Assembly (NCBI RefSeq): GCF_024502345.1
Contig: NZ_JALDNN010000001.1
Reading direction: 5' to 3' (one strand)
Origin: Escherichia coli
GTDB taxonomy: Bacteria > Pseudomonadota > Gammaproteobacteria > Enterobacterales > Enterobacteriaceae
Length of the DNA: 64,000 bases
Shown: positions 1-64,000 of the stretch, piece after piece
How the letters are laid out: each line of letters begins with the position of its first letter
How positions within the stretch are numbered: the stretch's first letter is position 1
Translations under genes and position numbers: made by a program
The notes under the pieces: model-generated
What the model saw: the letters and a program-made list of their open reading frames with translations, nothing else
Databases searched by the model: none
Told to the model about the DNA's origin: nothing

Positions 1-716
1 ATGCGGCAGGCGTCGGCTTCCCAGCGGTAACCAACGCCGTAAACGGCGCGGATAAATGACTGTTCGGCGTCGAGAGATTCCAGCTTGCGGCGCAGGTTTT
101 TAATGTGGCTGTCGATGGTGCGGTCGGTTACTACGCGGTAGTCGTCATAAAGATGATTGAGCAATTGCTCGCGGGAGAACACTTTTCCTGGTTCATGAGA
201 GAGCGTTTTCAGCAGACGAAATTCCGCAGGCGTCAGGTCAAGCATTTTACCGCGCCATGAAGCCTGAAAACGACCTTCGTCGATAATCAACGGGCTTTCA
301 GCATCCTGTTGCTGCAACTCGCGCTGCGGTTTGCAACGGCGCAAAATGGTTTTGACGCGCGCTACCACTTCCCGTGGGCTGTACGGCTTACAGATATAAT
401 CATCTGCGCCAATCTCCAGTCCGAGCAGGCGGTCGATCTCTTCGATTTTTGCCGTGACCATCACGATAGGAATGTCAGAAAAACGACGAATTTCCCGGCA
501 CAGCGTCAAGCCATCGGTACCAGGGAGCATCAGATCCAACAGGATCAGATCCGGTGGTGTCTGGCGCACATACGGCAGTACCTGATCGCCGTGGCTGATA
601 AGCGTCGGCGCATAGCTCGCAGCACGCAGATAATCAATGAGCAACTGCCCCAGCTTCGGTTCATCTTCCACGATCAAAATACGCGGTGTGTTTTCGTCGA
701 TTGGTAACTCGGTCAT
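1..716 (-). CDS. baeR: BaeR response regulator (OmpR family), 3' end cut by window edge
   Basis: Minus-strand translation from ATG at 716..714 gives [19 protein letters not shown]...; C-terminus ...[19 protein letters not shown] runs off the window start. Start overlaps baeS stop. Confidence 0.93.
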
Positions 717-2116
717 ACTTCTCTCTGTAAATCCCGTTCCAGCGGTAACTCAACTGTAATGCTTACCCCGCCAAAAGGCGAATGGGCAGCAATAATGCGG
801 CCATTATGTGCTTCAACAATGTTCAGGCAAATCGCCAGCCCCAGCCCGGAACCGCCGCTGGCACGGTTGCGGGAACCTTCGGTGCGATAAAAACGTTCAA
901 ACAATTTTTGTAGCTGATCGTCACTGACACCTGGCGCACTGTCGGCAAAGGTCAGGCGCACCGTTTTGTCGTGTTGCTCGGCAGAGATTTTCAGGCTGCC
1001 GCCGCTGTCAGTGTAGCGCAGGCTGTTTTCAAGTAAGTTATTGAATAACTGCATTAAACGGTCGCGATCGCCAAATACGGTAATACTGTCTGGCAGGGAA
1101 AATTGCAGTTTCAGGCCACGGCTGGCGAATCGTTCGCGAAATGCGCCTCCCGCCACTTCCAGCAGTGGGATCAAATCTACCGGTGCTTTTTGATAGGCGA
1201 GAGCGCCTTCATCAGACATCGACAACTGATGGAGATCGTCAACCAGTTTGGTCAGTGTACCGACCTCCGCCTGTAAAGACGCCACCGTCTCCGGCGTGAA
1301 TTTACGCACGCCATCCTGAATGGCTTCCAGTTCACCGCGCAGCACCGCTAATGGCGTACGCAGTTCGTGAGAAATATCGGCCATAAAATCGCGCCGCATT
1401 TGCTGGTTTTTCTCCAGCGTGCTGGCAAGCTGGTTGAAGTCTTGCGCCAGTTTGCCCAGTTCATCTTCACTGGTGGGCGTTACGCGGGTAGTGAAATCGC
1501 CCGCCGCCAGTTTGTGCGTGCCGTCCACCAGCCGTTTGACCGGGGCCAAAAGGCCACGCGCCAGCAGAAAGGTGGCGAGCGCCGCGAGTAACGTTGCCAG
1601 GGCGACAATCAGCCAGCTGGTTTGCCGCTGTTGTTTATCGAAATTGATATCAGTATTGCGGGTCAGCCGCTCAACGGGGGAGGCAATCACCGCGCCCACT
1701 TCCGCACCGTTGACCAGAATGGGTCGCCGTGTACCGTCAGGTGGAATCGGCGCTCGCGGACCAACCAGCACCTTGTTGTTTTGATCAACCACCCAGAACT
1801 GAGTACGCCAGCCGTGTGGTGGCATACCCGGGCCGGGTTTATCTTCCGAATTATCGTGTTCAAATGAACGCAGGATCTGAAAGACAAAACGATCATTGTT
1901 GCGCAGGAAGCGCCAGTTGCCATGCTGCGCATACTGCTCGCCAAGCGCATCACTTAACAGTTGTAATCGCTGTTCATTACCATGCTTGATGTAATCAATA
2001 AAGCCACGCTCAAAACTGATACGCACCGCCCAGTGCATACTGATCAGCAAGACAATGCAGGTGGCGAAAATCGCCAGAAACAGTTTGCCGGTAATACCGG
2101 GTCGCCAGAACTTCAT
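713..2116 (-). CDS. baeS: BaeS sensor histidine kinase
   Basis: 467-aa ORF with HAMP and HisKA ([10 protein letters not shown]) plus HATPase regions; expected length and position downstream of mdtD. Confidence 0.95.
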
Positions 2117-3528
2117 TGCGCGCTCCTTTTTCGCCGCGAAATAGCTACATTTTGATGCGTATCGTTCGGCACTCTGGCAAAGATGAACGCCGGAAGGGCG
2201 ATGATAAACGCCATGCTAAGCCAGGTGTACATAAAGACGGTTTGTGTGGTGCCGCTGTCGACGCTGACATGCTGCGAACCAAAAAGTCCCAGCAACAGCC
2301 CGGCGATGGTGACGCCGATACTCATCGACAATTGCATAATCATCGACAGCAGACTGTTGCCGCTGCTCGCCAGATTGTCCGGGAGATCTTTCAGCGTCAG
2401 GGTGTTCATGGAGGAGAAACGGGTCGAGTTGACCATCCCTTGTAAAAACAGGACGAACGGCAAAACGTAGTACCAGCCCAACAGAGCGGTAGTCATAAAC
2501 AACAGGGTGACCAGCGACAGACCCTGCGTGGTCGCTACCAGTACCCGACGATAACCAAAGCGATTCACCACCTGTACCACAATTCGCTTCATTCCCATGC
2601 TGCCAAGCACCATCGGGATCATCATCAGTCCGGCATGAAACGGTGAGAAGCCAAGGCCAATTTGCAGGAAAACTGGTGTCATAAAGGGCAACATGCCGCT
2701 ACCGATACGTCCGGCAAAGCTCCCCGCCAGGCCCAGCGAAAAGGTACGAGTACGGAACAGTTTCAGACTGAACAGGGCGCGGTTGTTATTTCTGGCGTGC
2801 AGCAGATAAAGCACCAGTGCCACCACACCAACTGCGACCAGGCCAGCAATCGCCAGCGGCGATAAACCTGTACCTTTACTGCCGTCCAGCGCCAGGGTTA
2901 ATACCGCCATGCCAACCGCCAGCAATAAAAAGCCGGAAAGATCAAAGCGCCGCGTCTGCATGGTGTAGTTCGGCATTAACATCAATGTGGCGATCGCACC
3001 GATAATCCCCACCGGAATGTTGATCAAAAAGATCCAGTGCCACGACGCGTACTCCACCAGCAGACCGCCGAGCGCCGGACCGAGCAGCGGACCGACCTGA
3101 CCGGGTAACGTGACAAAGGTCATCGCCGCCATATACTGCTCGCGCGGTACGATTTTCATCACCGTCAATCTGCCGACCGGCACCATCATCGCGCCGCCAA
3201 CGCCCTGTAACGCGCGTGCCAGCAACAATTCGTTCAGCGTGCCGGAAAGCGCGCAAAACAGTGAACCGAGAGTAAACAGCACGATAGCGGTAAAGAAAAT
3301 ATTGCGCACGCCGACTTTGTCCGCCAGCCAGCCGCTGGCGGGCAGCATCACCGCCACGGTCAGCACATAAGAGACAATGACCATGTGCATATGCAACGGA
3401 CTTTCCCCGAGGCTTTGCGCCATTGAGGGAAGGGCGGTGTTTACGATGGTGGTATCCAGCGACTGCATAAAGAAGCCGAAAGCCACAATCCACAATTGCC
3501 AACGGGTGCTGTCGGGAAGATCAGTCAT
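2113..3528 (-). CDS. mdtD: MFS transporter MdtD
   Basis: 471-aa multi-TM ORF; 4-bp overlap with baeS; last gene of mdtABCD. Confidence 0.93.
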
Positions 3529-6500
3529 TTACTCGGTTACCGTTTGTTTAGGTTTACGCGAAAAACGCAGCCGTAGACGGTCGAAAAAGAGATACACCAC
3601 CGGCGTGGTGTACAGCGTCAGGAGCTGACTCATTACCAGACCGCCGACAATGGTGATCCCCAAGGGTTGCCGCAGCTCCGAGCCGTCACCGCCCGACAAC
3701 ACCAGCGGCAGCGCGCCAAACAGCGCCGCCAGGGTAGTCATCATAATCGGGCGAAAACGCAGCAGACAGGCCTGGAAAATAGCTTCCTTCGGCGTCAGGT
3801 TACCGTGCCGTTGGGCTTCAAGCGCAAAATCGACCATCATAATGGCGTTTTTCTTCACAATGCCGATTAATAGCATGATCCCTATCAGGGCGATTAGGCT
3901 GAACGGGGCATTGAACAGCTCCAGCGCCAGCAGCGCTCCAACGCCCGCCGAGGGCAGGGTGGAGAGAATCGTCAGCGGATGTACGTAACTCTCGTAAAGG
4001 ATACCCAGCACGATATACACCGTGGCGATGGCGGCGATAATCAGGAGCACCTGTGAGTTCATCGTCTCCTGGAACACCTGCGCCGTGCCGGCAAAACTGC
4101 CGCGCACCGTCGAAGGCACACCAAGCTGGGTCATTGCGCGATCGATCGCCGCACTGGCGTCCGAGAGCGATTTTCCGGTCGGCAGGTTGAACGAGATGGT
4201 CGAGGCTGCCGATAATCCCTGATGATTCACCGATAGTGGGGCATTCGCCGGTTGCCATTTAGCGAAATACGACAGCGGGATCGCTTTTCCTTCGTTATTG
4301 ATAACGAACATTTTTTCTAGCGCGCTGATGTCCTGGGTATAGCGCGGATCTACTTCCATCACCACTTTATACTGGTTCATCGGCTGGTAAATGGTCGAGA
4401 TTTGCCGCTGACCGAAGGCGTTATTTAACAGGCTGTTGGCGGCCTGTACGTCGATTCCCAGCCGTGCCATGGTGTCGCGGTCGTAAACCAGATTCATCTC
4501 CGCGCCGTTATCCTGCTGATCGGAGTTCACGTCCGCTAGTTCCGGCAATGTCGCCAGTTTTTTGCGGATTTTCGGCTCCCATTCGCGCAGTGCCGCCAGG
4601 TCGTCGGATAACAACGTGTACTGATAACTGGCGTTAGACTGACGTCCGCCAACGCGAATATCCTGTACCGCCATCAGGAACAGATTCGCCCCCGGTTCTT
4701 TCGCCAGCTTCACCCGCAGACGGTCGATAATTTGCTGCGCCGTTTCGCTGCGTTCGTCGCGTGGCTTGAGGGTGATAAACATCATCCCACTGTTAACTGG
4801 TGAACCGCCGGTAAAGCCGGTGACATTATCCACTGCCGGATCGTCACGGATAATTTTCATAAAATCCTGCAATTTGCCGCGCATCGCCTGAAACGAAATA
4901 CTCTGATCCGCCTGTATCCCGCCCATCAACACGCCAGTGTCCTGCTCCGGGAAGAAGGTTTTCGGGATCGAGATATACAGCCAGATATTCAAAGCAATGG
5001 TGCCAAGCAGCACCACGCCCACCAGACGGGTATGATTGAGCACCCATTTCAGCGACTTACCATAGCCTTGTTGCAGGGCTACCAACATTCGACCAAAACC
5101 ACGCAGTCGCTTTTGCTCGCGCGGCTTGCTGGCTTTCAGCATCCAGCCACACATCATCGGCGTTAATGTCAGAGAAACCAGCAACGAAATACCAATGGCG
5201 ACAGAAAGCGTCACGGCAAACTCGCGTAACAGTCGGCCCGGCAATCCGCCCATCAACAGCAGCGGCAGGAACACCGCCACCAGTGACAGACTCATCGACA
5301 GCACCGTAAAACCGACTTCGCGAGTACCTTGCAGTGCGGCTTGCAACGGTTTCATTCCCGCTTCCAGATGACGTGCAATGTTTTCCAGCACCACGATGGC
5401 GTCATCCACCACGAAACCAGTAGCGATGGTGAGCGCCATTAACGAAAGGTTATTGAGGCTGAATCCGCACAGGTACATCGCCGCAAACGTACCAATCAGC
5501 GAAACCGGCACCGCAACGGCGGGAATAATAGTGGCGCGACCCGAGCGTAGGAATAAAAACACCACCAGAATCACCAGCGCCACCGAGATAATCAGCGTTT
5601 GCTCGACTTCTTCCAGCGAGGCGCGAATGGTGGGGGAGCGATCCTGGGCAATTTGCAGATCAATCGCCGCCGGAATGGTTTCCTGCAACTCCGGTAATTT
5701 TGCCCGGATGCTGTCAACCGTCTGGATAATATTGGCTTCCGGCAGCTTGCGGATCATCAGCAAAATAGCCGGTTTGGCGTTGGTCATCCCGGCGTTGCGC
5801 ACATCCTGCACTGAGTCGGTCACCGTCGCCACATCACCCAGACGAACCGCGCCGCCGTTGTTGTAATGAATAATCAACGGCTGATATTCAGCGGCGGTTT
5901 TTAGCTCATCATTGGTCTGGATCTGCCAGCGGTGAGTGCCATCTTCCAGCGCCCCCTGCGGTTTACGCACGTTGGCATTGCTGATGGCAGTGCGTACGTC
6001 GTCCAGCGACACGCCCTGATTAAACAGCGCCTGCGGGTTCAGCCCGACGCGCACGGCGGGCAGCGAGCTGCCGCCGACATCGACATCACCGACACCGTCG
6101 ATTTGCGAAATCGTCGGAGCCAGCTGCGTCGAGGCGAAATCGTACAGTTCACCCTGCGAATAAGTATCGGATGTCAGCGTGAGGATCATAATTGGCGCAT
6201 CCGACGGGTTCGCTTTGCGATAGGTCGGACGGCTGGGCATCCCGCTGGGCAGCAAACTTTGTGCAGCGTTGATCGCCGCCTGCACATCGCGCGCCGCGCC
6301 GTTGATATCCCGGTCAAAATCAAACTGCAAAATAATACGCGTGCTGCCGAGCGAACTGCTGGAGGTCATTTCACTGACTCCGGCAATGCGCCCAAGTGAG
6401 CGCTCCAGCGGCGTGGCAACGGAAGACGCCATTGTTTCTGGTGACGCACCGGGCAGCGAGGCGCTGACCATAATCACTGGAAAATCGACCTGCGGCAGCG

Positions 6501-6606
6501 GGGCGACCGGCAGCATACGGAAGCCCAGTATGCCGCACAGGGTAATGGCAACCGACAGTAAAATCGTCGCCACCGGGCGGTAAATGAAGAGGGCAAAAAA
6601 CTTCAC
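3529..6606 (-). CDS. mdtC: RND efflux pump subunit MdtC
   Basis: 1025-aa ORF, AcrB/RND family, paralogous to adjacent MdtB. Confidence 0.95.
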
Positions 6607-9600
6607 TTACGCCTCCTCTTCATGACGGGCAAAGCGGCTTTTGGTCCACAATGCCAGGCGGTCGAACAGCAAATAAATCACCGGCGTGGTAAACAGCGTC
6701 AGCACCTGGCTGATAATCAGACCGCCGACCATGCCGATACCTAACGGACGACGCAGTTCCGCGCCGACCCCGGTACTCAACATCAGCGGCAGCGCGCCAA
6801 GCAGAGCCGCCAGAGTGGTCATCAGGATCGGACGAAAACGCAACAGACAAGCCTGGTAGATTGCCTCGCGCGGCGACATGCCTTGCTCGCGCTCGGCAGC
6901 CAGCGCGAAGTCGATCATCATGATGGCGTTCTTCTTCACGATACCGATCAGCAAAATAATGCCGATAATCGCAATCACATCCAGTTCGCTACCAGCAATC
7001 AGCAACGCCAGCAGTGCGCCAACCCCTGCGGTGGGTAGCGTCGAGAGAATGGTGATCGGGTGAATAAAGCTCTCGTACAGAATGCCGAGCACGATATACA
7101 TCGCCACCACCGCCGCGACAATCAGCCAGACAGTGCTGCCCAGCGCCGACTGGAAGGCGAGGGTGCTGCCCTGGAACTGCGTGGTGATATCCACCGGCAG
7201 ATTCAGCGTCTTTTCGGTGTCCATAATCGCCTGCACCGCATCGCCCAGCGAATAGTTATCCGGCACGTTAAAGGAGATGGTCGTTACCGGGAACTGATCC
7301 AGATGGTTGATGGAGAGCGGCGCAAAACGCTGCTCAATTTTGGCAATTGAGCTTAACGGCACCACGCCACCATCGCTGCTGGTCAGGCGAATGGTATCCA
7401 GCGCCGCGAGGCCTGGGGTATTTTCGGTGTTGTGTTCCAGCACCACGCGATACTGGTTAGCCTGAGTATAAATAGTGGAAATCAGCCGCTGACCAAACGC
7501 GTTGTACAGGGCGTTATCGACATCCGCCATACTGATCCCCAGACGGCTGGCGCTGTCGCGATCAACATTGACATACGCCACCAGCCCTTTGTCCTGCCAG
7601 TCGCTGGAGACATCAGAAAGCTGTGGTAGTTGCTGGAGTTTTTCCATCAACTGTGGCACCCAGGTACTGAGCGCATCCAGTGACGTGGCCTGCAAGGTAA
7701 ACTGGTACTGGGTGCGGCTGACCTGAGTATCGATGGTCAGGTCCTGCGTTGGTTGCAGGAAGAGATCGACGCCCGGCAATTTATCCACCGCCGTTTGCAG
7801 ACGGGCGATGACTTTTTGCACCCGATCATCACGTTCATCCAGCGGTTTGAGGTTGATCTGCAAACGCGCACTGTTCAGCGACGGGTTAGTGCCATCAACG
7901 CCAACAAATGAGGTCAGACTTTGCACTGCCGGATCCTGCAAAATCACGTCCGCGACCTGGCGTTGCCGCTGGGCCATATTGGCAAAGGAGCTGGATTGCG
8001 GTGCCTGCAAAGTGCCCTGAATAATGCCGTTATCCTGTACCGGGAAGAAACCTTTCGGAATGAACACCCACAATAGAACGCTAAGCAGCAGCGTGCTGAG
8101 CGCCACGCTTAAGGTCAGCCACGGATGATTCAGCACTTTCGCCAGTCCACGACCATAGGCGGCGATTATCTTGTCGAACATTTTTTCCGAGGCACGGGAG
8201 AAGCGGTTCTGTTTACGCAACGACTCCTGGCTGAGCATCCGTGCGCACATCATCGGTGTCAGGGTTAGCGACACCACGGCTGAGATTAAAATCGCTACCG
8301 CCAGGGTAATAGCAAATTCGCGGAACAGTCGCCCGACGATATCGCCCATAAACAGCAGTGGGATCAACACCGCAATCAGCGAGAAGGTCAGCGAGATAAT
8401 GGTAAAGCCGATTTCACCTGCGCCTTTGAGCGCCGCCGCCAATGGTTTTTCGCCTTTTTCGATATAGCGGGAAATATTTTCGATCACCACGATGGCGTCA
8501 TCGACCACGAACCCGGTGGCGATAGTTAACGCCATCAGCGTCAGGTTATTGATTGAAAAATCGAGAAACACCATGACCGCGAAGGTGCCGATTAACGACA
8601 GCGGCACTGCGACGCCGGGAATGATGGTCGCCGGAATATTGCGCAAAAACAGGTAGATAATCATGACTACCAGCGCGATAGCCATCATCAATTCAAACTG
8701 AGTATCATCGACGGATGCGCGGATATTGGTGGTACGGTCAGAAAGTACCGTCACCTTCACCGATTTCGGCAGACTCTCGGTGAGCTGTGGCAGCATCTGC
8801 CGGATGCTGTCGGCGGTGGAGATAATGTTAGCACCGGGCTGGCGCTGAACATTCATCACAATGGCCTGTTCTTTGTTCGCCCATGCGCCGAGCCAGCTGT
8901 TTTCTGCACCTTGCTCTACGGTTGCGACATCGCCCAGACGAATCGGCGCGCCGTTCTGGTAGGCGATAATCAACTGGCGATATTCTTCCGCAGATTGCAT
9001 TTGGTCATTCGCGGAAAGCGTAACCGCGCGGGAAGGGCCGTCGAGGCTACCTTTTGCCGAGTTAACGTTAGCGCCGGTAATGGCGGTGCGCACGGTTTCG
9101 CTGGTCAGGCCGAGGGCGGCAATCGCCTGAGCGTTAAGTTTGACGCGAACAGCCGGACGCTGGCCGCCGGAAAGCGTCACCAGGCCGACGCCGGAAATCT
9201 GCGAGATTTTCTGCGCGACGCGGGTTTCCACCATATCTTCCACTTGCGTCATCGGCATGGCTGTTGAGGTGACGGCGAGCGTCATGATCGGCGGATCTGC
9301 CGGGTTCACTTTGCTGTAAACCGGCGGGTTAGGCAGATCGCTCGGCAACAAGTTGGTCGCAGCGTTAATCGCGGCCTGCACTTCCTGCTCGGCGACATCG
9401 AGCGGTAATGTTAGCTGGAACTGTAAAGTGATAACTGACGCACCGCCGGAACTTTGCGACGACATCTGTTTCAGGCCAGACATCTGCCCGAACTGGCGTT
9501 CGAGCGGCGCGGTAACGGCAGAGGTCATGACATCCGGGCTCGCACCTGGGTAGAGCGTGACCACCTGAATGGTCGGATAGTCCACTTCCGGCAGCGCCGA

Positions 9601-9729
9601 AACGGGCAGGGCGCGATAACCGATAATCCCGGCGAGTAAGATCGCCACCATCAGCAGCGTGGTGGCCACAGGACGCATAATAAACAGGCGCGACGGGCCG
9701 CCTGTGCTGCCCGGGGGTAACACCTGCAT
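6607..9729 (-). CDS. mdtB: RND efflux pump subunit MdtB
   Basis: 1040-aa ORF, AcrB/RND family; directly abuts mdtC. Confidence 0.95.
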
Positions 9730-10976
9730 CAGGAGCGAGCTCCTTTTTTCGCGTATTCGCGGCTGGTGGCTTTCTCTTCCGGAGTGGTGGCGCTCTGGGC
9801 TTCCACCACTTCCACTTTCGCCCCTTCGGTCAGGCGATCAATGCCGTCTGTCACCACGCGATCGCCCGCAGAAATACCTGCGCGGATCACCACTTTCTGA
9901 CTGTCCTGAATGCCCGGCGTCACCAGATGTTTGCTGACCTTGTTTTCGCTATTCAGCACCCAGACAAAATGGCCTTCATTGCCCATTTGCAGGGCGGCGG
10001 TGGGGATCACTACGGCGTTTTGTTCGGTGTCGACTAACATGCGCGCGTTAACAAACTGATTGGGAAACAGCGCATCATCCTGATTATTAAAGCGTGCTTT
10101 CACTTTAATCGTACCGGTAGTGGCATCGATTTGGTTATCGAGACTTAACAGCGTGCCTTCACTTAATTTCTTCGAGTTGGTGCGATCCCAGGCTTCTACC
10201 ACCAGCGGTTTTCCGGCTTTTTGCGCCTGCACGACGGTAGCGATATCGCTTTCCGGCAGGGTAAAGAGCAAATCGATAGGATGCGTCTGGGTGATCACCA
10301 CGATCCCGGTGGTATCACCACTGGAGATTTGGTTACCAACATCAACCTGCTTGAGACCAACGCGACCATCGACTGGTGCGGTAATACGGCTCCAGTCGAG
10401 TTGCAGCTGCGCGCTGGCGACGCTTGCTTCATCAGCCTTAATGGTGCCTTCGGTTTCACTGACCAGCGCCTGTTGGGCATCCAGCTCCTGGCGGGAGACG
10501 AGATTGGTTTTTGCCAGTTGCTGATAACGCGCCAGATCACGGCGGGCGTTGGTAAGCGTGGCTTTATCTTTTGCCAGTTGGCCCTGGGCTTGTGCTAATG
10601 CAACTTTGAACTGGCTGGGGTCAATTTCTGCCAGTAAATCGCCTGCTTTGACCTGCTGGCCTTCCTGGAAATGTAACGCCATCAGTTGACCGTCCACGCG
10701 GCTGCGCACCGTAACAGTATTAGCAGCGGTAATGGTGCCAAGCCCGGTGAGGTAACGCGGAACTGCCTGTTCTACGGCGGTCGCCGCCTGAACCGGGGCT
10801 AATGGGCCGGAACGCATACCACGGCGACCACCCGCTGGCGATTGCTGCGCTTGTTTCGTCGCCCCTGGGGCTGCACTCTGGGAGTCATTGCGGCCTTGCC
10901 AGAACCAGAATGCGGCGATGGCGGCGATAACCACCACGATTACGATTACCCAACGGGATTTATAACTGCCTTTCAT
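9729..10976 (-). CDS. mdtA: Membrane fusion protein MdtA
   Basis: Start set at internal ATG ([16 protein letters not shown]...) giving 415 aa; the track ORF extends 49 codons further upstream, which I treat as spurious. 1-nt overlap with mdtB. Confidence 0.9.
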
Positions 10977-11029
10977 CGTTAAGAGTTTCTCTTCCTGAAA
11001 CGTTTCGCGGAATGATACTAGTGTAGCCA

Positions 11030-11047
11030 GCCAATAAGGGAGAAAAA
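11030..11047 (-). promoter_or_regulatory. Candidate BaeR binding box upstream of mdtA
   Basis: Minus-strand sequence TTTTTCTCCCTTATTGGC matches the BaeR consensus I recall (TTTTTCTCCATDATTGGC) at 16 of 18 positions, about 55 bp upstream of the mdtA start. Confidence 0.55.
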
Positions 11048-11194
11048 TGGAGGAATTATGAAACACTATCGGGAATCGTCTGAATGGCGGGCACATTTGC
11101 GAGCACGCATCCAGTAATAACACAGGAAACTATTTTATCTACGCGTTAGCGATAGACTGCTTGCATGGCGAAAGGAGGTAAGCCGACGATTTCA

Positions 11195-11340
11195 GCGGGA
11201 CGCTGAAACGGGAAAGCCCCTCCCGAGGAAGGGGCCATAAATAAGGAAAGGGTCATGATGAAGATACTCATCATCGTGGTGCTCTTAGTGATTAGCTACC
11301 CAGCATACTAAGACTACCAGGGCGGGGGAAACCCCGCTCT
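11195..11340 (-). ncRNA. Sib-type antisense antitoxin RNA, copy 1 (ends approximate)
   Basis: Inferred from Sib/Ibs organisation (Sib is fully antisense to ibs); a hairpin followed by a T-rich tract on the minus strand lies near 11200-11245. Ends not determinable from sequence alone. Confidence 0.4.
11255..11311 (+). CDS. Ibs-family hydrophobic toxin peptide, 18 aa (MMKILIIVVLLVISYPAY)
   Basis: Small ORF with RBS ggaaagggtc 5 nt upstream; Ibs signature MMK + hydrophobic core + PAY end. Confidence 0.75.
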   Translation: MMKILIIVVLLVISYPAY

Positions 11341-11522
11341 ACCCTCACTCCTGAAAGTATGCCTTCACGTTCAGAATGTCAATCCGCAGGCTTTGCAGTC
11401 TGCGATCCTGCCAGCAAATATTCTTTGCGAGACGTTACGCAATAATCACAGAGGAAACTATTTTGTTCACGCGTTAGCGATAGACTGAATTCAGGGCGAA
11501 AGGAGGTAAGCCGACGATTTCA

Positions 11523-11668
11523 GCGGGACGCTGAAACGGGAAAGCCCCTCCCGAGGAAGGGGCCTTAAATAAGGAAAGGGTCATGATGAAGTGGATCATC
11601 ATCGTGGTGCTCTTAGTCATAAGCTTCCCGGCTTACTAAGACTACCAGGGCGGGGGAAACCCCGCTCT
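11523..11668 (-). ncRNA. Sib-type antisense antitoxin RNA, copy 2 (ends approximate)
   Basis: Same reasoning as copy 1, shifted by one repeat unit. Confidence 0.4.
11583..11639 (+). CDS. Ibs-family hydrophobic toxin peptide, 18 aa (MMKWIIIVVLLVISFPAY)
   Basis: Second repeat unit, same RBS context; Trp at position 4. Confidence 0.75.
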   Translation: MMKWIIIVVLLVISFPAY

Positions 11669-11850
11669 ACCCTCACTCCTGAAAGTATGCCTTCACGATA
11701 AGATTGTCAATCTGCAGGCTTTGCAGTCTGCGATCCTGCCAGCAAATATTCTTTGCGAGACGTTACGCAATAATCACACTGGAAACTATTTTATCCGCAA
11801 GTCAGCGATAGACTGCATGCATGGCGAAAGGAGGTAAGCCGACGATTTCA

Positions 11851-11996
11851 GCGGGATGCTGAAACGGGAAAGCCCCTCCCGAGGAAGGGGCCTTAAATAA
11901 GAAAAGGGTTATGATGAAGCACGTCATCATACTGGTGATACTCTTAGTGATTAGCTTCCAGGCTTACTAAGAACACCAGGGGGAGGGGAAACCTCT
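11851..11996 (-). ncRNA. Sib-type antisense antitoxin RNA, copy 3 (ends approximate)
   Basis: Same reasoning as copy 1. Confidence 0.4.
11911..11970 (+). CDS. Ibs-family hydrophobic toxin peptide, 19 aa (MMKHVIILVILLVISFQAY)
   Basis: Third repeat unit; closest to the K-12 IbsA sequence as I recall it. Confidence 0.75.
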   Translation: MMKHVIILVILLVISFQAY

Positions 11997-12189
11997 CCCT
12001 AACCCTCACTCCTGAAATTATGTCACTCCGCCCTTAGTGTCAATCGACGGCTCTCCGTTCTTGCGAGGCGAATAGCAAAATTTTCTGCGCCGCCGGGACT
12101 AATTCTGAAAGTTTCTTCGTTTGCTCTTATTTCATTATTGCAGTCGGTATGATACCGGACCTCAATAATTCTCTAAGAAAGGATTTCTT

Positions 12190-12849
12190 ATGAGCGAACA
12201 AATCACGTTTGCCACCAGCGATTTTGCCAGTAACCCGGAACCACGTTGCCCCTGCATTCTGCTGCTGGATGTTTCTGGCTCGATGAGCGGCAGACCTATT
12301 AATGAACTTAACGCCGGATTGGTTACCTTTCGTGATGAACTGCTTGCTGATCCGCTGGCTTTAAAAAGAGTGGAACTCGGCATTGTGACGTTCGGCCCGG
12401 TGCATGTGGAACAACCCTTTACCAGCGCCGCTAACTTTTTCCCGCCCATCCTGTTTGCCCTGGGGGATACGCCTATGGGGGCCGCCATTACCAAAGCCCT
12501 GGATATGGTAGAGGAGCGGAAACGTGAGTACCGCGCAAATGGTATTTCGTATTATCGCCCGTGGATTTTCCTGATCACCGATGGCGCTCCAACCGATGAG
12601 TGGCAGGCTGCCGCCAACAAAGTGTTTCAGGGGGAAGAAGATAAGAAGTTTGCCTTCTTTTCCATCGGTGTTCAGGGGGCGGATATGAAGACGCTGGCAC
12701 AAATCAGCGTTCGTCAGCCTTTGCCACTGCAGGGATTACAATTCCGTGAACTGTTTAGCTGGTTATCCAGTTCGCTGCGTTCGGTTTCCCGCTCCACGCC
12801 GGGAACGGAAGTTGTGCTGGAAGCGCCAAAAGGCTGGACGTCAGTGTGA
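12190..12849 (+). CDS. yegL: von Willebrand factor A (vWA, TerY-like) domain protein YegL
   Basis: 219-aa ORF with vWA/MIDAS-like start ([12 protein letters not shown]); first gene of a three-gene unit with overlapping junctions. Confidence 0.9.
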
Positions 12850-22969: not shown

Positions 22970-24823
22970 ATGAGACGATTTCTGACGACGCTGATGATAC
23001 TCCTGGTCGTGCTGGTGGCCGGGTTATCTGCGTTAGTGTTGCTGGTGAATCCGAATGATTTCCGCGACTATATGGTCAAGCAAGTTGCTGCACGTAGCGG
23101 TTATCAATTGCAGCTCGACGGGCCACTGCGTTGGCACGTCTGGCCGCAGCTTAGTATCCTCTCCGGGCGAATGTCTCTCACCGCCCAGGGCGCAAGCCAG
23201 CCACTGGTTCGCGCCGACAACATGCGTCTGGACGTGGCGCTTTTACCACTACTGAGTCATCAACTGAGCGTTAAGCAGGTGATGCTAAAAGGGGCAGTGA
23301 TCCAACTGACGCCGCAGACGGAAGCGGTGCGCAGTGAAGACGCTCCGGTTGCACCGCGCGACAATACCTTGCCGGATCTGTCAGACGATCGCGGATGGTC
23401 GTTTGATATATCCAGTCTTAAGGTGGCGGACAGCGTGCTGGTGTTCCAGCATGAAGATGACGAGCAGGTGACAATCCGCAATATTCGCCTGCAAATGGAA
23501 CAAGATCCCCAACATCGTGGTTCATTTGAGTTCTCCGGGAGGGTTAATCGCGATCAGCGCGATCTCACGATATCCCTTAACGGTACGGTAGATGCTTCTG
23601 ATTATCCGCATGATTTAACGGCGGCTATTGAACAAATTAACTGGCAGTTGCAGGGTGCAGATTTACCAAAACAAGGTATTCATGGGCAGGGGAGTTTCCA
23701 GGCCCAGTGGCAGGAGTCACATAAACGCCTTTCATTTAACCAAATCAGCTTGACCGCCAATGACAGCACGCTGAGCGGGCAAGCACAGGTCACGCTGACA
23801 GAGAAACCTGAATGGCAGCTGAGACTGCAATTCCCGCAACTGAATCTTGACAACCTCATCCCGCTTAATGAAACCGCTAATGGTGAAAACGGTGCCGCGC
23901 AGCAGGGGCAGAGCCAATCAACGTTGCCGCGCCCGGTTATTTCTTCGCGTATTGATGAACCGGCCTATCAGGGACTGCAAGGCTTTACGGCTGATATTTT
24001 GTTGCAGGCCAGTAACGTGCGCTGGCGCGGAATGAATTTTACAGATGTTGCCACGCAAATGACCAACAAGTCGGGTTTGCTGGAAATTACTCAACTGCAG
24101 GGCAAGCTTAACGGTGGACAGGTTTCACTGCCGGGCACGCTGGACGCGACATCAATAAATCCGCGGATAAACTTCCAGCCACGGCTGGAGAACGTTGAGA
24201 TTGGTACCATTCTGAAGGCGTTTAACTATCCGATTTCGTTGACCGGAAAGATGTCACTGGCTGGTGATTTCTCCGGTGCTGACATAGATGCCGACGCATT
24301 CCGCCACAACTGGCAAGGACAGGCACATGTCGAAATGACCGACACGCGCATGGAAGGGATGAACTTCCAGCAGATGATTCAGCAAGCGGTAGAACGTAAT
24401 GGTGGTGATGTGAAGGCCGCTGAAAACTTCGATAACGTAACGCGTCTTGACCGCTTTACCACCGATTTGACGTTGAAGGATGGCGTCGTGACGTTAAACG
24501 ACATGCAAGGTCAATCGCCTGTGCTGGCGCTGACAGGGGAAGGCATGTTGAATCTGGCAGATCAAACCTGCGACACCCAGTTTGATATTCGGGTCGTGGG
24601 TGGCTGGAGCGGGGAAAGCAAACTGATTGATTTCCTCAAAGAAACGCCAGTACCGCTGCGGGTTTATGGCAACTGGCAGCAACTCAATTACAGCCTGCAG
24701 GTGGATCAGTTACTGCGCAAACATCTACAGGACGAAGCGAAACGTCGCCTGAATGACTGGGCCGAGCGGAATAAAGATTCCCGCAATGGCAAAGATGTGA
24801 AGAAGTTGCTGGAGAAGATGTAG
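22970..24823 (+). CDS. asmA: Outer membrane assembly protein AsmA
   Basis: 617-aa ORF with N-terminal signal/anchor (MRRFLTTLMILLVVLVAGLSALVLL). Confidence 0.93.
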   Translation: MRRFLTTLMILLVVLVAGLSALVLLVNPNDFRDYMVKQVAARSGYQLQLDGPLRWHVWPQLSILSGRMSLTAQGASQPLVRADNMRLDVALLPLLSHQLSVKQVMLKGAVIQLTPQTEAVRSEDAPVAPRDNTLPDLSDDRGWSFDISSLKVADSVLVFQHEDDEQVTIRNIRLQMEQDPQHRGSFEFSGRVNRDQRDLTISLNGTVDASDYPHDLTAAIEQINWQLQGADLPKQGIHGQGSFQAQWQESHKRLSFNQISLTANDSTLSGQAQVTLTEKPEWQLRLQFPQLNLDNLIPLNETANGENGAAQQGQSQSTLPRPVISSRIDEPAYQGLQGFTADILLQASNVRWRGMNFTDVATQMTNKSGLLEITQLQGKLNGGQVSLPGTLDATSINPRINFQPRLENVEIGTILKAFNYPISLTGKMSLAGDFSGADIDADAFRHNWQGQAHVEMTDTRMEGMNFQQMIQQAVERNGGDVKAAENFDNVTRLDRFTTDLTLKDGVVTLNDMQGQSPVLALTGEGMLNLADQTCDTQFDIRVVGGWSGESKLIDFLKETPVPLRVYGNWQQLNYSLQVDQLLRKHLQDEAKRRLNDWAERNKDSRNGKDVKKLLEKM

Positions 24824-24840
24824 GTTACCAGGTGACCAGT

Positions 24841-24885
24841 CCTGTAGGCCTGATAAGACGCGTAAAGCGTCGCATCAGGCGTTCG
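24841..24885. repeat. REP element downstream of asmA
   Basis: gtaggcctgataagacgcgtaaagcgtcgcatcaggcg. Confidence 0.75.
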
Positions 24886-25115
24886 TGGCGGCATCATTAT
24901 ATTCTGAATATGTAAGATCGAAGGCTGTTCCGTTCACTTGATGTTCCTCGCTACTATGGAACGCTCAAGCCGGTGAACGTGCCATGGTGGCTCAATCTCC
25001 ACCACCCTGGCAACCCGGGCCCACACCCCCGCTGTGATGTCCGTTTACCACAGACAACGCTTCATTGCTGAAGTTATAAGGCGTTACGCAGCATCGGGTA
25101 AAATGACCGATACCA

Positions 25116-26699
25116 TCACACCTCGTACTCCATCTCGCCATCCTTACGCAGCGGTATAATCTGCACCTTCTGCACGCGATGGCTTTCTACCTGCAACGTT
25201 TTAAGCAAATAATCCCCCACCTGAACTTCTTCGCCAGGTTTTGGAATACGCTGCAAATACTCCATCAACAGCCCGGCAATGGTGTGATATTCACGTTTTT
25301 CATCCAGCGGCAGCGGCACATATTGCACCAGATCCTCCAGCGGCATATGACCATTCGCCGTCCAGGAACCGTCCGCATTTTTCTGAATATCATGGCGGGC
25401 GTCGATCTCTTCCACTTCGTTCGGTAAGTTACCGGCAATGGTTTCAGTGACGTCACTTAATGTCACAATCCCTTCCACCGAGCCAAACTCATCCACTACA
25501 AAAGCAAAGTGCGTGCGGGCATTACGGAACTGCTCCAGGGCAGGTAACAACGGCAAGGTTTCCGGGAACACCAGCGGCTGGCGAATCAACACCCGCAGGT
25601 TGAGCGGTTCGCCGCGCAGTGACTGTTGTAGCAGGTCGATAACGTGAACAACACCGAGCAAATCTTCTGCGTCATCACCGTCGGTAACCACCAGCCGCGT
25701 ATGCTGATTTCGCTCCAGTAACTGGCGGATCTCGTCTTCCGGCGCGTTGAGATCGATATGCTCAATATCGTGGCGCGACGTCATAATGCTGCTGACGGTA
25801 CGCTGGTTAAGATTTAGTACCCGCTCAATCATCCGCCGTTCCTGCGGATTAAAGATCTGCTGGTTACCATGATCCACCAGCATGGACGCGGTTTCGGCGT
25901 CCAGTTCCGCATCTTCTTTTTGCCCGCTAAGCAGGCGCATTACCGCTTCGGTAGTCCGCTGGCGTAGCGTCTGGTTAGCGGAAAGAAAACGTCGCCGGTT
26001 AAAGATAGCCAACTGATTGAGCGCCTCGATCATCACCGAGAAACCAATGGCAGCGTACAGGTAGCCTTTCGGAATGACGAAGCCGAAACCTTCTGCCACC
26101 AGGCTAAAGCCAATCATCAACAGGAAGCTTAAGCAGAGAATAACGATGGTCGGGTGACTGTTAACAAATTGCGTTAACGGCTTGCTGGCCATCAACATCA
26201 GGCTGATAGCGATAACCACGGCGGCCATCATGACCAGTAAATGGTCGACCATCCCGACGGCGGTAATCACTGAGTCGAGTGAGAAAATGGCGTCCAGTAC
26301 CACAATTTGCGTCACCACGCCCCAGAACTTCGCACCTTTGCGTTGTGTGGGATTATTGCTGTCTTTCCCTTCCAGCCGTTCGTTCAGCTCCATCGTGGCT
26401 TTGAACAACAGGAATAAACCACCAAACAGCATGATTAAGTCGCGGGCGCTAAAGGTAAACGAGCGGAAGCTGAACAGCGGTTGAGTCAGGGTGACCAGCC
26501 AGGAGATTGACGCCAGCAGTAACAGGCGCATTAACATTGCCAGCAGCAGCCCGGTAACCCGTGCGCGGTCACGCTGCTTCGGCGGTAGTTTTTCGGCGAG
26601 GATGGCAATAAAGACCAGGTTATCAATGCCGAGGACCAGTTCGATCACAATCAGCGTGATTAACCCGGCCCAGATAGACGGATCGGCAATCCATTCCAT
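25116..26699 (-). CDS. yegH: Inner membrane protein YegH (TerC-family membrane domain plus CBS/CorC domains)
   Basis: Start set at [18 protein letters not shown] (527 aa); the track ORF has a 22-codon upstream extension I discount. Confidence 0.9.
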
Positions 26700-27139
26700 A
26701 GTAAGTACAAAACCTATTCGTTGTATGACAAATGTCACAATTCGATCATGGATAAATCGGGGCAAAAATGCAATGTTGCAGCACTATTTATCTCATATTA
26801 TTTGAGGGTAATAACCTCACATTATCCCTGAATTAAAAGTGGTAATAATAAAACATTATTTAAGAAATATCGCATGTGGAGACACTATATTAAATATTGT
26901 CAACCTAAAGAAACTCCTAAAAACCATATTGAATGACACTTAATATAATTCTTAAAAATAGCCAATTACCGAATTGTTATCTTGCCTGCTATTCCGTTAG
27001 CTGTAACACTTCCTCCTGCATTATTGGAAAGCCAATATTCAATTACCATAATGTCACCTTATATTCGGAAGTTAATTTCCGTAATAACCCTTTCTCATCA
27101 ACGACTGCATGCTGAGAGGGTGTGAAAAATTAAACTAAA

Positions 27140-27180
27140 TCAGTGTATTGGTAGCTAAAAAGCCAGGGGCGGTAGCGTGT
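27140..27180 (+). promoter_or_regulatory. JUMPstart element with ops site (GGCGGTAGCGTG at 27168..27179) in the wza leader
   Basis: ggtagctaaaaagccaggggcggtagcgtg matches the JUMPstart/ops (RfaH recruitment) consensus; lies about 180 bp upstream of wza. Confidence 0.85.
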
Positions 27181-27357
27181 CTGGATGCCTGAAAGACCAG
27201 TCTGAATTATTCTGTCAATAGCCTGCGGATGAAATCAATTTTTTTAGGACTGATGCCAGTTAAATTTTTATTCAATTAACTGCAAGGTAAATGTGCATGG
27301 CGACATTGCTATTAATAGTGCACAGGATAATTACTCTGCCAAAGTGATAAATAAACA

Positions 27358-28497
27358 ATGATGAAATCCAAAATGAAATTGATGCCATTATTGGTGTCAG
27401 TAACCTTGATAAGCGGTTGCACAGTACTTCCGGGCAGCAATATGTCGACGATGGGCAAAGACGTCATCAAACAGCAGGACGCTGATTTCGATCTCGACAA
27501 AATGGTGAATGTTTATCCGCTGACCCCGCGCCTGATTGACCAATTACGCCCACGCCCGAATGTAGCGCGCCCCAATATGACGCTGGAAAGTGAGATCGCG
27601 AATTACCAGTATCGCGTCGGGCCGGGGGACGTTCTTAATGTCACCGTCTGGGATCACCCGGAACTCACCACGCCAGCCGGTCAGTACCGCAGCTCCAGCG
27701 ACACCGGCAACTGGGTACAGCCTGACGGCACTATGTTTTACCCGTATATCGGCAAGGTCCACGTAGTCGGGAAAACGCTCGCTGAAATCCGCAGTGATAT
27801 TACCGGGCGCTTAGCGACGTACATCGCTGACCCGCAGGTGGACGTTAATATCGCCGCCTTCCGCTCACAAAAGGCCTATATCTCCGGTCAGGTGAATAAA
27901 TCCGGTCAACAGGCGATCACCAACGTGCCACTGACTATTCTCGACGCCATCAACGCCGCAGGTGGCCTGACCGACACCGCTGACTGGCGCAACGTGGTGT
28001 TAACACACAATGGTCGTGAAGAACGCATTTCTTTGCAGGCGCTGATGCAAAACGGCGACCTCAATCAGAACCGACTGCTTTATCCCGGCGATATTCTCTA
28101 CGTGCCGCGTAATGATGATCTGAAAGTGTTTGTGATGGGTGAAGTGAAGAAACAGAGCACCCTGAAAATGGACTTTAGCGGCATGACCCTGACTGAAGCC
28201 CTGGGCAATGCTGAAGGCATCGACATGACCACCTCCAACGCCAGCGGCATCTTTGTCATTCGTCCGCTGAAAGGCGAGGGCGGGCGTAACGGCAAGATTG
28301 CCAATATCTACCAGCTGGATATGTCCGATGCGACGTCGCTGGTGATGGCGACAGAATTCCGCCTGCAACCTTATGACGTGGTGTATGTCACCACCGCCCC
28401 GGTTTCCCGCTGGAACCGTCTGATCAATCAGTTGCTGCCAACTATTAGCGGTGTCCGTTACATGACGGATACAGCCAGCGACATTCATAACTGGTAA
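27358..28497 (+). CDS. wza: Colanic acid outer membrane export lipoprotein Wza
   Basis: 379-aa ORF with lipoprotein signal ([21 protein letters not shown]). Confidence 0.96.
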
Positions 28498-28502
28498 TCG
28501 TC

Positions 28503-28946
28503 ATGTTTAACAACATCTTAGTTGTCTGTGTCGGCAATATTTGCCGTTCCCCGACGGCGGAACGCTTACTGCAACGTTATCACCCGGAGCTGAAAGTGGA
28601 GTCCGCTGGACTCGGCGCGCTGGTCGGTAAGGGCGCTGATCCTACCGCTATCAGCGTCGCCGCAGAACATCAACTGTCTCTGGAAGGTCACTGTGCACGG
28701 CAAATCAGCCGCCGCCTGTGTCGCAACTATGACCTGATTTTGACCATGGAAAAGCGCCATATCGAACGCTTATGCGAGATGGCACCTGAGATGCGCGGCA
28801 AAGTGATGCTGTTTGGTCACTGGGATAACGAATGTGAAATCCCCGATCCGTATCGCAAAAGCCGGGAAACGTTTGCAGCGGTGTACACATTACTTGAACG
28901 GTCTGCCCGCCAGTGGGCGCAGGCATTGAACGCAGAGCAGGTATAA
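28503..28946 (+). CDS. wzb: Low-molecular-weight protein-tyrosine phosphatase Wzb
   Basis: 147-aa ORF with CVGNICRSP motif. Confidence 0.96.
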   Translation: MFNNILVVCVGNICRSPTAERLLQRYHPELKVESAGLGALVGKGADPTAISVAAEHQLSLEGHCARQISRRLCRNYDLILTMEKRHIERLCEMAPEMRGKVMLFGHWDNECEIPDPYRKSRETFAAVYTLLERSARQWAQALNAEQV

Positions 28947-28948
28947 GA

Positions 28949-31111
28949 ATGACAGAAAAAGTAAAACAACATGCCGCTCCGGTAACGGGCAGTGATGAAA
29001 TCGATATTGGTCGCCTGGTCGGCACCGTCATTGAAGCGCGCTGGTGGGTGATTGGCATCACCGCTGTATTTGCCCTCTGTGCTGTGGTTTACACTTTCTT
29101 CGCCACGCCGATTTATAGTGCCGACGCACTGGTACAAATCGAACAAAACAGCGGCAATTCGTTAGTGCAGGACATTGGCTCGGCATTAGCCAACAAACCG
29201 CCTGCATCGGACGCCGAGATCCAGTTGATTCGTTCGCGTCTGGTGCTTGGTAAAACGGTGGACGATCTAGACCTCGATATTGCGGTGAGCAAAAACACGT
29301 TCCCGATTTTCGGTGCGGGTTGGGATCGCCTGATGGGACGTCAGAACGAGACGGTGAAAGTGACCACCTTTAACCGCCCGAAAGAGATGGCGGACCAGGT
29401 GTTTACGCTTAATGTGCTGGATGACAAAAACTACACTCTGAGCAGTGATGGCGGCTTTAGCGCCCGTGGGCAAGCGGGCCAGATGCTGAAAAAAGAAGGC
29501 GTCACGCTGATGGTTGAAGCCATTCACGCCCGCCCGGGCAGTGAGTTTACCGTCACCAAATACTCCACGTTGGGGATGATCAACCAACTGCAAAACAGCC
29601 TGACGGTAACGGAGAACGGCAAAGACGCAGGCGTACTGAGCCTGACTTATACCGGTGAAGATCGCGAACAGATCCGCGACATTCTTAACAGCATCGCCCG
29701 TAACTATCAGGAACAAAATATTGAGCGCAAATCGGCGGAAGCGTCGAAAAGCCTCGCTTTCCTCGCGCAACAGTTACCGGAAGTACGTAGCCGCCTCGAT
29801 GTTGCCGAAAACAAACTGAATGCCTTCCGTCAGGATAAAGATTCTGTTGATCTGCCGCTGGAAGCGAAAGCGGTGCTCGATTCGATGGTGAACATCGACG
29901 CGCAGTTGAACGAACTGACCTTTAAAGAGGCGGAAATCTCCAAGCTGTACACCAAAGTTCACCCCGCGTACCGCACGCTGCTGGAGAAACGTCAGGCGCT
30001 GGAAGACGAAAAAGCCAAACTTAATGGTCGCGTAACGGCGATGCCGAAAACCCAGCAGGAAATTGTCCGTCTGACCCGCGATGTCGAGTCTGGTCAGCAG
30101 GTCTATATGCAACTGCTGAATAAAGAGCAGGAGCTGAAAATCACCGAAGCCAGCACCGTCGGCGATGTGCGCATTGTTGACCCGGCAATCACCCAGCCAG
30201 GTGTACTGAAACCGAAGAAAGGGCTGATTATCCTTGGGGCGATTATTCTTGGCCTGATGCTCTCTATCGTGGGTGTGCTGCTGCGCTCGTTGTTTAATCG
30301 CGGCATCGAAAGCCCGCAGGTGCTGGAAGAACACGGTATCAGCGTCTATGCCAGCATCCCGTTGTCGGAATGGCAGAAAGCGCGCGATAGCGTCAAAACC
30401 ATCAAAGGGATTAAACGCTATAAACAGAGCCAGCTACTGGCGGTGGGGAATCCAACCGATCTGGCGATTGAAGCCATCCGTAGTCTGCGTACCAGTTTGC
30501 ACTTCGCGATGATGCAGGCGCAGAACAATGTGTTGATGATGACCGGGGTTAGCCCGTCAATCGGTAAAACCTTTGTCTGCGCCAACCTGGCGGCGGTGAT
30601 CAGCCAGACCAATAAACGCGTGTTGTTGATCGACTGCGATATGCGCAAAGGCTACACCCACGAGCTGTTGGGCACTAATAACGTTAATGGCCTGTCGGAA
30701 ATTCTGATTGGTCAGGGCGATATTACTACCGCTGCTAAACCGACCTCTATTGCCAAATTTGACCTGATCCCGCGCGGTCAGGTGCCGCCAAATCCTTCTG
30801 AACTGTTGATGAGCGAACGCTTTGCCGAACTGGTGAACTGGGCGAGTAAAAACTATGACCTGGTGTTGATTGATACGCCGCCGATTCTGGCAGTGACCGA
30901 TGCGGCAATTGTTGGTCGTCATGTTGGAACCACGTTAATGGTGGCGCGTTATGCGGTCAACACATTGAAAGAAGTGGAAACCAGTCTGAGCCGCTTTGAG
31001 CAAAACGGTATTCCGGTGAAAGGGGTGATTCTGAACTCCATCTTCCGCCGCGCCAGCGCGTATCAGGATTATGGCTATTACGAATACGAATATAAGTCGG
31101 ATGCGAAATAA
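28949..31111 (+). CDS. wzc: Tyrosine autokinase / polysaccharide co-polymerase Wzc
   Basis: Start set at MTEKVKQHAAPVTG (720 aa); Walker A GVSPSIGKT and C-terminal Tyr-rich tail YQDYGYYEYEYKSD. Confidence 0.95.
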   Translation: MTEKVKQHAAPVTGSDEIDIGRLVGTVIEARWWVIGITAVFALCAVVYTFFATPIYSADALVQIEQNSGNSLVQDIGSALANKPPASDAEIQLIRSRLVLGKTVDDLDLDIAVSKNTFPIFGAGWDRLMGRQNETVKVTTFNRPKEMADQVFTLNVLDDKNYTLSSDGGFSARGQAGQMLKKEGVTLMVEAIHARPGSEFTVTKYSTLGMINQLQNSLTVTENGKDAGVLSLTYTGEDREQIRDILNSIARNYQEQNIERKSAEASKSLAFLAQQLPEVRSRLDVAENKLNAFRQDKDSVDLPLEAKAVLDSMVNIDAQLNELTFKEAEISKLYTKVHPAYRTLLEKRQALEDEKAKLNGRVTAMPKTQQEIVRLTRDVESGQQVYMQLLNKEQELKITEASTVGDVRIVDPAITQPGVLKPKKGLIILGAIILGLMLSIVGVLLRSLFNRGIESPQVLEEHGISVYASIPLSEWQKARDSVKTIKGIKRYKQSQLLAVGNPTDLAIEAIRSLRTSLHFAMMQAQNNVLMMTGVSPSIGKTFVCANLAAVISQTNKRVLLIDCDMRKGYTHELLGTNNVNGLSEILIGQGDITTAAKPTSIAKFDLIPRGQVPPNPSELLMSERFAELVNWASKNYDLVLIDTPPILAVTDAAIVGRHVGTTLMVARYAVNTLKEVETSLSRFEQNGIPVKGVILNSIFRRASAYQDYGYYEYEYKSDAK

Positions 31112-31134
31112 CGACGCCTGCATTCGCACCGCCC

Positions 31135-31170
31135 CGTAGGCCGGATAAGGCGCTCACGCCGCATCCGGCA
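31135..31170. repeat. REP element between wzc and wcaA
   Basis: gtaggccggataaggcgctcacgccgcatccggca. Confidence 0.75.
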
Positions 31171-31203
31171 AGCAAACCAGCTCATAAGCCGGGAGAACAA
31201 CCT

Positions 31204-32043
31204 ATGAAAGATAATCCGCTGATCTCAATCTATATGCCAACCTGGAACCGCCAACAACTGGCGATTCGGGCGATAAAATCGGTCCTGCGCCAGGACTACA
31301 GCAACTGGGAGATGATCATCGTGGATGATTGCTCCACCTCCTGGGAACAACTGCAACAGTACGTCACCGCCCTCAACGATCCGCGTATCACTTACATCCA
31401 CAACGATATTAACAGCGGGGCGTGCGCGGTACGTAACCAGGCTATTATGCTGGCGCAAGGGGAATACATTACCGGGATCGATGACGATGACGAATGGACA
31501 CCCAACCGCCTGAGCGTCTTCCTCGCCCATAAACAGCAACTGGTCACTCACGCCTTTTTGTACGCTAACGACTACGTATGCCAGGGAGAAGTTTATTCCC
31601 AACCAGCAAGCTTACCACTGTATCCCAAATCGCCGTACTCACGCCGCCTGTTCTATAAACGCAATATCATTGGCAATCAGGTTTTTACCTGGGCGTGGCG
31701 TTTCAAAGAGTGCTTGTTCGATACCGAACTGAAAGCAGCACAGGATTACGACATCTTCCTGCGGATGGTGGTGGAGTATGGCGAACCGTGGAAAGTGGAA
31801 GAGGCGACGCAGATCCTGCATATCAATCACGGTGAAATGCAGATCACCTCGTCACCGAAAAAATTCTCCGGGTACTTCCACTTTTACCGCAAGCACAAAG
31901 ATAAATTTGACCGTGCAAGCAAAAAATATCAGCTGTTTACCCTCTACCAGATCCGCAATAAACGTATGACCTGGCGCACTTTGCTGACGCTGCTGTCGGT
32001 GCGTAACGGCAAACGTCTGGCTGATGGTATTCGGGGGCGCTAA
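31204..32043 (+). CDS. wcaA: Colanic acid glycosyltransferase WcaA (GT2)
   Basis: 279-aa ORF, ISIYMPTWNR...DDCS GT2 signature. Confidence 0.93.
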   Translation: MKDNPLISIYMPTWNRQQLAIRAIKSVLRQDYSNWEMIIVDDCSTSWEQLQQYVTALNDPRITYIHNDINSGACAVRNQAIMLAQGEYITGIDDDDEWTPNRLSVFLAHKQQLVTHAFLYANDYVCQGEVYSQPASLPLYPKSPYSRRLFYKRNIIGNQVFTWAWRFKECLFDTELKAAQDYDIFLRMVVEYGEPWKVEEATQILHINHGEMQITSSPKKFSGYFHFYRKHKDKFDRASKKYQLFTLYQIRNKRMTWRTLLTLLSVRNGKRLADGIRGR

Positions 32044-32045
32044 AG

Positions 32046-32534
32046 ATGCTGGAAGATCTGCGTGCCAACAGCTGGAGTTTACGCCCGTGCTGCATGGTTC
32101 TTGCCTATCGTGTTGCTCATTTTTGTTCGGTGTGGCGCAAAAAGAACGTCCTCAACAATCTGTGGGCGGCCCCGCTGCTGGTGCTGTATCGCATTATCAC
32201 CGAATGCTTTTTCGGTTATGAAATCCAGGCCGCCGCGACCATTGGCCGCCGCTTTACTATCCATCACGGTTACGCCGTAGTGATCAATAAAAACGTGGTA
32301 GCGGGGGATGATTTCACCATTCGCCACGGCGTCACTATCGGCAATCGTGGTGCCGATAACATGGCATGTCCACACATTGGCAACGGCGTCGAACTCGGTG
32401 CCAACGTCATTATTCTTGGTGATATCACGCTTGGTAACAACGTCACCGTGGGCGCGGGCAGCGTGGTGCTCGACTCTGTCCCGGACAACGCGCTGGTGGT
32501 GGGAGAAAAAGCGCGAGTGAAGGTAATTAAATGA
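32046..32534 (+). CDS. wcaB: Colanic acid acetyltransferase WcaB (hexapeptide repeat)
   Basis: 162-aa ORF with left-handed beta-helix hexapeptide repeats. Confidence 0.93.
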   Translation: MLEDLRANSWSLRPCCMVLAYRVAHFCSVWRKKNVLNNLWAAPLLVLYRIITECFFGYEIQAAATIGRRFTIHHGYAVVINKNVVAGDDFTIRHGVTIGNRGADNMACPHIGNGVELGANVIILGDITLGNNVTVGAGSVVLDSVPDNALVVGEKARVKVIK

Positions 32535-33748
32535 ATATTCTGCAATTTAATGTGCGACTGGCGGAAGGCGGGGCGGCAGGTGTGGCGTTAGATCTCCATC
32601 AGCGTGCGCTGCAACAGGGGCTGGCGTCACATTTTGTCTACGGCTACGGCAAAGGCGGCAAAGAGAGCGTCAGCCATCAGAACTATCCGCAGGTCATCAA
32701 ACATACGCCGCGGATGACCGCGATGGCGAACATTGCGTTGTTTCGTCTGTTTAATCGCGATCTGTTCGGCAATTTCAATGAGTTATATCGCACCATTACT
32801 CGCACCCCGGGGCCGGTGGTTCTGCATTTTCATGTGCTGCACAGCTACTGGCTAAATCTTAAGAGCGTGGTGCGCTTTTGCGAAAAGGTGAAAAACCATA
32901 AACCGGATGTCACTCTGGTCTGGACGCTGCACGACCACTGGAGCGTTACCGGGCGCTGCGCCTTTACCGACGGTTGTGAAGGCTGGAAAACGGGCTGCCA
33001 GAAATGCCCGACCTTAAATAACTATCCGCCGGTGAAGATTGATCGCGCACACCAACTGGTGGCGGGCAAACGCCAGTTATTTCGTGAGATGCTGGCGCTG
33101 GGCTGTCAGTTTATTTCCCCCAGCCAGCATGTGGCTGACGCTTTCAATAGTCTGTACGGGCCAGGGCGTTGCCGGATTATCAATAATGGTATTGATATGG
33201 CAACCGAAGCGATTCTGGCGGACTTGCCTCCGGTGCGCGAAACCCAGGGCAAGCCGAAAATCGCGGTGGTGGCGCATGACCTGCGTTACGACGGCAAAAC
33301 TAACCAGCAACTGGTGCGTGAGATGATGGCGCTGGGCGACAAAATCGAACTGCATACCTTTGGTAAGTTCTCGCCGTTCACCGCTGGTAACGTGGTTAAT
33401 CACGGCTTTGAAACCGACAAACGTAAGCTGATGAGCGCGCTCAATCAGATGGATGCGCTGGTATTCAGTTCTCGCGTCGATAACTACCCGCTGATTTTGT
33501 GTGAGGCGCTATCGATTGGCGTGCCGGTGATTGCCACCCATAGCGATGCGGCGCGTGAAGTGCTGCAAAAATCCGGCGGTAAAACCGTCAGTGAAGAAGA
33601 GGTGCTGCAACTAGTGCAGTTAAGCAAACCGGAAATCGCGCAGGCGATATTTGGTACCACGCTGGCTGAGTTCAGCCAACGCAGCCGCGCCGCCTACAGT
33701 GGACAACAGATGCTGGAGGAGTATGTCAACTTCTATCAGAATCTGTAG
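32531..33748 (+). CDS. wcaC: Colanic acid glycosyltransferase WcaC (GT4)
   Basis: 405-aa ORF, 4-bp overlap with wcaB. Confidence 0.93.
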   Translation: MNILQFNVRLAEGGAAGVALDLHQRALQQGLASHFVYGYGKGGKESVSHQNYPQVIKHTPRMTAMANIALFRLFNRDLFGNFNELYRTITRTPGPVVLHFHVLHSYWLNLKSVVRFCEKVKNHKPDVTLVWTLHDHWSVTGRCAFTDGCEGWKTGCQKCPTLNNYPPVKIDRAHQLVAGKRQLFREMLALGCQFISPSQHVADAFNSLYGPGRCRIINNGIDMATEAILADLPPVRETQGKPKIAVVAHDLRYDGKTNQQLVREMMALGDKIELHTFGKFSPFTAGNVVNHGFETDKRKLMSALNQMDALVFSSRVDNYPLILCEALSIGVPVIATHSDAAREVLQKSGGKTVSEEEVLQLVQLSKPEIAQAIFGTTLAEFSQRSRAAYSGQQMLEEYVNFYQNL

Positions 33749-34940
33749 CTACCTGCTGCTGCCGCTGATCTACCTGCTGGTTAACGTCAAAATCGCCCAG
33801 CTTGGCGAAAGTTTCCCCATCACTATCGTCACTTTTTTACCTGTCTTGTTACTGCTGTTTTTAGAACGCATCAGCGTTAAAAAATTGATGATTGCCTTAG
33901 GGATTGGTGCGGGACTCACGGCGTTTAACTACCTGTTTGGTCAGTCGCTGGATGCCGGTAAATACGTCACTTCAACCATGCTGTTTGTCTATATTGTGAT
34001 CATTATTGGCATGGTGTGGAGTATTCGTTTTAAAACAATTTCGCCACACAACCATCGCAAGATATTACGTTTCTTTTATCTGGTGGTCGGGCTGGTGGTG
34101 GCGCTGGCGGCGGTGGAGATGGCGCAAATTATCCTCACCGGCGGCAGCAGTATTATGGAGTCGATTTCGAAATATCTGATTTACAGCAACAGCTATGTGC
34201 TGAATTTCATCAAATTCGGCGGCAAGCGCACGACAGCACTTTATTTCGAACCGGCATTTTTCGCTCTGGCATTAATCTCAATTTGGCTCAGCATCAAACA
34301 GTTTGGTATCAAAACGCCTAAAACCGATGCTATGATTCTCGCAGGGATAATATTATCCGGATCGTTTTCAGGGGTTATGACCTTTATCCTGTTTTATTTG
34401 CTGGAGTGGGCATTTCAATATCTGAATAAAGAGGCGATTAAGAAAAAGTTACCGTTGGCATTGATTTCTCTGGCTGTATTCCTGGTTGGTGTGGTAATCG
34501 CGTTTCCTTATATTTCCACCCGTCTGGGCGATTTAGGTACGGAAGGATCGTCATCGTATTATCGTATTGTCGGTCCGCTGGTGATGGTCGGTTATTCTTT
34601 GACCCATATTGACGGTGTAGTCAGATTTGGCTCACTTTATGAATATGTCGCATCATTCGGAATATTTAACGGTGCGGATGTCGGAAAAACCATAGACAAT
34701 GGTTTGTATCTGCTGATTATTTATTTTTCCTGGTTCGCGGTGTTTTTATCGCTGTGGTACATGGGGGAAGTGATAAAAATGATGATCAACGCTTTTGGTG
34801 ATAACCGCAATTTTCGCGTGCAATTATATCTTTTTACTCCGGTATCGCTGTTTTTTACCGGTTCGATATTTAGCCCGGAATATGCATTTTTAATCGTCTG
34901 TCCGTTTATTTTGCGAAAAGCGTTAAATATTACGAGGTAA
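33723..34940 (+). CDS. wcaD: Putative colanic acid polymerase WcaD (multi-TM)
   Basis: Start set at [21 protein letters not shown] (405 aa); overlaps the wcaC 3' end by 26 nt. Confidence 0.9.
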
Positions 34941-34950
34941 GAATAAGAAC

Positions 34951-35697
34951 ATGTTGCTTAGCATAATCACTGTCGCGTTTCGTAACCTCGAAGGGATAGT
35001 CAAAACACATGCCTCGCTGGCGCATCTGGCGCAGGCGGAAGATATCAGCTTCGAATGGATTGTTGTCGATGGCGGTTCCAATGACGGCACCCGTGAGTAT
35101 CTGGAAAATCTCAATGGTATCTATAACCTACGCTTTGTCAGCGAGCCAGATAACGGTATCTATGACGCCATGAACAAAGGCATTGCGATGGCACAAGGCA
35201 AGTTCGCGTTGTTTCTCAACTCGGGCGATATTTTTCATCAGGATGCCGCAAATTTTGTCCGTAAGTTAAAAATGCAAAAAGATAACGTGATGATCACCGG
35301 CGATGCGCTGCTGGATTTTGGCGACGGGCATAAAATTAAGCGTAGTGCTAAACCGGGTTGGTATATTTATCACAGCCTGCCCGCCAGCCATCAGGCGATA
35401 TTTTTCCCGGTATCCGGCTTGAAAAAATGGCGTTATGACCTGGAATATAAAGTATCTTCCGATTACGCGCTGGCGGCTAAAATGTATAAAGCCGGTTATG
35501 CATTTAAAAAACTCAATGGCCTGGTGTCTGAATTTTCCATGGGTGGGGTATCAACCACCAATAATATGGAATTGTGTGCTGACGCCAAAAAAGTCCAACG
35601 GCAAATATTACATGTGCCTGGCTTCTGGGCAGAATTATCCTGGCATTTACGCCAACGTACTACCTCAAAGACGAAAGCCTTATATAACAAAAGCTGA
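34951..35697 (+). CDS. wcaE: Colanic acid glycosyltransferase WcaE (GT2)
   Basis: 248-aa ORF. Confidence 0.93.
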
Positions 35698-35712
35698 ATA
35701 TAAGGGAAAACG

Positions 35713-36261
35713 ATGCAAGATTTAAGCGGTTTCTCGGTGCCGAAAGGGTTCCGGGGCGGCAACGCTATTAAAGTGCAATTATGGTGGGCAGTACAGGCAA
35801 CAATATTTGCCTGGTCGCCACAAGTATTGTATCGCTGGCGGGCTTTTTTATTACGTTTATTCGGCGCAAAAATAGGAAAAAACGTAGTTATTCGTCCGTC
35901 AGTAAAAATTACCTATCCGTGGAAATTAACCTTAGGTGATTACGCGTGGGTCGGCGATGACGTCAATTTATATACCCTCGGTGAAATAACCATTGGCGCA
36001 CATTCGGTGATATCGCAAAAAAGTTATTTATGCACCGGTAGCCACGACCATGCAAGTCAACATTTCACCATTAACGCCACGCCTATTGTGATTGGCGAGA
36101 AATGCTGGCTGGCAACCGATGTCTTTGTTGCCCCAGGCGTCACAATCGGCGACGGCACCGTCGTGGGTGCACGAAGCAGTGTTTTTAAATCGCTTCCGGC
36201 AAATGTGGTTTGCCGGGGGAATCCCGCAGTGGTGATACGCGAACGCGTTGAAACTGAATAA
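35713..36261 (+). CDS. wcaF: Colanic acid acetyltransferase WcaF (hexapeptide repeat)
   Basis: 182-aa ORF. Confidence 0.93.
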   Translation: MQDLSGFSVPKGFRGGNAIKVQLWWAVQATIFAWSPQVLYRWRAFLLRLFGAKIGKNVVIRPSVKITYPWKLTLGDYAWVGDDVNLYTLGEITIGAHSVISQKSYLCTGSHDHASQHFTINATPIVIGEKCWLATDVFVAPGVTIGDGTVVGARSSVFKSLPANVVCRGNPAVVIRERVETE

Positions 36262-36286
36262 ATTCAAAAATACAGAGGAATAAGAC

Positions 36287-37408
36287 ATGTCAAAAGTCGC
36301 TCTCATCACCGGTGTAACCGGACAAGACGGTTCTTACCTGGCAGAGTTTCTGCTGGAAAAAGGTTACGAGGTGCATGGTATTAAGCGTCGCGCATCGTCA
36401 TTCAACACCGAGCGCGTGGATCACATTTATCAGGATCCGCACACCTGCAACCCGAAATTCCATCTGCATTATGGCGACCTGAGTGATACCTCCAACCTGA
36501 CGCGCATTTTGCGTGAAGTACAGCCGGATGAAGTGTACAACCTGGGGGCAATGAGCCACGTTGCGGTTTCTTTTGAGTCACCGGAATATACCGCTGACGT
36601 CGACGCGATGGGTACGCTGCGCCTGCTCGAGGCGATCCGCTTCCTCGGTCTGGAAAAGAAAACCCGTTTCTATCAGGCTTCCACCTCTGAACTGTATGGT
36701 CTGGTGCAGGAAATTCCGCAGAAAGAAACCACGCCGTTCTACCCGCGATCTCCGTATGCGGTCGCCAAACTGTACGCCTACTGGATCACCGTTAACTACC
36801 GCGAATCCTACGGCATGTACGCCTGCAACGGTATTCTCTTCAACCATGAATCCCCGCGCCGTGGCGAAACCTTCGTTACCCGCAAAATAACCCGCGCAAT
36901 CGCCAACATCGCCCAGGGGCTGGAGTCGTGCCTGTACCTCGGCAATATGGATTCCCTGCGTGACTGGGGCCATGCCAAAGACTACGTAAAAATGCAGTGG
37001 ATGATGCTGCAACAGGAACAGCCAGAAGATTTCGTTATTGCTACCGGCGTTCAGTACTCCGTGCGTCAGTTCGTAGAAATGGCGGCAGCACAGCTGGGCA
37101 TCAAACTGCGCTTTGAAGGCACGGGCGTTGAAGAGAAGGGCATTGTGGTTTCCGTCACCGGGCATGACGCGCCGGGCGTTAAACCGGGGGATGTGATTAT
37201 CGCTGTTGACCCGCGTTACTTCCGTCCGGCTGAAGTTGAAACGCTGCTCGGTGACCCGACCAAAGCGCACGAAAAACTGGGCTGGAAACCGGAAATCACC
37301 CTCAGAGAGATGGTGTCTGAAATGGTGGCTAATGACCTCGAAGCGGCGAAAAAACACTCTCTGCTGAAATCTCACGGCTACGACGTGGCGATCGCGCTGG
37401 AGTCATAA
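36287..37408 (+). CDS. gmd: GDP-mannose 4,6-dehydratase
   Basis: 373-aa [35 protein letters not shown]. Confidence 0.97.
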
Positions 37409-37410
37409 GC

Positions 37411-38376
37411 ATGAGTAAACAACGCATTTTTATCGCTGGCCATCGCGGAATGGTCGGTTCCGCCATCACGCGGCAGCTCGAACAGCGCGGTGATGTGGAA
37501 CTGGTATTACGCACCCGCGACGAGCTGAACCTGCTGGACAGCCGCGCCGTGCATGATTTCTTTGCCAGCGAACGTATTGACCAGGTCTATCTGGCGGCGG
37601 CGAAAGTGGGCGGCATTGTTGCCAACAACACCTATCCGGCGGATTTCATCTACCAGAACATGATGATTGAGAGCAACATCATTCACGCCGCGCATCAGAA
37701 CGACGTGAACAAACTGCTGTTTCTCGGATCGTCCTGTATCTACCCGAAACTGGCAAAACAGCCGATGGCAGAAAGCGAGCTGTTGCAGGGCACGCTGGAG
37801 CCGACCAACGAGCCTTATGCCATTGCCAAAATCGCCGGGATCAAACTGTGCGAATCTTATAACCGTCAGTACGGACGCGATTACCGCTCGGTCATGCCGA
37901 CCAACCTGTACGGGCCGCACGACAACTTCCATCCGAGTAACTCGCATGTGATCCCAGCATTGCTGCGTCGCTTCCACGAGGCGACGGCACAGAATGCGCC
38001 GGACGTGGTGGTATGGGGCAGCGGTACGCCGATGCGTGAATTTCTGCACGTCGATGATATGGCGGCGGCGAGCATTCATGTCATGGAGCTGGCGCACGAA
38101 GTCTGGCTGGAGAACACCCAGCCGATGCTGTCGCACATTAACGTCGGCACGGGCGTTGACTGCACTATCCGCGAGCTGGCGCAAACCATCGCCAAAGTGG
38201 TGGGTTACAAAGGTCGGGTGGTTTTTGATGCCAGCAAACCGGATGGCACGCCGCGCAAACTGCTGGATGTGACGCGCCTGCATCAGCTTGGCTGGTATCA
38301 CGAAATCTCACTGGAAGCGGGGCTTGCCAGCACTTACCAGTGGTTCCTTGAGAATCAAGACCGCTTTCGGGGGTAA
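37411..38376 (+). CDS. fcl: GDP-L-fucose synthase
   Basis: 321-aa [22 protein letters not shown]. Confidence 0.97.
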
Positions 38377-38858
38377 TGATGTTTTTACGTCAGGAAGACT
38401 TTGCCACGGTAGTGCGCTCCACACCGCTTGTCTCTCTCGACTTTATTGTCGAGAACAGTCGCGGCGAGTTTCTGCTTGGCAAAAGAACCAACCGCCCGGC
38501 GCAGGGTTACTGGTTTGTGCCGGGAGGGCGCGTGCAGAAAGACGAAACGCTGGAAGCCGCATTTGAGCGGCTGACGATGGCGGAACTGGGGCTGCGTCTG
38601 CCGATAACAGCAGGCCAGTTTTACGGTGTCTGGCAGCACTTTTATGACGATAACTTCTCCGGCACGGATTTCACCACTCACTATGTGGTGCTCGGTTTTC
38701 GCTTCAGAGTCGCTGAAGAAGATCTGCTACTGCCGGATGAGCAGCATGACGATTACCGCTGGCTGACGCCGGACGCGCTGCTCGCCAGTAACGATGTTCA
38801 CGCTAACAGCCGCGCCTATTTTCTCGCTGAGAAGCGTACCGGAGTACCCGGATTATGA
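38376..38858 (+). CDS. gmm: GDP-mannose mannosyl hydrolase (Nudix)
   Basis: About 160 aa (start at 38376 or 38379), Nudix-like. Confidence 0.92.
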
Positions 38859-40078
38859 AAATACTGGTCTACGGCATTAACTACTCGCCGGAGTTAACGG
38901 GCATCGGCAAATACACCGGAGAGATGGTGGAATGGCTTGCGGCACAAGGTCATGAGGTGCGGGTCATTACCGCACCGCCTTACTACCCGCAATGGCAGGT
39001 GGGTGAGAACTATTCCGCCTGGCGCTACAAACGAGAAGAGGGGGCCGTCACGGTGTGGCGCTGCCCGCTGTACGTGCCAAAACAGCCGAGCACCCTGAAA
39101 CGCTTGTTGCATCTCGGCAGTTTTGCCGTCAGCAGTTTCTTTCCACTGATGGCGCAACGTCGCTGGAAGCCGGATCGCATTATTGGCGTAGTGCCAACGC
39201 TGTTTTGCACGCCGGGAATGCGCCTGCTGGCGAAACTCTCTGGTGCGCGTACCGTGCTGCATATTCAGGATTACGAAGTGGATGCCATGCTGGGGCTGGG
39301 CCTTGCCGGAAAAGGCAAAGGCGGCAAAGTGGCACAGCTGGCGACGGCGTTCGAACGTAGCGGACTACATAACGTCGATAACGTCTCCACGATTTCGCGT
39401 TCGATGATGAATAAAGCCATCGAAAAAGGCGTGGCGGCGGAAAACGTCATTTTCTTCCCAAACTGGTCGGAAATTGCCCGTTTTCAGCATGTCGCAGAGG
39501 CCGATGTTGATGCCCTTCGTAACCAGCTTGGCCTGCCGGATAACAAAAAAATCATTCTTTACTCCGGCAATATTGGTGAAAAGCAGGGGCTGGAAAACGT
39601 TATTGAAGCTGCCGATCGTCTGCGCGATGAACCGCTGATTTTTGCCATTGTCGGGCAGGGCGGCGGCAAAGCGCGGCTGGAAAAAATGGCGCAGCAGCGT
39701 GGACTGCGCAACATGCAATTTTTCCCGCTGCAATCGTATGACGCTTTACCCGCACTGCTGAAGATGGGCGATTGCCATCTGGTGGTGCAAAAACGCGGCG
39801 CGGCAGATGCCGTATTGCCGTCGAAACTGACCAATATTCTGGCGGTAGGCGGTAACGCGGTGATTACCGCAGAAGCCCACACCGAACTGGGGCAGCTTTG
39901 CGAAACCTTTCCAGGCATTGCGGTTTGCGTAGAACCGGAATCGGTCGAGGCGCTGGTGGCGGGGATTTGCCAGGCGCTCCTGCTGCCCAAACACAACACG
40001 GTGGCACGTGAATATGCCGAACGCACGCTCGATAAAGAGAACGTGTTACGTCAATTTATAAATGATATTCGGGGATAA
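38855..40078 (+). CDS. wcaI: Colanic acid glycosyltransferase WcaI (GT4)
   Basis: 407-aa ORF. Confidence 0.93.
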
Positions 40079-40080
40079 TT

Positions 40081-41517
40081 ATGGCGCAGTCAAAACTCTA
40101 TCCAGTTGTGATGGCAGGTGGCTCCGGTAGCCGCTTATGGCCGCTTTCCCGCGTACTTTACCCCAAGCAGTTTTTATGCCTGAAAGGCGATCTCACCATG
40201 CTGCAAACCACCATCTGCCGCCTGAACGGCGTGGAGTGCGAAAGCCCGGTGGTGATTTGCAATGAGCAGCACCGCTTTATTGTCGCGGAACAGCTGCGTC
40301 AACTGAACAAACTCACCGAGAACATTATTCTCGAACCGGCAGGGCGTAACACTGCACCGGCCATTGCGCTGGCGGCGCTGGCGGCAAAACGTCATAGCCC
40401 GGAGATCGACCCGTTAATGTTGGTATTGGCGGCGGATCATGTGATTGCCGATGAAGACGCGTTCCGTGCCGCCGTGCGTAATGCCATGCCGTATGCCGAA
40501 GCGGGCAAGCTGGTGACCTTCGGCATTGTGCCGGATCTACCTGAAACCGGATATGGCTATATTCGTCGCGGTGAAGTATCTGCGGGTGAGCAGGATACGG
40601 TGGCCTTTGAAGTGGCGCAGTTTGTCGAAAAACCGAATCTGGAAACCGCCCAGGCCTATGTGGCAAGCGGCGAATATTACTGGAACAGCGGCATGTTCCT
40701 GTTCCGCGCCGGACGCTATCTCGAAGAACTGAAAAAATATCGCCCGGATATTCTCGATGCCTGTGAAAAAGCGATGAGCTCCGTCGATCCGGATCTTGAT
40801 TTTATTCGTGTGGATGAAGAAGCGTTTCTCGCCTGCCCGGAAGAGTCGGTGGATTACGCGGTCATGGAACGTACGGCAGATGCTGTTGTGGTGCCGATGG
40901 ATGCGGGCTGGAGCGATGTTGGTTCCTGGTCTTCATTATGGGAGATCAGCGCCCACACCGCCGAGGGCAACGTTTGCCACGGCGATGTGATTAATCACAA
41001 AACTGAAAACAGCTATGTGTATGCCGAATCTGGCCTGGTCACCACCGTCGGGGTGAAAGATCTGGTAGTGGTGCAGACCAAAGATGCGGTGCTGATTGCC
41101 GACCGTAACGCGGTGCAGGATGTGAAAAAAGTGGTCGAGCAGATCAAAGCCGATGGTCGCCATGAGCATCGGGTGCATCGCGAAGTGTATCGTCCGTGGG
41201 GCAAATATGACTCTATCGACGCGGGCGACCGCTACCAGGTGAAACGCATCACCGTGAAACCGGGCGAGGGCTTGTCGGTACAGATGCACCATCACCGCGC
41301 GGAACACTGGGTAGTGGTCGCGGGAACGGCAAAAGTCACCATTGATGGTGATATCAAACTGCTTGGTGAAAACGAGTCCATTTATATTCCGCTGGGGGCG
41401 ACGCACTGCCTGGAAAACCCGGGGAAAATTCCGCTCGATTTAATTGAAGTGCGCTCCGGCTCTTATCTCGAAGAGGATGATGTGGTGCGCTTCGCGGATC
41501 GCTACGGACGGGTGTAA
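40081..41517 (+). CDS. cpsB: Mannose-1-phosphate guanylyltransferase (ManC)
   Basis: 478-aa [27 protein letters not shown]. Confidence 0.96.
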
Positions 41518-41520
41518 ACG

Positions 41521-41640
<120 letters not shown>

Positions 41641-41709
41641 TAAATAACGACAAAAACAAAATTGGCCGTTTCGGTCAGGGCCAACTATTGCCTGAAAAAG
41701 GGTAACGAC

Positions 41710-43080
41710 ATGAAAAAATTAACCTGCTTTAAAGCCTATGATATTCGCGGGAAATTAGGCGATGAACTGAATGAAGATATCGCCTGGCGCATTGGTCGCG
41801 CCTATGGCGAATTTCTCAAACCGAAAACCATTGTGTTAGGCGGTGATGTCCGTCTCACCAGCGAAACCTTAAAACTGGCGCTGGCAAAAGGTTTACAGGA
41901 TGCGGGCGTTGACGTGCTGGATATCGGTATGTCCGGCACCGAAGAGATCTATTTCGCCACGTTCCATCTCGGCGTGGATGGCGGCATTGAAGTCACCGCC
42001 AGCCATAATCCGGTGGATTATAACGGCATGAAGCTGGTGCGCGAAGGGGCTCGCCCGATCAGCGGTGATACCGGACTGCGCGACGTCCAGCGTCTGGCTG
42101 AAGCCAACGACTTTCCTCCCGTCGATGAAACCAAACGCGGTCGCTATCAGCAAATCAACCTGCGTGACGCTTACGTTGATCACCTGTTCGGTTATATCAA
42201 TGTCAAAAACCTCACGCCGCTCAAGCTGGTGATTAACTCCGGGAACGGCGCAGCGGGTCCGGTGGTGGACGCCATTGAAGCCCGCTTTAAAGCACTCGGC
42301 GCGCCCGTGGAATTAATCAAAGTGCACAACACGCCCGACGGGAATTTCCCCAACGGTATTCCTAACCCGCTACTGCCGGAATGTCGCGACGGCACCCGCA
42401 ATGCGGTCATCAAACACGGCGCAGATATGGGCATTGCCTTTGATGGCGATTTTGACCGCTGTTTCCTGTTTGACGAAAAAGGGCAGTTTATTGAGGGCTA
42501 TTACATTGTCGGCCTGCTGGCAGAAGCATTCCTCGAAAAAAATCCCGGCGCGAAGATCATCCACGATCCACGTCTCTCCTGGAACACCGTTGATGTGGTG
42601 ACGGCCGCGGGCGGCACGCCGGTGATGTCGAAAACCGGACACGCCTTTATTAAAGAACGTATGCGCAAGGAAGACGCCATCTACGGTGGCGAAATGAGCG
42701 CTCACCATTACTTCCGCGATTTCGCTTACTGCGACAGCGGCATGATCCCATGGCTGCTGGTCGCCGAACTGGTGTGCCTGAAAGGAAAAACGCTGGGCGA
42801 ACTGGTGCGCGACCGGATGGCAGCGTTTCCGGCAAGCGGTGAGATCAACAGCAAACTGGCGCAACCCGTTGAGGCGATTAACCGCGTCGAACAGCATTTT
42901 AGCCGCGAGGCGCTGGCGGTGGATCGTACCGATGGCATCAGCATGACCTTTGCCAACTGGCGCTTTAATCTGCGCTCCTCCAACACCGAACCGGTGGTGC
43001 GGTTGAATGTGGAATCGCGCGGTGATGTGCCGCTGATGGAAGCGCGAACGCGAACTCTGCTGACGTTGCTGAACGAGTAA
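41710..43080 (+). CDS. cpsG: Phosphomannomutase (ManB)
   Basis: Start set at [17 protein letters not shown] (456 aa); the track ORF is extended 16 codons upstream. Confidence 0.95.
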
Positions 43081-43084
43081 TGTC

Positions 43085-43200
43085 ATTACTTTCCCCCTCA
43101 CCCTGACGCTCTACTGCCTGCGAAGAGAAGTGAGCACGGAACTTTCTTCTCCCCCTCGCCCCTTTGGGGAGAGGGCCGGGGTGAGGGGCGAGGCGACAAT
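43085..43200. repeat. GC-rich nested inverted repeat between cpsG and wcaJ
   Basis: ccccctcaccc (near 43093) pairs with ggggtgagggg (near 43180); inner cctcgcccc/ggggcgagg and cccctttgggg palindromes. Confidence 0.6.
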
Positions 43201-43215
43201 AGAACAGGAACAACG

Positions 43216-44610
43216 ATGACAAATCTAAAAAAGCGCGAGCGAGCGAAAACCAATGCATCGTTAATCTCTATGGTGCAACGCTTTTCAGATATCACCATCA
43301 TGTTTGCCGGACTATGGCTGGTTTGCGAAGTGAGCGGCCTGTCATTCCTCTACATGCACCTGTTGGTGGCGCTGATTACGCTGGTGGTGTTCCAGATGCT
43401 GGGCGGCATTACCGATTTTTATCGCTCATGGCGCGGTGTTCGGGCAGCGACAGAATTTGCCCTGTTGCTACAAAACTGGACCTTAAGCGTGATTTTCAGC
43501 GCCGGACTGGTGGCGTTCAACAATGATTTCGACACGCAACTGAAAATCTGGCTGGCGTGGTATGGGCTGACCAGCATCGGACTGGTGGTTTGCCGTTCAT
43601 GTATTCGCATTGGGGCGGGCTGGCTGCGTAATCATGGCTATAACAAGCGTATGGTCGCGGTGGCGGGGGATTTAGCCGCCGGACAAATGCTGATGGAGAG
43701 CTTCCGTAATCAGCCGTGGTTAGGGTTTGAAGTGGTGGGCGTTTACCACGACCCGAAACCGGGTGGCGTTTCTAACGACTGGGCGGGCAATCTGCAACAG
43801 CTGGTCGAGGATGCGAAAGCGGGCAAGATTCATAACGTCTATATCGCGATGCAAATGTGCGACGGCGCACGAGTGAAAAAACTGGTCCATCAACTGGCGG
43901 ACACCACCTGTTCGGTGCTGCTGATCCCCGACGTCTTTACCTTCAACATTCTCCATTCACGTCTCGAAGAGATGAACGGCGTTCCGGTGGTGCCGCTGTA
44001 CGATACGCCGCTTTCCGGGGTTAACCGCCTGCTAAAACGTGCGGAAGATATTGTGCTGGCGACGCTTATTCTGCTGCTGATCTCCCCGGTGCTGTGCTGT
44101 ATTGCGCTGGCGGTAAAACTCAGTTCACCAGGACCGGTTATTTTCCGCCAGACTCGCTATGGCATGGATGGCAAGCCGATCAAAGTGTGGAAGTTCCGTT
44201 CGATGAAAGTGATGGAGAACGACAAAGTCGTGACTCAGGCGACGCAGAACGATCCGCGCGTCACCAAAGTGGGGAACTTTCTGCGCCGCACCTCGCTGGA
44301 CGAATTGCCGCAGTTTATCAATGTGCTGACCGGGGGGATGTCGATTGTCGGGCCACGTCCACACGCGGTGGCGCATAACGAACAGTATCGCCAGCTCATT
44401 GAAGGCTACATGCTGCGCCACAAAGTGAAACCGGGCATTACCGGCTGGGCGCAGATTAATGGCTGGCGCGGCGAAACCGACACGCTGGAGAAAATGGAAA
44501 AACGCGTCGAGTTCGACCTTGAGTACATCCGCGAATGGAGCGTCTGGTTCGATATCAAAATCGTTTTCCTGACGGTATTCAAGGGCTTCGTTAACAAAGC
44601 GGCATATTGA
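43216..44610 (+). CDS. wcaJ: Undecaprenyl-phosphate glucose-1-phosphate transferase WcaJ
   Basis: 464-aa ORF, polyprenyl-phosphate hexose-1-P transferase family (C-terminal PGITGWAQINGWRGET). Confidence 0.95.
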   Translation: MTNLKKRERAKTNASLISMVQRFSDITIMFAGLWLVCEVSGLSFLYMHLLVALITLVVFQMLGGITDFYRSWRGVRAATEFALLLQNWTLSVIFSAGLVAFNNDFDTQLKIWLAWYGLTSIGLVVCRSCIRIGAGWLRNHGYNKRMVAVAGDLAAGQMLMESFRNQPWLGFEVVGVYHDPKPGGVSNDWAGNLQQLVEDAKAGKIHNVYIAMQMCDGARVKKLVHQLADTTCSVLLIPDVFTFNILHSRLEEMNGVPVVPLYDTPLSGVNRLLKRAEDIVLATLILLLISPVLCCIALAVKLSSPGPVIFRQTRYGMDGKPIKVWKFRSMKVMENDKVVTQATQNDPRVTKVGNFLRRTSLDELPQFINVLTGGMSIVGPRPHAVAHNEQYRQLIEGYMLRHKVKPGITGWAQINGWRGETDTLEKMEKRVEFDLEYIREWSVWFDIKIVFLTVFKGFVNKAAY

Positions 44611-44611
44611 T

Positions 44612-46090
44612 ATGAGCTTACGTGAAAAGACCATCAGCGGCGCGAAGTGGTCGGCGATTGCCACGGTGATCATCATCGGCCTCGGGCTGGTGCAGATGAC
44701 CGTGCTGGCGCGGATTATCGACAACCACCAGTTCGGCCTGCTTACCGTGTCGCTGGTGATTATCGCGCTGGCAGATACGCTTTCTGACTTCGGTATCGCT
44801 AACTCGATTATTCAGCGAAAAGAAATCAGTCACCTTGAACTCACCACGTTGTACTGGCTGAACGTCGGGCTGGGGCTTGTGGTGTGCGTGGCGGTGTTTT
44901 TGTTGAGTGATCTCATTGGTGACGTGCTGAATAACCCGGACCTGGCACCGTTGATTAAAACATTGTCGCTGGCGTTTGTGGTGATCCCCCACGGGCAACA
45001 GTTCCGCGCGTTGATGCAGAAGGAGCTCGAGTTCAACAAAATCGGCATGATCGAAACCAGCGCGGTGCTGGCGGGCTTTACTTTTACGGTGGTTAGCGCC
45101 CATTTCTGGCCGCTGGCGATGACCGCGATCCTCGGTTATCTGGTCAATAGTGCGGTAAGAACGCTGCTGTTTGGCTACTTTGGCCGCAAAATTTATCGCC
45201 CCGGTCTGCACTTCTCGCTGGCGTCGGTGGCACCGAACTTACGCTTTGGTGCCTGGCTGACGGCGGACAGCATCATCAACTATCTCAACACCAACCTTTC
45301 AACGCTGGTGCTGGCGCGTATTCTCGGCGCGGGCGTGGCCGGGGGATACAACCTGGCGTACAACGTGGCCGTTGTGCCGCCGATGAAGCTGAACCCGATC
45401 ATCACCCGCGTGTTGTTTCCGGCATTCGCCAAAATTCAGGACGACACCGAAAAGCTGCGCGTCAACTTCTACAAGCTGCTGTCGGTGGTGGGGATTATTA
45501 ACTTTCCAGCGCTGCTGGGGCTGATGGTGGTGTCGAATAACTTCGTACCGCTGGTCTTTGGTGAGAAGTGGAACAGCATTATTCCGGTGCTGCAATTGCT
45601 GTGTATTGTGGGTCTGCTGCGCTCCGTAGGTAACCCGATTGGCTCGCTGCTGATGGCGAAAGCGCGGGTCGATATCAGCTTTAAATTCAACGTATTCAAA
45701 ACATTTCTGTTTATTCCGGCGATTGTTATAGGTGGGCAGATGGCGGGCGCAATCGGCGTCACGCTTGGTTTCCTGCTGGTGCAGATTATCAACACCATTC
45801 TGAGTTACTTCGTGATGATTAAACCGGTTCTTGGTTCCAGTTATCGCCAGTACATCCTGAGTTTATGGCTGCCGTTTTATCTCTCGCTGCCGACGCTGGG
45901 GGTCAGTTATGCGCTGGGCATTGTACTGAAAGGGCAACTGGCGCTGGGGATGCTGCTGGCGGTGCAAATAGCCGCGGGCGTGCTGGCGTTTGTGGTGATG
46001 ATTGTGCTGTCGCGCCATCCGCTGATGGTGGAAGTGAAGCGCCAGTTTTGTCGCAGCGAAAAAATGAAAATGCTTTTACGGGCGGGGTGA
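44612..46090 (+). CDS. wzxC: Colanic acid repeat-unit flippase WzxC
   Basis: 492-aa multi-TM ORF. Confidence 0.93.
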   Translation: MSLREKTISGAKWSAIATVIIIGLGLVQMTVLARIIDNHQFGLLTVSLVIIALADTLSDFGIANSIIQRKEISHLELTTLYWLNVGLGLVVCVAVFLLSDLIGDVLNNPDLAPLIKTLSLAFVVIPHGQQFRALMQKELEFNKIGMIETSAVLAGFTFTVVSAHFWPLAMTAILGYLVNSAVRTLLFGYFGRKIYRPGLHFSLASVAPNLRFGAWLTADSIINYLNTNLSTLVLARILGAGVAGGYNLAYNVAVVPPMKLNPIITRVLFPAFAKIQDDTEKLRVNFYKLLSVVGIINFPALLGLMVVSNNFVPLVFGEKWNSIIPVLQLLCIVGLLRSVGNPIGSLLMAKARVDISFKFNVFKTFLFIPAIVIGGQMAGAIGVTLGFLLVQIINTILSYFVMIKPVLGSSYRQYILSLWLPFYLSLPTLGVSYALGIVLKGQLALGMLLAVQIAAGVLAFVVMIVLSRHPLMVEVKRQFCRSEKMKMLLRAG

Positions 46091-46094
46091 GTTG

Positions 46095-46440
46095 TTGTTT
46101 TCGGTTTCGGCAATGGTTGCCGGATGCGGCGTAAAACGCCTTATCCATCCTACGGTTCTGTGCTCGGGACCTGTAGGCCTGATAAGACGCGTCAGCGTCG
46201 CATCAGGCACTGAATGCCGGATGCGGCGTGAACGCCTTATCCGGCCTACGGTTCTGTGCTCGGGTCTTGTAGGCCTGATAAGACGCGCCAGCGTCGCATC
46301 AGGCACTGAATGCCGGATGCGGCGTGAACGCCTTATCCATCCTACGGTTCTGTGCTTGGATCTTGTAGGCCTGATAAGACGCGCCAGCGTCGCATCAGGC
46401 AAAAAACGGCAACGAACACAACAAACACAGCCTCACCTGG
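46095..46440. repeat. REP array (BIME cluster) between wzxC and wcaK
   Basis: Six alternating units of gccggatgcggcgtgaacgccttatcc...cctacg and gtaggcctgataagacgcg(c/t)cagcgtcgcatcaggc. Confidence 0.85.
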
Positions 46441-46461
46441 CATCAAATTTATGAGGAAAAA

Positions 46462-47742
46462 ATGAAATTACTTATTCTGGGCAACCACACTTGCGGCAAC
46501 CGCGGCGACAGTGCCATCTTGCGCGGCTTACTTGATGCCATCAACATCCTCAATCCACATGCCGAAGTGGACGTGATGAGCCGCTATCCGGTCAGTTCTT
46601 CCTGGCTGCTCAACCGCCCGGTAATGGGCGATCCGCTGTTCCTGCAAATGAAACAACATAACAGCGCGGCGGGCGTTGTCGGGCGCGTTAAAAAAGTCCT
46701 CCGTCGCCGCTATCAGCACCAGGTATTGCTCTCACGCGTCACCGACACTGGCAAGCTGCGTAATATCGCCATCGCCCAGGGATTCACCGACTTCGTGCGC
46801 CTGATGTCAGGTTACGACGCCATTATTCAGGTCGGCGGATCGTTTTTTGTCGATCTCTATGGCGTGCCGCAGTTTGAACATGCACTTTGCACGTTTATGG
46901 CGAAAAAGCCGCTGTTTATGATTGGTCACAGCGTCGGTCCCTTCCAGGATGAGCAATTTAACCAACTGGCGAACTACGTTTTTGGTCACTGTGACGCGCT
47001 GATCCTACGCGAATCGGTCAGCCTTGATTTGATGAAACGCAGCAATATCACTACCGCAAAAGTGGAACATGGCGTCGATACCGCGTGGCTGGTCGATCAC
47101 CACACCGAAGATTTCACCGCCAGCTATGCCGTTCAACACTGGCTGGACGTTGCCGCACAACAGAAAACGGTGGCAATTACCCTGCGCGAACTGGCACCGT
47201 TCGACAAACGTCTCGGCACCACTCAACAAGCGTATGAAAAAGCCTTTGCCGGGGTGGTCAATCGCATTCTCGACGAAGGGTATCAGGTGATTGCGCTATC
47301 CACCTGTACGGGCATCGACAGCTATAACAAAGACGACCGCATGGTGGCGCTTAATCTGCGCCAGCACATCAGCGATCCTGCCCGTTACCACGTAGTGATG
47401 GATGAACTCAACGATCTGGAAATGGGCAAAATTCTGGAGGCCTGTGAACTCACCGTCGGTACGCGCCTGCACTCTGCCATTATCTCGATGAATTTCTCCA
47501 CTCCGGCAATTGCCATCAACTACGAACATAAATCCGCCGGGATTATGCAGCAGCTGGGACTGCCAGAGATGGCGATTGATATCCGTCATTTACTGGACGG
47601 CAGCCTGCAAGCGATGGTTGCGGATACCTTAGGCCAGCTTCCGGCGCTGAACGCACGACTTAACGAAGCTGTCAGTCGTGAGCGTCAGACGGGAATGCAG
47701 ATGGTGCAATCTGTGCTTGAGCGCATCGGGGAGGTGAAATGA
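46462..47742 (+). CDS. wcaK: Colanic acid pyruvyltransferase WcaK
   Basis: 426-aa ORF. Confidence 0.92.
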   Translation: MKLLILGNHTCGNRGDSAILRGLLDAINILNPHAEVDVMSRYPVSSSWLLNRPVMGDPLFLQMKQHNSAAGVVGRVKKVLRRRYQHQVLLSRVTDTGKLRNIAIAQGFTDFVRLMSGYDAIIQVGGSFFVDLYGVPQFEHALCTFMAKKPLFMIGHSVGPFQDEQFNQLANYVFGHCDALILRESVSLDLMKRSNITTAKVEHGVDTAWLVDHHTEDFTASYAVQHWLDVAAQQKTVAITLRELAPFDKRLGTTQQAYEKAFAGVVNRILDEGYQVIALSTCTGIDSYNKDDRMVALNLRQHISDPARYHVVMDELNDLEMGKILEACELTVGTRLHSAIISMNFSTPAIAINYEHKSAGIMQQLGLPEMAIDIRHLLDGSLQAMVADTLGQLPALNARLNEAVSRERQTGMQMVQSVLERIGEVK

Positions 47743-48959
47743 AGGTCGGCTTCTTTTTACTGAAATTTCCGTTGTCGTCAGAAACCTTCGTCCTCAATCA
47801 AATTACCGCGTTTATTGATATGGGATTTGAGGTGGAGATTGTTGCGCTGCAAAAAGGCGACACCCAGAACACCCACGCGGCATGGACGAAATACAACCTT
47901 GCCGCCAGAACCCGTTGGTTACAGAACGAACCTGCGGGCAAAGTAGCGAAACTGCGCCACCGCGCCAGCCAGACGTTACGTGGCATTCATCGTAAAAATA
48001 CCTGGCAGGCGCTCAACCTCAAACGCTATGGTGCCGAGTCGCGGAACCTGATTTTGTCTGCCATTTGTGGTCAGGTCGCAACACCGTTTCATGCCGATGT
48101 CTTTATCGCTCATTTTGGCCCTGCGGGGGTAACCGCAGCAAAACTACGCGAACTGGGTGTCATTCGCGGCAAAATTGCCACTATCTTTCACGGTATTGAT
48201 ATCTCCAGTCGGGAAGTGCTCAACCACTACACTCCCGAATATCAACAACTGTTTCGCCGTGGCGACCTGATGTTACCAATAAGCAATCTGTGGGCCGGAA
48301 GGCTGCAAAAAATGGGCTGCCCGAGGGAAAAAATTGCCGTATCGCGCATGGGCGTGGACATGACGCGTTTTAGCCCGCGTCCGGTGAAAGCGCCCGCAAC
48401 GCCGCTAGAAATCATTTCCGTCGCACGCTTAACCGAGAAAAAAGGCCTGCATGTGGCGATTGAAGCCTGCCGTCAGTTGAAAGAGCAGGGCGTGGCATTT
48501 CGCTATCGCATCCTCGGCATTGGCCCGTGGGAACGACGCCTGCGCACGCTCATCGAACAATATCAACTGGAAGATGTGGTGGAGATGCCTGGCTTTAAAC
48601 CGAGCCATGAAGTGAAAGCGATGCTCGACGACGCGGATGTCTTCCTGTTGCCATCGGTTACAGGTGCGGATGGTGATATGGAAGGCATTCCGGTGGCGCT
48701 AATGGAAGCGATGGCGGTCGGCATTCCGGTGGTTTCTACTCTGCATAGCGGAATACCGGAACTGGTGGAGGCTGACAAATCCGGCTGGCTGGTGCCTGAG
48801 AACGATGCTCGCGCACTGGCGCAACGCCTGGCGGCATTTAGCCAACTGGACACCAACGAACTGGCTCCGGTTATCAAACGTGCTCGCGAAAAAGTCGAAC
48901 ACGATTTTAACCAGCAGGTGATTAATCGAGAACTCGCCAGCTTGTTGCAGGCTTTATAG
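47739..48959 (+). CDS. wcaL: Colanic acid glycosyltransferase WcaL (GT4)
   Basis: 406-aa ORF, 4-bp overlap with wcaK. Confidence 0.93.
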
Positions 48960-48969
48960 AGGAGAACGT

Positions 48970-50364
48970 ATGCCATTTAAAAAACTCTCCCGACGCACCT
49001 TCCTGACGGCAAGCTCGGCCCTTGCCTTCCTCCATACCCCTTTCGCTCGCGCACTTCCCGCCCGACAAAGCGTTAACATTAACGACTACAACCCTCACGA
49101 CTGGATCGCCTCATTTAAACAAGCCTTCAGCGAAGGGCAAACGGTCGTCGTGCCTGCCGGATTGGTTTGCGACAATATCAACACCGGCATCTTCATTCCT
49201 GCAGGTAAAACGTTACACATCCTTGGAAGCCTGCGCGGCAACGGCAGAGGGCGATTTATCTTACAGGACGGCAGCCAGGTGACAGGGGAGGAGGGCGGCA
49301 GTATGCATAACATCACCCTGGATGTGCGAGGCTCTGACTGCACCATCAAAGGGCTGGCGATGAGCGGCTTTGGCCCGGTAACGCAGATTTATATCGGCGG
49401 CAAAAACAAACGGGTCATGCGTAACCTGACCATCGATAACCTCACTGTCAGCCACGCTAATTACGCCATCTTACGCCAGGGATTTCATAACCAGATTATC
49501 GGTGCCAACATCACCAACTGTAAGTTCAGCGACTTACAGGGGGACGCTATTGAATGGAACGTGGCGATTAACGACAGTGATATTTTGATCTCCGACCATG
49601 TTATCGAGCGCATCAACTGTACCAACGGCAAAATCAACTGGGGCATCGGCATAGGTCTTGCGGGAAGTACCTACGATAACAACTACCCGGAAGACCAGGC
49701 AGTGAAAAACTTTGTCGTGGCGAATATCACGGGATCGGATTGTCGGCAGTTGATCCATGTTGAAAATGGTAAACATTTTGTTATTCGTAATATCAAAGCC
49801 CGCAATATCACGCCGGATTTCAGTAAGAAAGCAGGTATTGATAACGCCACAGTCGCTATTTACGGTTGTGACAATTTCGTGATTGATAATATTGAAATGA
49901 TTAATAGCGCCGGGATGTTAATCGGCTATGGGGTAATTAAAGGCAAATATCTCTCGATACCGCAAAATTTCCGAGTGAATAATATTCAACTGGATAACAC
50001 CCATCTTGCTTATAAATTGCGCGGCATTCAAATCTCCGCCGGGAATGCTGTCTCCTTTGTGGCGCTGACTAACATTGAGATGAAGCGTGCCTCGCTTGAG
50101 CTACACAATAAACCGCAACATCTTTTTATGCGAAATATCAAGGTGATGCAGGAATCCTCAGTTGGACCCGCATTGAGCATGAACTTTGACATGCGCAAAG
50201 ACGTTCGCGGCGTCTTTATGGCGAAAAAAGAAACACTGCTATCTCTTGCAAATGTTCATGCGGTGAATGAAAGAGGACAAAGCTCCGTCGATATCGACAG
50301 GATTAATCACCATATTGTTAATGTGGAAAAGATTAACTTTAGATTGCCAGAACGGAGGGAGTAG
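48970..50364 (+). CDS. wcaM: Colanic acid biosynthesis protein WcaM
   Basis: 464-aa ORF with Tat-like signal ([15 protein letters not shown]). Confidence 0.93.
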
Positions 50365-50521
50365 ATTTGCGACCATTCATAAACTTACTGGATATAATGT
50401 TCTAAAAGATTATAATCCTCACACTAACTGTTAAAGCTGGGGCTGGGCAGCATTGACTACTCAGGGAAGGTACTCATCTTTATCTTGTGTTTCTTACGTA
50501 ACAACCAGACTAAAGTGATTT

Positions 50522-51517
50522 ATGAACGATAACGTTTTGCTCATAGGAGCTTCCGGATTCGTAGGAACCCGACTACTTGAAACGGCAATTGCTGACTTTA
50601 ATATCAAGAACCTGGACAAACAGCAGAGCCACTTTTATCCAGAAATCACACAGATTGGTGATGTTCGTGATCAACAGGCACTCGACCAGGCGTTAGCCGG
50701 TTTTGACACTGTTGTACTACTGGCAGCGGAACACCGCGATGACGTCAGCCCTACTTCTCTCTATTATGATGTCAACGTTCAGGGTACCCGCAATGTGCTG
50801 GCGGCCATGGAAAAAAATGGCGTTAAAAATATCATCTTTACCAGTTCCGTTGCTGTTTATGGTTTGAACAAACACAACCCTGACGAAAACCATCCACACG
50901 ATCCTTTCAACCACTACGGCAAAAGTAAGTGGCAGGCAGAGGAAGTGCTGCGTGAATGGTATAACAAAGCACCAACAGAACGTTCATTAACCATCATCCG
51001 TCCTACCGTTATCTTCGGTGAACGGAACCGCGGTAACGTCTATAACTTGCTGAAACAGATCGCTGGCGGCAAGTTTATGATGGTGGGCGCAGGGACTAAC
51101 TATAAGTCCATGGCTTATGTTGGAAACATTGTTGAGTTTATCAAGTACAAACTGAAGAATGTTGCCGCAGGTTATGAGGTTTATAACTACGTTGATAAGC
51201 CAGACCTGAACATGAACCAGTTGGTTGCTGAAGTTGAACAAAGCCTGAACAAAAAGATCCCTTCTATGCACTTGCCTTACCCACTAGGAATGCTGGGTGG
51301 ATATTGCTTTGATATCCTGAGCAAAATTACGGGCAAAAAATACGCTGTCAGCTCTGTGCGCGTGAAAAAATTTTGCGCAACAACACAGTTTGACGCAACG
51401 AAAGTGCATTCTTCAGGTTTTGTGGCACCGTATACGCTGTCGCAAGGTCTGGATCGAACTCTGCAGTATGAATTCGTCCATGCCAAAAAAGACGACATAA
51501 CGTTTGTTTCTGAGTAA
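50522..51517 (+). CDS. gnu: NAD-dependent epimerase of the Z3206 (Gnu/Gne) type; GlcNAc-P-P-Und 4-epimerase candidate
   Basis: 331-aa ORF with Rossmann motif LLIGASGFVGTRLL, between wcaM and galF where K-12 has no gene, as I recall. Confidence 0.7.
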   Translation: MNDNVLLIGASGFVGTRLLETAIADFNIKNLDKQQSHFYPEITQIGDVRDQQALDQALAGFDTVVLLAAEHRDDVSPTSLYYDVNVQGTRNVLAAMEKNGVKNIIFTSSVAVYGLNKHNPDENHPHDPFNHYGKSKWQAEEVLREWYNKAPTERSLTIIRPTVIFGERNRGNVYNLLKQIAGGKFMMVGAGTNYKSMAYVGNIVEFIKYKLKNVAAGYEVYNYVDKPDLNMNQLVAEVEQSLNKKIPSMHLPYPLGMLGGYCFDILSKITGKKYAVSSVRVKKFCATTQFDATKVHSSGFVAPYTLSQGLDRTLQYEFVHAKKDDITFVSE

Positions 51518-51759
51518 TGCAGACGAGTCAGAGAAAAAAGGACCAGGTTGGACTACGATTATTCGGAAAGAGGTACTGATTAAATTATCAGTATGTGGAA
51601 TTCCGAGTAATCCGAGTAACCCAGATGCTGATGGTGTGTAGTGTTATCGTAAGGTTTAATCAAAGTTATGCGGAACTAAGCTTTGGTATATAGCCATACC
51701 GTTTGGCTAACCTATGGCAATAATTTACGCACTATCAGCCACTTAGAGGTAGGAAAATA

Positions 51760-52653
51760 ATGACGAATTTAAAAGCAGTTATACCGGTAGCGGGTCTTGG
51801 GATGCATATGTTGCCTGCCACTAAGGCGATACCCAAAGAGATGCTACCGATCGTCGACAAGCCAATGATTCAGTACATTGTTGACGAGATTGTGGCTGCA
51901 GGGATCAAAGAAATCCTCCTGGTAACTCACGCGTCCAAGAACGCAGTCGAAAACCACTTCGACACCTCCTATGAATTAGAATCTCTCCTTGAACAGCGCG
52001 TGAAGCGTCAACTACTGGCGGAAGTGCAATCTATCTGTCCACCGGGAGTGACCATTATGAACGTGCGTCAGGGCGAACCTTTAGGTTTAGGCCACTCCAT
52101 TTTGTGTGCGCGACCTGCCATTGGTGACAACCCATTTGTCGTGGTACTGCCAGACGTAGTGATCGACGACGCCAGCGCCGACCCGCTGCGTTACAACCTT
52201 GCCGCTATGATTGCGCGCTTCAATGAAACGGGACGCAGCCAGGTGCTGGCAAAACGTATGCCGGGTGATCTCTCTGAATACTCCGTCATTCAGACCAAAG
52301 AACTGCTGGATCGCGAAGGTAAAGTCAGCCGCATTGTTGAATTCATCGAAAAACCGGATCAGCCACAAACGCTGGACTCAGACATCATGGCCGTTGGTCG
52401 CTATGTGCTTTCTGCCGATATTTGGCCGGAACTTGAACGCACTCAACCTGGTGCATGGGGGCGTATTCAGCTAACTGATGCCATTGCCGAACTGGCAAGA
52501 AAACAGTCCGTTGATGCAATGCTGATGACTGGTGACAGCTACGACTGCGGTAAAAAAATGGGGTATATGCAGGCGTTTGTGAAGTATGGACTACGCAACC
52601 TGAAAGAAGGGGCGAAGTTCCGTAAAGGTATTGACAAGCTGTTAAGCGAATAA
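51760..52653 (+). CDS. galF: UTP-glucose-1-phosphate uridylyltransferase-like regulatory subunit GalF
   Basis: 297-aa [46 protein letters not shown]. Confidence 0.96.
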
Positions 52654-52886
52654 TGAAAATCTGACCGAATGTAACGGTTGATAAGACAAATTATAACGGC
52701 AGTGAAGATTCCTGTGGGGAGTAATTTGTTGCGATTACCACTGTCGTTATTCAACTATAAGCATAAAAAAGTTAAATATAATTTGGGGATTTTAAGTATA
52801 TGGAAACGCCTTTGTCTACTGAATAAGTAAAGTATTAACTGTAAGAAAAGCGTGAATGGTGTTCCCTACATAATTTAAAGATATTC

Positions 52887-52925
52887 AGTCTACTGGTAGC
52901 TGTTAAGCCAGGGGCGGTAGCGTGG
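52887..52925 (+). promoter_or_regulatory. JUMPstart element with ops site (GGCGGTAGCGTG at 52913..52924) upstream of the O-antigen cluster
   Basis: cagtctactggtagctgttaagccaggggcggtagcgtg matches the 39-bp JUMPstart consensus closely. Confidence 0.9.
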
Positions 52926-52956
52926 ATAATTTTGAAAAAAAAGATTAGAGCATAAA

Positions 52957-54348
52957 ATGAATTTACTTAAAGGGACAATAATATATACATTGTCAAATTT
53001 GACAATTAAATTTGGTGCAGTTTTACTGCTTCCTATATTAACTCATTTACTTAATCCAGAAGAGTATGGGATGGTAGGATTGTATGTTACACTTACTTCC
53101 TTTCTTACAATAATTTTAGGGCTTGGTTTTTATACACCCTTAATGAAAACTCAGTCGGAGCAGAAAAGCAATATTGCAACTTCAAACCATGTAAATTTTT
53201 GTGCGATAATATTTCTTATCGCAGTTTATTTATTATTGCTTTTATTTCTTTACTTTATATTGAAGTCGTCTTTAGTTATTGATTTGTTGGGGGAGGTGAA
53301 ACTAGATAGCAAATTAATTTATTTGGCAGTTATTGTATCAATGTTTTCTGCAATTAATATTATTATGAACACGTCGTTTAGAATGGACGAGAATTATATA
53401 TTAGTTGCAATATTGTCAATTTTATCTTTTGTGTTATTTTATTCCTCTGCTATAATATTCATTAAACTGTTCAATTATGGAGGCCTTGGCTATATATATG
53501 GCAATTTATTAAGTTCAATAATCATTTTTTTTATAAGTTTCACTTGTTACTATAGAAAATTATCTATTGCATTTTCATGGCACAACGTGAAATTTTTGTG
53601 TAGGAATGGAATTCCAATGGTTTTTGTAGAGTTATCTGATAAAATAATTGAAGCCAGCGATAGATTTATTTTAGTCAGATATATTTCACTATCCTCTTTA
53701 GGCGTATATACACTAGCACTAACGGGATGTAAAGTATTAAACGTAGTTTTCAATTCTTATATTAGCGCTATCCTTCCCTCTATCTATAAAAGCGTTGAAA
53801 GCCGTGAAGATTCAAATTATATAAAAGTGAAGCTTGAGAATGCATACGTGCTTGTAGTGATGATGGTTTTTTTGGGACAGTTGATATCAAAAGAAATAAT
53901 TGACATAATTTTTCCTGCATCATATTCAAATTTATTTTTTGTATTTATATTAGCTTTGCCTGCAATATCTCTTCAATATTATTATTTCTTAGATTTCTAT
54001 TTTCATAGAAGTGAAGATAGCCGATTTATTTTATGTTTTACAATAGCAACCTCGATAATAAATATTATTCTAAACTTAATTTTTGTTCCCAAATATGGAG
54101 TTTATGCATCTCTTTTATCAACGTATATATCCTATTTAATCAGAACGCTAGTAGAAATAAAATTTATAGCGAGACGGTATAAATTGAAGTTTAGTGTGCT
54201 TAACGTCCTTATGGGAAGCTTTGTTCTGTATACTGTTCCTTTATTATATCATTATGGTTATTATACAGTGTTGTTGAGAGTAACTTTGTCAATTGTTTTA
54301 TTTATAGGTATTATTATGTTTTATAAAAAAAGTAGAATATTCAATTAA
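52957..54348 (+). CDS. wzx: O-antigen flippase Wzx
   Basis: 463-aa multi-TM ORF of the polysaccharide-transporter family; first gene after JUMPstart; low GC. Confidence 0.8.
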   Translation: MNLLKGTIIYTLSNLTIKFGAVLLLPILTHLLNPEEYGMVGLYVTLTSFLTIILGLGFYTPLMKTQSEQKSNIATSNHVNFCAIIFLIAVYLLLLLFLYFILKSSLVIDLLGEVKLDSKLIYLAVIVSMFSAINIIMNTSFRMDENYILVAILSILSFVLFYSSAIIFIKLFNYGGLGYIYGNLLSSIIIFFISFTCYYRKLSIAFSWHNVKFLCRNGIPMVFVELSDKIIEASDRFILVRYISLSSLGVYTLALTGCKVLNVVFNSYISAILPSIYKSVESREDSNYIKVKLENAYVLVVMMVFLGQLISKEIIDIIFPASYSNLFFVFILALPAISLQYYYFLDFYFHRSEDSRFILCFTIATSIINIILNLIFVPKYGVYASLLSTYISYLIRTLVEIKFIARRYKLKFSVLNVLMGSFVLYTVPLLYHYGYYTVLLRVTLSIVLFIGIIMFYKKSRIFN

Positions 54349-54361
54349 AAGTGAGTGCTAA

Positions 54362-55546
54362 GTGATCATGGTTAATGCTAAAAATTTTGTATTAATTATT
54401 TTTGATGTAATATGTCTTTTTTTTAATGTTTTTATTTATGTCCCACGTCTAATTATTGGTGTTTTAACAGTAGATAAAACATTGATTATTACATTTCCCT
54501 TGATGTTATCAGTGTTGGCATATAATTTTATTCCACCAGAAACATATGATCTTTACAGACATTATGAAAACTATCAAAATTTTTTGAATAATAATGAAGT
54601 AAGTTTTATCAGGGATTTTTTTCTTTATTTTTTATTTACCGTAGGGAGGTTTTTTGATTTAAATAATGGATTTATAGCATTTGTATCTTGTTATATCCTC
54701 TATTTTTATTGGTTAAAAATATTATACATTAACTTTGATTATAAAGCCAAGAAGAAAAATTTCCCGTTATACTTTCTTATATTTTTTATTACTCCACCTC
54801 TTGTTATATATACAGGCGTTCGATTTTCCACAGGGCTTATATTAACACTGTATGGGATTGTAAACTGGATTCAATTACGGAATGTAAAACTTGGTATAGT
54901 ATATATTATTTGCGGGTTAACAGCCCATTTTTCAATGGCATTGATTGCTTTAATATTTATTTTCACATCATATTTCAATAATATCTTTTCAAATAAATAT
55001 TTAAGGGTTGGGTTCGTATTTTCTGCATTACTTGTAATCTCATTTAATGAACAGTTAGTAAGGTTTTTGACAACAGTAATTGAGTTCATTAATCAGTTAT
55101 TTGATTGGAACTTTATTAGTATCGATACATATATTACTGGTAAATGGGGGCTGGAGAGGGCGCAGGAATTGAATTCAACCGGACAATTAGTATTAGGTAT
55201 ACGTAATTATGGTATGCTCTTTCTAATATTGCTATTTTGCCCACTAATATCTTTTAATAAAAATAAATATACGAACTTTTATTATGTAATGTGTGCTGTT
55301 ACAATATTAGTTTTCCCTTTTACAGCAGTATTTGATAGATATGGAACATTTTTAATTTTTTTTATTGTATACTATCTTAGTACTCTTCAGAAAAAAACTA
55401 ACATTGAAATAATATATTTTTTAACGTTGATTGTATATTTGATTTTCTTTAGAGCAATAGACATCAAAGATAATATTTCCGTATACACTGAAAGCTATAG
55501 TAATATATTGAATCTTTCTTTAATTAAAGTACTGTTAGGAATATAA
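54362..55546 (+). CDS. wzy: O-antigen polymerase Wzy (putative)
   Basis: 394-aa highly hydrophobic multi-TM ORF next to wzx; start may be ATG at 54368. Confidence 0.65.
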   Translation: MIMVNAKNFVLIIFDVICLFFNVFIYVPRLIIGVLTVDKTLIITFPLMLSVLAYNFIPPETYDLYRHYENYQNFLNNNEVSFIRDFFLYFLFTVGRFFDLNNGFIAFVSCYILYFYWLKILYINFDYKAKKKNFPLYFLIFFITPPLVIYTGVRFSTGLILTLYGIVNWIQLRNVKLGIVYIICGLTAHFSMALIALIFIFTSYFNNIFSNKYLRVGFVFSALLVISFNEQLVRFLTTVIEFINQLFDWNFISIDTYITGKWGLERAQELNSTGQLVLGIRNYGMLFLILLFCPLISFNKNKYTNFYYVMCAVTILVFPFTAVFDRYGTFLIFFIVYYLSTLQKKTNIEIIYFLTLIVYLIFFRAIDIKDNISVYTESYSNILNLSLIKVLLGI

Positions 55547-56526
55547 TGCGTAAATATGAAAATAATATTGTTATAAGTGTGATTATTCCAACATATAACA
55601 ATGATAAAACAATCATAGAGGCTATTCAATCTATAGTAAATGTTGAGATGCCTGTGAAATATGAGGTGCTAGTAATAGACGATGGTTCGGTAGATCAGAC
55701 ATCAAATTTAATTGCAGAATATATAAGTCAAAGAAAAGATAATACTATTAAATATTTTTATCAAAAAAACAGTGGTGTAAGCGCTGCGAGAAACGTGGGA
55801 ATAAAAAATGCATTAGGGAAATATGTTCTATTTTTAGACGCAGATGATACATATAGTGAACATGTGTTAAAAGAAATAGATGAAATATTAAGTACTAACA
55901 ATGATATATATGTGTTTTCATATGAAAAACTGAATAATAAAAAGGCTATAATATCAAATAAAAAAAATATTATAACTCATTATAATAGTAAATATGATTT
56001 TTTAAACTCCTATATCTCAGGTGAACTTTTCGGGTGCGTTAGTGTTTGCTCTTGCATTTTTAGTAAAGAATCATTAATTAGCAATAATATTTTTTACGAT
56101 AGTAAAATTGCTTATGGGGAAGATCAATGGTTTTTGATAAATGCTCTCAAGGTTTGCAATGATGTAGAGTTCAGATTAGAACTAAATTTACTGAATTATA
56201 CTTATAATACGGAGTCGGCGACTAATCGTTTCAACCTAAGACGTTTTGACGCGATTACAATGCTAGAAAGAATCAATCAAGAAGCATTTAAGGTTAATCA
56301 AGATATAATTAATGCAAGAATTAATAAAGAATTGGTAAATATAGCAACAATATATACGAAATTCAATTCGTTACAGAAATCAATAATGTTTGTTAATAAC
56401 GTTATACTCCCAAAAATAAAAACGGATAGTGACAAAAGACTATATATGTTCAAAGATATGGTTTTCACTAGATTACCATATTTATATATAATACTTTATA
56501 AACTCTATATTAAGCTATTTAAGTAA
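55546..56526 (+). CDS. Glycosyltransferase family 2
   Basis: 326-aa ORF, ISVIIPTYNN...DDGSVD...LDADD (GT-A, DXD). Confidence 0.8.
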   Translation: MRKYENNIVISVIIPTYNNDKTIIEAIQSIVNVEMPVKYEVLVIDDGSVDQTSNLIAEYISQRKDNTIKYFYQKNSGVSAARNVGIKNALGKYVLFLDADDTYSEHVLKEIDEILSTNNDIYVFSYEKLNNKKAIISNKKNIITHYNSKYDFLNSYISGELFGCVSVCSCIFSKESLISNNIFYDSKIAYGEDQWFLINALKVCNDVEFRLELNLLNYTYNTESATNRFNLRRFDAITMLERINQEAFKVNQDIINARINKELVNIATIYTKFNSLQKSIMFVNNVILPKIKTDSDKRLYMFKDMVFTRLPYLYIILYKLYIKLFK

Positions 56527-56532
56527 ACTAAT

Positions 56533-57714
56533 ATGAATATTCTTATAATTATTCCTAAGTTATGTAACGGTGGGATTGAAAAAATTGCATCAAACTTTTC
56601 TCAATACTTACCAGAAAGATATAATCAATTTGTATATTCAATCATGTCACAAGACTCTTCTTATGATTTTGCGGTAAAGCCCATTATATTAAATAAAAGT
56701 TTAGGTAAAACCTTTATTGGAAAATTGATTACATTTTTCTACAGGCTTCATTTGGCACGTAAAATTATTAGAGAAAATAACATAGATATATGCATTAGTT
56801 TTGGGGAGAGATGTAATATTATAAATATTCTATCTATGGGGAAAACAAAAAAAATCATTACTATACATAGTCAGCTATCTATTGAAAATAAAACAAAAGG
56901 ATTATATGGGAAAGTTACAACACTATTTTCAAAATTGCTTTATAAAAATGCGGATGCTACTGTAGCCGTATCAGAAATAGTGAAGAAGGATGCGTGCGGT
57001 TTATTAAATTTAGATGCGAATAATGTAGAGCTAATTTATAATGGACACGATATTGATTATATCAAAGATAAGTCTACTGATTATAAAGAATTTGATACAC
57101 CTGTGATCGACTTCGTGTCTGTAGGGCGAATTACATATGCTAAAGGGCATTATCATCTATTGAGAAGTCTTGCCATAGTAAAGGAGACGTATCCTAATGT
57201 AATACTATATATTGTTGGCACGTATGAAAAAGATAATTTAAAAAGCATAATTGATCATTTAATTGAGAAATACGATTTATATGATAATGTGATTTTTACC
57301 GGCTTTAGTGACAATCCATATCCTTACATAAAATCAGCAAAGGCTCTTATACTTAGTTCAATTTTTGAAGGTTTTCCAGGCGTTGTTATCGAGAGTATTG
57401 CGCTTGGAACTCCTGTCATAGCGACAGATTGTGGCGGTGCTTCAGAAGTTTTAAAAAGTCCAGATGCCAAAATAAAGAATAATACGGGAGATGTGGAAAT
57501 TACTAAATTAGGAGTACTGTTACCAAAATTCGATGGGATTTATGATATTAATTTGGATTTTTCGCCCACAGAAAAAAAGATGGCGCAAGTTATGAATGAT
57601 ATTATATCAGGGAAGCTGAAATTTAATGAAGACTTTTTAATTACAAAAGCAAACGAATATGATATAGATTCTATGATGAAAAAATATACGGACTTAATAG
57701 AGAAAATAAAATAA
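56533..57714 (+). CDS. Glycosyltransferase family 4 (GT-B)
   Basis: 393-aa ORF with C-terminal EGFPGVVIESIALGTPVIATDCGG motif. Confidence 0.8.
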   Translation: MNILIIIPKLCNGGIEKIASNFSQYLPERYNQFVYSIMSQDSSYDFAVKPIILNKSLGKTFIGKLITFFYRLHLARKIIRENNIDICISFGERCNIINILSMGKTKKIITIHSQLSIENKTKGLYGKVTTLFSKLLYKNADATVAVSEIVKKDACGLLNLDANNVELIYNGHDIDYIKDKSTDYKEFDTPVIDFVSVGRITYAKGHYHLLRSLAIVKETYPNVILYIVGTYEKDNLKSIIDHLIEKYDLYDNVIFTGFSDNPYPYIKSAKALILSSIFEGFPGVVIESIALGTPVIATDCGGASEVLKSPDAKIKNNTGDVEITKLGVLLPKFDGIYDINLDFSPTEKKMAQVMNDIISGKLKFNEDFLITKANEYDIDSMMKKYTDLIEKIK

Positions 57715-58685
57715 TGAAAGAAGCTACTACCTCATATAAATCAATTCATACTATATTAGATTATTTTGGTTGGTCTCATGAAGATTATTGGCATATCAAC
57801 TATAAAGTAAATTATGATTTTTCAAAATTTAATTATTATTGGGATTTGACAAAAAAGTATAATTGGTTTAGTGGACCTTTTGATCAAAATAATATTCCTT
57901 TATATCTTGGCACTGATTCAAAACTGCATTACTCGCCAATTTTTTTAGGGCATTATGCTCTTGGAGCATATCAAGAATATCTATTATCAAATGATAAAAA
58001 AGCATATGACGATTTTATAAGAATAGCGGATTGGTTTGTTGAAAATACAACGACATATAAAAAATGTTCTGGAATATGGATAAATACATACCCAATGTCA
58101 ACTTTTAACTTAAAAGGTAAATGGCAATCGTGTTTAGCCCAGGCAAAAGGTATATCTGTCCTATGTAGAGCTTATTATCTTACGCAAAATTTAAAATATT
58201 TGAAGGTAGCTCTTGACGCATTTGAATCTTTCAAAATATATAAAGAAGAAGGTGGAGTTAAGGTAAGGCATAAAAACGTATTCTTTTGGGAGGAATATCC
58301 AACTATAACCAATTCTATCGTATTGAATGGACATATTTTTGCAGTTTGGGCATTGTACGATTTATCTTTTGTATTAAAAGATAAGAACGAATTTAAGCAA
58401 CAATGGACGGATATTTACAGTTATTATAAAAAATCACTGATTATATTAAAAGAGAATTATAAGTTATGGGATACGCGCTATTGGACTAGATATGATATAT
58501 GGGATAAACATTTTAATGTTTCAAGTTTGTTTTATCATAATCTCCATATTAAACAATTCTATATATTGGCTGTTTTGGGAGATGATGATGATTTCAAGAA
58601 AATTGCTAATAAATGGGCTGGTAAATTAAAAAATCCGCTTTTCAGAATGTATGCGCTTATAAAGAAAGTAGTTTTTAGGTTATGA
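57714..58685 (+). CDS. D-glucuronyl C5-epimerase-like protein (C-terminal domain family), putative hexuronate epimerase
   Basis: 323-aa soluble ORF; AQAKGISVLCRAYYLT and FWEEYPTITNSIVLNGHIFAVWALYDL resemble, from memory, conserved blocks of the glucuronyl C5-epimerase C-terminal domain. Confidence 0.5.
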   Translation: MKEATTSYKSIHTILDYFGWSHEDYWHINYKVNYDFSKFNYYWDLTKKYNWFSGPFDQNNIPLYLGTDSKLHYSPIFLGHYALGAYQEYLLSNDKKAYDDFIRIADWFVENTTTYKKCSGIWINTYPMSTFNLKGKWQSCLAQAKGISVLCRAYYLTQNLKYLKVALDAFESFKIYKEEGGVKVRHKNVFFWEEYPTITNSIVLNGHIFAVWALYDLSFVLKDKNEFKQQWTDIYSYYKKSLIILKENYKLWDTRYWTRYDIWDKHFNVSSLFYHNLHIKQFYILAVLGDDDDFKKIANKWAGKLKNPLFRMYALIKKVVFRL

Positions 58686-59563
58686 TTATGAATGTTATTG
58701 ATAAAATTATTATGGGTTTGAAAAGTATATATTTAAGCTTTCTTTATACAATATATAATTTATTTCTTAATGAAAATAGATTCGAAGAGACAAATGAAGT
58801 ACATGTTGTTGTAAGTTTGACGTGTTTTCCTGGACGTATAAAAAAAGTATATCTTACTTTGGAGTCAATTATGGCTCAACAATATAATAACTTTAAAGTG
58901 GTATTGTACTTGTCTCATGAAGAGTTTCCAAAGGGTTTAGAGGATTTACCTCGTAGTTTAATACGATTACATAAAAGAGGTGTCGATATTAATTTTACGT
59001 GTGAAAATATTCGATCTTATAAGAAGTTACATTATGCGCTGAGTGATTTCCCGGAACTACCTGTAATAACAGCTGATGATGATGTCTTATATCCCTCGCG
59101 ATGGGTAAATGATTTTATGGAGTCACATAAGCTTTTTCATGATGATATATTATTTGCGAGGGGGCATCAGATAACATTTGACCGAAATGGAAATGTTAAA
59201 AAATATATCTCTTTCGGAAAACCAGCTGGATATTCAGCATCAAGTTTATATATTCCTACAGGAGTAAGTGGAATTCTATATCCGCCAGGATGTTTTTTTC
59301 AAGATGTGCAGAATAAAGATATTTTTATGAAGTTGGCACCTAACGCAGATGATATATGGTATAAAGTAATGACTTTGTTAAACGGTCGAAAATCCAGATT
59401 GATCTATAAAAAGCCAATTCATTATCCACCTATCCTTGGCACACAGAAGATCTCCTTGCGTAAACAAAACTTATCGAAACAACATTTAAATAATGATACA
59501 CAATTATTAAATTTAATTGATTATTATTCTATCGAATTAGCTGATTTTAAGAAAAAGGAATAG
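58682..59563 (+). CDS. Putative glycosyltransferase, family unassigned
   Basis: 293-aa ORF with N-terminal hydrophobic segment and DXD-like ITADDDV motif; 4-bp overlap with the upstream gene. Confidence 0.45.
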   Translation: MIMNVIDKIIMGLKSIYLSFLYTIYNLFLNENRFEETNEVHVVVSLTCFPGRIKKVYLTLESIMAQQYNNFKVVLYLSHEEFPKGLEDLPRSLIRLHKRGVDINFTCENIRSYKKLHYALSDFPELPVITADDDVLYPSRWVNDFMESHKLFHDDILFARGHQITFDRNGNVKKYISFGKPAGYSASSLYIPTGVSGILYPPGCFFQDVQNKDIFMKLAPNADDIWYKVMTLLNGRKSRLIYKKPIHYPPILGTQKISLRKQNLSKQHLNNDTQLLNLIDYYSIELADFKKKE

Positions 59564-59568
59564 CTCCT

Positions 59569-60309
59569 ATGGAATTAGTTTCAATTATAATGCCTTGTTT
59601 TAATAATGAAGCAACTATAAAAGAAAGTATTAACAGCGTACTATCTCAAAGTTATAAATGCTGGGAGTTAATTATTATCAATGACAACTCAACAGATGAT
59701 TCACAAAATATTATTAACGACTATGTGAATAGTGATGAAAGAATAAAACTGATTACTAATGAAAAAAATATCGGAGCTGGAGGTAGTAGAAATAAAGGAA
59801 TTGAAATTGCAAATGGAAGATTCATTGCTTTTTTAGATGCAGATGATGTTTGGTTGCCAGAAAAACTTGCAAAACAAATAAAGTTTATGAGAGATGGTAA
59901 TTATGCACTGACATATAGTTATTATCAAAAGTTTGATTCAACTGGATTGGGAGCGATCGTCCGGTCACCTGCTACAACAACCTATAGGAAATTGTTATAC
60001 AGTAATGTTATTGGATGTCTAACAGGAATGTATGATACTGATTTTTTGGGTAAATGCTATATGCCTTTAATTCGTAAACGACAAGATATGGGGCTTTGGT
60101 TGTCAATATTGAAAAAGTGTAATAAAGCATATTGCTTACCTGAAGTTTTGGCATATTATAGAATTGACTCAGGAATGACAAAAAATAAACTTGATGCGGC
60201 AAAATATCAGTGGCGATTTTATAGGGACGTAACTAAACTTAATTTGATTCAATCAAGTTGGTATTTTGTTTGGTATTCAGTTTTAGGTTTGGTAAAGTAC
60301 AAAAAATAA
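59569..60309 (+). CDS. Glycosyltransferase family 2
   Basis: 246-aa ORF, VSIIMPCFNN...NDNSTDDS...LDADD. Confidence 0.8.
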   Translation: MELVSIIMPCFNNEATIKESINSVLSQSYKCWELIIINDNSTDDSQNIINDYVNSDERIKLITNEKNIGAGGSRNKGIEIANGRFIAFLDADDVWLPEKLAKQIKFMRDGNYALTYSYYQKFDSTGLGAIVRSPATTTYRKLLYSNVIGCLTGMYDTDFLGKCYMPLIRKRQDMGLWLSILKKCNKAYCLPEVLAYYRIDSGMTKNKLDAAKYQWRFYRDVTKLNLIQSSWYFVWYSVLGLVKYKK

Positions 60310-60318
60310 TAAGGAGGA

Positions 60319-61332
60319 GTGATGACAATTTTAGTCACTGGTGGTGCTGGATATATTGGCAGTCACACTGTTATTGAATTACAGAAAAATGGTTTTGACG
60401 TGGTAATAGTAGATAATTTTTGTAATTCATCGCCATCGGTTTTAAAAAGAATTGAATTAATTACAGGGAAGGAAATTAAATGTTACGATATTGATCTTCT
60501 GGATTTTAATTCTTTGCAGAAGGTTTTTGTAACTAATAATATTAACTCTGTGATTCATTTTGCATCTTTAAAATCAGTTTCTGAATCACTAATCAAACCA
60601 ACTGAATATTATCATAATAATTTGAGTGGTTGCCTCAATGTCTTGAAAATAATGAAAGAACATAACGTGAATAATTTCATTTTCAGTTCTTCGGCAACTG
60701 TATATGGCAGTAATAACAACAATCCTGTTTCAGAATCTTCATCAGTCGGCACCGCAACAAATCCTTATGGAAAATCCAAGATTTTTTTAGAGCAAATATT
60801 GTCTGATTGCTGTAAATCAAATCCTAATTTAAATGTAACTTGCCTGAGGTATTTCAATCCGGTTGGTGCACATTCTTCAGGTTTGATAGGAGAATCTCCG
60901 AATGGTGTTCCTGCCAATTTAGTTCCATATTTAACTCAGGTTGCTTTAGGTAAATTGCCCGTATTACATATATATGGTAATGACTATGATACCAAGGATG
61001 GGACGGGAGTAAGAGATTTTATTCATGTTACGGATTTAGCTAATGGACACATAGCTGCGCTGAAAAAAATAAATGGTCATAATGGTTTTAAAGTTTATAA
61101 TCTTGGTACTGGGCGAGGTTATAGTGTGTTAGAAGTCGTTAGATGTTTTGAGGCTATTACAGGAAAAAGTATTCCAATCGAATTTTCGCCTCGCAGAGAA
61201 GGTGATATCGCTGAAAGTTGGGCAAATGTTTCCGCAGCAAATTATGAGTTAGAGTGGTTCGCTAAAAAGACATTAACTGATATGTTACGAGATGCATGGA
61301 AATGGCAAACGTTAAATCCAAATGGATTATAA
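60319..61332 (+). CDS. UDP-hexose 4-epimerase, GalE family (UDP-Glc/UDP-GlcNAc 4-epimerase)
   Basis: 337-aa ORF, MTILVTGGAGYIGSHTVIELQKNGFDVVIVDNFCNS, closely GalE-like; last gene of the O-antigen cluster. Confidence 0.85.
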   Translation: MMTILVTGGAGYIGSHTVIELQKNGFDVVIVDNFCNSSPSVLKRIELITGKEIKCYDIDLLDFNSLQKVFVTNNINSVIHFASLKSVSESLIKPTEYYHNNLSGCLNVLKIMKEHNVNNFIFSSSATVYGSNNNNPVSESSSVGTATNPYGKSKIFLEQILSDCCKSNPNLNVTCLRYFNPVGAHSSGLIGESPNGVPANLVPYLTQVALGKLPVLHIYGNDYDTKDGTGVRDFIHVTDLANGHIAALKKINGHNGFKVYNLGTGRGYSVLEVVRCFEAITGKSIPIEFSPRREGDIAESWANVSAANYELEWFAKKTLTDMLRDAWKWQTLNPNGL

Positions 61333-61417
61333 AGATATTTAATTTATATTAAACCTTGCTTATTTAAGATAATGTAAACCGCACCTTTGCGGTAACCCCC
61401 CCTGACAGGAGTAAACA

Positions 61418-62824
61418 ATGTCAAAGCAACAGATCGGCGTCGTCGGTATGGCAGTGATGGGGCGCAACCTTGCGCTCAACATCGAAAGCCGTGGTTATAC
61501 CGTCTCTATTTTCAACCGTTCCCGTGAAAAGACGGAAGAAGTGATTGCCGAAAATCCAGGCAAGAAACTGGTTCCTTACTATACGGTGAAAGAGTTTGTT
61601 GAATCTCTGGAAACGCCTCGTCGCATCCTGTTAATGGTGAAAGCAGGTGCAGGCACGGATGCTGCTATTGATTCTCTCAAGCCATACCTCGATAAAGGCG
61701 ACATCATCATTGATGGTGGTAACACCTTCTTCCAGGACACCATCCGTCGTAACCGTGAGCTTTCTGCAGAAGGCTTTAACTTCATTGGTACCGGTGTCTC
61801 CGGTGGTGAAGAAGGCGCGCTGAAAGGTCCTTCCATTATGCCTGGTGGGCAGAAAGAAGCCTATGAACTGGTTGCGCCGATCCTGACAAAAATCGCCGCA
61901 GTGGCTGAAGACAGCGAACCGTGCGTTACCTATATTGGTGCCGATGGCGCAGGTCACTATGTGAAGATGGTTCACAACGGTATTGAGTACGGCGATATGC
62001 AGCTGATTGCTGAAGCCTATTCTCTGCTTAAAGGTGGTCTGAACCTCACCAACGAAGAACTGGCGCAGACCTTTACCGAGTGGAATAACGGTGAACTGAG
62101 CAGCTACCTGATCGACATTACCAAAGACATCTTCACTAAAAAAGATGAAGACGGTAACTACTTGGTTGATGTGATCCTGGATGAAGCGGCAAACAAAGGT
62201 ACGGGCAAATGGACCAGCCAGAGCGCACTGGATCTCGGCGAACCGCTGTCGCTGATTACCGAGTCTGTGTTTGCACGATACATCTCTTCTCTGAAAGATC
62301 AGCGCGTTGCTGCGTCTAAAGTTCTCTCTGGCCCACAAGCGCAGCTAGCTGGCGACAAGGCTGAGTTCATCGAAAAAGTTCGCCGTGCACTGTATCTGGG
62401 CAAAATCGTTTCTTACGCTCAGGGGTTCTCTCAACTGCGTGCGGCGTCTGAAGAGTACAACTGGGATCTGAACTACGGCGAAATCGCGAAGATTTTCCGT
62501 GCTGGCTGCATCATCCGTGCGCAGTTCCTGCAGAAAATCACCGATGCTTATGCCGAAAATCCGCAAATCGCTAATCTGCTGCTGGCTCCGTACTTCAAGC
62601 AAATTGCCGATGACTACCAGCAGGCGCTGCGTGATGTCGTTGCTTATGCAGTACAGAACGGTATCCCTGTTCCTACCTTCGCTGCTGCGGTTGCCTATTA
62701 CGACAGCTACCGCGCCGCTGTTCTGCCTGCGAACCTGATCCAGGCACAGCGTGACTATTTCGGTGCGCATACTTATAAGCGCATTGATAAAGAAGGTGTG
62801 TTCCATACCGAATGGCTGGATTAA
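61418..62824 (+). CDS. gnd: 6-phosphogluconate dehydrogenase (decarboxylating)
   Basis: 468-aa [33 protein letters not shown]. Confidence 0.97.
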
Positions 62825-62852
62825 TCTGATTTAAATCAATTAATCAATGCAA

Positions 62853-62883
62853 GGCCCGGAGAAACCCTCCGGGCTTTTTTATT
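62853..62883 (+). terminator. Rho-independent terminator downstream of gnd
   Basis: ggcccggagaaaccctccgggc hairpin followed by ttttttatt. Confidence 0.8.
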
Positions 62884-63072
62884 ATACAAAGCGGCATGTT
62901 ATGGCCTTTTTTTATAATTTATAGTTAAAAACGCGATATAATACAGCGCCGCACAGCAGGATCGCTGCCTTGACAGTTCATCTACATCAGCGTTAAAAAT
63001 CCCGCAGTAGATGAAGTTGTGGTGGTGGATTAATGACCACTCTAAATGTTTAACCGGAAGAAGTCAGAGCTA

Positions 63073-64000
63073 ATGAAAATAACAATTTCAGGAACAGGTT
63101 ATGTTGGTCTTTCAAATGGTATTCTGATTGCGCAAAATCACGAAGTGGTTGCACTGGATATCGTTCAGGCCAAAGTGGACATGCTTAACAAGAAGCAGTC
63201 ACCGATTGTTGATAAGGAGATTGAAGAGTATCTGGCGACTAAAGATCTCAATTTCCGCGCTACGACAGATAAGTATGACGCGTATAAAAATGCCGATTAC
63301 GTTATTATTGCCACGCCTACCGATTATGACCCGAAAACAAATTATTTTAATACCTCAAGCGTGGAAGCGGTCATTCGCGATGTGACAGAAATTAATCCCA
63401 ACGCGGTAATGGTGATTAAATCTACAATTCCGGTAGGTTTCACCAAATCAATTAAAGAACGTCTGGGTATCGATAATCTTATTTTCTCTCCGGAATTTCT
63501 CCGTGAAGGTAAAGCCCTTTACGATAATCTCCATCCTTCACGTATTGTCATTGGTGAGCGTTCAGAACGCGCAGAACGTTTTGCTGCGTTGTTACAGGAA
63601 GGCGCGATTAAGCAAAATATCCCGACCCTGTTTACCGACTCCACTGAAGCAGAAGCGATTAAACTTTTCGCTAATACCTATCTGGCGATGCGCGTAGCAT
63701 ACTTTAATGAACTGGATAGCTATGCAGAAAGTTTAGGTCTGAATACTCGCCAGATTATCGAAGGCGTTTGTCTCGATCCGCGTATTGGCAACCATTACAA
63801 CAATCCGTCGTTTGGATATGGTGGTTATTGTCTGCCGAAAGATACCAAGCAGTTACTGGCGAACTACCAGTCTGTGCCGAATAACCTGATTTCGGCAATT
63901 GTCGATGCTAACCGCACACGTAAAGACTTTATTGCCGATGCCATTTTGTCACGCAAACCGCAAGTGGTGGGTATTTATCGTCTGATTATGAAGAGCGGTT
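63073..64000 (+). CDS. ugd: UDP-glucose 6-dehydrogenase, 5' part (continues beyond window)
   Basis: ATG at 63073; translation [59 protein letters not shown]...; not in the ORF track because no stop lies within the window. Confidence 0.93.

Follow-up and report, generated by a model that had tools for sequence, protein, structure and literature searches.

At the pho-box promoters controlled by PhoB, activation of the OmpR/PhoB-family type relies on a regulator site that stands in place of the -35 hexamer. The operator of the Escherichia coli mdtA promoter resembles the pho box in several respects, being paired with a winged-helix regulator (BaeR), built of direct repeats at intervals of ~10 to 11 bp, and combined with a -10 element that has no -35 partner. 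However, PhoB and BaeR differ in their recognition sequences, and mdtA has two overlapping pairs of -10 element and start site. A contact between BaeR and region 4 of sigma-70 may be supposed by analogy with PhoB.

Two other regulators of the OmpR family that act on RND efflux operons resemble BaeR in the layout of their sites, which are tandem direct CTCCA(C/T) cores. According to PMC10052836, AdeR, which acts on adeABC of Acinetobacter, binds AAGTGTGGAG-N-AAGTGTGGAG (reverse complement, CTCCACACTT), and DzrR, which acts on desAB of Dickeya, binds two direct CTCCAT repeats. These systems belong to other organisms and other operons than mdtA, and AdeR recognizes two exact copies of a 10-mer separated by 1 nt, whereas the repeats at mdtA are imperfect and agree with the core at 6/6, 5/6, and 4/6 positions.

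For BaeR itself, two consensus sequences have been published. The first, TTTTTCTCCATDATTGGC, is attributed to Nishino et al. 2005 in PMC3799227 and PMC3915751, and the second, TCTNCANAA, is attributed to Yamamoto et al. 2008 in PMC3799227; a CTNCA element is common to both (PMC3799227). We rebuilt the consensus from the K-12 sites of spy (TTTTTCTCCATAATTGGC), acrD (TTTTTCTCCACGATTGGC), and mdtA (TTTTTCTCCCTTATTGGC), and the published TTTTTCTCCATDATTGGC is the exact majority of these three E. coli sites. The spy and acrD boxes are read by the same regulator as the mdtA box, agree with it at the same 15/18 positions, carry the CTNCA/CTCCAT core, and are alike in having further in-phase copies of that core 10 to 11 or 22 bp upstream. 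The mdtA box abuts its -10 region (-42 to -25), whereas the spy box lies 156 nt upstream of the ATG and, unlike that of mdtA, is set apart from the core promoter by a CpxR-like site. A perfect CTCCAT is found just upstream of the mdtA 18-mer, and the mdtA 18-mer itself carries CTCCCT. The mdtA BaeR box and the BaeR-dependent autoregulation of the operon are thus already known, and we describe here how they are laid out in one E. coli genome and how they compare across related genera.

The BaeR box of the mdtABCD-baeSR operon

The window, by which we mean the whole stretch of 64,000 nucleotides that was analyzed, contains the operon on its minus strand. The first gene, mdtA (9729 to 10976), scored 723 bits on NCBIfam model NF008589 and has the same start in the RefSeq annotation. 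It is followed by mdtB (6607 to 9729), mdtC (3529 to 6606), mdtD (2113 to 3528), and baeS (713 to 2116), each on the minus strand and each above the cut-off of an NCBIfam equivalog or subfamily model. The last gene of the operon, baeR, extends from 716 on the minus strand and is cut by the left edge of the window; its NCBIfam score is above the cut-off, and its 238 readable residues match positions 5 to 233 of the 235-position BaeR model. The product scored 448 bits on the BaeR equivalog model and also scored on the PhoB, OmpR, CreB, and AdeR models, profile scores that place the cognate regulator among the OmpR/PhoB-type winged-helix proteins. Because the operon includes baeR, the circuit is autoregulatory.

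The box region is nearly uniform within the species. A 601-bp stretch around the box was present in 5419 of 5426 genomes, with 100% identity to several complete genomes, including that of O157:H7 TR01, and a 41-bp operator segment was 100% identical in 5293 of the 5412 matching E. coli records. From -78 to the ATG, the window does not differ from K-12 MG1655 by any base or indel, so that K-12 coordinates transfer directly to it (K-12 coordinate x corresponds to window position 10976 + [2154016 - x]).

The BaeR box is the 18-mer TTTTTCTCCCTTATTGGC, which is the minus-strand sequence of window positions 11047 to 11030 and lies at -42 to -25 relative to the start site at 11005. The mdtA ATG (A at 10976) begins 54 bp downstream of its 3' end (11030), a measured distance that agrees with the ~55 bp given in the first-pass annotation of this DNA. 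That annotation had also described a near-consensus match at 16 of 18 positions. The near-consensus character holds and the count does not: the box agrees with the published TTTTTCTCCATDATTGGC at 17/18 positions, the sole mismatch being C for A at position 10, and the value of 16/18 is obtained only against the nondegenerate spy site TTTTTCTCCATAATTGGC. When the 64-kb window was scanned with TTTTTCTCCATDATTGGC at up to 3 mismatches, the box was the single match. The agreement is partly circular, since the mdtA site itself contributed to the three-site consensus. The noncircular part consists of the 15/18 positions common to spy, acrD, and mdtA, which are three unlinked BaeR-regulated promoters; TTTTTCTCC-NNN-ATTGGC is likewise found upstream of K-12 spy and acrD.

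Published K-12 data bear directly on this DNA. ChIP-exo of K-12 BaeR yielded two peaks upstream of mdtA (PMC7657598, Data Set S2). The first, peak_5, spans K-12 positions 2153931 to 2153967 with a signal-to-noise value (S/N) of 10.96 (PMC7657598) and corresponds to window positions 11061 to 11025, so that the 18-mer lies wholly inside it. The second, peak_6, spans K-12 positions 2153972 to 2153998 (PMC7657598), corresponding to window positions 11020 to 10994, and takes in the -10 region together with the start sites and the beginning of the leader. In a K-12 baeR knockout under ethanol, mdtA changed by log2 -4.0 and mdtB, mdtC, mdtD (iceT), and baeS by log2 -3.4 to -4.6 (PMC7657598, Data Sets S2, S3, and S5); the baeR deletion in K-12 left operon RNA about 16-fold lower (PMC7657598). 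On DNA identical to that of the window, then, the box is occupied by BaeR in vivo and the gene is BaeR dependent. A gel shift of the mdtA promoter with BaeR was reportedly obtained by Baranova and Nikaido in 2002. Nothing on binding sites was found in the Erwinia MdtABC paper. The proposal of autoregulated baeSR-mdtABCD expression, made at first from the sequence, is borne out, with both baeS and baeR lying in the operon led by the box and K-12 operon RNA falling upon baeR knockout. We consider that the 18-mer is very probably the operator already described for BaeR at the sigma-70 promoter of E. coli mdtABCD-baeSR.

Conservation across enterobacterial mdtA promoters

A genome scan for MdtA yielded 80 loci from Escherichia, Citrobacter, Enterobacter, Klebsiella, Raoultella, Kluyvera, Lelliottia, Atlantibacter, Buttiauxella, Cedecea, and others, and the region from -130 to +15 was aligned for 79 distinct mdtA promoter sequences. 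Conservation along the minus strand is uneven. The stretch TTCAGAC..TCC.GACAGT (11085 to 11065) is conserved, and it is followed by the near-invariant TTyCATAwTTCCTCCATTTTT (11063 to 11043), which reads TTTCATAATTCCTCCATTTTT in the window and extends into the T-run of the 18-mer. The last 13 nt of that 18-mer at its 3' end, CTCCCTTATTGGC in E. coli (11042 to 11030), are variable at 0.15 to 1.0 bit. Invariance returns with T..CTAaACTAGTATCATT (11029 to 11011), which holds the -10 elements, and again in the leader, where TTCAGGAwGAGA (10999 to 10988) is invariant except at one position. Beyond Escherichia and Citrobacter, only the five leading Ts of the 18-mer are conserved; in other genera the best match to the consensus lies 10 bp further upstream, on ATTTCCTCCATTTTT, and reaches 11 to 13 of 18 positions.

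Three copies of the core repeat can be discerned in the same orientation on the minus strand, starting at 11063, 11052, and 11042, with a spacing of 11 bp from the first (R1) to the second (R2) and of 10 bp from the second to the third (R3). R1 (TTTCAT, 11063 to 11058) and R2 (CTCCAT, 11052 to 11047) both lie in the near-invariant block; R1 agrees with CTCCAT at 4 to 5 of 6 positions in nearly all 79 promoters, and R2 is CTCCAT in 74/79. R3 (CTCCCT, 11042 to 11037) lies within the 18-mer and is CTCCCT in 19/79, in Escherichia and Citrobacter only, and is otherwise near background. The ATTGGC that ends the 18-mer is retained in 4/79 mdtA promoters. Of the 80 related mdtA loci, 69 have a single YTYCAT-N5-CTCCAT, always equally far from the ATG, and CTCCAT-N4-CTCC is unique in the window, where 0.03 occurrences were expected. 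The TTTCATAATTCCTCCATTTTT block falls almost wholly within ChIP-exo peak_5, only positions 11062 and 11063 extending beyond the upstream edge at 11061; the ChIP-exo peaks are about 30 to 40 bp wide, and at that width R1-R2 and R3-ATTGGC are not separable. From the alignment, we take the TTTCATAATTCCTCCATTTTT block to be, probably, the conserved part of the BaeR operator. With CTCCCTTATTGGC at 0.15 to 1.0 bit and ATTGGC in so few promoters, the determinant conserved across the family is not the 18-mer as such. The only mildly new point is that the part of the operator conserved across the family lies just upstream of the 18-mer coordinates.

This pattern raises a real possibility, although one that we would place a little short of probable, that BaeR acts through a conserved operator formed by the upstream tandem of R1 and R2 (TTyCAT-N5-CTCCAT, 11063 to 11047), that R3 and ATTGGC form an auxiliary or third site specific to Escherichia and Citrobacter, and that the published 18-mer is a peculiarity of E. 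coli. The near-invariance of R1 and R2 set against the sparse retention of R3 and ATTGGC speaks for it, as does the upstream position of the best consensus match in distant genera, and AdeR and DzrR bind to tandem CTCCA(C/T) repeats (PMC10052836). On the other side, TTTTTCTCC-NNN-ATTGGC is common to three unlinked E. coli promoters, and the R1 region could be conserved on account of another factor, CpxR for instance, or of a distal promoter. Moreover, an upstream tandem and an 18-mer operator are compatible, since R2 is in phase with R3 and BaeR could bind to both at once.

The K-12 spy promoter supplies evidence on both sides of this question. It carries copies of TCTNCANAA that are 11 and 22 bp apart, and its distal tandem, TCTTCATAA-TC-TCTGCAAAA, has the same 11-bp layout as R1-R2, has TTCATAAT in common with the mdtA block, and falls within ChIP-exo peak_2. 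The perfect spy 18-mer (K-12 positions 1825764 to 1825781; minus strand, 765 to 782 of the spy upstream segment) lies between the BaeR ChIP-exo peaks at 1825677 to 1825711 and 1825823 to 1825843 and inside neither, and thus in no called peak, which again favors an upstream tandem. However, E. coli, Salmonella, and two Citrobacter all keep spy AATTGGCG unchanged, whereas CTCC drifts toward CTTC there, in a comparison that spans little divergence, the Spy homologue search having returned almost only Escherichia, Salmonella, and Citrobacter. Given this invariance of AATTGGCG, ATTGGC is under constraint at least in the E. coli/Salmonella/Citrobacter clade.

Start sites and the core promoter

Transcription start sites for mdtA (b2074) are available from SMRT-Cappable-seq, which lists 2153978 and 2153986 and none near 215394x (PMC6131387, Supplementary Data 2). 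The cultures used for that study were uninduced. Its table appears to be 0-based, with thrL listed at 147 for a start that we take to be 148, and the start coordinates therefore carry an uncertainty of ±1 nt. On the minus strand of the window, the first start site is at 11005 (listed at K-12 2153986, or about 2153987 if 1-based) and gives a 5' untranslated region of 29 ± 1 nt; the second is at 11013 (K-12 2153978 as listed) and gives one of 37 ± 1 nt. Both start positions are A, and they are 8 nt apart. Among the entries listed in the Cappable-seq supplement PMC4782308, none was near the locus in the coordinates of either genome version.

A -10 hexamer is suitably placed for each start. TATCAT (11012 to 11017, minus strand) occupies -12 to -7 of start 11005 and belongs to the conserved block at 11029 to 11011, and TACACT (11020 to 11025, minus strand), which is TAAACT in most genera, occupies -12 to -7 of start 11013. 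No -35 element could be recognized for either: the best match for start 11005 at spacers of 16 to 18 was 1/6, and that for start 11013 was 2/6. Relative to start 11005, the full operator spans -58 to -25 and the 18-mer alone -42 to -25. The layout is class II-like, with a placed -10 element, no recognizable -35 element, and the activator site lying over the -35 position, and -42 to -25, in the place of a -35 element, is where the site of an OmpR/PhoB-family activator that replaces that element would be expected. The distance from operator to start differs between 11005 and 11013.

From these mapped starts, the leader is short and the promoter lies directly downstream of the box. The first-pass annotation had left two options for a box so near the start codon, a short 5' untranslated region or a promoter within the first sib repeat; the published starts favor the former, and the latter is not supported, since the proximal repeat copy ends at 11096 and no mdtA start is listed there. 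A mechanically called open reading frame (9729 to 11123, minus strand, 464 amino acids) begins at GTG 11123. We rejected this GTG as the mdtA start, since transcription begins downstream of it at both mapped sites and RefSeq annotates ATG 10976.

Within the leader, the conserved block TTCAGGAAGAGA (10988 to 10999, minus strand; TTCAGGAwGAGA across genera) shows 1.8 to 2.0 bits at all but one position in the 79 promoters. It is presumably the ribosome-binding region of mdtA, and it could also be a small-RNA target or a structural element. The block stops 12 nt short of the ATG, a somewhat long spacing for a simple Shine-Dalgarno sequence.

Further upstream, three tandem 328-bp sib/ibs type I toxin-antitoxin repeats occupy 11096 to 12051, between yegL and mdtA. 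Rfam models identify three Sib RNA genes in them (11240 to 11382, 11568 to 11710, and 11896 to 12043) on the minus strand, which is that of mdtA, and RefSeq annotates three Ibs toxin genes upstream of mdtA. K-12 MG1655 has two such repeats (sibA/ibsA and sibB/ibsB). The repeat unit nearest mdtA ends at 11096, 49 bp short of the box on the upstream side, and the Sib RNA gene of that unit ends at 11240; the mdtA promoter is independent of the sib/ibs repeats.

Between the repeats and the operator lies the conserved block ATTCAGACGATTCCCGATAGT (11065 to 11085, minus strand), just upstream of the BaeR operator and outside the BaeR ChIP-exo peak. It contains a 10-bp direct repeat, TTCAGACGAT / TCCAGACAGT, in K-12 and most genera, and in the strain of the window the second copy is degraded to CCGATAGT. 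It might be the site of another response regulator or the -35 element of a distal promoter. CpxR input has been reported for mdtA. A search for the CpxR box GTAAA-N5-GTAAA with up to 2 mismatches gave no match from the ATG to 11200, and the nearest matches, at 11424 and 11752, both fall within the sib repeats.

It is improbable that the true mdtA promoter lies further upstream, with the box in the transcribed leader. Such a promoter might be TTCAGA-18-CATAAT (11084 to 11055, predicted start near 11048), the sole match of a consensus promoter scan, both hexamers of which fall in conserved blocks; alternatively, transcription might come by read-through or from a promoter of the proximal sib repeat, and the Sib RNA genes do lie on the mdtA strand. 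However, the scan gave 1 site where 1.7 were expected by chance, the SMRT-Cappable-seq starts for b2074 are only those at 2153978 and 2153986, and it is the proximal -10 elements and start sites that ChIP-exo peak_6 covers. An activator site at +1 to +18, as the box would then be, is in addition atypical for an OmpR-family activator. TTCAGA-18-CATAAT was accordingly rejected as the main promoter, being neither above chance nor supported by a start site.

That the box is a chance resemblance in AT-rich intergenic DNA, with no regulatory role, is scarcely credible: the region is T-rich and the consensus comes from only three sites with mdtA among them, but 0 of 100 shuffles gave a match to TTTTTCTCCATDATTGGC at up to 1 mismatch (the analytic chance expectation for such a match being about 3e-4 per window), BaeR occupancy in vivo and BaeR-dependent expression have been recorded on identical DNA (PMC7657598), and conservation is near-perfect in more than 5,200 E. 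coli genomes.

Proposed mode of activation and its implications

The very probable reading, in which the 18-mer is a BaeR operator of the mdtABCD-baeSR promoter, suggests the following course of events. Envelope stress, as caused by indole, metals, ethanol, or tannins, would lead the kinase BaeS to phosphorylate BaeR, and this winged-helix regulator of the OmpR/PhoB family would then bind phased CTCCAT-like direct repeats from about -58 to -25. The bound array would consist of R1 TTTCAT, R2 CTCCAT, and R3 CTCCCT, spaced by 11 and 10 bp, followed by ATTGGC; the classical 18-mer would be the promoter-proximal R3 together with the flanking T-run and ATTGGC. The operator would take the place of the absent -35 element, and BaeR would recruit or stabilize RNA polymerase on the overlapping TACACT and TATCAT elements, transcription beginning 37 and 29 nt upstream of the mdtA ATG. 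With baeS and baeR at the end of the transcript, activation of this kind would amount to positive autoregulation. The replacement of a -35 element by the activator is what the geometry of the promoter points to.

As a discovery the box itself carries little weight, the mdtA site being among the three that define the consensus. The analysis does offer a cleaner annotation of the promoter, with starts at 11005 and 11013, two -10 elements, no -35 element, and an operator at -58 to -25. It also advises caution in motif-based searches for the BaeR regulon, in that the core under conservation is the CTCCAT direct repeat immediately preceding the 18-mer: in other Enterobacteriaceae, a scan with the E. 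coli 18-mer scores only 11 to 13 of 18 positions at true mdtA operators. If the upstream tandem of R1 and R2 is indeed the functional operator, the BaeR motif would be better written as phased CTCCAT direct repeats, in the manner of AdeR and DzrR, than as TTTTTCTCCATDATTGGC.

Follow-up and report, generated by a model that had tools for sequence, protein, structure and literature searches.

Three tandem units of the ibs/sib type I toxin-antitoxin family in the mdtA-yegL intergenic region of Escherichia coli

The window analysed here is the whole stretch of 64,000 nucleotides taken from an E. coli genome (contig NZ_JALDNN010000001.1), and the gap between its mdtA and yegL genes contains a tandem array of three head-to-tail units with a period of 328 bp (positions 11096-12051). 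The flanking genes and the repeat units are located as follows:

9729-10977, minus strand: mdtA, left flank, true start codon at 10977 (RefSeq annotation, near-identical loci)
11096-11423, no strand assigned: repeat unit 1, mdtA-proximal, 328 bp (repeat search and TRF)
11424-11751, no strand assigned: repeat unit 2, middle, 328 bp (repeat search and TRF)
11752-12085, no strand assigned: repeat unit 3, yegL-proximal, sibA/ibsA type (repeat search and TRF)
12190-12849, plus strand: yegL, right flank, vWA-domain protein (RefSeq annotation of near-identical loci)

The repeat search placed the copies at 11096-11395, 11424-11723 and 11752-12051, with spacings of 328 and 328 bp, and TRF returned a period of 328, 2.8 copies, 90% matches and a score of 1456 over 11115-12022; a three-copy repeat of this kind is far beyond chance. 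Units 1 and 2 are 90.5% identical to each other and unit 3 shares 77-79% identity with them, a likeness that dwindles past ca. 12051; the three units are separated from one another by 31-74 substitutions. On the left flank, a 464-aa mdtA ORF produced by mechanical ORF calling was discarded as an over-extension, since RefSeq annotation at near-identical loci starts at 10977. An earlier sequence-only reading had already proposed three direct repeats of ca. 328 bp between mdtA and yegL, with which the repeat search, TRF and the RefSeq flanks agree; the span that it gave, 11105-12085, is accurate to ca. 10-35 nt when compared to the repeat search.

On the plus strand, each unit contains one short ORF:

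11255-11311, plus strand: ibs ORF 1, IbsB-like, 18 aa, MMKILIIVVLLVISYPAY, identical to WP_012767742.1
11583-11639, plus strand: ibs ORF 2, IbsB-like, 18 aa, MMKWIIIVVLLVISFPAY, identical to WP_012767741.1
11911-11970, plus strand: ibsA ORF of unit 3, 19 aa, MMKHVIILVILLVISFQAY, identical to K-12 IbsA (b4667), WP_010723109.1

None of these ORFs is disrupted, each having a start codon, a Shine-Dalgarno sequence and a stop codon, and their highly hydrophobic products of 18-19 residues are each identical to a RefSeq Ibs-family toxin protein (the product name of WP_012767742.1 being "type I toxin-antitoxin system Ibs family toxin"). Direct sequence identity was used for this assignment because the peptides are shorter than 20 aa and Pfam, NCBIfam and PHROGs need at least 20-30 aa. 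By homology, the unit 3 product is IbsA while those of units 1 and 2 are close to IbsB, the K-12 form of which differs from each of them by two residues. The ORF 2 peptide is also found in four-copy alleles and in Nissle-type two-copy alleles. Residues 4, 5 and 15 distinguish the peptide of unit 1 from that of unit 2; the unit 3 peptide further differs at residue 8, around a one-residue insertion, and by a P/Q change two residues before the C-terminus. The initial description of distinct Ibs-like peptides of 18, 18 and 19 aa, differing at positions 4-8 and near the C-terminus, thus reads the ORFs correctly and summarises their differences fairly. Each ORF also has its own ribosome-binding site, as had been noticed: in units 1 and 2 this is AAGGA, 7 nt upstream of the first ATG (11243-11247 in unit 1), and in unit 3 the weaker AAGAAAAGGG. 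A generic scan of the array flagged no ibs promoter or terminator signal. When the ibs start sites are modelled on the one mapped for ibsC, which is located 18 nt past the 3' end of SibC, the candidate ibs promoter would be a poor TTGCAT-N18-GACGAT whose -35 box is degraded in unit 2.

The minus strand of each unit matches a Sib antisense RNA, for which the following features were placed:

11211-11346, minus strand: Sib1 antitoxin RNA, 136 nt, +1 G at 11346, terminator hairpin 11215-11236 (Rfam 140.1 bits)
11377-11382, minus strand: sib1 promoter -35 box TTGACA, read from sequence, with a CATACT/TACTTT -10 region downstream and the start site 31 nt past the box
11539-11674, minus strand: Sib2 antitoxin RNA, 136 nt, +1 G at 11674, terminator hairpin 11541-11566 (Rfam 140.1 bits)
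11705-11710, minus strand: sib2 promoter -35 box TTGACA, the 37 nt from box to start site being identical to the K-12 sibB promoter
11867-12007, minus strand: Sib3 (SibA-type) antitoxin RNA, 141 nt, +1 G at 12007, terminator hairpin 11869-11894 (Rfam 145.5 bits)
12038-12043, minus strand: sib3 (sibA) promoter -35 box TTGACA, identical to the K-12 sibA promoter

These three matches to the Rfam model RF00113 (SIB_RNA) are full-length, covering model positions 1-147 of 147 with a gathering score of 56, and bear out the presumption of one antisense Sib RNA per unit; all three ibs ORFs lie wholly within the Sib spans. Minimum free energy folds predict one common architecture for the three RNAs, made of a P1 closing stem, a TRD1 stem-loop, a P6 hairpin and the terminator, with a predicted energy of -58.1 kcal/mol for Sib1 (z = -3.8) and z values of -4.6 for Sib2 and -4.5 for Sib3. 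The same generic scan flagged no sib promoter or terminator, its rules rating the -10 boxes and U-tracts as weak, and the sib ends were therefore taken from identity to the annotated K-12 ends (homology to SibB for Sib1). For sib1, the -35 box and the segment from -10 to the start site match K-12 sibB and the spacer differs at 4 positions; the first position of the Rfam model falls at this -35 box. Alignment with the annotated sibA and sibB ends of K-12 thus predicts for each Sib RNA its own promoter, 5' end and intrinsic terminator, with a length of ca. 140 nt.

The alignment to K-12 that the sequence-only reading had called for was run and gave 95% identity of unit 3 to the sibA/ibsA unit, and 97% and 92% of units 1 and 2, respectively, to sibB/ibsB. 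The Rfam covariance model, the peptides, the synteny with K-12 and the Sib promoters, start sites and terminators all agree with the proposed ibs/sib type I toxin-antitoxin identity, and the array very probably consists of three functional chromosomal modules arranged head to tail. As for expression, toxicity and repression, we infer them from published K-12 and Salmonella work. The plus strand of each unit would encode an 18-19 residue, very hydrophobic Ibs peptide which, in excess, would damage the inner membrane and energy metabolism: toxicity on overproduction is known for K-12 IbsA/C/E and others (Han 2010, PMC2943612), and IbsA of Salmonella inhibits the FoF1 ATP synthase, lowering ATP and membrane potential (bioRxiv 10.1101/2025.05.26.656083). 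From the minus strand, a constitutive, structured Sib RNA of ca. 136-141 nt would be produced with perfect complementarity to the entire ibs ORF and its ribosome-binding region, a complementarity that is inherent to cis-antisense genes, repression by pairing being published for K-12 pairs only. Pairing with the ibs mRNA would begin at two exposed elements, TRD1, a loop facing the C-terminal codons, and TRD2, a single-stranded stretch that faces the Shine-Dalgarno sequence and start codon and adjoins the P6 hairpin loop. The resulting duplex would block translation and be cleaved by RNase III, so that the toxin would normally not be made; cognate repression, TRD1/TRD2 and RNase III cleavage have all been described for the K-12 pairs (Han 2010, PMC2943612).

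Whether the array comprises three independent pairs or two specificity groups depends on Sib1 and Sib2, which differ at only 10 of 136 nt (the TRD1 equivalent accounts for 5 of them and the P6 loop for 4, the last one lying at the TRD2 edge), whereas Sib3 differs from either at ca. 30 positions. In units 1 and 2, respectively, the P6-loop patch is at 11264-11267 and 11592-11595 and the TRD1 patch at 11290-11305 and 11618-11633. Sib1 and Sib2 might cross-repress each other's toxin mRNA, in which case units 1 and 2 would form one group with redundant antitoxin cover and unit 3 (ibsA) the other; we regard this as a serious possibility that falls somewhat short of an even chance. The two RNAs have perfect common blocks of 41, 26, 26 and 22 nt, one 26-nt block spanning the TRD2 target, i.e. 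start codon and Shine-Dalgarno sequence, and work on the K-12 pairs has established that either TRD alone suffices, that an engineered contiguous helix of 22 or 25 bp repressed a non-cognate ibs mRNA and that ibsA is already an exception to strict cognate control (Han 2010, PMC2943612). However, 9 of the 10 differences fall in the TRD1 equivalent and the P6 apical loop, which are the reported discriminators (P ca. 4e-6 for uniform scatter), and 4 of the 5 changes in the TRD1 patch are synonymous, as expected if RNA pairing diverges rather than the peptide. Moreover, K-12 SibD and SibE have a longer common block, 36 nt over P6/TRD2, with only 15 nt differing. The available calibrators point in opposite directions, SibD/SibE being reported as specific despite this block whereas cross-recognition is suspected for SibA/SibE with 24 nt. 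The suggestion that each Sib may be specific for its own mRNA is consistent with the location of the differences and with the published K-12 paradigm (Han 2010, PMC2943612) but is insecure for units 1 and 2, which are 10 nt apart and have in common the 26 nt of perfect complementarity that span the translation initiation region. With so few differences, the two units offer a natural test of how few changes suffice for Sib/ibs discrimination.

It is very unlikely that the IbsA/SibA unit alone is of importance, with one or two of the duplicates decaying and devoid of function. This reading would fit with ibs promoters that look weak, the putative -35 box of unit 2 being degraded, and with lineages that get by with a single unit or that have two units without ibsA. 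Against it, the ORFs with their start codon, Shine-Dalgarno sequence and stop codon are intact in all three units, sib promoters, start sites and terminators have been kept in each, the Rfam scores are equally high and the same peptides recur in two-, three- and four-unit alleles. Conservation across distant lineages also argues against decay: unit 1 agrees at all of the 330 nt compared (100%) with its counterpart in O157:H7 F6294 and in GF3-3, and unit 2 has 98-100% identity with the second unit of O157:H7, of GF3-3 and of the four-copy strain 1919D3. Pseudogene copies were thus rejected on the basis of intact ORFs, conserved sib signals and equal Rfam scores. Finally, although short-read assemblies can mis-count tandem repeats of ca. 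330 bp, the chance that the third unit is a mis-assembly is negligible and this option was rejected, since a sizeable proportion of the finished genomes, which come from numerous laboratories and include one that is 99.4% identical, have the same layout and spacing, and units that differ by 31-74 substitutions are easily told apart.

The number of units was also set against that in other genomes of the species. The locus was matched in 5,419 of 5,426 complete E. coli genomes, and two systematic samples of the 5,422 RefSeq complete E. coli records gave ca. 42% with three units (41 of the 97 sampled records), 45% with two, 10% with four and 2% with one. O157:H7 EDL933 and Sakai, E. coli W and BL21 are examples of three-unit strains, and arrays of one to four units correspond to mdtA-yegL spacers of ca. 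560, 885, 1,212 and 1,540 bp. The array had been taken as a copy-number variant, as K-12 has two copies here. The K-12 annotation does consist of sibA/ibsA and sibB/ibsB and the term holds relative to that strain, but it does not hold as a rarity: with these frequencies, the three-unit form is a major, common allele, about as frequent as the two-unit form of K-12. K-12 is therefore not a reference state: two units cannot be called more typical than three, and alleles with four units, with a single unit or without ibsA occur besides.

Variable SIB repeat numbers are said to have been reported already by Fozo et al. in 2008. Published work covers the module and its mechanism as well as its duplication in tandem and the differences in its number among strains, and this exact three-gene layout is already annotated routinely by NCBI. 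In particular, the number of Ibs genes varies from strain to strain, with 6-7 in O157:H7 strains versus 5 in K-12 (Fozo 2010, PMC2887945). In the literature searched, no study that surveys ibs/sib copy numbers and mosaic types at the level of populations was found, a 2024 survey covering tisB, shoB and zor only.

Across strains, the 1 to 4 units present at this site are block mosaics of one another, a pattern which indicates recurrent unequal crossing-over. In the K-12 ibsB unit, for instance, the 5' portion equals that of window unit 1 or of 1919D3 unit 1 and the 3' portion equals that of window unit 2 or of 1919D3 unit 3, the changeover falling within the ORF (runs-test P = 1.5e-5, or 4e-4 without flank sites). 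An ungapped model linking the four-, three-, two- and one-unit alleles by single deletions failed on small indels; site-painting, used in its place, found several switch points among the alleles, so that no simple 4-to-3-to-2 pathway can be asserted. We tentatively propose, as a possible rather than a probable reading, that the array acts as a recombining cassette system. Unequal crossing-over and gene conversion would break the units within the invariant core of the 57-nt ORF and close to its start codon, and would reshuffle two short specificity patches, i.e. the P6 loop (codons 4-5) and TRD1 (codons 12-17). Each event would alter the copy number (1-4 units) and could yield a new toxin/antitoxin specificity; since one and the same DNA encodes both partners, the new pair would fit together from the outset. 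On this reading, units 1 and 2 would stand at the threshold of orthogonality. The block mosaics indicate that copy number changes by recombination within the toxin ORF, a feature that might be exploited as a marker or taken as an example for studying the diversification of duplicated antisense systems.

Among known systems, the closest is sibA/ibsA-sibB/ibsB of K-12 (formerly QUAD1a/b), which occupies the same yegL-mdtA site in the same orientation to the flanks, with a period of 329 bp versus 328 bp in the window and two units instead of three. Unit 3 encodes the identical IbsA peptide and has an 86-nt block identical to SibA (nt 20-105 of Sib3), while the 3' 36 nt of Sib3, comprising the terminator and the ibs 5' UTR, are of the SibB and not of the K-12 SibA type and the ibsA Shine-Dalgarno sequence is AAGAAAAGGG versus AAGGAAAGGG in K-12. 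Units 1 and 2 share with sibB the -35 box, the sequence from -10 to the start site, the +1 G and the terminator, but K-12 IbsB (LL...F) is exactly encoded by neither unit 1 (IL...Y) nor unit 2 (WI...F). RefSeq records of O157:H7 and many other strains have the same gene order, spacing and three peptides, with DNA 98.8-99.4% identical over 1.4 kb; these three-unit records differ from the window by few substitutions, and in them the ibs CDS are annotated but the Sib RNAs are not. The sibD/ibsD-sibE/ibsE pair of K-12, in the yqiK-hldE spacer, is likewise tandem and closely related, although it belongs to another locus and peptide subfamily. Its two RNAs differ at 15 nt clustered in TRD1 and the edge of TRD2, and offer the best precedent at hand for a small divergence that goes with a reported lack of cross-reaction; they start with an NAD-capped +1 A, whereas the Sib RNAs of the window start with G, as do the uncapped SibA and SibB. 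More distantly, ldr/rdl and zor/orz also combine a small hydrophobic toxin with an antisense RNA antitoxin, occur as tandem duplicates within a single spacer and vary in copy number between strains (0-4 for zor/orz in 2,212 genomes), but their sequences are unrelated and their antitoxins pair with the 5' UTR, whereas Sib overlaps the whole ORF.

The mdtA-yegL spacer region is a genuine tandem repeat. The sequence-only reading had seen three repeats of about 328 bp there, and these are present, at positions that differ from its own by ca. 10-35 nt. A repeat search of the window recovered three in-register copies, spaced start to start by exactly 328 and 328 bp, and Tandem Repeats Finder described 11115-12022 as 2.8 copies of period 328 with 90% matches, no indels and a score of 1456. 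Alignment of the units gives 90.5% identity between units 1 and 2, and 77-79% between unit 3 and either of them.

Features of the array (Sib ends placed by homology to annotated K-12 sibA/sibB)
10977, minus strand: mdtA start codon (RefSeq annotation), left flank
11096-11395: repeat copy 1 (repeat search)
11255-11311, plus strand: ibs1, ibs ORF of unit 1, MMKILIIVVLLVISYPAY
11240-11382, minus strand: RF00113 match of unit 1, 140.1 bits
11346 to 11211, minus strand: Sib1, 136 nt
11424-11723: repeat copy 2 (repeat search)
11583-11639, plus strand: ibs2, ibs ORF of unit 2, MMKWIIIVVLLVISFPAY
11568-11710, minus strand: RF00113 match of unit 2, 140.1 bits
11674 to 11539, minus strand: Sib2, 136 nt
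11752-12051: repeat copy 3 (repeat search)
11911-11970, plus strand: ibsA, ibs ORF of unit 3, MMKHVIILVILLVISFQAY
11896-12043, minus strand: RF00113 match of unit 3, 145.5 bits
12007 to 11867, minus strand: Sib3, 141 nt
12190-12849, plus strand: yegL, right flank

In RefSeq the mdtA start is at 10977 and the peptide opens MKGSYKSRW. A longest-ORF listing carries this gene (9729-11123, minus strand, GTG start, 464 aa) 146 nt too far, into unit 1, and an automatic caller of that kind would hide the first ~28 nt of the unit, on its mdtA-proximal side.

Each unit contains a plus-strand ORF beginning with ATGATGAAG. A different Ibs-like peptide with its own ribosome-binding site had been proposed for each, and this holds: AAGGA lies 7 nt upstream of the ORF in units 1 and 2, and unit 3 has the weaker AAGAAAAGGG. 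The unit 3 peptide is identical to K-12 IbsA, and those of units 1 and 2 are each two residues away from K-12 IbsB (MMKLLIIVVLLVISFPAY). The antisense RNA presumed for each unit is likewise predicted, since a scan of the window against all Rfam families gave three full-length minus-strand matches to RF00113 (SIB_RNA, type "antitoxin"), scoring 140.1-145.5 bits where the gathering score is 56, and no further Sib copy elsewhere in the 64 kb. The observation of three tandem units is confirmed, and their interpretation as ibs/sib modules is supported. As the Rfam model runs from the -35 box and ends before the terminator, RNA ends were placed via K-12 sibA/sibB homology, and all three ORFs lie wholly within their own Sib transcripts. 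A TTGACA -35 box lies upstream of each Sib. Through the start site, the sib2 promoter is identical to that of K-12 sibB and the sib3 promoter to that of K-12 sibA; the sib1 promoter departs from that of sibB at 4 positions of the spacer. All three predicted RNAs have a G at the 5' start and a GC-rich hairpin at the 3' end. Folded alone, they share the order closing stem, 5' hairpin, TRD1 stem-loop, P6 hairpin, single-stranded stretch and terminator, with folding energies 3.8-4.6 sd below shuffled controls.

Elsewhere in the window, the O-antigen cluster (52957-61332) is of serogroup O112ab (wzx/wzy annotated as O112ab family); it is flanked by galF (51760-52653) and gnd (61418-62824) and is 100% identical over 8.5 kb to that of several E. 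coli genomes. Ops-containing JUMPstart elements precede this cluster and the colanic-acid cluster, which is expected anatomy.

Other RNA elements in the window
27141-27179, plus strand: JUMPstart ahead of the colanic-acid cluster
41656-41705, plus strand: algC RNA motif, upstream of a 472-aa ORF (41662-43080)
46176-46246 and 46272-46342, minus strand: two adjacent naRNA4 (REP-derived, CssrE) matches, colanic-acid region
52886-52924, plus strand: JUMPstart ahead of the O-antigen cluster

The founding paper of 2008 reportedly noted that related bacteria vary in how many SIB repeats they carry. Between yegL and mdtA, K-12 MG1655 carries two units (sibA/ibsA and sibB/ibsB), as the earlier reading stated, and the window has three. 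A megablast search with window 10900-12300 matched 5,419 of 5,426 complete E. coli genomes; the best matches, GF3-3 (99.4%) and O157:H7 (98.8%), have the three-gene layout of the window. With 99.4% as the highest identity, the source strain is probably absent from this collection. Units were then counted from match span and annotated Ibs genes in two evenly spaced samples of the ranked records.

Unit counts in sampled records
First sample, 39 informative rows: three units 15, two 18, four 4, one 2
Second sample, 59 informative rows: three units 27, two 26, four 6, one 0
Both, one common record removed, 97 rows: three units 41, two 44, four 10, one 2

The term copy-number variant therefore stands for the one unit more than in K-12 but not in any sense of rarity, as three units occur in ca. 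42% of the 97 sampled records, against 45% with two, 10% with four and 2% with one, shares that describe sequenced genomes, a collection skewed to clinical lineages, and not E. coli in nature. The sampled three-unit share agrees with the 2,087 of 5,422 records at ≥95% identity, the band in which almost every sampled three-unit match lies. Roughly half of the genomes with two units (Nissle 1917 and B2-type records like it) lack ibsA and carry [WI..F][LL..Y] instead, so that "two copies" stands for two different alleles.

Alleles, mdtA side first (IbsB-like peptides given by residues 4-5 and residue 15)
N2250, 1 unit: IbsA
K-12, 2 units: LL..F (IbsB), IbsA
Nissle 1917, 2 units: WI..F, LL..Y, without IbsA
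Window, O157:H7 and GF3-3, 3 units: IL..Y, WI..F, IbsA
1919D3, 4 units: LL..Y, WI..F, LL..F, IbsA

Painting informative sites across units of different alleles revealed mosaics. The 5' part of K-12 sibB/ibsB follows window unit 1 at all assignable sites and most of its 3' part follows unit 2, with a switch between ORF positions +13 and +36 (23 vs 7 sites, 3 runs, P = 1.5e-5; P = 4e-4 once sites merely reflecting the array edge are dropped); taking units 1 and 3 of 1919D3 (four units) as its parents gives an exact fit. In window unit 3, the ibsA ORF is joined to an IbsB-like ibs 5' UTR and Sib terminator (11867-11910), the two meeting immediately 5' of the start codon (P ~1e-6), which is why nt 20-105 of Sib3 form an 86-nt block identical to K-12 SibA and its final 36 nt are of SibB type. 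The ibsA Shine-Dalgarno also carries a G-to-A change (AAGAAAAGGG vs AAGGAAAGGG in K-12), and the O157:H7 ibsA unit likewise has the IbsB-type 5' UTR, terminator hairpin and Shine-Dalgarno change. By this pattern, the window and O157:H7 unit is recombinant relative to K-12 sibA/ibsA. The second Nissle unit is a patchwork (P below 1e-11), and the peptide variants are combinatorial, LL being seen with both Y15 and F15. Taken from sequence comparison, these data point to recurrent unequal crossing-over or gene conversion inside the array; because several switch points are needed, no simple pathway or direction can be assigned.

The window array would work as published for the ibs/sib of other strains. 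In K-12, five Sib RNAs of ~140 nt each lie opposite an Ibs toxin of 18-19 residues, and each represses its cognate ibs mRNA only, with the exception of ibsA, the sole mRNA apparently under non-cognate Sib control (Han et al. 2010, PMC2943612). Target recognition by SibC uses two independent domains, TRD1 (+46 to +68, a loop pairing within the ORF) and TRD2 (+99 to +115, single-stranded, pairing with the translation initiation region), either of which is enough; from these contacts pairing spreads, RNase III cuts the duplex and the mRNA is degraded (PMC2943612). SibC could be redirected to ibsD by exchanging both TRDs, and a contiguous 22-25 bp helix was sufficient (PMC2943612).

We aligned Sib1-3 with the five K-12 Sib RNAs (SibA-E) and located the TRDs by their published coordinates. 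Sib3 differs from Sib1 or Sib2 at ~30 positions and clearly belongs to a separate type. Between Sib1 and Sib2, 10 of the 136 positions are different: five belong to the TRD1-equivalent, four sit side by side in the P6 apical loop, antisense to codons 4-5, and the remaining one is at TRD2's 3' edge. Of the ten, nine fall within 27 of the 136 nt (P ~4e-6 under uniform scatter). In the TRD1-equivalent patch (11290-11305 vs 11618-11633; codons 12-17 of ibs1/ibs2), 4 of 5 substitutions are synonymous, and the Pro16 codon is CCA, CCG or CCC among the three IbsB-like unit types across strains, a pattern suggesting that RNA pairing, and not the peptide, is what selection or recombination has acted on. 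This clustering, together with the synonymous changes, supports the idea that each Sib is specific for its own mRNA. It also tells against cross-repression of each other's toxin mRNA by Sib1 and Sib2, which we regard as possible rather than probable; in its favor, Sib1 would still make perfect helices of 41, 26, 26 and 22 bp with ibs2 mRNA, one of 26 bp spanning the start codon and Shine-Dalgarno, and the longest block shared by any pair of K-12 SibA, SibB and SibC is at most 14 nt. The calibrator pairs point opposite ways. Our alignment reproduces the +90 to +113 block (24 nt) common to SibA and SibE, which may allow SibE to recognise ibsA (Han 2010, PMC2943612), but SibD and SibE, regarded in the literature as non-cross-reacting, have only 15 differing nt and an identical 36-nt block that runs over the P6 loop and TRD2, so that for tandem pairs the published "either TRD suffices" rule and the reported specificity do not obviously agree. 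With modest probability, the array may be one of recombining specificity cassettes, of which units 1 and 2 would lie at the limit of orthogonality.

Sib1-3 all start with G, whereas the NAD-capped K-12 SibC, SibD and SibE start with A, SibA and SibB (+1 G) being uncapped (2026 paper). Salmonella IbsA is reported to bind the a and b subunits of FoF1 ATP synthase and thereby to lower ATP and membrane potential (2025 preprint, bioRxiv 10.1101/2025.05.26.656083). The family, its tandem layout and the cognate-specificity model have been published (Han 2010, PMC2943612; Fozo 2010, PMC2887945). Fozo et al. counted 6 Ibs genes in O157:H7 EDL933, 7 in Sakai, 7 in S. boydii and 4 in S. flexneri 2a and discussed lineage-specific duplications (PMC2887945); for K-12 the number is five copies, according to another paper, which cites Fozo 2008. 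The three-gene layout of O157:H7 and GF3-3 is already annotated by the NCBI pipeline, with all three proteins identical to the window's peptides (WP_012767742.1, WP_012767741.1 and IbsA, WP_010723109.1). We noticed no population census of the array in the literature searched, so the series of one- to four-unit alleles and the mosaic analysis may not yet be in print. The window array itself is a common and unremarkable allele of an already known, well-characterised system, and the allele series and mosaics extend that picture without changing it.

Follow-up and report, generated by a model that had tools for sequence, protein, structure and literature searches.

The window analysed here is a 64,000-nt (64-kb) segment of the E. 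coli chromosome that spans the colanic acid and O112ab O-antigen region, with genes in the order baeS-mdtDCBA, ibs/sib, yegL to asmA, yegH (on the minus strand), wza to wcaM, gne, galF, wzx to galE, and gnd. Two long operons for surface or secreted structures lie within it, the colanic acid (cps) operon of 23 kb and the O-antigen operon of 8.4 kb. The cps operon has a GC content of approximately 52-57%. That of the O-antigen cluster is 26-32%, and DNA of such low GC content is of the kind coated by H-NS. Between yegH and wza lies an intergenic region of 592 nt that shows 100% identity to its counterpart in K-12 MG1655; of 5426 complete E. coli genomes, 4818 carry it. The 5' part of the O-antigen region (52654-56600) is 100% identical to O112ab strains; ten genomes match most of the O-antigen length that was queried, eight of them at approximately 100% identity, and the galF-wzx leader variant of the window is common to about 1250 E. 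coli genomes. The rfaH gene, which is expected in E. coli, lies outside the window. Two further RNA features were noted in the region. Three tandem Sib antitoxin RNAs (RF00113, 140-145 bits) are found at 11240-12043 on the minus strand, between mdtA and yegL; since only two Ibs toxin genes are annotated at the Sib locus of CFT073, an extra ibs/sib repeat unit seems to be present here. Within the colanic acid operon, the Rfam 'algC RNA' motif RF02929 occurs at 41656-41705 (+), directly 5' of the phosphomannomutase gene cpsG and immediately after a pair of REP sequences; it scores 78.2 bits, the gathering score being 33.8.

A search of both strands of the whole window revealed two exact copies of the 12-mer GGCGGTAGCGTG, one in the yegH-wza leader and one in the galF-wzx leader, and no further copy on either strand when up to one mismatch was allowed. 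In 100 dinucleotide-preserving shuffles the mean number of exact copies was 0.02, and two or more copies were obtained in none of the 100. Both sites agree with the 12-nt ops consensus GGCGGTAGnnTG, and each copy forms the 3' terminus of a JUMPstart of the full 39 nt (CAGTGTATTGGTAGCTAAAAAGCCAGGGGCGGTAGCGTG at site 1 and CAGTCTACTGGTAGCTGTTAAGCCAGGGGCGGTAGCGTG at site 2). The two JUMPstarts share the same base at 34 of 39 positions, with similarity in the flanks no higher than background, and both span positions 1-38 of the 38-position Rfam model RF01707, scoring well above its gathering score of 35. Both elements are intergenic and lie 5' of the first ORF of their respective operons, with the ops on the non-template (coding) strand and all downstream genes on the plus strand as well; 178 nt separate the end of JUMPstart 1 from the wza ATG (27358), and 32 nt separate the end of JUMPstart 2 from the ATG of the O112ab wzx (52957). 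The original prediction had placed two copies of the RfaH recruitment motif in these leaders, each inside a JUMPstart-like sequence; its coordinates were right to within 1 nt, and both surrounding sequences proved to be full-length members of the Rfam family. Taken together, the shuffles, the 39-nt similarity, the Rfam threshold and the conservation of position across genera effectively rule out a chance origin of both matches. Coordinates of these and the other features are given in Table 1.

Table 1. Positions of the JUMPstart/ops elements, the operons and the leader and repeat features in the window
Feature	Position	Strand	Evidence or remarks
RcsAB-box-like TAATATAATTCTTA, putative, upstream of ops 1	26942..26955	+	10/14 vs TaAGaatatTCctA
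Candidate wza promoter, TTGCCT-N17-AACACT	26982..27010	+	conservation
Second candidate wza promoter, TTGGAA-N17-CATAAT	27024-27052	+	consensus scan
JUMPstart 1, yegH-wza leader, colanic acid operon	27141..27179	+	RF01707, 57.3 bits; conservation
ops 12-mer GGCGGTAGCGTG, RfaH recruitment and pause site, wza leader	27168..27179	+	exact match
Colanic acid operon wza-wzb-wzc-wcaA to wcaM, presumed target of ops 1	27358..50364	+	ORFs; RefSeq annotation
Single REP hairpin, wzc-wcaA gap	31140..31169	.	inside cps operon
REP pair (BIME), cpsB-cpsG gap	41519..41619	.	fold z = -4.6
boxC-like GC-rich palindrome, cpsG-wcaJ gap	43085-43195 (about)		-58.5 kcal/mol, z = -3.5
Array of about six REPs, wzxC-wcaK gap	46119..46400	.	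fold z = -6.9
galF	51760-52653		
Hairpin just 3' of galF, probable galF terminator	52693..52750	+	-20.2 kcal/mol, z = -2.1
JUMPstart 2, galF-wzx leader, O112ab O-antigen operon	52886..52924	+	RF01707, 53.2 bits
ops 12-mer GGCGGTAGCGTG, wzx leader	52913..52924	+	exact match
O112ab O-antigen operon (wzx, wzy, glycosyltransferases, C5-epimerase, galE), presumed target of ops 2	52957..61332	+	

The 8-mer core GGCGGTAG occurs six times in the window, compared with 1.36 expected, and none of 100 shuffles reached six. The four copies outside the two leaders, at 8295 (-), 15683 (-), 26581 (+) and 39841 (+), all fall within coding regions and do not have the TG of positions 11-12, so that a third or hidden ops was rejected; they probably reflect codon composition. 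The one inside wcaI (39841) lies on the non-template strand. Intragenic ops-like sites that do not load RfaH are also known from CFT073 (PMC9765446).

An alignment of 13 wza leaders from several genera revealed a series of conserved islands, at 26898-26922, 26939-26957, 26981-27012, 27227-27262 and 27319-27360, in addition to the JUMPstart itself. The second of these, which is nearly invariant among the aligned leaders, surrounds TAATATAATTCTTA, a putative RcsAB box when compared with the published consensus TaAGaatatTCctA (PMC3950696). A promoter consensus scan of both leaders returned weak candidates only, among them the second candidate in Table 1; the conservation of the TTGCCT-N17-AACACT block suggests that it may serve as the wza promoter. 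The last island, a block of about 40 nt (GCACAGGATAATTACTCTGCCAAAGTGATAAATAAACAATG) that extends up to the wza ATG, is almost invariant across genera and contains no Shine-Dalgarno sequence; the stretch from 27319 to 27357 might conceivably be dedicated to the loading of ribosomes coupled to RfaH, or be bound by a small RNA. On the O-antigen side, the arms of the hairpin that follows galF, AACGGCAG and CTGCCGTT, co-vary across genera, and this hairpin is the probable galF terminator, which would place the O-antigen promoter between the hairpin and JUMPstart 2. The T-run that trails the hairpin is weakened in the window (TTATTC), and transcription may therefore continue to some extent from galF into the O-antigen leader. 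In most relatives the galF leader carries a promoter-like block 5' of the JUMPstart, CTTGTTTC...GTAAGACAAT, which has diverged in the window. From the conserved promoter-like blocks and the data available for CFT073 we infer that both ops lie within a transcribed leader.

In order to follow the elements in other species, the pattern GCCAGGGGCGGTAGCGTG was scanned against one genome per species, giving at least 120 loci, almost all of them in Enterobacterales, which were classed by tblastn with the proteins of the window. Among the 120 matches listed, 39 have wza downstream, usually with a divergent yegH upstream, 40 have galF upstream, and 31 occur in other contexts; a distinct class of 10 was assigned to the T6SS hcp-tssH region, the context having been examined for L071 alone. 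Several species have one wza-type and one galF-type match, several of these pairs being on a single contig (L007/L008, L012/L013, L057/L058); in the Citrobacter youngae pair (L036/L037) the two matches come from different assemblies. The pairing of both contexts in several species indicates that the two-JUMPstart layout is ancestral and general. In the 13 aligned wza leaders, and likewise in the galF leaders, the JUMPstart stands out as an invariant island within leaders that are otherwise diverged across genera.

The loci assigned to the T6SS class (L011, L025, L028, L030, L069-L071, L076, L077 and L106) carry an ops-bearing element, ccTTATGGGCaTCGGTnnACGGCCAGGGGCGGTAGCGTG. In L071 this element lies between hcp and tssH, and the locus matches plasmid records from Pantoea, Rahnella, Enterobacter, Lelliottia and Scandinavium; the context agrees with the tssH ops reported for CFT073 (PMC9765446). 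Loci outside the enterobacteria, on MAGs or contigs of Opitutales, Arthrobacter, Erysipelotrichia, Spirochaetaceae and Actinomycetes, were discounted. Some of these have no JUMPstart-like 5' half and appear to be chance 18-mers, and those with a full JUMPstart appear to be enterobacterial contamination; in the Arthrobacter case a GalF of 97% identity is encoded just upstream.

Experimental data on these sites come from E. coli CFT073, in which RfaH was mapped by ChIP-seq (Hustmyer et al. 2022; PMC9765446). RfaH was loaded there at eight leader ops sites, wzx (O antigen) and wza-wcaM among them; the signal at leader ops was gone in the delta-rfaH strain, and sigma-70 peaks were located 5' of the ops (PMC9765446). 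In the absence of RfaH, the progression of RNA polymerase through the wzx unit, expressed as travelling ratios, fell to 0.1-0.34 of wild type (PMC9765446). At the wza ops, RfaH was detected only when hns and stpA had both been deleted (PMC9765446), because H-NS otherwise silences the wza promoter. A comparison of the leaders showed that the wza leader of the window is base-for-base identical to that of CFT073 from 27126 to the ATG, and that the O-antigen JUMPstart differs from the CFT073 copy at 5 positions, all of them outside the ops, so that the published binding data cover an identical site 1 and a near-identical site 2. In the CFT073 RefSeq annotation (L123, 23193-24777) wza carries a frameshift and wzb is interrupted by a stop codon, indicating that the colanic acid export module of the ChIP-seq strain has decayed while its leader is intact.

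We conclude, with a probability of about 0.9, that both motifs are functional ops within canonical 39-nt JUMPstarts in the leaders of the colanic acid and O112ab operons. RfaH control of both operons is well supported by the literature, by the CFT073 ChIP-seq and by the recurrence of the same two contexts across Enterobacterales. It had been predicted that both long operons are likely to be under RfaH antitermination, and the CFT073 data on identical or near-identical sites bear this out as far as sequence identity carries over; loading and action of RfaH in the present strain would be expected on the same grounds.

The steps by which RfaH would act at these sites are drawn from established knowledge of the protein, together with inference. 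RNA polymerase that has started at an upstream promoter would pause at the ops, where the exposed non-template strand would form a small hairpin that is read by RfaH. RfaH would then displace or exclude NusG and ride with the polymerase to the end of the operon, and while bound it would suppress pausing, Rho-dependent termination and the elongation blocks imposed by H-NS. Its C-terminal domain, once refolded, would recruit a ribosome via S10 to leader-proximal genes without a Shine-Dalgarno sequence. Initiation is controlled separately: RcsAB activates the wza promoter and H-NS silences it, and the O-antigen promoter is probably positioned between the galF terminator and the JUMPstart. Neither wza nor wzx, the first genes of the two operons, has a Shine-Dalgarno sequence (anti-Shine-Dalgarno duplexes of -1.6 and -2.1 kcal/mol, compared with -6 to -12 kcal/mol in many other genes of the window), a feature that fits ribosome recruitment via RfaH; most internal cps genes do have one. 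Together with the AT-rich O-antigen cluster, these first genes are consistent with the RfaH mechanism.

Two other explanations of the elements were considered. Rfam classifies RF01707 among the cis-regulatory RNAs and gives it a stem of 5 bp; the main function of the JUMPstart might accordingly be that of a structured 5' UTR RNA and not of a DNA signal for RfaH. Both copies can indeed form the cUGGu/gCCAg stem of the model, and where other species vary in the 5' arm (T or C, two positions), G-U or G-C pairing is retained. However, the 39-mers fold no better than shuffled sequences (z = -0.03 and -0.07), and RNAalifold on the 13 wza leaders gave a covariation term of -0.01, with no compensatory changes in the stem, although the 3' arm is fixed by the search pattern, which limits what covariation could show there. 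Folding and the 13-leader alignment provided neither thermodynamic support nor covariation for an RNA structure in the JUMPstart or in the 178-nt wza leader. Since published structural and ChIP work, as well as established knowledge, place the function in the non-template DNA strand (PMC9765446), a predominantly RNA-based role appears very improbable.

A less radical alternative is that the wza ops loads RfaH to little effect, with initiation through RcsAB dominating colanic acid expression and RfaH dependence clear only for the O-antigen operon. The GC content of the cps operon and the Shine-Dalgarno sequences of most of its internal genes speak for this, and suggest that the effect of RfaH on colanic acid may be modest; in CFT073 the wza unit was silenced at the level of initiation (PMC9765446), and RfaH has been described as only 'presumably' needed for cps (PMC3673037). 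Against it, the same paper holds that transcription downstream of wzc requires RfaH (PMC3673037), and the title of Navasa et al. 2014 (FEBS Letters), as cited elsewhere, points to RfaH control of colanic acid. The 39-nt element is also invariant across genera upstream of wza, at 39 loci among the matches listed, which argues for selection. We regard so small a contribution of RfaH to colanic acid expression as somewhat unlikely, and favour functional ops in both leaders.

The original prediction went on to claim that RfaH control explains why REP arrays and hairpins are tolerated within the colanic acid operon. The arrays themselves are real: five REP clusters were found in the window, three of them inside the cps operon, and Rfam naRNA4 matches fall at 46176-46342 within the wzxC-wcaK array. 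The concentration of three of five clusters in this operon, and the very high stability of their hairpins (z down to -6.9), would be compatible with a modification by RfaH being what permits them. The REP in the wzc-wcaA gap is moreover positioned like the stem-loop attenuator of the E. coli K30 group 1 capsule cluster, for which Rahn and Whitfield (2003) reportedly found that RfaH is needed for read-through. On the other hand, a terminator-like U-tract was found after none of the cps REP hairpins, and a search for intrinsic terminators inside the operons that RfaH might override gave matches at chance level (27 vs 23.5 and 12 vs 14.4), the only strong terminator found being located after gnd (62851-62877). 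REPs are present inside many operons outside RfaH control, so that RfaH is not needed to explain those of cps. Strain 442/2, also O112ab and otherwise 100% identical in the O-antigen region, has a 54-nt cpsG-wcaJ spacer with no boxC-like insert; its absence from so close a relative indicates recent gain or loss of the repeat, a pattern that resembles neutral turnover. As stated, the claim that RfaH accounts for REP tolerance is unsupported speculation, and we think it quite unlikely to be correct.

Such a link would be most plausible at the wzc-wcaA REP. Transcription might be attenuated in an RfaH-sensitive manner at this hairpin, and perhaps also at the arrays near 41.5 kb and at 46.1-46.4 kb, a suggestion that we hold to be equally doubtful. 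If true, the export genes wza-wzb-wzc would be expressed separately from the biosynthetic genes, and mobile REPs would have acquired the role of checkpoints in an operon controlled by RfaH, paralleling the K30 stem-loop. For annotation, the value of the present analysis is that both polysaccharide operons of an O112ab strain can be marked as RfaH targets, a status that bears on serum resistance, on capsule and LPS expression, and on the engineering of colanic acid production.

The JUMPstart was reportedly defined by Hobbs and Reeves in 1994 as an element of 39 bp that gene clusters for polysaccharides have in common. The JUMPstart/ops of the K-12 colanic acid leader is said to have been described by Stout and by Stevenson, both in 1996, and that of O-antigen (rfb) clusters downstream of galF by Marolda and Valvano in 1998. 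A passage in PMC9976346 likewise credits Stout 1996 with the JUMPstart in the colanic acid promoter region, and one in PMC12791035 credits Wang et al. 1998 with showing that O-antigen clusters are RfaH-regulated through the JUMPstart. Descriptions of the element, of both its positions in this region and of its mechanism go back to the 1990s, with genome-wide confirmation by ChIP-seq in 2022, and the window shows no departure from the known JUMPstart/RfaH system. Compared with the colanic acid (cps/wca) leader of E. coli K-12, there is no detectable difference in sequence, flanking genes or orientation, and the wza leader counterpart in CFT073, which is bound by RfaH in ChIP-seq (PMC9765446), is identical over the interval given above. 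Other O-antigen (rfb) clusters share the layout of galF, terminator hairpin, promoter region, JUMPstart and first gene, as well as the same ops 12-mer; the window differs from them in its serogroup, O112ab, and in its diverged promoter-like block. Its ops-to-wzx spacer of 32 nt is shorter than those of wzx, kps and rfa, for which 40-67 nt has been reported (PMC9765446). The remaining RfaH targets, namely waaQ/rfa, kps region 3, hlyCABD, F tra and the T6SS clusters, have the same ops core on the non-template strand of the leader, but differ from the two sites described here in the upstream half of the element and in the operons that it precedes.

Follow-up and report, generated by a model that had tools for sequence, protein, structure and literature searches.

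The nested inverted repeat between cpsG and wcaJ in the Escherichia coli colanic acid operon is almost certainly a pair of BoxC repeats

The cpsG–wcaJ spacer and its surroundings

The window (i.e. the whole 64-kb stretch of DNA that was analysed) contains the colanic acid (cps/wca) cluster of E. coli, followed by an O-antigen cluster of the O112ab type (52.9-61 kb). Within the former, the intercistronic spacer between cpsG and wcaJ runs from 43081 to 43215 on the plus strand and measures 135 nt, as delimited by the list of open reading frames and the sequence, with the TAA stop codon of cpsG (43078-43080) on one side and the ATG of wcaJ (43216-43218) on the other. The RefSeq annotation of strain S43, which is 99.9% identical to the window over the region tested, agrees with these bounds. 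A sequence-only reading of this DNA had drawn attention to a nested GC-rich inverted repeat in this spacer, and both the length that it gave for the spacer and the tracts that it quoted are confirmed: a C-rich tract (CCCCCTCACCC) lies at 43093-43103 and a G-rich tract (GGGGTGAGGGG) at 43178-43188. A repeat search returned a long-range inverted repeat of 19 nt (43094-43112 and 43170-43188; 84% complementary and 57 nt apart), as well as two inner ones (43152-43162 with 43178-43188, and 43154-43163 with 43184-43193). Allowing for at most one mismatch, the G-rich tract occurs three times in the 64 kb, compared to 0.57 times expected, and all three occurrences are within the cpsG–wcaJ spacer.

The spacer is located about 16 kb downstream of the JUMPstart/ops leader of the cps operon (27141-27179, plus strand; Rfam RF01707, 57.3 bits; ops sequence GGCGGTAGCGTG at 27168) and belongs to the same transcription unit. 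This leader, upstream of wza, is one of two JUMPstart/ops elements on the plus strand of the window, the other (52886-52924) being found upstream of the O-antigen genes that follow galF. The annotation of the near-identical strain S43 (L084) lists three genes of its O-antigen cluster, i.e. wzx, wzy and one for an epimerase, as incomplete pseudogenes. At a larger distance, on the minus strand at 11240-12043, three SIB RNA (Sib antitoxin) genes are arranged in tandem with a period of 328 nt (each 140-146 bits in Rfam), at a locus where K-12 has two copies (sibA and sibB).

The other sizeable spacers of the cps operon hold REP/BIME elements, i.e. those of wzc–wcaA (31136), cpsB–cpsG (41539-41620) and wzxC–wcaK (46109-46400). 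The wzc–wcaA spacer carries a single REP on the minus strand (31136-31169, one mismatch to the consensus) and, since this REP adds to the others, a palindromic repeat is present in every sizeable intercistronic gap of the operon. The cpsB–cpsG spacer (41518-41709) is 192 nt long here, versus 104 nt in K-12; its extra segment (about 41519-41628) consists of two REPs (a BIME), for which the wzxC–wcaK BIMEs are the only aligning sequences in K-12, and is a second strain-polymorphic palindromic insertion in the cps operon. The wzxC–wcaK spacer consists of three tandem BIME units of 96 nt, two of which are matched on the minus strand by the Rfam family naRNA4 (RF02564); the K-12 spacer is 96 nt shorter, which implies that it has two units. 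Directly upstream of the start of cpsG (41710), the algC RNA motif (Rfam RF02929) is found at 41656-41705 on the plus strand, with 78.2 bits versus a gathering threshold of 33.8. This motif is a curated cis-regulatory candidate and, among the RNA elements of the operon, has a firmer basis than the cpsG–wcaJ spacer.

Identity of the element

With up to three mismatches, the REP consensus (GCCGGATGCGGCG...CCGGCCTAC) matches the window at 31136, 41539, 46216 and 46312 and has no match within 43081-43215, which bears out the earlier remark that the element is not a canonical REP. The ERIC core, for which the ERIC1R and ERIC2 primer sequences were used, has no match in the 64-kb window at up to three mismatches either. 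A scan of the whole window at the Rfam gathering thresholds placed no family within the cpsG–wcaJ spacer, and in E-value mode the region 42500-43800 returned only chance-level matches (E = 2.5 to 8) to unrelated eukaryotic or archaeal families.

A profile (nhmmer) made from the 22 published K-12 BoxC sequences (Petrillo 2008, PMC2267715) has a single significant match in the 64 kb, at 43189-43150 (E = 3.3e-11, model positions 4-43 of 51), i.e. an intact BoxC at 43150-43189 that has its published C-rich orientation on the minus strand. BoxC is the same as the PIT (potential intrastrand triplex) elements of the Maher laboratory and as the TMECO triplex motif (Holder 2015, PMC4666352). Its consensus layout of three G/C blocks of ~10 nt with 3-nt loops in between is found at 43153-43188 on the plus strand, in the form of a type B TMECO/PIT motif with one mismatch (CCCTCGCCCC-TTT-GGGGAGAGGG-CCG-GGGTGAGGGG), of which the G-rich blocks are on the sense strand of the operon. 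This 36-mer is identical (36/36) to TMECO no. 3 of K-12 and TMECO no. 391 of O26:H11 (Holder 2015, PMC4666352).

The position of the orthologous copy in O26:H11 strain 11368 (L091) was predicted from its cpsG–wcaJ locus, as NC_013361 2875141-2875106, and was then located in the published table, where these are the coordinates of TMECO no. 391 (Supplementary Table S8; Holder 2015, PMC4666352). The spacer of that strain is 99.3% identical to the one in the window and has TMECO no. 391 inside it. The element is, in other words, already catalogued at the orthologous cpsG–wcaJ locus and not only a member of the family, even if the names wcaJ, cpsG and manB are absent from the supplement of Holder 2015, in which the locus was recovered by coordinates. 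The best match of the spacer in K-12 is upstream of yagE, and its reverse complement is 'eco:2_BoxC' of the PMC2267715 collection.

Following these results, it seems virtually certain that the cpsG–wcaJ spacer contains an inverted pair of BoxC (PIT, TMECO) repeats. The sequence-only reading had itself named a widespread known repeat family as something that would count against its proposal, and both the E value of the profile match and the exact 36-nt identity put the element in such a family. That the GC-rich palindrome arose by chance and bears no family relationship has nothing in its favour but the general GC-richness of the tract, and practically no probability left: it is ruled out by the identity to catalogued repeats, by the E value of 3e-11 and by the z-scores of the predicted fold (-3.6 to -4.6, see below). 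BoxC itself is a short, GC-rich, intergenic repeat that is dispersed in enterobacterial genomes; its description dates from the 1990s, with further studies in 2000 and 2015 (Bergler 1992 and Bachellier, both via the papers citing them; Hoyne and Maher 2000; PMC2267715; PMC4666352).

The TMECOs of K-12 often occur as inverted pairs of one type A (loop TTA) and one type B (loop CCG) copy (Holder 2015, PMC4666352), and the stretch 43091-43189 would be such a BoxC pair, composed of a decayed type A copy, the usual linker and the intact type B copy at 43150-43189. The putative left copy (43091-43133, plus strand, C-rich orientation) is type-A-like, having a TGA loop and being colinear with full type A copies. 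Its match to the BoxC profile covers 43091-43112 (plus strand, model positions 2-23) and, at an E value of 0.31, is weak on its own. Its head block and loop (CCCCCTCACCC-TGA) are intact and its blocks 2 and 3 are heavily mutated (CGCTCTACTGCCTGCGAAGAGAAGTGA vs CCCTCTCCCCAAAGGGGAGAGGGGATT); position, orientation and colinearity argue that it is the decayed type A partner. The linker between the copies (43134-43149, plus strand; GCACGGAACTTTCTTC) is common to BoxC pairs elsewhere, with as its counterparts GCACGGAGC...TCTTTTC in one of the other loci (L037) and GCACCGAGCCATCTTTTC upstream of K-12 yagE, where the linker of the pair has the form GCAC(G/C)GA(A/G)C...TCTT(T/C)TC. In addition, the alignment of the spacer with complete A–linker–B pairs needs no gaps, both for those in the same spacer of Enterobacter, Kluyvera, Buttiauxella and Lelliottia and for the unrelated pair upstream of yagE in K-12. 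The nested inverted repeats can be explained by this pair anatomy, with the head blocks (CCCCTCACCC and GGGTGAGGGG) giving the long-range stem, while the inner palindrome results from the internal blocks of the intact copy.

With the published BoxC/PIT/TMECO family the element has in common the 36-nt sequence, the Y-R-R three-block layout, the 3-nt loops, the CCG loop of type B and the single mismatch, as well as the intergenic position, the multiple copies, the probable inverted A+B pairing and the presence or absence among strains with collapse to a hairpin; apart from the heavy decay of its putative type A partner, nothing essential is different. Its setting here is the inside of a long operon, on the sense strand and with a ribosome-binding site 17 nt further downstream. 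REP/BIME (PU) elements are likewise GC-rich imperfect palindromes that colonise intercistronic gaps, including the neighbouring ones in the cps operon, and what they are known to do, i.e. to protect mRNA 3' ends and to cause attenuation, is akin to the role that the earlier reading had imagined. However, they have no sequence similarity to the element in the spacer, and tests of BoxC for terminator activity have been reported as negative. REPs owe their mobility to RAYT transposases. The A–linker–B pair is a unit of roughly 100 nt with terminal inverted repeats that recurs at unrelated loci and that is seen in either orientation in other genera, and in this it also resembles MITE-like repeats (ERIC/IRU, Correia/NEMIS, RUP), from which it differs by the absence of a match to the ERIC core and of an evident target-site duplication at its ends. 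To our knowledge, the pair has no cognate transposase, and for BoxC in general we know of neither a mobilising enzyme nor a demonstrated function.

Predicted RNA fold and transcription signals

As RNA, the segment 43078-43218 is predicted to adopt a structure of several nested stems at -58.5 kcal/mol (z = -3.64), matched by 1 of 200 dinucleotide-shuffled sequences, and its core (43091-43192) one at -54.6 kcal/mol (z = -4.59), matched by 0 of 200, which upholds the earlier suggestion that the spacer can form a stable RNA structure. Because of these z-scores, as well as the number of G-rich tracts relative to expectation, the structure in the spacer is considered to be real and above the level of chance. 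The minimum-free-energy structure (plus strand throughout) has an outer stem of 12 bp that corresponds to the long-range inverted repeat (5' arm 43094-43105, 3' arm 43177-43188), a middle hairpin (43125-43151, with 43125-43134 paired to 43142-43151) and an inner hairpin (43153-43175, with 43153-43162 paired to 43166-43175). The inner hairpin is made up of BoxC blocks 1 and 2, with TTT as the loop and one internal G·A mismatch, which is the 'mm' feature of the TMECO family (Holder 2015, PMC4666352). The last 20 nt of the folded segment are predicted to be unpaired, including the Shine-Dalgarno sequence of wcaJ (AGGA, 43206-43209, plus strand) and the ATG that follows it at 43216-43218; the sequence ACAGGAACAACGATG at this site is conserved across genera. 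According to PMC4666352, RNA does not form purine-motif triplexes, and the BoxC transcript should therefore adopt hairpins rather than a triplex.

The sequence-only reading had gone one step further, by proposing that the structure acts as an intra-operon attenuator or processing site. A transcription attenuator, or a dedicated RNA-processing site, that regulates wcaJ would fit with a very stable RNA structure directly upstream of this gene, and other extragenic palindromes, namely BIMEs, have been linked to transcription attenuation (Espeli 2001). However, the stems are followed by GGGGCGAGGCGACAAUAG, which contains no T/U run, and a scan for terminators and promoters gave no terminator-like or promoter-like site in the repeat (43086-43215). 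The one nearby match of the terminator scan (43061-43085), a weak stem that has 3 GC pairs, covers the cpsG stop codon, and the total of 4 matches, versus 2.8 expected from shuffles, is not an excess. Furthermore, PIT/BoxC elements reportedly act neither as promoters nor as terminators and leave RNA polymerase unaffected (Maher laboratory, as quoted by Holder 2015, PMC4666352). What the element shares with a Rho-independent terminator or attenuator is a GC-rich stem-loop in the transcript; it differs in its lack of a 3' U-tract, in its multiple stems and in being part of an operon that has an ops/JUMPstart antitermination leader. The ops element recruits RfaH, which makes RNA polymerase resistant to termination. 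Finally, the long element is absent from 89% of the genomes that have the locus (see below), all of which have an intact cps operon. Attenuation or dedicated processing is therefore considered very improbable, and the proposal is not retained.

Long and short alleles in E. coli

The spacer was compared by BLAST with 5426 complete E. coli genomes. The full 135-nt long spacer is found in 508 of these and a K-12-type short spacer of 54 nt in 4130, which together are all 4638 genomes that have the locus (~11% versus 89%). The short form, as present in K-12, O157:H7 and BL21, contains a simple 10-bp hairpin (CCCTTACCCC-ACTGC-GGGTAAGGG). Compared to K-12, the long allele differs only over 43085-43202. 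Along the cps cluster as a whole, divergence from K-12 is uniform at 2-4%, with no local peak that would indicate an imported block around the spacer. The BoxC part of the spacer (roughly 43134-43190) was matched in 4610 of the 5426 genomes; per genome, BLAST detected a median of 6 such places, and never more than 15. Recurrence of the element elsewhere in the genome, as had been raised earlier, is thus found at the level of whole E. coli genomes, in which it is dispersed, but not within the 64 kb, where the profile has no significant match outside the spacer. Among the matches listed, there is no annotated feature under the BoxC matches, and the copy in the window is located between two coding sequences.

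In eight diverse strains the long allele is 97.8-100% conserved while its flanks differ by up to 3%, and the changes among these alleles are only single and non-compensatory; alleles this similar leave little room for covariation to show. The outer stem is weakened in strain E69 by the loss of 7 nt and by an A-to-C substitution (z = -1.4), and this variant argues against a strong constraint on the long-range pairing. TMECO loci in general have been found to undergo elevated small intergenic changes and to be more variable between strains than control loci, and inverted A+B pairs are described to collapse to hairpins, the 'palindrome effect' (Holder 2015, PMC4666352). Judging from the alleles compared here, the long/short polymorphism would match this published behaviour. 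BoxC pairs would then be unstable as DNA, being able to expand as well as to collapse to simple hairpins, and it is this instability from which the long/short polymorphism would result.

It could also be that the element acts through its structure as DNA, with the G-rich non-template strand forming an intrastrand triplex or a G-quadruplex that stalls polymerases and drives the instability. A type B mm oligonucleotide, which is of the identical sequence type, forms a stable triplex with a Tm of about 70 °C, and TMECO loci are, as mentioned, more variable than control loci (Holder 2015, PMC4666352); in the spacer itself, four G-runs (43166-43188) fit the pattern of a G-quadruplex, and the cpsG–wcaJ locus is polymorphic. 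On the other hand, neither in vivo DMS footprinting nor CD/NMR of duplexes pointed to a triplex in chromosomal or double-stranded DNA, a G-quadruplex of the oligonucleotide was excluded by NMR, and the formation of purine-motif triplexes is stated not to extend to RNA (PMC4666352). The conservation of the long allele (97.8-100%) on flanks that diverge by up to 3% also means that it is not rapidly decaying. A role as a DNA structure is therefore considered unlikely.

The same junction in other Enterobacteriaceae

WcaJ loci were collected with one genome per species, and 76 of these loci yielded a cpsG–wcaJ spacer, ranging in length from 39 to 357 nt. BoxC (E < 1e-5) is present in 30 of the 76 spacers, distributed over 14 of the 26 genus-level groups, and 19 spacers have an inverted BoxC pair, with both the A–B and the B–A order being seen. 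The remaining spacers mostly have one short hairpin with a C-rich and a G-rich arm, such as CCCCTCTCCC-GAC-GGGGGAGGGG in Leclercia or the hairpin of Escherichia, Salmonella and Citrobacter. The z-score of the fold is below -2 in 62 of the 76 species (median -3.1), while in some lineages (e.g. L027, L079, L006 and L011) the structure is weak or absent. The end of the hairpin is always shortly upstream of the conserved, unpaired Shine-Dalgarno sequence.

Pairing was counted in the 14 Escherichia, Salmonella and Citrobacter sequences, since the MAFFT alignment of all 30 short spacers was structurally inconsistent on the 3' arm. In these 14 sequences the 10-bp stem is 97.8% paired, versus 44-66% when the partner columns are slid, and double compensatory changes are found at three pairs: A-U to G-C (7 sequences), C-G to U-A (3) and U-A to C-G (1). 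The loops of these hairpins vary freely. The sense strand of the spacer is predicted to fold more stably than the antisense strand in 51 species versus 22 (Wilcoxon p = 5e-4), which would be a candidate sign of constraint at the RNA level; per genus the ratio is 17:9 (sign test p = 0.17), so that the bias is not robust at this level.

In two of the spacers, those of Enterobacteriaceae UBA5654 (L054, 357 nt) and RIT714 (L028, 247 nt), parts of the BoxC pair and linker are tandemly amplified, giving three or four units of about 40-60 nt, which suggests that BoxC-derived sequence may undergo expansion as well as collapse. One record labelled Chryseobacterium sp. 18061 (L078, CACSKA010000001.1) has a WcaJ that is 81% identical to that of E. 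coli, together with an Enterobacteriaceae-type spacer and ribosome-binding site, and is probably mislabelled or contaminated.

The comparison across genera suggests that a stem-loop has been maintained at the cpsG–wcaJ junction in many Enterobacteriaceae, and its persistence suggests that it may be more than neutral junk. The literature search found no described cpsG–wcaJ stem-loop or processing site, and this cross-genus persistence goes beyond the literature searched.

Whether this persistence reflects selection has to be weighed. In that case the junction would need a stable RNA hairpin, for instance for protecting the upstream mRNA from 3'-exonucleases or for setting the level of wcaJ expression, and BoxC pairs and their collapsed derivatives would be interchangeable providers of it. 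This would account for the frequency of strongly folding spacers, for the presence of BoxC in 14 of the 26 genus-level groups with short hairpins in most of the other spacers, for the compensated 10-bp stem with its free loops and for the constant position of the hairpin just before the Shine-Dalgarno sequence. However, palindromes can persist through template-switch correction at the level of DNA, and BoxC copies in decay are palindromes in any case; the sense-strand bias does not hold per genus, some lineages have little or no structure, and the E69 variant degrades the fold. Selection on such a hairpin is thus a possibility to be reckoned with, without being the probable state of affairs. 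Its most general form, in which selection maintains an RNA stem-loop across the whole of the Enterobacteriaceae at the junction of wcaJ with the sugar-nucleotide genes cpsB and cpsG, with BoxC pairs, single long palindromes and short hairpins as interconvertible embodiments, is more tentative still and should be regarded as doubtful.

Proposed behaviour of the BoxC pair

Overall, the best explanation of the spacer, namely a BoxC pair that would be co-transcribed and would serve as passive punctuation, is considered likely, and most economically the pair would be just another of the extragenic palindromic repeats that occupy intercistronic gaps. The pair would be transcribed as part of the cps mRNA, in which it would fold into a stable multi-stem structure that leaves the ribosome-binding site of wcaJ free. 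It stands where 89% of E. coli carry a plain 10-bp hairpin and, like that short hairpin, would act only as passive intercistronic punctuation, i.e. as a barrier to 3'-exonucleases or as an insulator of the wcaJ start. In its full detail (a co-transcribed stable fold and passive punctuation, being neither a terminator nor a regulated attenuator, encoded by a pair that tends to collapse as DNA), this behaviour has a chance that we would put at just under even. A mild role at the RNA level, such as mRNA punctuation or a barrier to decay, may exist, as the stem-loop has been kept in most Enterobacteriaceae with compensatory changes.

Conclusions

The repeat between cpsG and wcaJ is an ordinary and already known one, not a new regulatory element, and for annotation such spacers are better labelled as BoxC repeats than as candidate riboregulators. 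The locus does provide a clean natural example of polymorphism between a long pair and a collapsed hairpin (11% versus 89% of 4638 E. coli genomes), and this polymorphism is situated inside an operon that is essential for function. The persistence of a stem-loop across genera, often in the form of a BoxC pair, is the only part that might repay further work, with the junction being held by BoxC pairs or compensated hairpins in at least 14 genus-level groups. If this occupancy reflects selection, it would amount to a first concrete local role for BoxC, in the punctuation of mRNA. In the case of a maintained stem-loop, BoxC would be the evolutionary source of a functional intercistronic hairpin, or would have been co-opted as one, and it would be this hairpin that determines how stable, or how strongly expressed, the two halves of the colanic acid mRNA are relative to each other.

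Follow-up and report, generated by a model that had tools for sequence, protein, structure and literature searches.

A BIME-2 array of variable copy number between wzxC and wcaK in the colanic acid operon of Escherichia coli

The window (the whole 64,000-nucleotide stretch of E. coli DNA that was analysed) contains an array of REP palindromes in the spacer between wzxC and wcaK, inside the colanic acid operon. We asked what kind of element this is, how it varies among strains, and whether it acts on the genes on either side of it. Neither the element nor its locus nor its polymorphism is new: the array is a textbook case of BIME-2, and its position has been catalogued before. Our preferred reading, to which we give a probability of roughly 0.8, is that it is the three-unit allele of the REP144 BIME-2 cluster, and that it is derived, varies by whole units and has a small effect on the operon.

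Structure and class of the array

The 371-bp wzxC-wcaK spacer contains one tandem array, at 46118-46401 (284 bp), for which Tandem Repeats Finder gave a period of 96, 2.9 copies and 94% matches; a repeat search gave three 96-nt direct copies with the expected inverted arms. By REP consensus matching, the array consists of units of 96-97 bp, each a Y-type REP followed by an inverted Z2-type REP, for a total of six REPs. The first-pass annotation had reported six REPs in alternating orientation within the colanic acid operon at 46095-46440; the repeats and their arrangement were confirmed by Tandem Repeats Finder and consensus matching, and the array does lie between those positions, but about 23 nt at the left and about 39 nt at the right of that interval are non-repeat flank. 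The names wzxC and wcaK were taken from the annotation of 21 RefSeq genomes with 100% identity over 1.2 kb. The features of the junction are as follows.

44612-46090, plus strand: wzxC, colanic acid repeat-unit flippase, the upstream gene (open reading frame list and RefSeq annotation of identical genomes)
46088-46090: TGA stop codon of wzxC
46091-46117, plus strand: left non-repeat flank, 27 nt, G/T-rich
46118-46153, plus strand: REP 1, Y-type, variant with a GTAAAAC loop and a CCATCC tail
46154-46172, plus strand: tail-to-tail linker GGTTCTGTGCTCGGGACCT, 19 nt, which starts GGTTCTGTGCTCGG
46173-46209, minus strand: REP 2, Z2-type, inverted (consensus matching)
46210-46214: head-to-head linker CTGAA, 5 nt, preceding REP 3
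46215-46249, plus strand: REP 3, Y-type, exact consensus
46250-46268 and 46346-46364, plus strand: further copies of the 19-nt tail-to-tail linker
46269-46305, minus strand: REP 4, Z2-type, inverted, exact consensus
46311-46345, plus strand: REP 5, Y-type, CCATCC variant (consensus matching)
46365-46401, minus strand: REP 6, Z2-type, inverted (consensus matching)
46402-46461, plus strand: right non-repeat flank, 60 nt, A/C-rich (29 A, 15 C, 9 G, 7 T)
46462-47742, plus strand: wcaK, pyruvyl transferase, the first gene 3' of the array (open reading frame list and RefSeq annotation)

The variant sequence of REP 1 places two mismatches at the base of its stem. The right flank is predicted to be unstructured and carries the wcaK ribosome-binding site, GAGG, at 46453-46456. 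The array is far beyond chance, since five mononucleotide shuffles of the window contained no REP match and the fold predicted for the 46085-46470 transcript has an energy of -183 kcal/mol (z = -8.7 relative to dinucleotide shuffles). Single REPs are predicted to form RNA hairpins of about -21 kcal/mol (-21.3 for REP 3 and -21.9 for REP 4), and one whole unit can fold at -52.7 kcal/mol. A looser half-site scan found only four other REPs within the 64-kb window: a pair at 17899-17982, one at about 24844-24880 and one at 31136-31169.

The architecture of the array is that of a BIME-2 element, as judged from its Y and Z2 REPs, tandem copies, short linkers and strain-variable copy number. In the Bachellier/Gilson classification, BIME-2 combines y and z2 motifs in tandem copies with a short linker and a copy number that differs among strains, and BIME-1 is a single Y/Z1 pair whose long L linker carries an IHF site (PMC3333891). 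Here the REPs alternate in the inverted order Y+, Z2-, Y+, Z2-, Y+, Z2-, the period is 96 with linkers of 19 nt and 5 nt, and copy number ranges from 0 to 6 units among the 118 genomes described below. The array resembles BIME-1, or RIB-RIP, elements in having inverted REP pairs that include a Y unit, but its REPs are Z2 rather than Z1, its units are in tandem rather than single copy, and linkers of 5 and 19 nt stand in place of the long L linker with its IHF site. A pattern search for the IHF consensus WATCAANNNNTTR found none within 46000-46500; the window has four matches in all, of which the closest to the array is at 54475. The suggestion of the first-pass annotation that the array might bind IHF was therefore not borne out, as IHF sites belong to the L linker of BIME-1.

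The closest well-studied relative is REP325, which lies between yjdM and yjdN of K-12 and includes naRNA1-6. It too is composed of Y and Z2 motifs (PMC4550694), and it is likewise a tandem BIME-2 array, lying between two genes that are read in the same direction within one transcription unit. No other array of this kind has had its mechanism tested, which for REP325 is that of a partial Rho-dependent terminator and stabiliser of upstream mRNA. Its units are 88-89% identical to the unit of our array over 91 nt. However, REP325 is built of six 100-bp units, and its head-to-head 'l' linker is 11 nt long, compared to three 96-bp units and a 5-nt linker here, the two arrays are in opposite orientation relative to transcription, and the operon that hosts the present array carries ops and RfaH, unlike that of REP325.

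This relationship bears on whether the array might encode small RNAs of the naRNA4 kind, which would bind HU and compact the nucleoid. Two segments scored above the gathering threshold of the Rfam naRNA4 family (RF02564), at 46176-46246 (79.7 bits) and 46272-46342 (71.6 bits). Because the array is inverted with respect to transcription in comparison with REP325, however, both matches are on the minus strand, antisense to the operon, and the operon strand scored only 55.4 and 42.2, below the gathering score of 59.5. The RF02564 model itself describes one Y-linker-Z2 unit of REP325, so that any BIME-2 element matches it; no sigma-70-like promoter was found on either strand of 45600-46900; and Harris 2026 did not reproduce the role of REP325/naRNA4 in compacting the nucleoid. 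On the grounds of strand, orientation and this unreproduced role we rejected a naRNA4 gene as very improbable, and we read the matches as BIME-2 units.

Protein coding was even harder to credit. Two open reading frames span the array in the window allele, at 46092-46454 (plus strand, 120 aa) and 46076-46402 (minus strand, 108 aa), and 96, the unit length, is divisible by three. However, both are made up of REP palindromes, none of the identical genomes has a RefSeq CDS annotated there, and many strains, like every outgroup examined, lack the whole segment or have other sequence in its place; we regard a coding function as next to impossible and rejected it.

Copy number, recombination and origin

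The locus is present in K-12 MG1655 with a 275-bp spacer and two units (four REPs), and it is named REP144 (2118467-2118652, wzxC-wcaK) in the supplement of Harris 2026. Flanks, Y/Z2 units and linkers are the same in both alleles; the window allele differs in having three units and a 371-bp spacer, plus a few point differences within REPs. The first-pass annotation had proposed that REP copy number be compared across E. coli genomes. We sampled spacers with flank-only queries against complete RefSeq E. coli, in two evenly spaced samples of 59 genomes each, and found that copy number was not invariant: the 118 sampled genomes formed a ladder of 71/179/275/371/467/564/661 bp, with 96-bp steps that correspond to 0 to 6 units. 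The spacer lengths were distributed as follows.

71-72 bp: 11 genomes (about 9%), no REP
145 bp: 4 genomes, one Y and a truncated Z2
161 bp: 5 genomes, unrelated sequence
170 bp: 1 genome
178-179 bp: 18 genomes, one unit
275-284 bp: 37 genomes, two units, including about ten K-12 derivatives
359-372 bp: 8 genomes, three units, window-like
466-468 bp: 12 genomes, four units
563-566 bp: 16 genomes, five units
660-663 bp: 6 genomes, six units, including Nissle 1917

Structures were read by sequence in 11 alleles, with one representative per length class except for the single 170-bp case. The three-unit allele of the window is thus in the minority, at about 7% of the sampled genomes. The odd spacer sizes resulted from small deletions, some of which lie between short repeats, or from a 9-bp duplication. 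In Nissle 1917, units 3 and 4 are near-duplicates of units 5 and 6, which indicates a 193-bp higher-order duplication. CFT073 likewise carries six units, and O157:H7 one. This expansion and contraction by whole units is consistent with unequal recombination or slippage between direct repeats.

Variation in REP number at wcaK-wzxC had been noted before among O157 strains, with a suggested link to recombination (Iguchi 2011, PMC3158064). That comparison covered six O157 strains; ours extends to 0-6 units and a non-REP allele over 118 complete genomes, plus outgroups. The RepRanger supplements had no entry for wzxC/wcaK. Three units were present in all 33 genomes at least 99.7% identical to the window, and a 275-bp, two-unit spacer was present in 40 of 40 genomes with a flank score of 1447 bits, yet flank haplotypes 99.3-99.5% identical to one another carried spacers of 71, 275, 563 or 659 bp. 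Because copy number is uniform within clones but differs among close flank haplotypes, the array, to judge from these sequence comparisons, changes faster than neighbouring point substitutions accrue, yet is no rapid switch.

Several other differences at and near this junction were seen among the E. coli genomes. The 161-bp spacer makes up about 4% of the sample, and NCTC86 falls in the same length class. Its representative (L004, 5401-5561, UID2404240040) is without REP. In place of the array it contains an unrelated sequence that includes the G+C-rich palindrome CCCTCTCCCCAGGGGGCGAGGGG and a ribosome-binding site that also differs, and that is similar to elements at the same junction in Lelliottia, Pluralibacter and Pseudenterobacter. 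About 763 of the 5,426 complete E. coli genomes (14%) matched neither wcaK nor the wzxC/wcaK flanks by megablast, so that a sizeable minority of E. coli appears to lack, or to have replaced, the distal colanic acid genes. Insertion sequences were present among the distal colanic acid genes in 2 of the 11 strains (L007, 8268-9904; L009, 8526-9449); wcaM is truncated by IS1A in strain G6/7, and IS903B lies between wcaL and wcaM in strain Z1324SEC0014.

The array has also served as a substrate for recombination, as the first-pass annotation had supposed such arrays might. In strain TUM11356, alkA is joined directly to wcaK: the sequence matches window positions 14236-17982, which hold alkA and its own Y/Z2 pair, and then 46172-46470. 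The partner in this deletion was the pair found 3' of alkA in the half-site scan.

17899-17982, plus strand: Y/Z2 REP pair 3' of alkA, diverged, in the same orientation as the array

The crossover (L092, 3656-4001) lies inside a 37-nt Z2 REP (window 46173-46209) that is common to the alkA BIME and the array. The resulting 28-kb deletion, between directly oriented REPs, removed everything from 3' of alkA through wzxC, so that dispersed REPs can delete the first 17 colanic acid genes (wza-wzxC) and the alkA-wza interval by ectopic recombination. The alkA-wcaK junction was unique to this strain, occurring in one of 5,426 genomes.

These observations raise the question of whether recombination takes place preferentially at the array, which would then shape the exchange of the O-antigen/colanic acid neighbourhood. 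Iguchi 2011 found that wcaK-wzxC REP indels coincide with a change in similarity between two O157 strains, and the TUM11356 deletion does end within the array. As a crude, low-power test of linkage, we correlated the pairwise distances of adjacent 400-1400-bp blocks among 11 diverse alleles. Blocks flanking the array gave r = 0.44, 0.21 and 0.22 (400, 700 and 1400 bp, respectively), compared to -0.12 to 0.56 for adjacent blocks within genes; the whole region is mosaic, and among these 11 alleles no extra breakdown of linkage was seen at the array relative to the rest of it. Given this result, and a REP-REP junction in only one of the 5,426 genomes, we consider a preferred junction to be quite unlikely. 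The preferred reading of a unit-wise variable cluster would have the array recombine with other REPs only occasionally.

We examined the origin of the array by scanning one genome per species, which gave 80 Enterobacteriaceae loci encoding WcaK. In most genera (Enterobacter, Leclercia, Kosakonia, Lelliottia and others) the gap between wzxC and wcaK is no more than 14-30 bp (TTTTAAGAGGTCATT is one example). Several lineages have independently acquired sequence at this junction: a species-specific REP pair in Citrobacter amalonaticus (109 bp), and G+C-rich palindromes CCCTCTCCC...GGGAGAGGG...GGGGTGAGGG in Pseudenterobacter, Pluralibacter and Lelliottia. E. whittamii has one Z2. The outgroups thus show the opposite of an array conserved with compensatory changes. 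Because of the short gap in most related genera, the array is, on this comparison of sequences, a dispensable, derived, lineage-specific insertion, at a junction into which small palindromic repeats have entered repeatedly. The REP family was presumably seeded and spread by the REP-associated transposase RayT.

The site of insertion may itself have been structured. The left and right flanks are partly complementary (46085-46105 with 46413-46437) and form the outermost stem of the minimum free energy fold, enclosing the array, and a REP-free allele (L002, 5392-5450) folds as a hairpin of -22 kcal/mol (z = -2.4) with the array position in its loop. These predicted folds suggest that the repeats entered the loop of an older hairpin. 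However, the flanks of the K-12 allele pair less well, which makes conservation of the hairpin doubtful.

Possible effect of the array on the operon

If the array acts in the operon mRNA, REP325 is the model for how it might do so. Harris 2026 showed that REP325 stabilises upstream mRNA and partly terminates transcription before the downstream gene, that termination and its dependence on Rho emerge with array length, and that, genome-wide, expression across REPs is biased upstream. By analogy, each REP hairpin in the colanic acid mRNA could block 3'-to-5' exonucleases, and the hairpins could cause partial Rho-dependent termination. The array might thus be a functional attenuator or stabiliser within the operon, lowering wcaKLM relative to wza-wzxC in a ratio set by copy number; the right flank, unstructured and with more C than G, is in keeping with this proposal.

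Published expression values for K-12, with its two units, bear on this proposal. After colicin M induction, log2 values were 4.82 for wcaJ, 4.45 for wzxC, 4.45 for wcaK, 3.63 for wcaL and 2.71 for wcaM (PMC3599342). Although induction declines from wcaK to wcaM, the gradient, in these microarray fold-changes rather than absolute abundances, is smooth and does not step at the array; from gmd onward, values fall gradually over the whole operon. Uninduced DESeq2 baseMean values were 37.5, 36.2, 90.9, 161.5 and 144.3 for wcaJ, wzxC, wcaK, wcaL and wcaM, respectively; they step up across the array, the opposite of attenuation, though the values may come from separate tables or be unstranded. A REP325-type attenuator would give higher expression upstream and a bicyclomycin-sensitive loss of transcripts across the array, and these K-12 values show no drop across REP144. 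Differential expression of the distal wcaKLM genes, for which the first-pass annotation had considered this junction a plausible point, is therefore unproven and unlikely to be strong.

The leader of the operon provides a further reason for expecting a small effect.

27141-27180, plus strand: JUMPstart with ops (GGCGGTAGCGTG at 27169-27180), leader of the colanic acid operon (Rfam RF01707, 57.3 bits)

The ops sequence in this leader is perfect. In CFT073, wza-wcaM is a transcription unit bound by RfaH in ChIP, and RfaH stays on the polymerase and counteracts Rho (PMC9765446). Polymerase loaded with RfaH at ops would later cross the array, and Rho-dependent attenuation there should be blunted. 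Moreover, portions of REP325 with 2-4 hairpins were insensitive to bicyclomycin (Harris 2026). Strong polarity at the junction should also be harmful, and counter-selected, because repeat-unit synthesis is completed by WcaK and WcaL, which carry out its final two steps (PMC12826051). RfaH on the polymerase and this counter-selection together make a small effect probable. Considering also the 14-30-bp spacer of most related genera and the 71-bp, REP-free spacer of about 9% of sampled E. coli, we find a functional attenuator or stabiliser unlikely.

The sequence after the last REP, AAAAAACGG, is not the T run that would follow a G+C-rich hairpin in an intrinsic terminator, and no intrinsic terminator-like site was found on either strand of 45600-46900. 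Our literature search found nothing specific on an internal wcaK promoter. Liang, Rudd and Deutscher reportedly found in 2015 that a REP regulates translation of the upstream gene if its hairpin lies within about 15 nt of the stop codon; here 28 nt separate the end of the wzxC stop codon (46090) from the start of the first REP stem (46119), which is more than that distance.

A role on the DNA itself was weighed as well, the first-pass annotation having listed gyrase among the possible ligands of such arrays. Gyrase cleavage sites are over-represented in BIME-2 elements, mainly in Y REPs and independently of transcription (PMC6379681), and three of the REPs in the array are Y; as a member of this class the array plausibly binds gyrase, and by this analogy it would be a likely gyrase site rather than an IHF site. 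That its main role is to act as a strong gyrase site, relieving positive supercoiling in front of the polymerases in a strongly induced 23-kb operon, nevertheless seems improbable: only a subset of BIME-2 elements was cleaved in that study, the wzxC-wcaK locus is not among the entries in two of its supplementary files, and the 0-unit alleles and the outgroups do without the array.

We therefore return to the three-unit allele of REP144 as a derived cluster of small effect. We infer that the array is mainly a self-propagating repeat tolerated by the operon. It may, by analogy with REP325, protect the upstream message from 3' exonucleases, and a modest effect on wcaKLM is possible; any attenuation of wcaKLM in K-12 appears to be small, and a regulatory role is unproven and probably small. 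By the same analogy, alleles with 8-12 REPs could attenuate more than the four REPs of K-12. Neutrality is likewise what we infer, though the wide spread in copy number could reflect selection.

Two observations made alongside this comparison concern transcription near the array in K-12. In the basal state, wcaK-M counts exceeded those of wzxC by a factor of 2.5-4.5. Rho binding at REP144 has been mapped to a single site, which is antisense (K-12 2118651-2118749, plus strand; window 46021-46119, minus strand); identified in vitro and NusG-dependent, it lies over the 3' end of wzxC and abuts the array. The higher basal wcaK-M expression and the antisense Rho site suggest either an internal promoter that has yet to be mapped or antisense transcription stopping at the array. 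Elsewhere in the cluster, the single Y REP at 31136-31169 (minus strand) is probably the wzc-wcaA REP of Iguchi 2011, which was conserved there; K-12 induction falls from 6.72 for wzc to 5.70 for wcaA across that junction. A second JUMPstart, at 52886-52924 (plus strand), is presumably the leader of the O-antigen cluster.

Uses of the allele series and other features of the window

A bolder proposal is that copy number, from 0 to 6, is a heritable, slowly mutating dial for the ratio of the late enzymes WcaK, WcaL and WcaM to the machinery encoded upstream, or for the stability of the 19-kb upstream mRNA. We think this quite unlikely. If it were true, lineages would differ in colanic acid yield, pyruvylation or Und-P load with promoter and coding sequences unchanged, and selection, not a bias in insertion, would explain why unrelated palindromic repeats have colonised the junction again and again in other genera. 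Whatever the size of the effect, a series of 0-6-unit alleles in one inducible, RfaH-controlled operon is a test bed for length-dependent attenuation or stabilisation, and the same series could show whether RfaH overrides the effects of REP arrays. The 96-bp ladder also offers a simple typing marker beside the O-antigen locus.

Some features of the window outside the array were observed in passing. In K-12, the SIB locus holds two SIB genes, sibA and sibB. Three tandem SIB RNA genes are present in the window, all on the minus strand, at 11240-11382, 11568-11710 and 11896-12043 (Rfam RF00113, 140-146 bits), and the window strain may carry an extra copy of this Sib/Ibs toxin-antitoxin system. 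An algC RNA motif at 41656-41705 (plus strand; Rfam RF02929, 78 bits) overlaps the start of the open reading frame at 41662-43080, which gene order in related loci suggests to be cpsG, and a lone REP half-site lies at 41611.

Follow-up and report, generated by a model that had tools for sequence, protein, structure and literature searches.

The O112ab O-antigen locus of Escherichia coli probably follows the standard two-epimerase logic of GalNAc-containing O-antigens, in which the first GalNAc of the repeat unit is made through Gnu and the internal GalNAc through Gne. In the model that we propose, WecA, which is encoded elsewhere, would make GlcNAc-PP-Und, and Gnu, an NAD-dependent extended SDR, would then epimerise it to GalNAc-PP-Und as the first sugar. 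Gne, with a sugar pocket presumably opened by a Ser that replaces Tyr299, would interconvert UDP-GlcNAc and UDP-GalNAc, and the UDP-GalNAc so produced would be used for adding one or more internal GalNAc residues. A WbdN-like DxDD GT2, a PglJ-like GT4, a second GT2 and a probable fourth glycosyltransferase would build the pentasaccharide, and a C5-epimerase homologue would account for its L-IdoA.

The window analysed here is a 64,000-nt stretch of E. coli DNA, and all the features described below lie on its plus strand. Positions 50400-61400 match E. coli O112ab:H8 strain Res13-Lact-EA06-22, as well as five further genomes, with 100% identity over the whole 11 kb, and three more, NCTC9112 among them, with 98.5-99.6% identity; RefSeq annotates O112ab-family wzx and wzy in the matching locus. 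The O-antigen locus in the window is that of E. coli O112ab, and the remainder of the window corresponds to the usual region running from baeSR-mdtABCD to the colanic-acid genes. The conserved flanks of the cluster are galF on the left (51760-52653; TIGR01105, 682 bits, above the cut-off, and annotated as galF) and gnd on the right (61418-62824; TIGR00873, 768 bits). Eight co-oriented ORFs lie between them, the first two being wzx (52957-54348; PF01943/PF13440, annotated as an O112ab family O-antigen flippase) and wzy (54362-55546, with the PGAP start at 54368; an EpsG-family match, annotated as an O112ab family O-antigen polymerase). The genes of this cassette have a GC content of 26-34% and a GC3 of 0.22-0.25, compared with 49% GC overall in the window and 50% in galF.

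The ORF list contains the two epimerase genes singled out by the first-pass annotation, one at 50522-51517 and the other at 60319-61332. The former, gnu, lies directly upstream of galF, its upstream neighbour being wcaM (48970-50364; NF007517, 1027 bits). Its composition (45.1% GC, GC3 0.485) confirms that it stands outside the AT-rich cassette. Starting at an ATG, it encodes a 331-aa protein of the Z3206 type, a GlcNAc-PP-undecaprenol 4-epimerase that is identical at 331 of 331 residues to Gnu of O157:H7 (WP_000999466.1) and shares its RefSeq accession, under the name N-acetyl-alpha-D-glucosaminyl-diphospho-ditrans,octacis-undecaprenol 4-epimerase. The assignment as a Z3206-type enzyme located between wcaM and galF was thus correct. 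The same protein, without any change, is also found in NCTC9112, in SCU-104 and in one O22 strain. The activity cited for enzymes of this type, conversion of GlcNAc-PP-Und into GalNAc-PP-Und, agrees with the work of Rush et al. 2010 as it is summarised in PMC3682973 and PMC7685785.

Gnu belongs to the extended-SDR epimerases (PF01370, E 8.5e-31); it carries GASGFVG at residue 9 and YGKSK at residue 132, and one of its Ser residues aligns with S124 of GalE. At their cut-offs, no NCBIfam equivalog was found for it, and the PDB search returned no close solved structure (best E-value 2e-17). Compared with that of GalE, its substrate-binding domain has no FNPVGAH segment and is enlarged by a 34-residue insertion; residues 250-300, which contain this insertion, have a net charge of +5. 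A transmembrane segment that might serve as a membrane anchor was sought in Gnu and none was found, the only feature being this basic C-terminal insertion. These differences from GalE could fit a substrate carried on another handle, membrane-located undecaprenyl diphosphate as opposed to UDP.

The two epimerase genes also differ in their transcriptional setting. A JUMPstart element (52886-52924; Rfam RF01707, E 1.1e-10, with 53.2 bits where the gathering score is 35) is located after galF and includes the ops sequence (GGCGGTAG, 52913-52920), whose 3′ end lies 37 nt upstream of wzx. Because of this position, gne falls inside an RfaH-type antiterminated operon and gnu falls outside it, with galF in between. 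Since gnu is upstream of the JUMPstart-headed operon, we propose that it may have a promoter of its own, for which a sigma-70-like candidate (TGGATA-16-TATAAT, 50389-50416; 10/12 in a consensus scan) in the 157-bp wcaM-gnu spacer provides weak evidence. Besides JUMPstart, no other RNA or repeat elements were found around gnu and galF, where the repeats are short pairs at chance level.

Which sugar starts the O112ab unit? Among E. coli O-antigens, L-IdoA has been reported only in O112ab (PMC7685785). The O112ab unit is described in PMC3068255 as a pentasaccharide, identical to that of S. boydii 15, and its sugars are apparently L-IdoA, GlcNAc and GalNAc, the figure legend of that paper naming no Gal. 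The polymerase linkage and the first sugar of O112ab have been classed as ambiguous (PMC10920833), and the supplement of the same study gives a Wzy family for this serogroup. The published rule is that gnu upstream of galF goes with GalNAc as the first sugar, whereas gne within the cluster goes with non-initial GalNAc (PMC7685785). This rule fitted 104-105 of 115 serogroups (PMC3682973), a set to which O112ab did not belong. According to this rule, GalNAc is the likely first sugar of the O112ab unit, by analogy with the serogroups that the rule covers, and the GalNAc that the first-pass annotation had placed at the reducing end would therefore be the expected one. That annotation also proposed Gal or GalNAc inside the unit; as the reported O112ab sugars do not include Gal, the relevant function is that of Gne, and the GalNAc half of the proposal is retained while the Gal half is dropped.

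O157:H7 provides the closest comparison for Gnu, since the protein (Z3206; EC 5.1.3.26), which Cunneen et al. 2013 place in clade D, has an identical sequence and the gene occupies an identical position between wcaM and galF. The two serogroups differ in that the O157 unit contains one GalNAc but lacks GlcNAc, which makes its first sugar unambiguous, whereas O112ab apparently has both. Another explanation would make Gnu a mere passenger, present as part of the conserved wcaM-galF flank that recombines together with O-antigen cassettes; GlcNAc made by WecA would then start the unit and all the GalNAc would come through Gne. Several observations are compatible with it. Apart from the presence of GlcNAc besides GalNAc and the ambiguous classification of the first sugar, gnu is outside both the AT-rich cassette and the JUMPstart operon, and it occurs in 1314 of 5426 complete E. 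coli genomes (24%), nearly always at 95% identity or more and in many serogroups. Carriage by linkage is possible for a gene located outside the cassette in DNA common to 24% of E. coli genomes. In some serogroups gnu occurs although it is not needed, and Cunneen et al. counted about 10 cases, a small number of serogroups, with gnu or gne in excess of need (PMC3682973). However, gnu is present or absent as expected in 104 of the 115 serogroups, and clusters initiated with GlcNAc do not carry it at this site: the O6 locus, for which the first sugar has been assigned as GlcNAc, contains gne and has no gnu between wcaM and galF. Moreover, the gnu ORF is intact and its protein identical in all the O112ab haplotypes inspected, even in the presence of a frameshifted wzx and wzy. 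On balance, we regard carriage of gnu as a passenger as unlikely, and a start with GalNAc made by Gnu remains the preferred reading.

Conservation extends to the second epimerase. Gnu and Gne are each identical at the protein level in three diverged O112ab haplotypes (98.5-100% DNA identity), and the haplotype in which both wzx and wzy are frameshifted retains both proteins unchanged. With about 27% global identity, and 29% over a local match of 197 aa, Gnu and Gne are different enzymes and not duplicates; the two do not group within one common GalE clade, and the initial description of two different epimerases thus holds. A further explanation would take both as nucleotide-sugar 4-epimerases of overlapping specificity, the pair providing redundancy or a higher flux of UDP-GalNAc. 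In its favour, gnu was reportedly assigned by Wang et al. in 2002, in the original description, as a UDP-GlcNAc C4-epimerase. Some enzymes from outside clade A do show such activities in vitro (Cunneen et al., PMC3682973). Nevertheless, we consider redundancy very unlikely, since Rush et al., working with exactly the same protein, found it inactive on UDP-GlcNAc and active on GlcNAc-PP-Und, as reported in PMC3682973, and since the C-terminal substrate domain of Gnu, with the missing segment and the basic insertion mentioned above, is strongly divergent from that of GalE.

The case of O86:B7 also argues against redundancy. Like O112ab, this serogroup has two epimerase genes, gne1 (gnu) upstream of galF and gne2 (gne, of clade A) in the cassette. 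Both are required in O86, gnu for the first GalNAc and gne for the second, and since single knockout of either gene alters the LPS, gnu and gne are not redundant (PMC3682973). The Gne of O86 likewise has Ser as its gatekeeper residue (S306), and its gene differs in position, being the first after galF in O86 and the last before gnd in O112ab. In O22 (strain G3) the arrangement is similar: an identical Gnu is encoded between wcaM and galF, and the final cassette gene ahead of gnd belongs to the GalE clade. The O22 Gne is 59% identical to that of O112ab and has Cys as its gatekeeper where the latter has Ser; wzx, wzy and the glycosyltransferases of O22 are unrelated to their O112ab counterparts.

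The cassette epimerase gene (60319-61332; 34.1% GC, GC3 0.24) is indeed the last ORF before gnd, as first described. It encodes 337 aa if translated from the GTG at 60319; however, an AGGAGG Shine-Dalgarno sequence (60312-60317) lies only 1 nt from this GTG and 4 nt from an ATG at 60322, which is also the start chosen by PGAP and the likely one. The protein had been described as a classical GalE-type epimerase, a description that is right as to family, since it scores 427.6 bits on the TIGR01179 galE profile against a cut-off of 262.3, but misleading as to function, given the Ser at the position of Tyr299 and the location in an O-antigen cluster and not in a gal operon. It shares 51% identity with K-12 GalE and 51-59% with the Gne proteins encoded in the O6, O103 and O22 clusters. 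The catalytic residues S124, Y149 and K153 are kept, as are the pocket residues K84, N179 and N199.

Overall sequence does not separate GalE from Gne (PMC3682973), and attention has been given to position 299 of GalE, described in the Y299C structure paper as a gatekeeper for N-acetylated substrates. The equivalent residues are Tyr299 in GalE, Cys307 in the human enzyme and Ser306 in O86 Gne. The bulky Tyr keeps N-acetylated substrates out of group 1 GalE enzymes, which use UDP-Glc/Gal only, whereas a small residue is typical of Gne enzymes of group 2, which accept UDP-GlcNAc. In the O112ab protein the aligned residue is Ser and in the cluster enzymes of O6, O103 and O22 it is Cys; among the related PDB epimerases shown, 6k0g, 3enk and 7kn1 have Cys or Ser at this position, at which the E. 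coli GalE Y299C mutant aligns too. The change S306Y in Gne of O86:B7 abolishes activity on acetylated substrates, as PMC12820599 relates citing Guo 2006, and PMC3682973 describes exchanges of active-site size between E. coli GalE and the Gne of Y. enterocolitica. The gatekeeper Ser is, taken alone, only suggestive of UDP-GlcNAc acceptance.

Genomic context adds to this. In a species-wide count, 5391 of 5426 E. coli genomes carry a housekeeping galE with at least 95% identity to that of K-12, and because this gene is nearly universal the cassette gene presumably represents an additional epimerase. The K-12 GalE, a group 1 housekeeping enzyme, shares with O112ab Gne the fold-defining motifs and the S124/Y149/K153 triad; it differs in having Tyr299, in the normal GC content of its gene and in its place within the galETK operon, where its neighbours are galT and galK, whereas the AT-rich gne, with Ser at the gatekeeper position, is flanked by a GT2 gene and gnd. 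The gne allele was found at 99% identity or more in only 13 genomes, and all other E. coli matches are below 80% DNA identity; it is an allele of O112ab-type loci only. For such genes Cunneen et al. advise the name gne, and the O112ab protein, ACD37092.1, is included in their set of selected gne/galE sequences (PMC3682973). On the grounds of gatekeeper residue, location and O-antigen composition, the cassette epimerase is best called Gne and not classical GalE, and we infer that UDP-GlcNAc would be its relevant substrate. A true GalE supplying UDP-Gal for a Gal residue of the unit is highly improbable: the protein passes the NCBIfam GalE equivalog and bears the RefSeq/PGAP label UDP-glucose 4-epimerase GalE, and a small gatekeeper residue does not usually prevent the use of UDP-Glc/Gal, but Gal is not among the reported sugars, the gatekeeper is Ser and not Tyr, and a housekeeping galE is already at hand in nearly every E. 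coli.

If GalNAc-PP-Und is the starting point, the putative roles of the remaining cassette enzymes, assigned from similarity, can be arranged around it. The gene preceding gne (59569-60309) encodes a 246-aa GT2 glycosyltransferase of the WbdN/TuaG type with a DxDD motif (TuaG-like, E 1.1e-79). It is 39% identical to WbdN of O157 in a full-length match over 244 aa (E 2e-59), the motif reading DADD. WbdN is a beta-1,3-glucosyltransferase according to Gao et al. 2012 as cited in PMC7685785, and GT2 enzymes of the DxDD group make beta-1,3 links onto GalNAc- or GlcNAc-PP-lipid (PMC4202792). This GT2 is therefore the probable second-step enzyme, extending the first HexNAc-PP-Und by one sugar. Since DxDD enzymes accept either HexNAc-PP-lipid, its homology to WbdN leaves the first sugar unsettled. 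The nearest E. coli relative of this GT2 is found in an unrelated island flanked by IS5, with no gnu in its context, and gives no indication of the first sugar.

Upstream in the cassette are a second GT2 glycosyltransferase of 326 aa (55546-56526; PF00535, E 6.7e-30) and a GT4 glycosyltransferase of 393 aa (56533-57714; PF00534/PF13439). The best NCBIfam match of the latter is PglJ, an alpha-1,4-GalNAc transferase (E 1.4e-34), a match that does not reach the cut-off, and we take this GT4 as a candidate user of UDP-GalNAc, its donor sugar being predicted from that match. A pentasaccharide unit requires four glycosyltransferases besides WecA, and for this reason the fourth is assigned to the hypothetical protein of 293 aa at 58682-59563, which has no match in Pfam or NCBIfam and shows a hydrophobic N-terminus and a DxD-like TADDDV motif; it is probably a glycosyltransferase.

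The gene at 57714-58685 encodes a D-glucuronyl C5-epimerase family protein of 323 aa (PF06662, E 9.2e-36) that PMC3068255 put forward as the candidate C5-epimerase of O112ab. An N-terminal hydrophobic signal was sought in this homologue and none was found. One may speculate that the locus has three epimerases acting at three levels of substrate, with Gne on the nucleotide sugar, Gnu on the lipid-linked monosaccharide, where it would fix GalNAc as the first sugar, and the C5-epimerase homologue on a lipid-linked oligosaccharide. In that case, the C5-epimerase homologue, which lacks a signal, would work after the DxDD GT2 had placed a beta-1,3-linked GlcA on GalNAc-PP-Und, giving a dermatan-like IdoA-GalNAc motif. 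We hold this extension as tentative and rather doubtful. A 2019 review proposes a different route, through UDP-L-IdoA, without experimental data (PMC7685785).

What does the pair of epimerases mean for O112ab? As regards annotation, the gene that PGAP labels GalE would be better named Gne. Gnu itself is used in glycoengineering for the production of GalNAc-initiated lipid-linked glycans, a use to which the window adds nothing. The two-epimerase arrangement is already known biology (Rush 2010; Cunneen 2013; Liu 2019), with O86 and O22 as precedents, and the increment provided here is a modest one, a reasoned prediction that the biological repeat of O112ab, and with it that of S. boydii 15, starts with GalNAc. 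Such a start, if true, would fix the linkage formed by Wzy.

The AT-rich O-antigen cassette of the window contains a gene of the D-glucuronyl C5-epimerase family (57714-58685; PF06662, E 9e-36), which agrees with the L-iduronic acid (L-IdoA) known in O112ab. This gene has already been named as a candidate in O112ab (PMC3068255), and a UDP-L-IdoA route for this serogroup was proposed, without experimental data, in the 2019 review by Liu et al. (PMC7685785). We found no signal peptide in the C5-epimerase family protein; its candidate substrates are UDP-GlcA and a lipid-linked glycan.

The product of the last GT2 gene of the cassette (59569-60309) gives a strong TuaG-like match (E 1e-79) and is also similar to WbdN, its O157 homologue. 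TuaG takes part in teichuronic acid biosynthesis. The nearest other E. coli relative of this gene shares 66.6% DNA identity with it and lies directly 3′ of a nucleotide-sugar dehydrogenase gene. Together, the likeness to TuaG and the position of the relative give a hint that the last GT2 may transfer a uronic acid (GlcA). Immediately upstream, a 293-aa ORF (58682-59563) encodes a protein with a hydrophobic N-terminus and a DxD-like TADDDV motif, which matched no family in Pfam and NCBIfam profile searches; it is probably the fourth glycosyltransferase required by the pentasaccharide unit.

A GT2 related to the last GT2 of O112ab is also carried by a foreign polysaccharide gene cluster of a pig isolate (NZ_CM149864.1, 1427-15196), which is flanked by IS5 and adjoins tRNA-Phe. 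The cluster comprises rfbBA, a Qui/Fuc3NAc-type pathway and a nucleotide-sugar dehydrogenase. A translocase and an EpsG-like polymerase are also encoded there, together with an SDR epimerase that is truncated.

The O22 locus (NZ_CP195958.1) is organised like the window: the gene between wcaM and galF encodes an identical Gnu protein, and the last gene of the cassette belongs to the GalE clade, whereas the gatekeeper residue, aligned with GalE Tyr299, is Cys in O22 and Ser in the window Gne. The ops octamer GGCGGTAG occurs six times in the window (8295, 15683, 26581, 27168, 39841 and 52913) against 1.4 copies expected. Of these, the one at 27168 precedes wza of the colanic-acid operon by about 105 nt, and the one at 52913 is located upstream of wzx.

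Damaged O112ab loci were observed in other genomes. In three of them (NZ_CP142915.1, 11254-13148, and the genomes designated H12 and H13), a deletion of about 6.8 kb extends from wzx into the last GT2 gene, whose 5′ part is lost. All that these genomes retain between galF and gnd is the truncated GT2 and an intact gne, and they are presumably rough derivatives. In strain SCU-104 (NZ_CP053284.1), wzx and wzy are frameshifted and glycosyltransferase genes are broken, whereas Gnu, the C5-epimerase, the last GT2 and Gne are each intact and identical at the protein level. This locus looks like an O-antigen cluster in decay.

Follow-up and report, generated by a model that had tools for sequence, protein, structure and literature searches.

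Within the window, by which we mean the whole 64,000-nucleotide stretch of DNA that was analysed, the interval between galF (51760..52653, + strand, GC 0.504) and gnd (61418..62824, + strand, GC 0.507) is filled by exactly eight + strand open reading frames (ORFs), with intergenic gaps of -4 to +13 nt. These conserved left and right flanks were identified from the RefSeq annotation of the near-identical locus of strain Res13. A preliminary description of this DNA had proposed an AT-rich cassette of eight genes between galF and gnd, and both the gene count and the base composition agree with it: GC is 0.294 at 52700-61332 (from the galF-wzx spacer to the stop codon of galE) as against 0.532 at 1-49500, and the GC profile, which was run as a check, is uneven, with no 8.6-kb segment of 1-49500 below 0.503. 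The individual cluster genes have a GC of 0.26-0.34 and a GC3 of 0.22-0.25, with galF and gnd at about 0.50/0.53. No rml, man or fucose genes are found among the eight ORFs, again as first described.

A 39-nt JUMPstart element (52886..52924, + strand), read directly as CAGTCTACTGGTAGCTGTTAAGCCAGGGGCGGTAGCGTG, contains the ops octamer GGCGGTAG (52913-52920, + strand), and this JUMPstart/ops leader stands 37 nt ahead of wzx. The JUMPstart consensus and the role of RfaH are well established, and the element is predicted to be the RfaH-dependent antitermination signal of the operon. The first two genes confirm a Wzx/Wzy-dependent O-antigen cluster unlike that of K-12. The O-unit flippase gene wzx (52957..54348, + strand; Pfam Polysacc_synt PF01943, E 1.8e-23) encodes a protein with about 11 hydrophobic segments, and the O-antigen polymerase gene wzy (54368..55546, + strand; Pfam EpsG PF14897, E 1.3e-7) one with at least 8; the longest wzy ORF begins at GTG 54362, while 54368 is the RefSeq start. 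Both are of the O112ab type, and on identical DNA RefSeq names them “O112ab family O-antigen flippase” and “O112ab family O-antigen polymerase.”

The next two genes encode a large inverting GT2-family glycosyltransferase of 326 aa (55546..56526, + strand; RefSeq “glycosyltransferase family 2 protein”), whose NCBIfam GT2 matches all fall under the equivalog cut-off, and a retaining GT4-family glycosyltransferase of 393 aa (56533..57714, + strand), which most resembles the alpha-1,4-GalNAc-transferase PglJ (NCBIfam NF050063, E 1.4e-34; 119.9 bits, short of the 500-bit cut-off). Further downstream lies a small inverting GT2-family transferase of 246 aa (59569..60309, + strand) that resembles TuaG (NF047683, E 1.1e-79; 267.7 bits, short of the 400-bit cut-off) and is a candidate beta-GlcA transferase. 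The last gene (60322..61332, + strand; longest ORF from GTG 60319) encodes a UDP-hexose 4-epimerase of the GalE/Gne clade, scoring 427.6 bits against TIGR01179 GalE (cut-off 262.3). Its gatekeeper position, aligned to C307 of human GALE, is Ser300, and ACD37092.1 “EcO112ab” is entered under “selected gne/galE” in Table S1 of PMC3682973; the enzyme probably supplies UDP-GalNAc as well.

Between the GT4 gene and the small GT2 gene lie the two genes that give this cluster its particular character. The first (57714..58685, + strand) encodes a GlcE-type D-glucuronyl C5-epimerase of 323 aa (Pfam C5-epim_C PF06662, E 1.8e-35), in which no hydrophobic, membrane or signal segment was found. Only the catalytic alpha-helical domain is present, both the N-terminal beta-hairpin and the beta-sandwich domains of animal GlcE being absent, and the protein matches the GlcE structures in the PDB from zebrafish (E 2.5e-23) and human (E 2.1e-22). 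The enzyme is predicted from its family to convert D-glucuronic acid (GlcA) to L-iduronic acid (IdoA), a sugar of heparin. All five GlcE catalytic residues are conserved, E194, Y195, N205, Y260 and Y274 corresponding to E499, Y500, N510, Y560 and Y578 of human GlcE (PMC13308652). A 2019 review names this epimerase “Gae.”

The second of these genes (58688..59563, + strand) carries only the name “hypothetical protein” in RefSeq. An alternative ATG at 58682 overlaps the stop codon of the epimerase gene. As a single query the protein matched no Pfam or NCBIfam family, while a profile built from 46 of its homologues matched the C-terminal domain of PmHS2 (E 2.7e-9) and KfiA (5z8b, E 2.3e-8), with which it shares the motifs SYPxR and DDDxxYPxD(Y/W); D132-D133-D134 is invariant. 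Among these 46 homologues, 13 matched PF00535 and 1-3 matched GT64. A search of the PDB by Foldseek with an AF2 model (pLDDT 95.1) likewise returned KfiA first (E 3.1e-8), at an identity to KfiA of only about 14-16%. By profile, motifs and fold, then, the “hypothetical” protein is a KfiA/heparosan-synthase-like glycosyltransferase (GT45-like, with a GT-A fold and a DDD motif), and its recognition next to the C5-epimerase is what is new here. It brings the transferases of the cluster to four, alongside the large GT2, the GT4 and the TuaG-like GT2; since the O112ab repeat is a branched pentasaccharide (as given in the literature), which requires WecA and four transferases, the KfiA-like protein completes the count as the fourth. 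The preliminary description had allowed for “four or five” glycosyltransferases, which is now narrowed to four, and its wzx, wzy, C5-epimerase-like gene and GalE-family epimerase all stand.

Two genes outside 52700-61332, whose contributions were overlooked in that description, also bear on the O-antigen. Upstream of galF lies gnu (50522..51517, + strand; gene GC 0.451), encoding an SDR epimerase whose NCBIfam matches are all sub-threshold; in the near-identical Res13 DNA it is annotated as WP_000999466.1, [quoted passage not shown] (a GlcNAc-PP-undecaprenol 4-epimerase), and its position agrees with the galF-linked gnu locus (PMC3682973; PMC7685785). A second, milder GC trough (0.43-0.45, at 49.5-51.7 kb) lies over this gene, and functionally it belongs to the O-antigen system. 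Downstream of gnd is ugd (63073..64000, + strand), for UDP-glucose 6-dehydrogenase, a 309-codon open frame that is cut by the window end and is annotated in the near-identical loci; it would supply UDP-GlcA, the precursor of IdoA.

The 8,764-bp galF-gnd interval is matched at 100% nucleotide identity by seven complete genomes of E. coli with the annotation O112ab, among them Res13-Lact-EA06-22, which was deposited as E. coli O112ab:H8; NCTC9112 is 99.2% identical. The region is almost certainly, as judged from these matches, the E. coli O112ab O-antigen gene cluster, common to Shigella boydii type 15. This cluster has already been described (Perepelov et al., 2008; Liu et al., 2008, 2019); gene order and the galF-gnd chromosomal site agree, and no difference is detectable. 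We add annotation and the accessory roles of gnu, ugd and the JUMPstart element outside the cluster. The preliminary description had held the serogroup to be unnameable from sequence, and this part of it falls to the reference comparison. A new or unidentified serogroup was also considered and has virtually no chance of being correct, ruled out by the 100% nucleotide match, across the entire 8.76 kb, with clusters annotated as O112ab, that of the O112ab:H8 strain among them.

Both O112ab and S. boydii B15 carry the same single IdoA-containing pentasaccharide, and the 323-aa C5-epimerase homologue of E. coli O112ab is listed in the same source (PMC3068255). One may ask, then, whether the window comes from S. 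boydii type 15 itself, as the literature gives the two organisms identical O-antigens and the 323-aa epimerase, Shigella genomes were outside the searched collection, and no complete E. coli genome matches the initial 25 kb of the window at more than 98.3% identity. We consider such a source very unlikely, given that the window matches E. coli S43 at 100% identity over 25001-46000 and differs by 4 mismatches from E. coli 442/2 over 46.0-64.0 kb and by 1 from Res13 over 46654-64000. Its colanic acid genes, moreover, are intact, and these are often not intact in Shigella. Slightly less probable still is a decayed (rough) remnant, which is suggested by three genomes with a deletion of about 6.8 kb, which starts shortly ahead of wzx and ends within the small GT2 gene, and by the S43 record, where the cluster is scrambled and contains partial genes; the eight ORFs of the window are all full length and identical in seven other genomes, including the O112ab:H8 strain. 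Horizontal exchange, which had been proposed, is borne out. The cluster is rare, at least 80% of the interval being present in only 10 of 5,426 genomes, and in comparison with 442/2 the near-identity around it extends over at least 18 kb, with a breakpoint near 46 kb.

The GT4, C5-epimerase and KfiA-like genes are adjacent in all five of the other loci examined (in Providencia rettgeri, Vibrio parahaemolyticus, Photobacterium kishitanii, Aeromonas and one metagenome contig), with the GT4 gene always directly upstream of the epimerase gene, and the latter either overlapping the KfiA-like gene by 1-4 nt or lying 2 nt from it. A small GT2 gene follows in all four loci with a long enough contig (Providencia, Vibrio, Photobacterium and Aeromonas); in Providencia, Photobacterium and Aeromonas, an embedded ugd also lies next to the epimerase and KfiA-like genes. 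No epimerase gene adjoins the more distant KfiA-like homologues, at about 35% identity, of Clostridium, V. astriarenae and Xaviernesmea, so the pairing is a feature of the subfamily and could stem from shared ancestry of one cassette. What the analysis establishes is the identity of the cluster, the conservation of this gene order and, for each protein, its family and its catalytic residues.

We have high confidence in the overall reading of an O112ab Wzx/Wzy operon with the following pathway. Transcribed from the JUMPstart/ops (RfaH) leader, the operon would serve an O unit begun by WecA (encoded elsewhere) as GlcNAc-PP-Und, which Gnu would convert to GalNAc-PP-Und, the first sugar. Four cytoplasmic transferases (the large GT2, the PglJ-like GT4, the KfiA-like enzyme and the TuaG-like GT2) would finish the pentasaccharide, drawing on UDP-Gal and UDP-GalNAc via the in-cluster GalE/Gne and on UDP-GlcA via the adjacent Ugd. 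The cytoplasmic C5-epimerase would convert a D-glucuronic acid residue to L-iduronic acid, and the unit would be flipped by Wzx and polymerised by Wzy to a chain length set by WzzB, which is encoded downstream of the window. What the C5-epimerase signifies had escaped the preliminary description: among E. coli O-antigens, IdoA is confined to O112ab (PMC7685785).

We see roughly an even chance that the epimerase acts, together with the adjacent KfiA-like alpha-HexNAc transferase, on the Und-PP-linked oligosaccharide, by analogy with heparan sulfate, and not on UDP-GlcA. The same cluster could instead make UDP-L-IdoA from UDP-D-GlcA by “Gae,” as the 2019 review proposed (by its own account not from experimental data); a transferase would then add IdoA directly, and the KfiA-like neighbour would be incidental. 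In favour of this route, the epimerase is a small soluble protein of the cytoplasm, the compartment that offers UDP-GlcA, and it lacks the extra domains that aid animal GlcE in binding long polymers. We think this the less probable route: the target GlcA must bear flanking sugars for eukaryal GlcE and DSepi1, for the bacterial counterparts of these and for archaeal Agl32 (PMC13308652), and the conserved pairing, with translational coupling, of the epimerase and a heparosan-type alpha-HexNAc transferase in the five other loci is what a glycan-level partnership predicts. In Halobacterium salinarum, Agl32 forms IdoA inside a short carrier-linked oligosaccharide (PMC13308652), which sets a functional precedent for epimerisation at the glycan level in a setting other than glycosaminoglycans (GAGs), although its active site differs and lacks the GlcE catalytic residues, whereas the E. 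coli enzyme is a true GlcE type.

The resemblance to the heparosan/heparan sulfate machinery extends from the epimerase, which corresponds to the C-terminal catalytic domain of GlcE and keeps all five of its catalytic residues, to the transferase, which is homologous in profile, motifs and fold to KfiA (E. coli K5) and the GlcNAc-T domain of PmHS2 (Pasteurella multocida), and to UDP-GlcA as the precursor in both systems. If the KfiA analogy holds, it predicts an alpha-HexNAc at O-4 of IdoA. The O112ab system differs in following a Wzx/Wzy O-unit pathway on Und-PP in place of a processive capsule or Golgi polymerase, in having no sulfotransferases, and in yielding a branched pentasaccharide repeat rather than a GAG disaccharide polymer.

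Full synteny (wzx, wzy, GT2, GT4, C5-epimerase, KfiA-like GT, GT2, epimerase) is found in the Providencia rettgeri locus (GCA_034304035.1, contig DASHJB010000006.1), which is likewise low in GC (0.349). Unlike O112ab, it has ugd inserted between the KfiA-like and GT2 genes, and its flanking genes are not galF and gnd but wzi and wza-wzb-wzc, as is typical of a capsule-type export setting. Its proteins are 37-61% identical to those of O112ab, too divergent for this locus to be the direct donor of the O112ab cluster.

On sequence identity, the genes lying between galF (51760-52653) and gnd (61418-62824) are the known O-antigen cluster of O112ab and Shigella boydii 15; the cluster is real and not new. 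The preliminary description had considered that the serogroup could not be named from sequence, and this proved wrong, since a Megablast search of 5,426 complete E. coli genomes found seven with 100% identity over all 8,764 bp of 52654-61417, whose wzx and wzy carry the names "O112ab family O-antigen flippase" and "O112ab family O-antigen polymerase" and one of which was deposited as E. coli O112ab:H8. The comparison of wzx and wzy with reference alleles that it had proposed gives the same answer: both are 100% identical to alleles annotated O112ab, and gene content and order from galF to gnd are those of the O112ab genomes (one ungapped 8,764-bp alignment with identical annotation tables). 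The cluster is rare, as at least 80% of 52654-61417 is present in only 10 of the 5,426 genomes. Strain NCTC9112 (L014, NZ_LR134079.1) carries an O112ab allele with 99.2% identity across this interval, flanks at 97.3-98.0% and other protein accessions for wzx, wzy, the glycosyltransferases and the epimerase, so there are at least two lineages of the O112ab cluster. O112ab and O112ac are distinct antigens with distinct clusters, and L-iduronic acid (L-IdoA) occurs among E. coli O-antigens in O112ab only (PMC7685785); O112ab and S. boydii B15 have one L-IdoA-containing pentasaccharide in common, each of them encoding a C5-epimerase homologue of 323 aa (PMC3068255).

The anatomy of the cluster had been correctly described beforehand. 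An AT-rich block does stand at 52700-61332, with a GC content of 0.294 vs. 0.532 over 1-49500, where no 8.6-kb window falls below 0.503, and the GC profile that had been suggested as a check, once run, was anything but even: it shows a sharp trough of 0.23-0.33 at about 52.7-61.3 kb, with about 0.53 upstream and about 0.50 in gnd. Eight plus-strand ORFs occupy the space between galF and gnd, with operon-like junctions of -4 to +13 nt, per-ORF GC contents of 0.26-0.34 and GC3 values of 0.22-0.25. As had been noted, none of the eight is an rml, man or fucose gene by RefSeq name or NCBIfam match, and the ABC transporter genes wzm and wzt are absent, all eight ORFs falling in other families. A further, shallower GC dip (0.40-0.42) at 62750-63750 takes in the spacer between gnd and ugd as well as the 5' portion of ugd.

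The cluster opens with a 39-nt JUMPstart element at 52886-52924, whose ops octamer (GGCGGTAG, 52913-52920) is 37 nt before the wzx ATG. The wzx gene (52957-54348) encodes a Polysacc_synt/MOP-type flippase (PF01943, E 1.8e-23; PF13440, E 2.5e-20), and wzy (54368-55546) encodes a multi-spanning protein with at least eight hydrophobic segments and an EpsG match (PF14897, E 1.3e-7). The gene for the chain-length regulator, wzzB, is 3' of ugd in near-identical loci and would here lie past the end of the window. Downstream of wzy come a GT2 glycosyltransferase (326 aa) and a GT4 (393 aa) whose best NCBIfam similarity, below threshold, is to the alpha-1,4-GalNAc-transferase PglJ; a TuaG-like GT2 (246 aa, 59569-60309) is found toward the end, just after the KfiA-like gene treated below. 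Five further ops octamers occur in the window (8295 and 15683 on the minus strand; 26581, 27168 and 39841 on the plus strand), making six vs. 1.36 expected from shuffling; that at 27168 precedes wza, with which the colanic acid cluster begins, by about 190 nt, at coordinates that match those in E. coli S43.

The last cluster gene encodes a GalE-clade epimerase (TIGR01179, 427.6 bits, over the GalE equivalog cut-off) with Ser300 at the gatekeeper position, aligned with C307 of the bifunctional human GALE. A small residue at this position (Y299 in E. coli GalE, C307 in the human enzyme) permits N-acetylated substrates. Because Ser300 replaces the Y299-type gatekeeper, the protein is probably Gne-like and a candidate UDP-GlcNAc 4-epimerase. 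Upstream of galF and outside the noted interval is a putative gnu (50522-51517, GC 0.451), a gene expected to encode a clade-D SDR epimerase at a galF-linked locus; its product gives only sub-threshold NCBIfam SDR matches, and both the galF-linked position and the RefSeq name (GlcNAc-PP-Und 4-epimerase), the latter taken from near-identical DNA of the O112ab:H8 strain (one mismatch over 46654-64000), agree with gnu. Its presence would imply GalNAc as the first sugar; gnu may be present where it is not needed (PMC3682973). UDP-GlcA would be supplied by ugd, which starts at 63073 and runs past the window end; ugd is part of the block that O112ab strains share in near-identical form.

The C5-epimerase (323 aa, 57714-58685) belongs to C5-epim_C (PF06662, E 1.8e-35) and matches the zebrafish and human GlcE structures (PDB 4pw2 and 6hzz) with E values of about 1e-22 to 1e-23. 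Its residues 101-307 align to 373-579 of zebrafish GlcE, and E194, Y195, N205, Y260 and Y274 align with E499, Y500, N510, Y560 and Y578 of human GlcE, which are the catalytic residues of that enzyme (PMC13308652). Whereas animal GlcE has an N-terminal dimerisation beta-hairpin and a beta-sandwich domain, both are absent from the 323-aa protein, which by alignment is a short, domain-minimal bacterial GlcE-type form consisting of the C-terminal helical domain only. It contains no hydrophobic segment and is thus presumably cytoplasmic. GlcA to IdoA conversion is its candidate activity, and IdoA is reported in the literature for the O112ab polysaccharide.

Immediately 3' of the epimerase is a gene (58688-59563, or from 58682; 291 or 293 aa) whose product RefSeq names a "hypothetical protein" and which, searched alone as the 293-aa protein, has no match in Pfam or NCBIfam. 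A database search returned 122 homologues, and a profile built from 46 of them (A1) matched the C-terminal domain of Pasteurella heparosan synthase 2 (PmHS2; PDB 8vh7, E 2.7e-9) and KfiA of E. coli K5 (5z8b, E 2.3e-8), while the single sequence vs. PDB without the profile reached an E value of only 0.011. SYPxR and DDDxxYPxD(Y/W) motifs are common to the profile, KfiA and PmHS2, with D132-D133-D134 invariant and aligned with the DDD of both enzymes; 13 of the 46 profile members match PF00535, and one to three match the heparan GT64 domain. In the AlphaFold (AF2) model (pLDDT 95.1), the best Foldseek match in PDB was KfiA (E 3.1e-8, TM 0.63 normalised to KfiA), and PmHS2 chains came next, amid generic GT-A folds. 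Taken together, the profile matches, shared motifs and best structural match indicate that the "hypothetical" protein is a GT-A, KfiA/heparosan-synthase-like (CAZy GT45-like) transferase, a placement owed to the homologue profile and the structure model and not to a single-sequence family search. This homology and the coupling of its gene to those of the epimerase and Ugd suggest that it would transfer HexNAc to a uronic acid in alpha-1,4 linkage by a retaining mechanism.

With this protein recognized, the cluster has exactly four transferases, so that of the "four or five" counted earlier it is four that holds. WecA initiates the O unit, and four is the number required thereafter for the published pentasaccharide.

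The pairing of the two genes is conserved elsewhere. In five further loci, examined on contigs encoding homologues of the KfiA-like transferase or the epimerase (Providencia rettgeri, Vibrio parahaemolyticus, Photobacterium kishitanii, Aeromonas and one metagenome contig), the order GT4, C5-epimerase, KfiA-like transferase was found in all five, with the latter two genes overlapping by 1-4 nt or lying 2 nt apart. A small GT2 follows in all four loci whose contig reaches far enough (the metagenome contig stops after the KfiA-like gene), and ugd is often embedded. The P. rettgeri cluster is syntenic with that of E. coli throughout, at 37-61% amino acid identity and a GC content of 0.349. Eight of 18 epimerase homologues are on contigs equal in size to those bearing KfiA-like homologues, a proxy for the same contig. 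Adjacency to an epimerase as a trait of the whole KfiA-like family was ruled out by homologues of about 35% identity (Clostridium, V. astriarenae, Xaviernesmea), which have no epimerase neighbor; the pairing thus characterizes a subfamily, and we limit it to KfiA-like proteins of at least about 44% identity. In Clostridium sp. Marseille-P299 (locus L008, 5054-6909), the distant KfiA-like homologue has a weak GT64 Pfam match and adjoins a DUF6625 protein, which might be its functional partner in that lineage; a UDP-glucose dehydrogenase gene lies about 4 kb downstream.

By homology and established pathway knowledge, WecA and Gnu would start the O unit, four cytoplasmic transferases would extend it, Wzx would flip it and Wzy polymerise it, with RfaH-dependent transcription. 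The remaining step is the level at which L-IdoA is formed. We favor, at roughly an even chance, epimerisation of GlcA to L-IdoA on the undecaprenyl diphosphate (Und-PP)-linked oligosaccharide, because the epimerase is of the true GlcE type, because each of the five other loci couples its gene to one for an alpha-HexNAc transferase of the heparosan type, and because sugars flanking the target GlcA are reportedly required by the known eukaryal and bacterial C5-epimerases as well as by archaeal Agl32 (PMC13308652). The other route, conversion of UDP-GlcA to UDP-L-IdoA at the nucleotide-sugar level, was proposed by a 2019 review, but the review itself states that the proposal is not based on experiment, and we regard it as rather unlikely. 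The anomeric outcome cannot tell the two apart. With epimerisation on the lipid-linked glycan, O112ab would be predicted to contain an alpha-HexNAc-(1->4)-IdoA motif, with alpha-HexNAc on O-4 of IdoA. More broadly, and with a little less than even confidence, we propose that the epimerase and the KfiA-like transferase, together with the GT4 and the small GT2 on either side, make up a conserved "heparin-like" cassette of gamma-proteobacterial O-antigen and capsule loci, which would build HexNAc-alpha-(1->4)-uronic acid on undecaprenyl diphosphate and epimerise GlcA to L-IdoA while lipid-linked. If true, this would be the first case of a bacterial GlcE homologue being shown to work on a short glycan bound to a carrier and a compact two-enzyme route to IdoA-containing oligosaccharides, and it would contradict the UDP-L-IdoA route of the literature.

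For the source strain, the locus itself adds only the O112ab serogroup call. The analysis adds two modest points, namely that the "hypothetical" gene can be re-annotated as KfiA-like and that the epimerase and transferase genes form a conserved cassette. A literature search for KfiA, C5-epimerase and O-antigen, of incomplete coverage and thus weak evidence of novelty, returned no paper linking them. O112ab and S. boydii 15 have the only iduronic-acid O-antigen in E. coli/Shigella, and the KfiA-like identity together with the epimerase coupling (five other loci, from four genera and one metagenome) allows a direct test of the level at which bacteria form IdoA, with possible relevance to the enzymatic synthesis of heparin-like oligosaccharides.

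Horizontal exchange, as previously suggested, is borne out by the GC contrast, the rarity of the cluster and a block breakpoint seen against the O112ab strain E. coli 442/2. The window differs from 442/2 by four mismatches over about 46.0-64.0 kb vs. about 2% divergence to the left, so that the O112ab locus appears to pass from one E. coli background to another in a block that spans at least 18 kb and takes in gnu, galF, gnd and ugd. The switch from divergence to near-identity coincides with three tandem 96-nt REP/BIME-like repeats in the wzxC-wcaK spacer (46109-46422; later copies 95% and 78% identical to the first), which are thus likely the recombination junction for O-locus exchange.

The remaining backbone is mosaic relative to the closest sequenced relative, since 25-46 kb matches E. 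coli S43 at 100% identity and 1-13.6 kb is divergent (97.4% over 1-11.7 kb; 93.8% over 11.4-13.6 kb, the Ibs/Sib type I toxin repeat area). The best identity for 1-25000 (mdt-yegI-dgcE-asmA) among the 5,426 complete E. coli genomes is 98.3%, which could point to a non-E. coli or cryptic-clade source; we reject this as the main reading given the S43 identity, which, within a comparison set of E. coli genomes, supports an E. coli rather than a Shigella host.

The window does not represent S43 itself, given the divergence over 1-13.6 kb and a rearranged O cluster in that strain. The S43 record (L016, NZ_CP010237.1, 3304-9502) carries a scrambled O112ab cluster within flanks equal to those of the window: the wzy segment (window 54498-55461) has moved 3' of the epimerase, and the annotation lists wzx, wzy and the epimerase as partial pseudogenes, due either to mis-assembly of AT-rich DNA or to a real rearrangement. 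Three complete genomes (B19374, 162.2 and OY757949) have, of the whole cluster, only galE and a truncated small GT2 left between the flanking genes galF and gnd; the deletion of about 6.8 kb (window about 52945-59728) takes wzx, wzy, two glycosyltransferases, the epimerase and the KfiA-like gene, with the junction TTTTGAAAAAAAAGA|ATAGTGATG at 10270-10320 of the B19374 locus (L002, NZ_CP142915.1), and these strains are presumably rough derivatives of O112ab.
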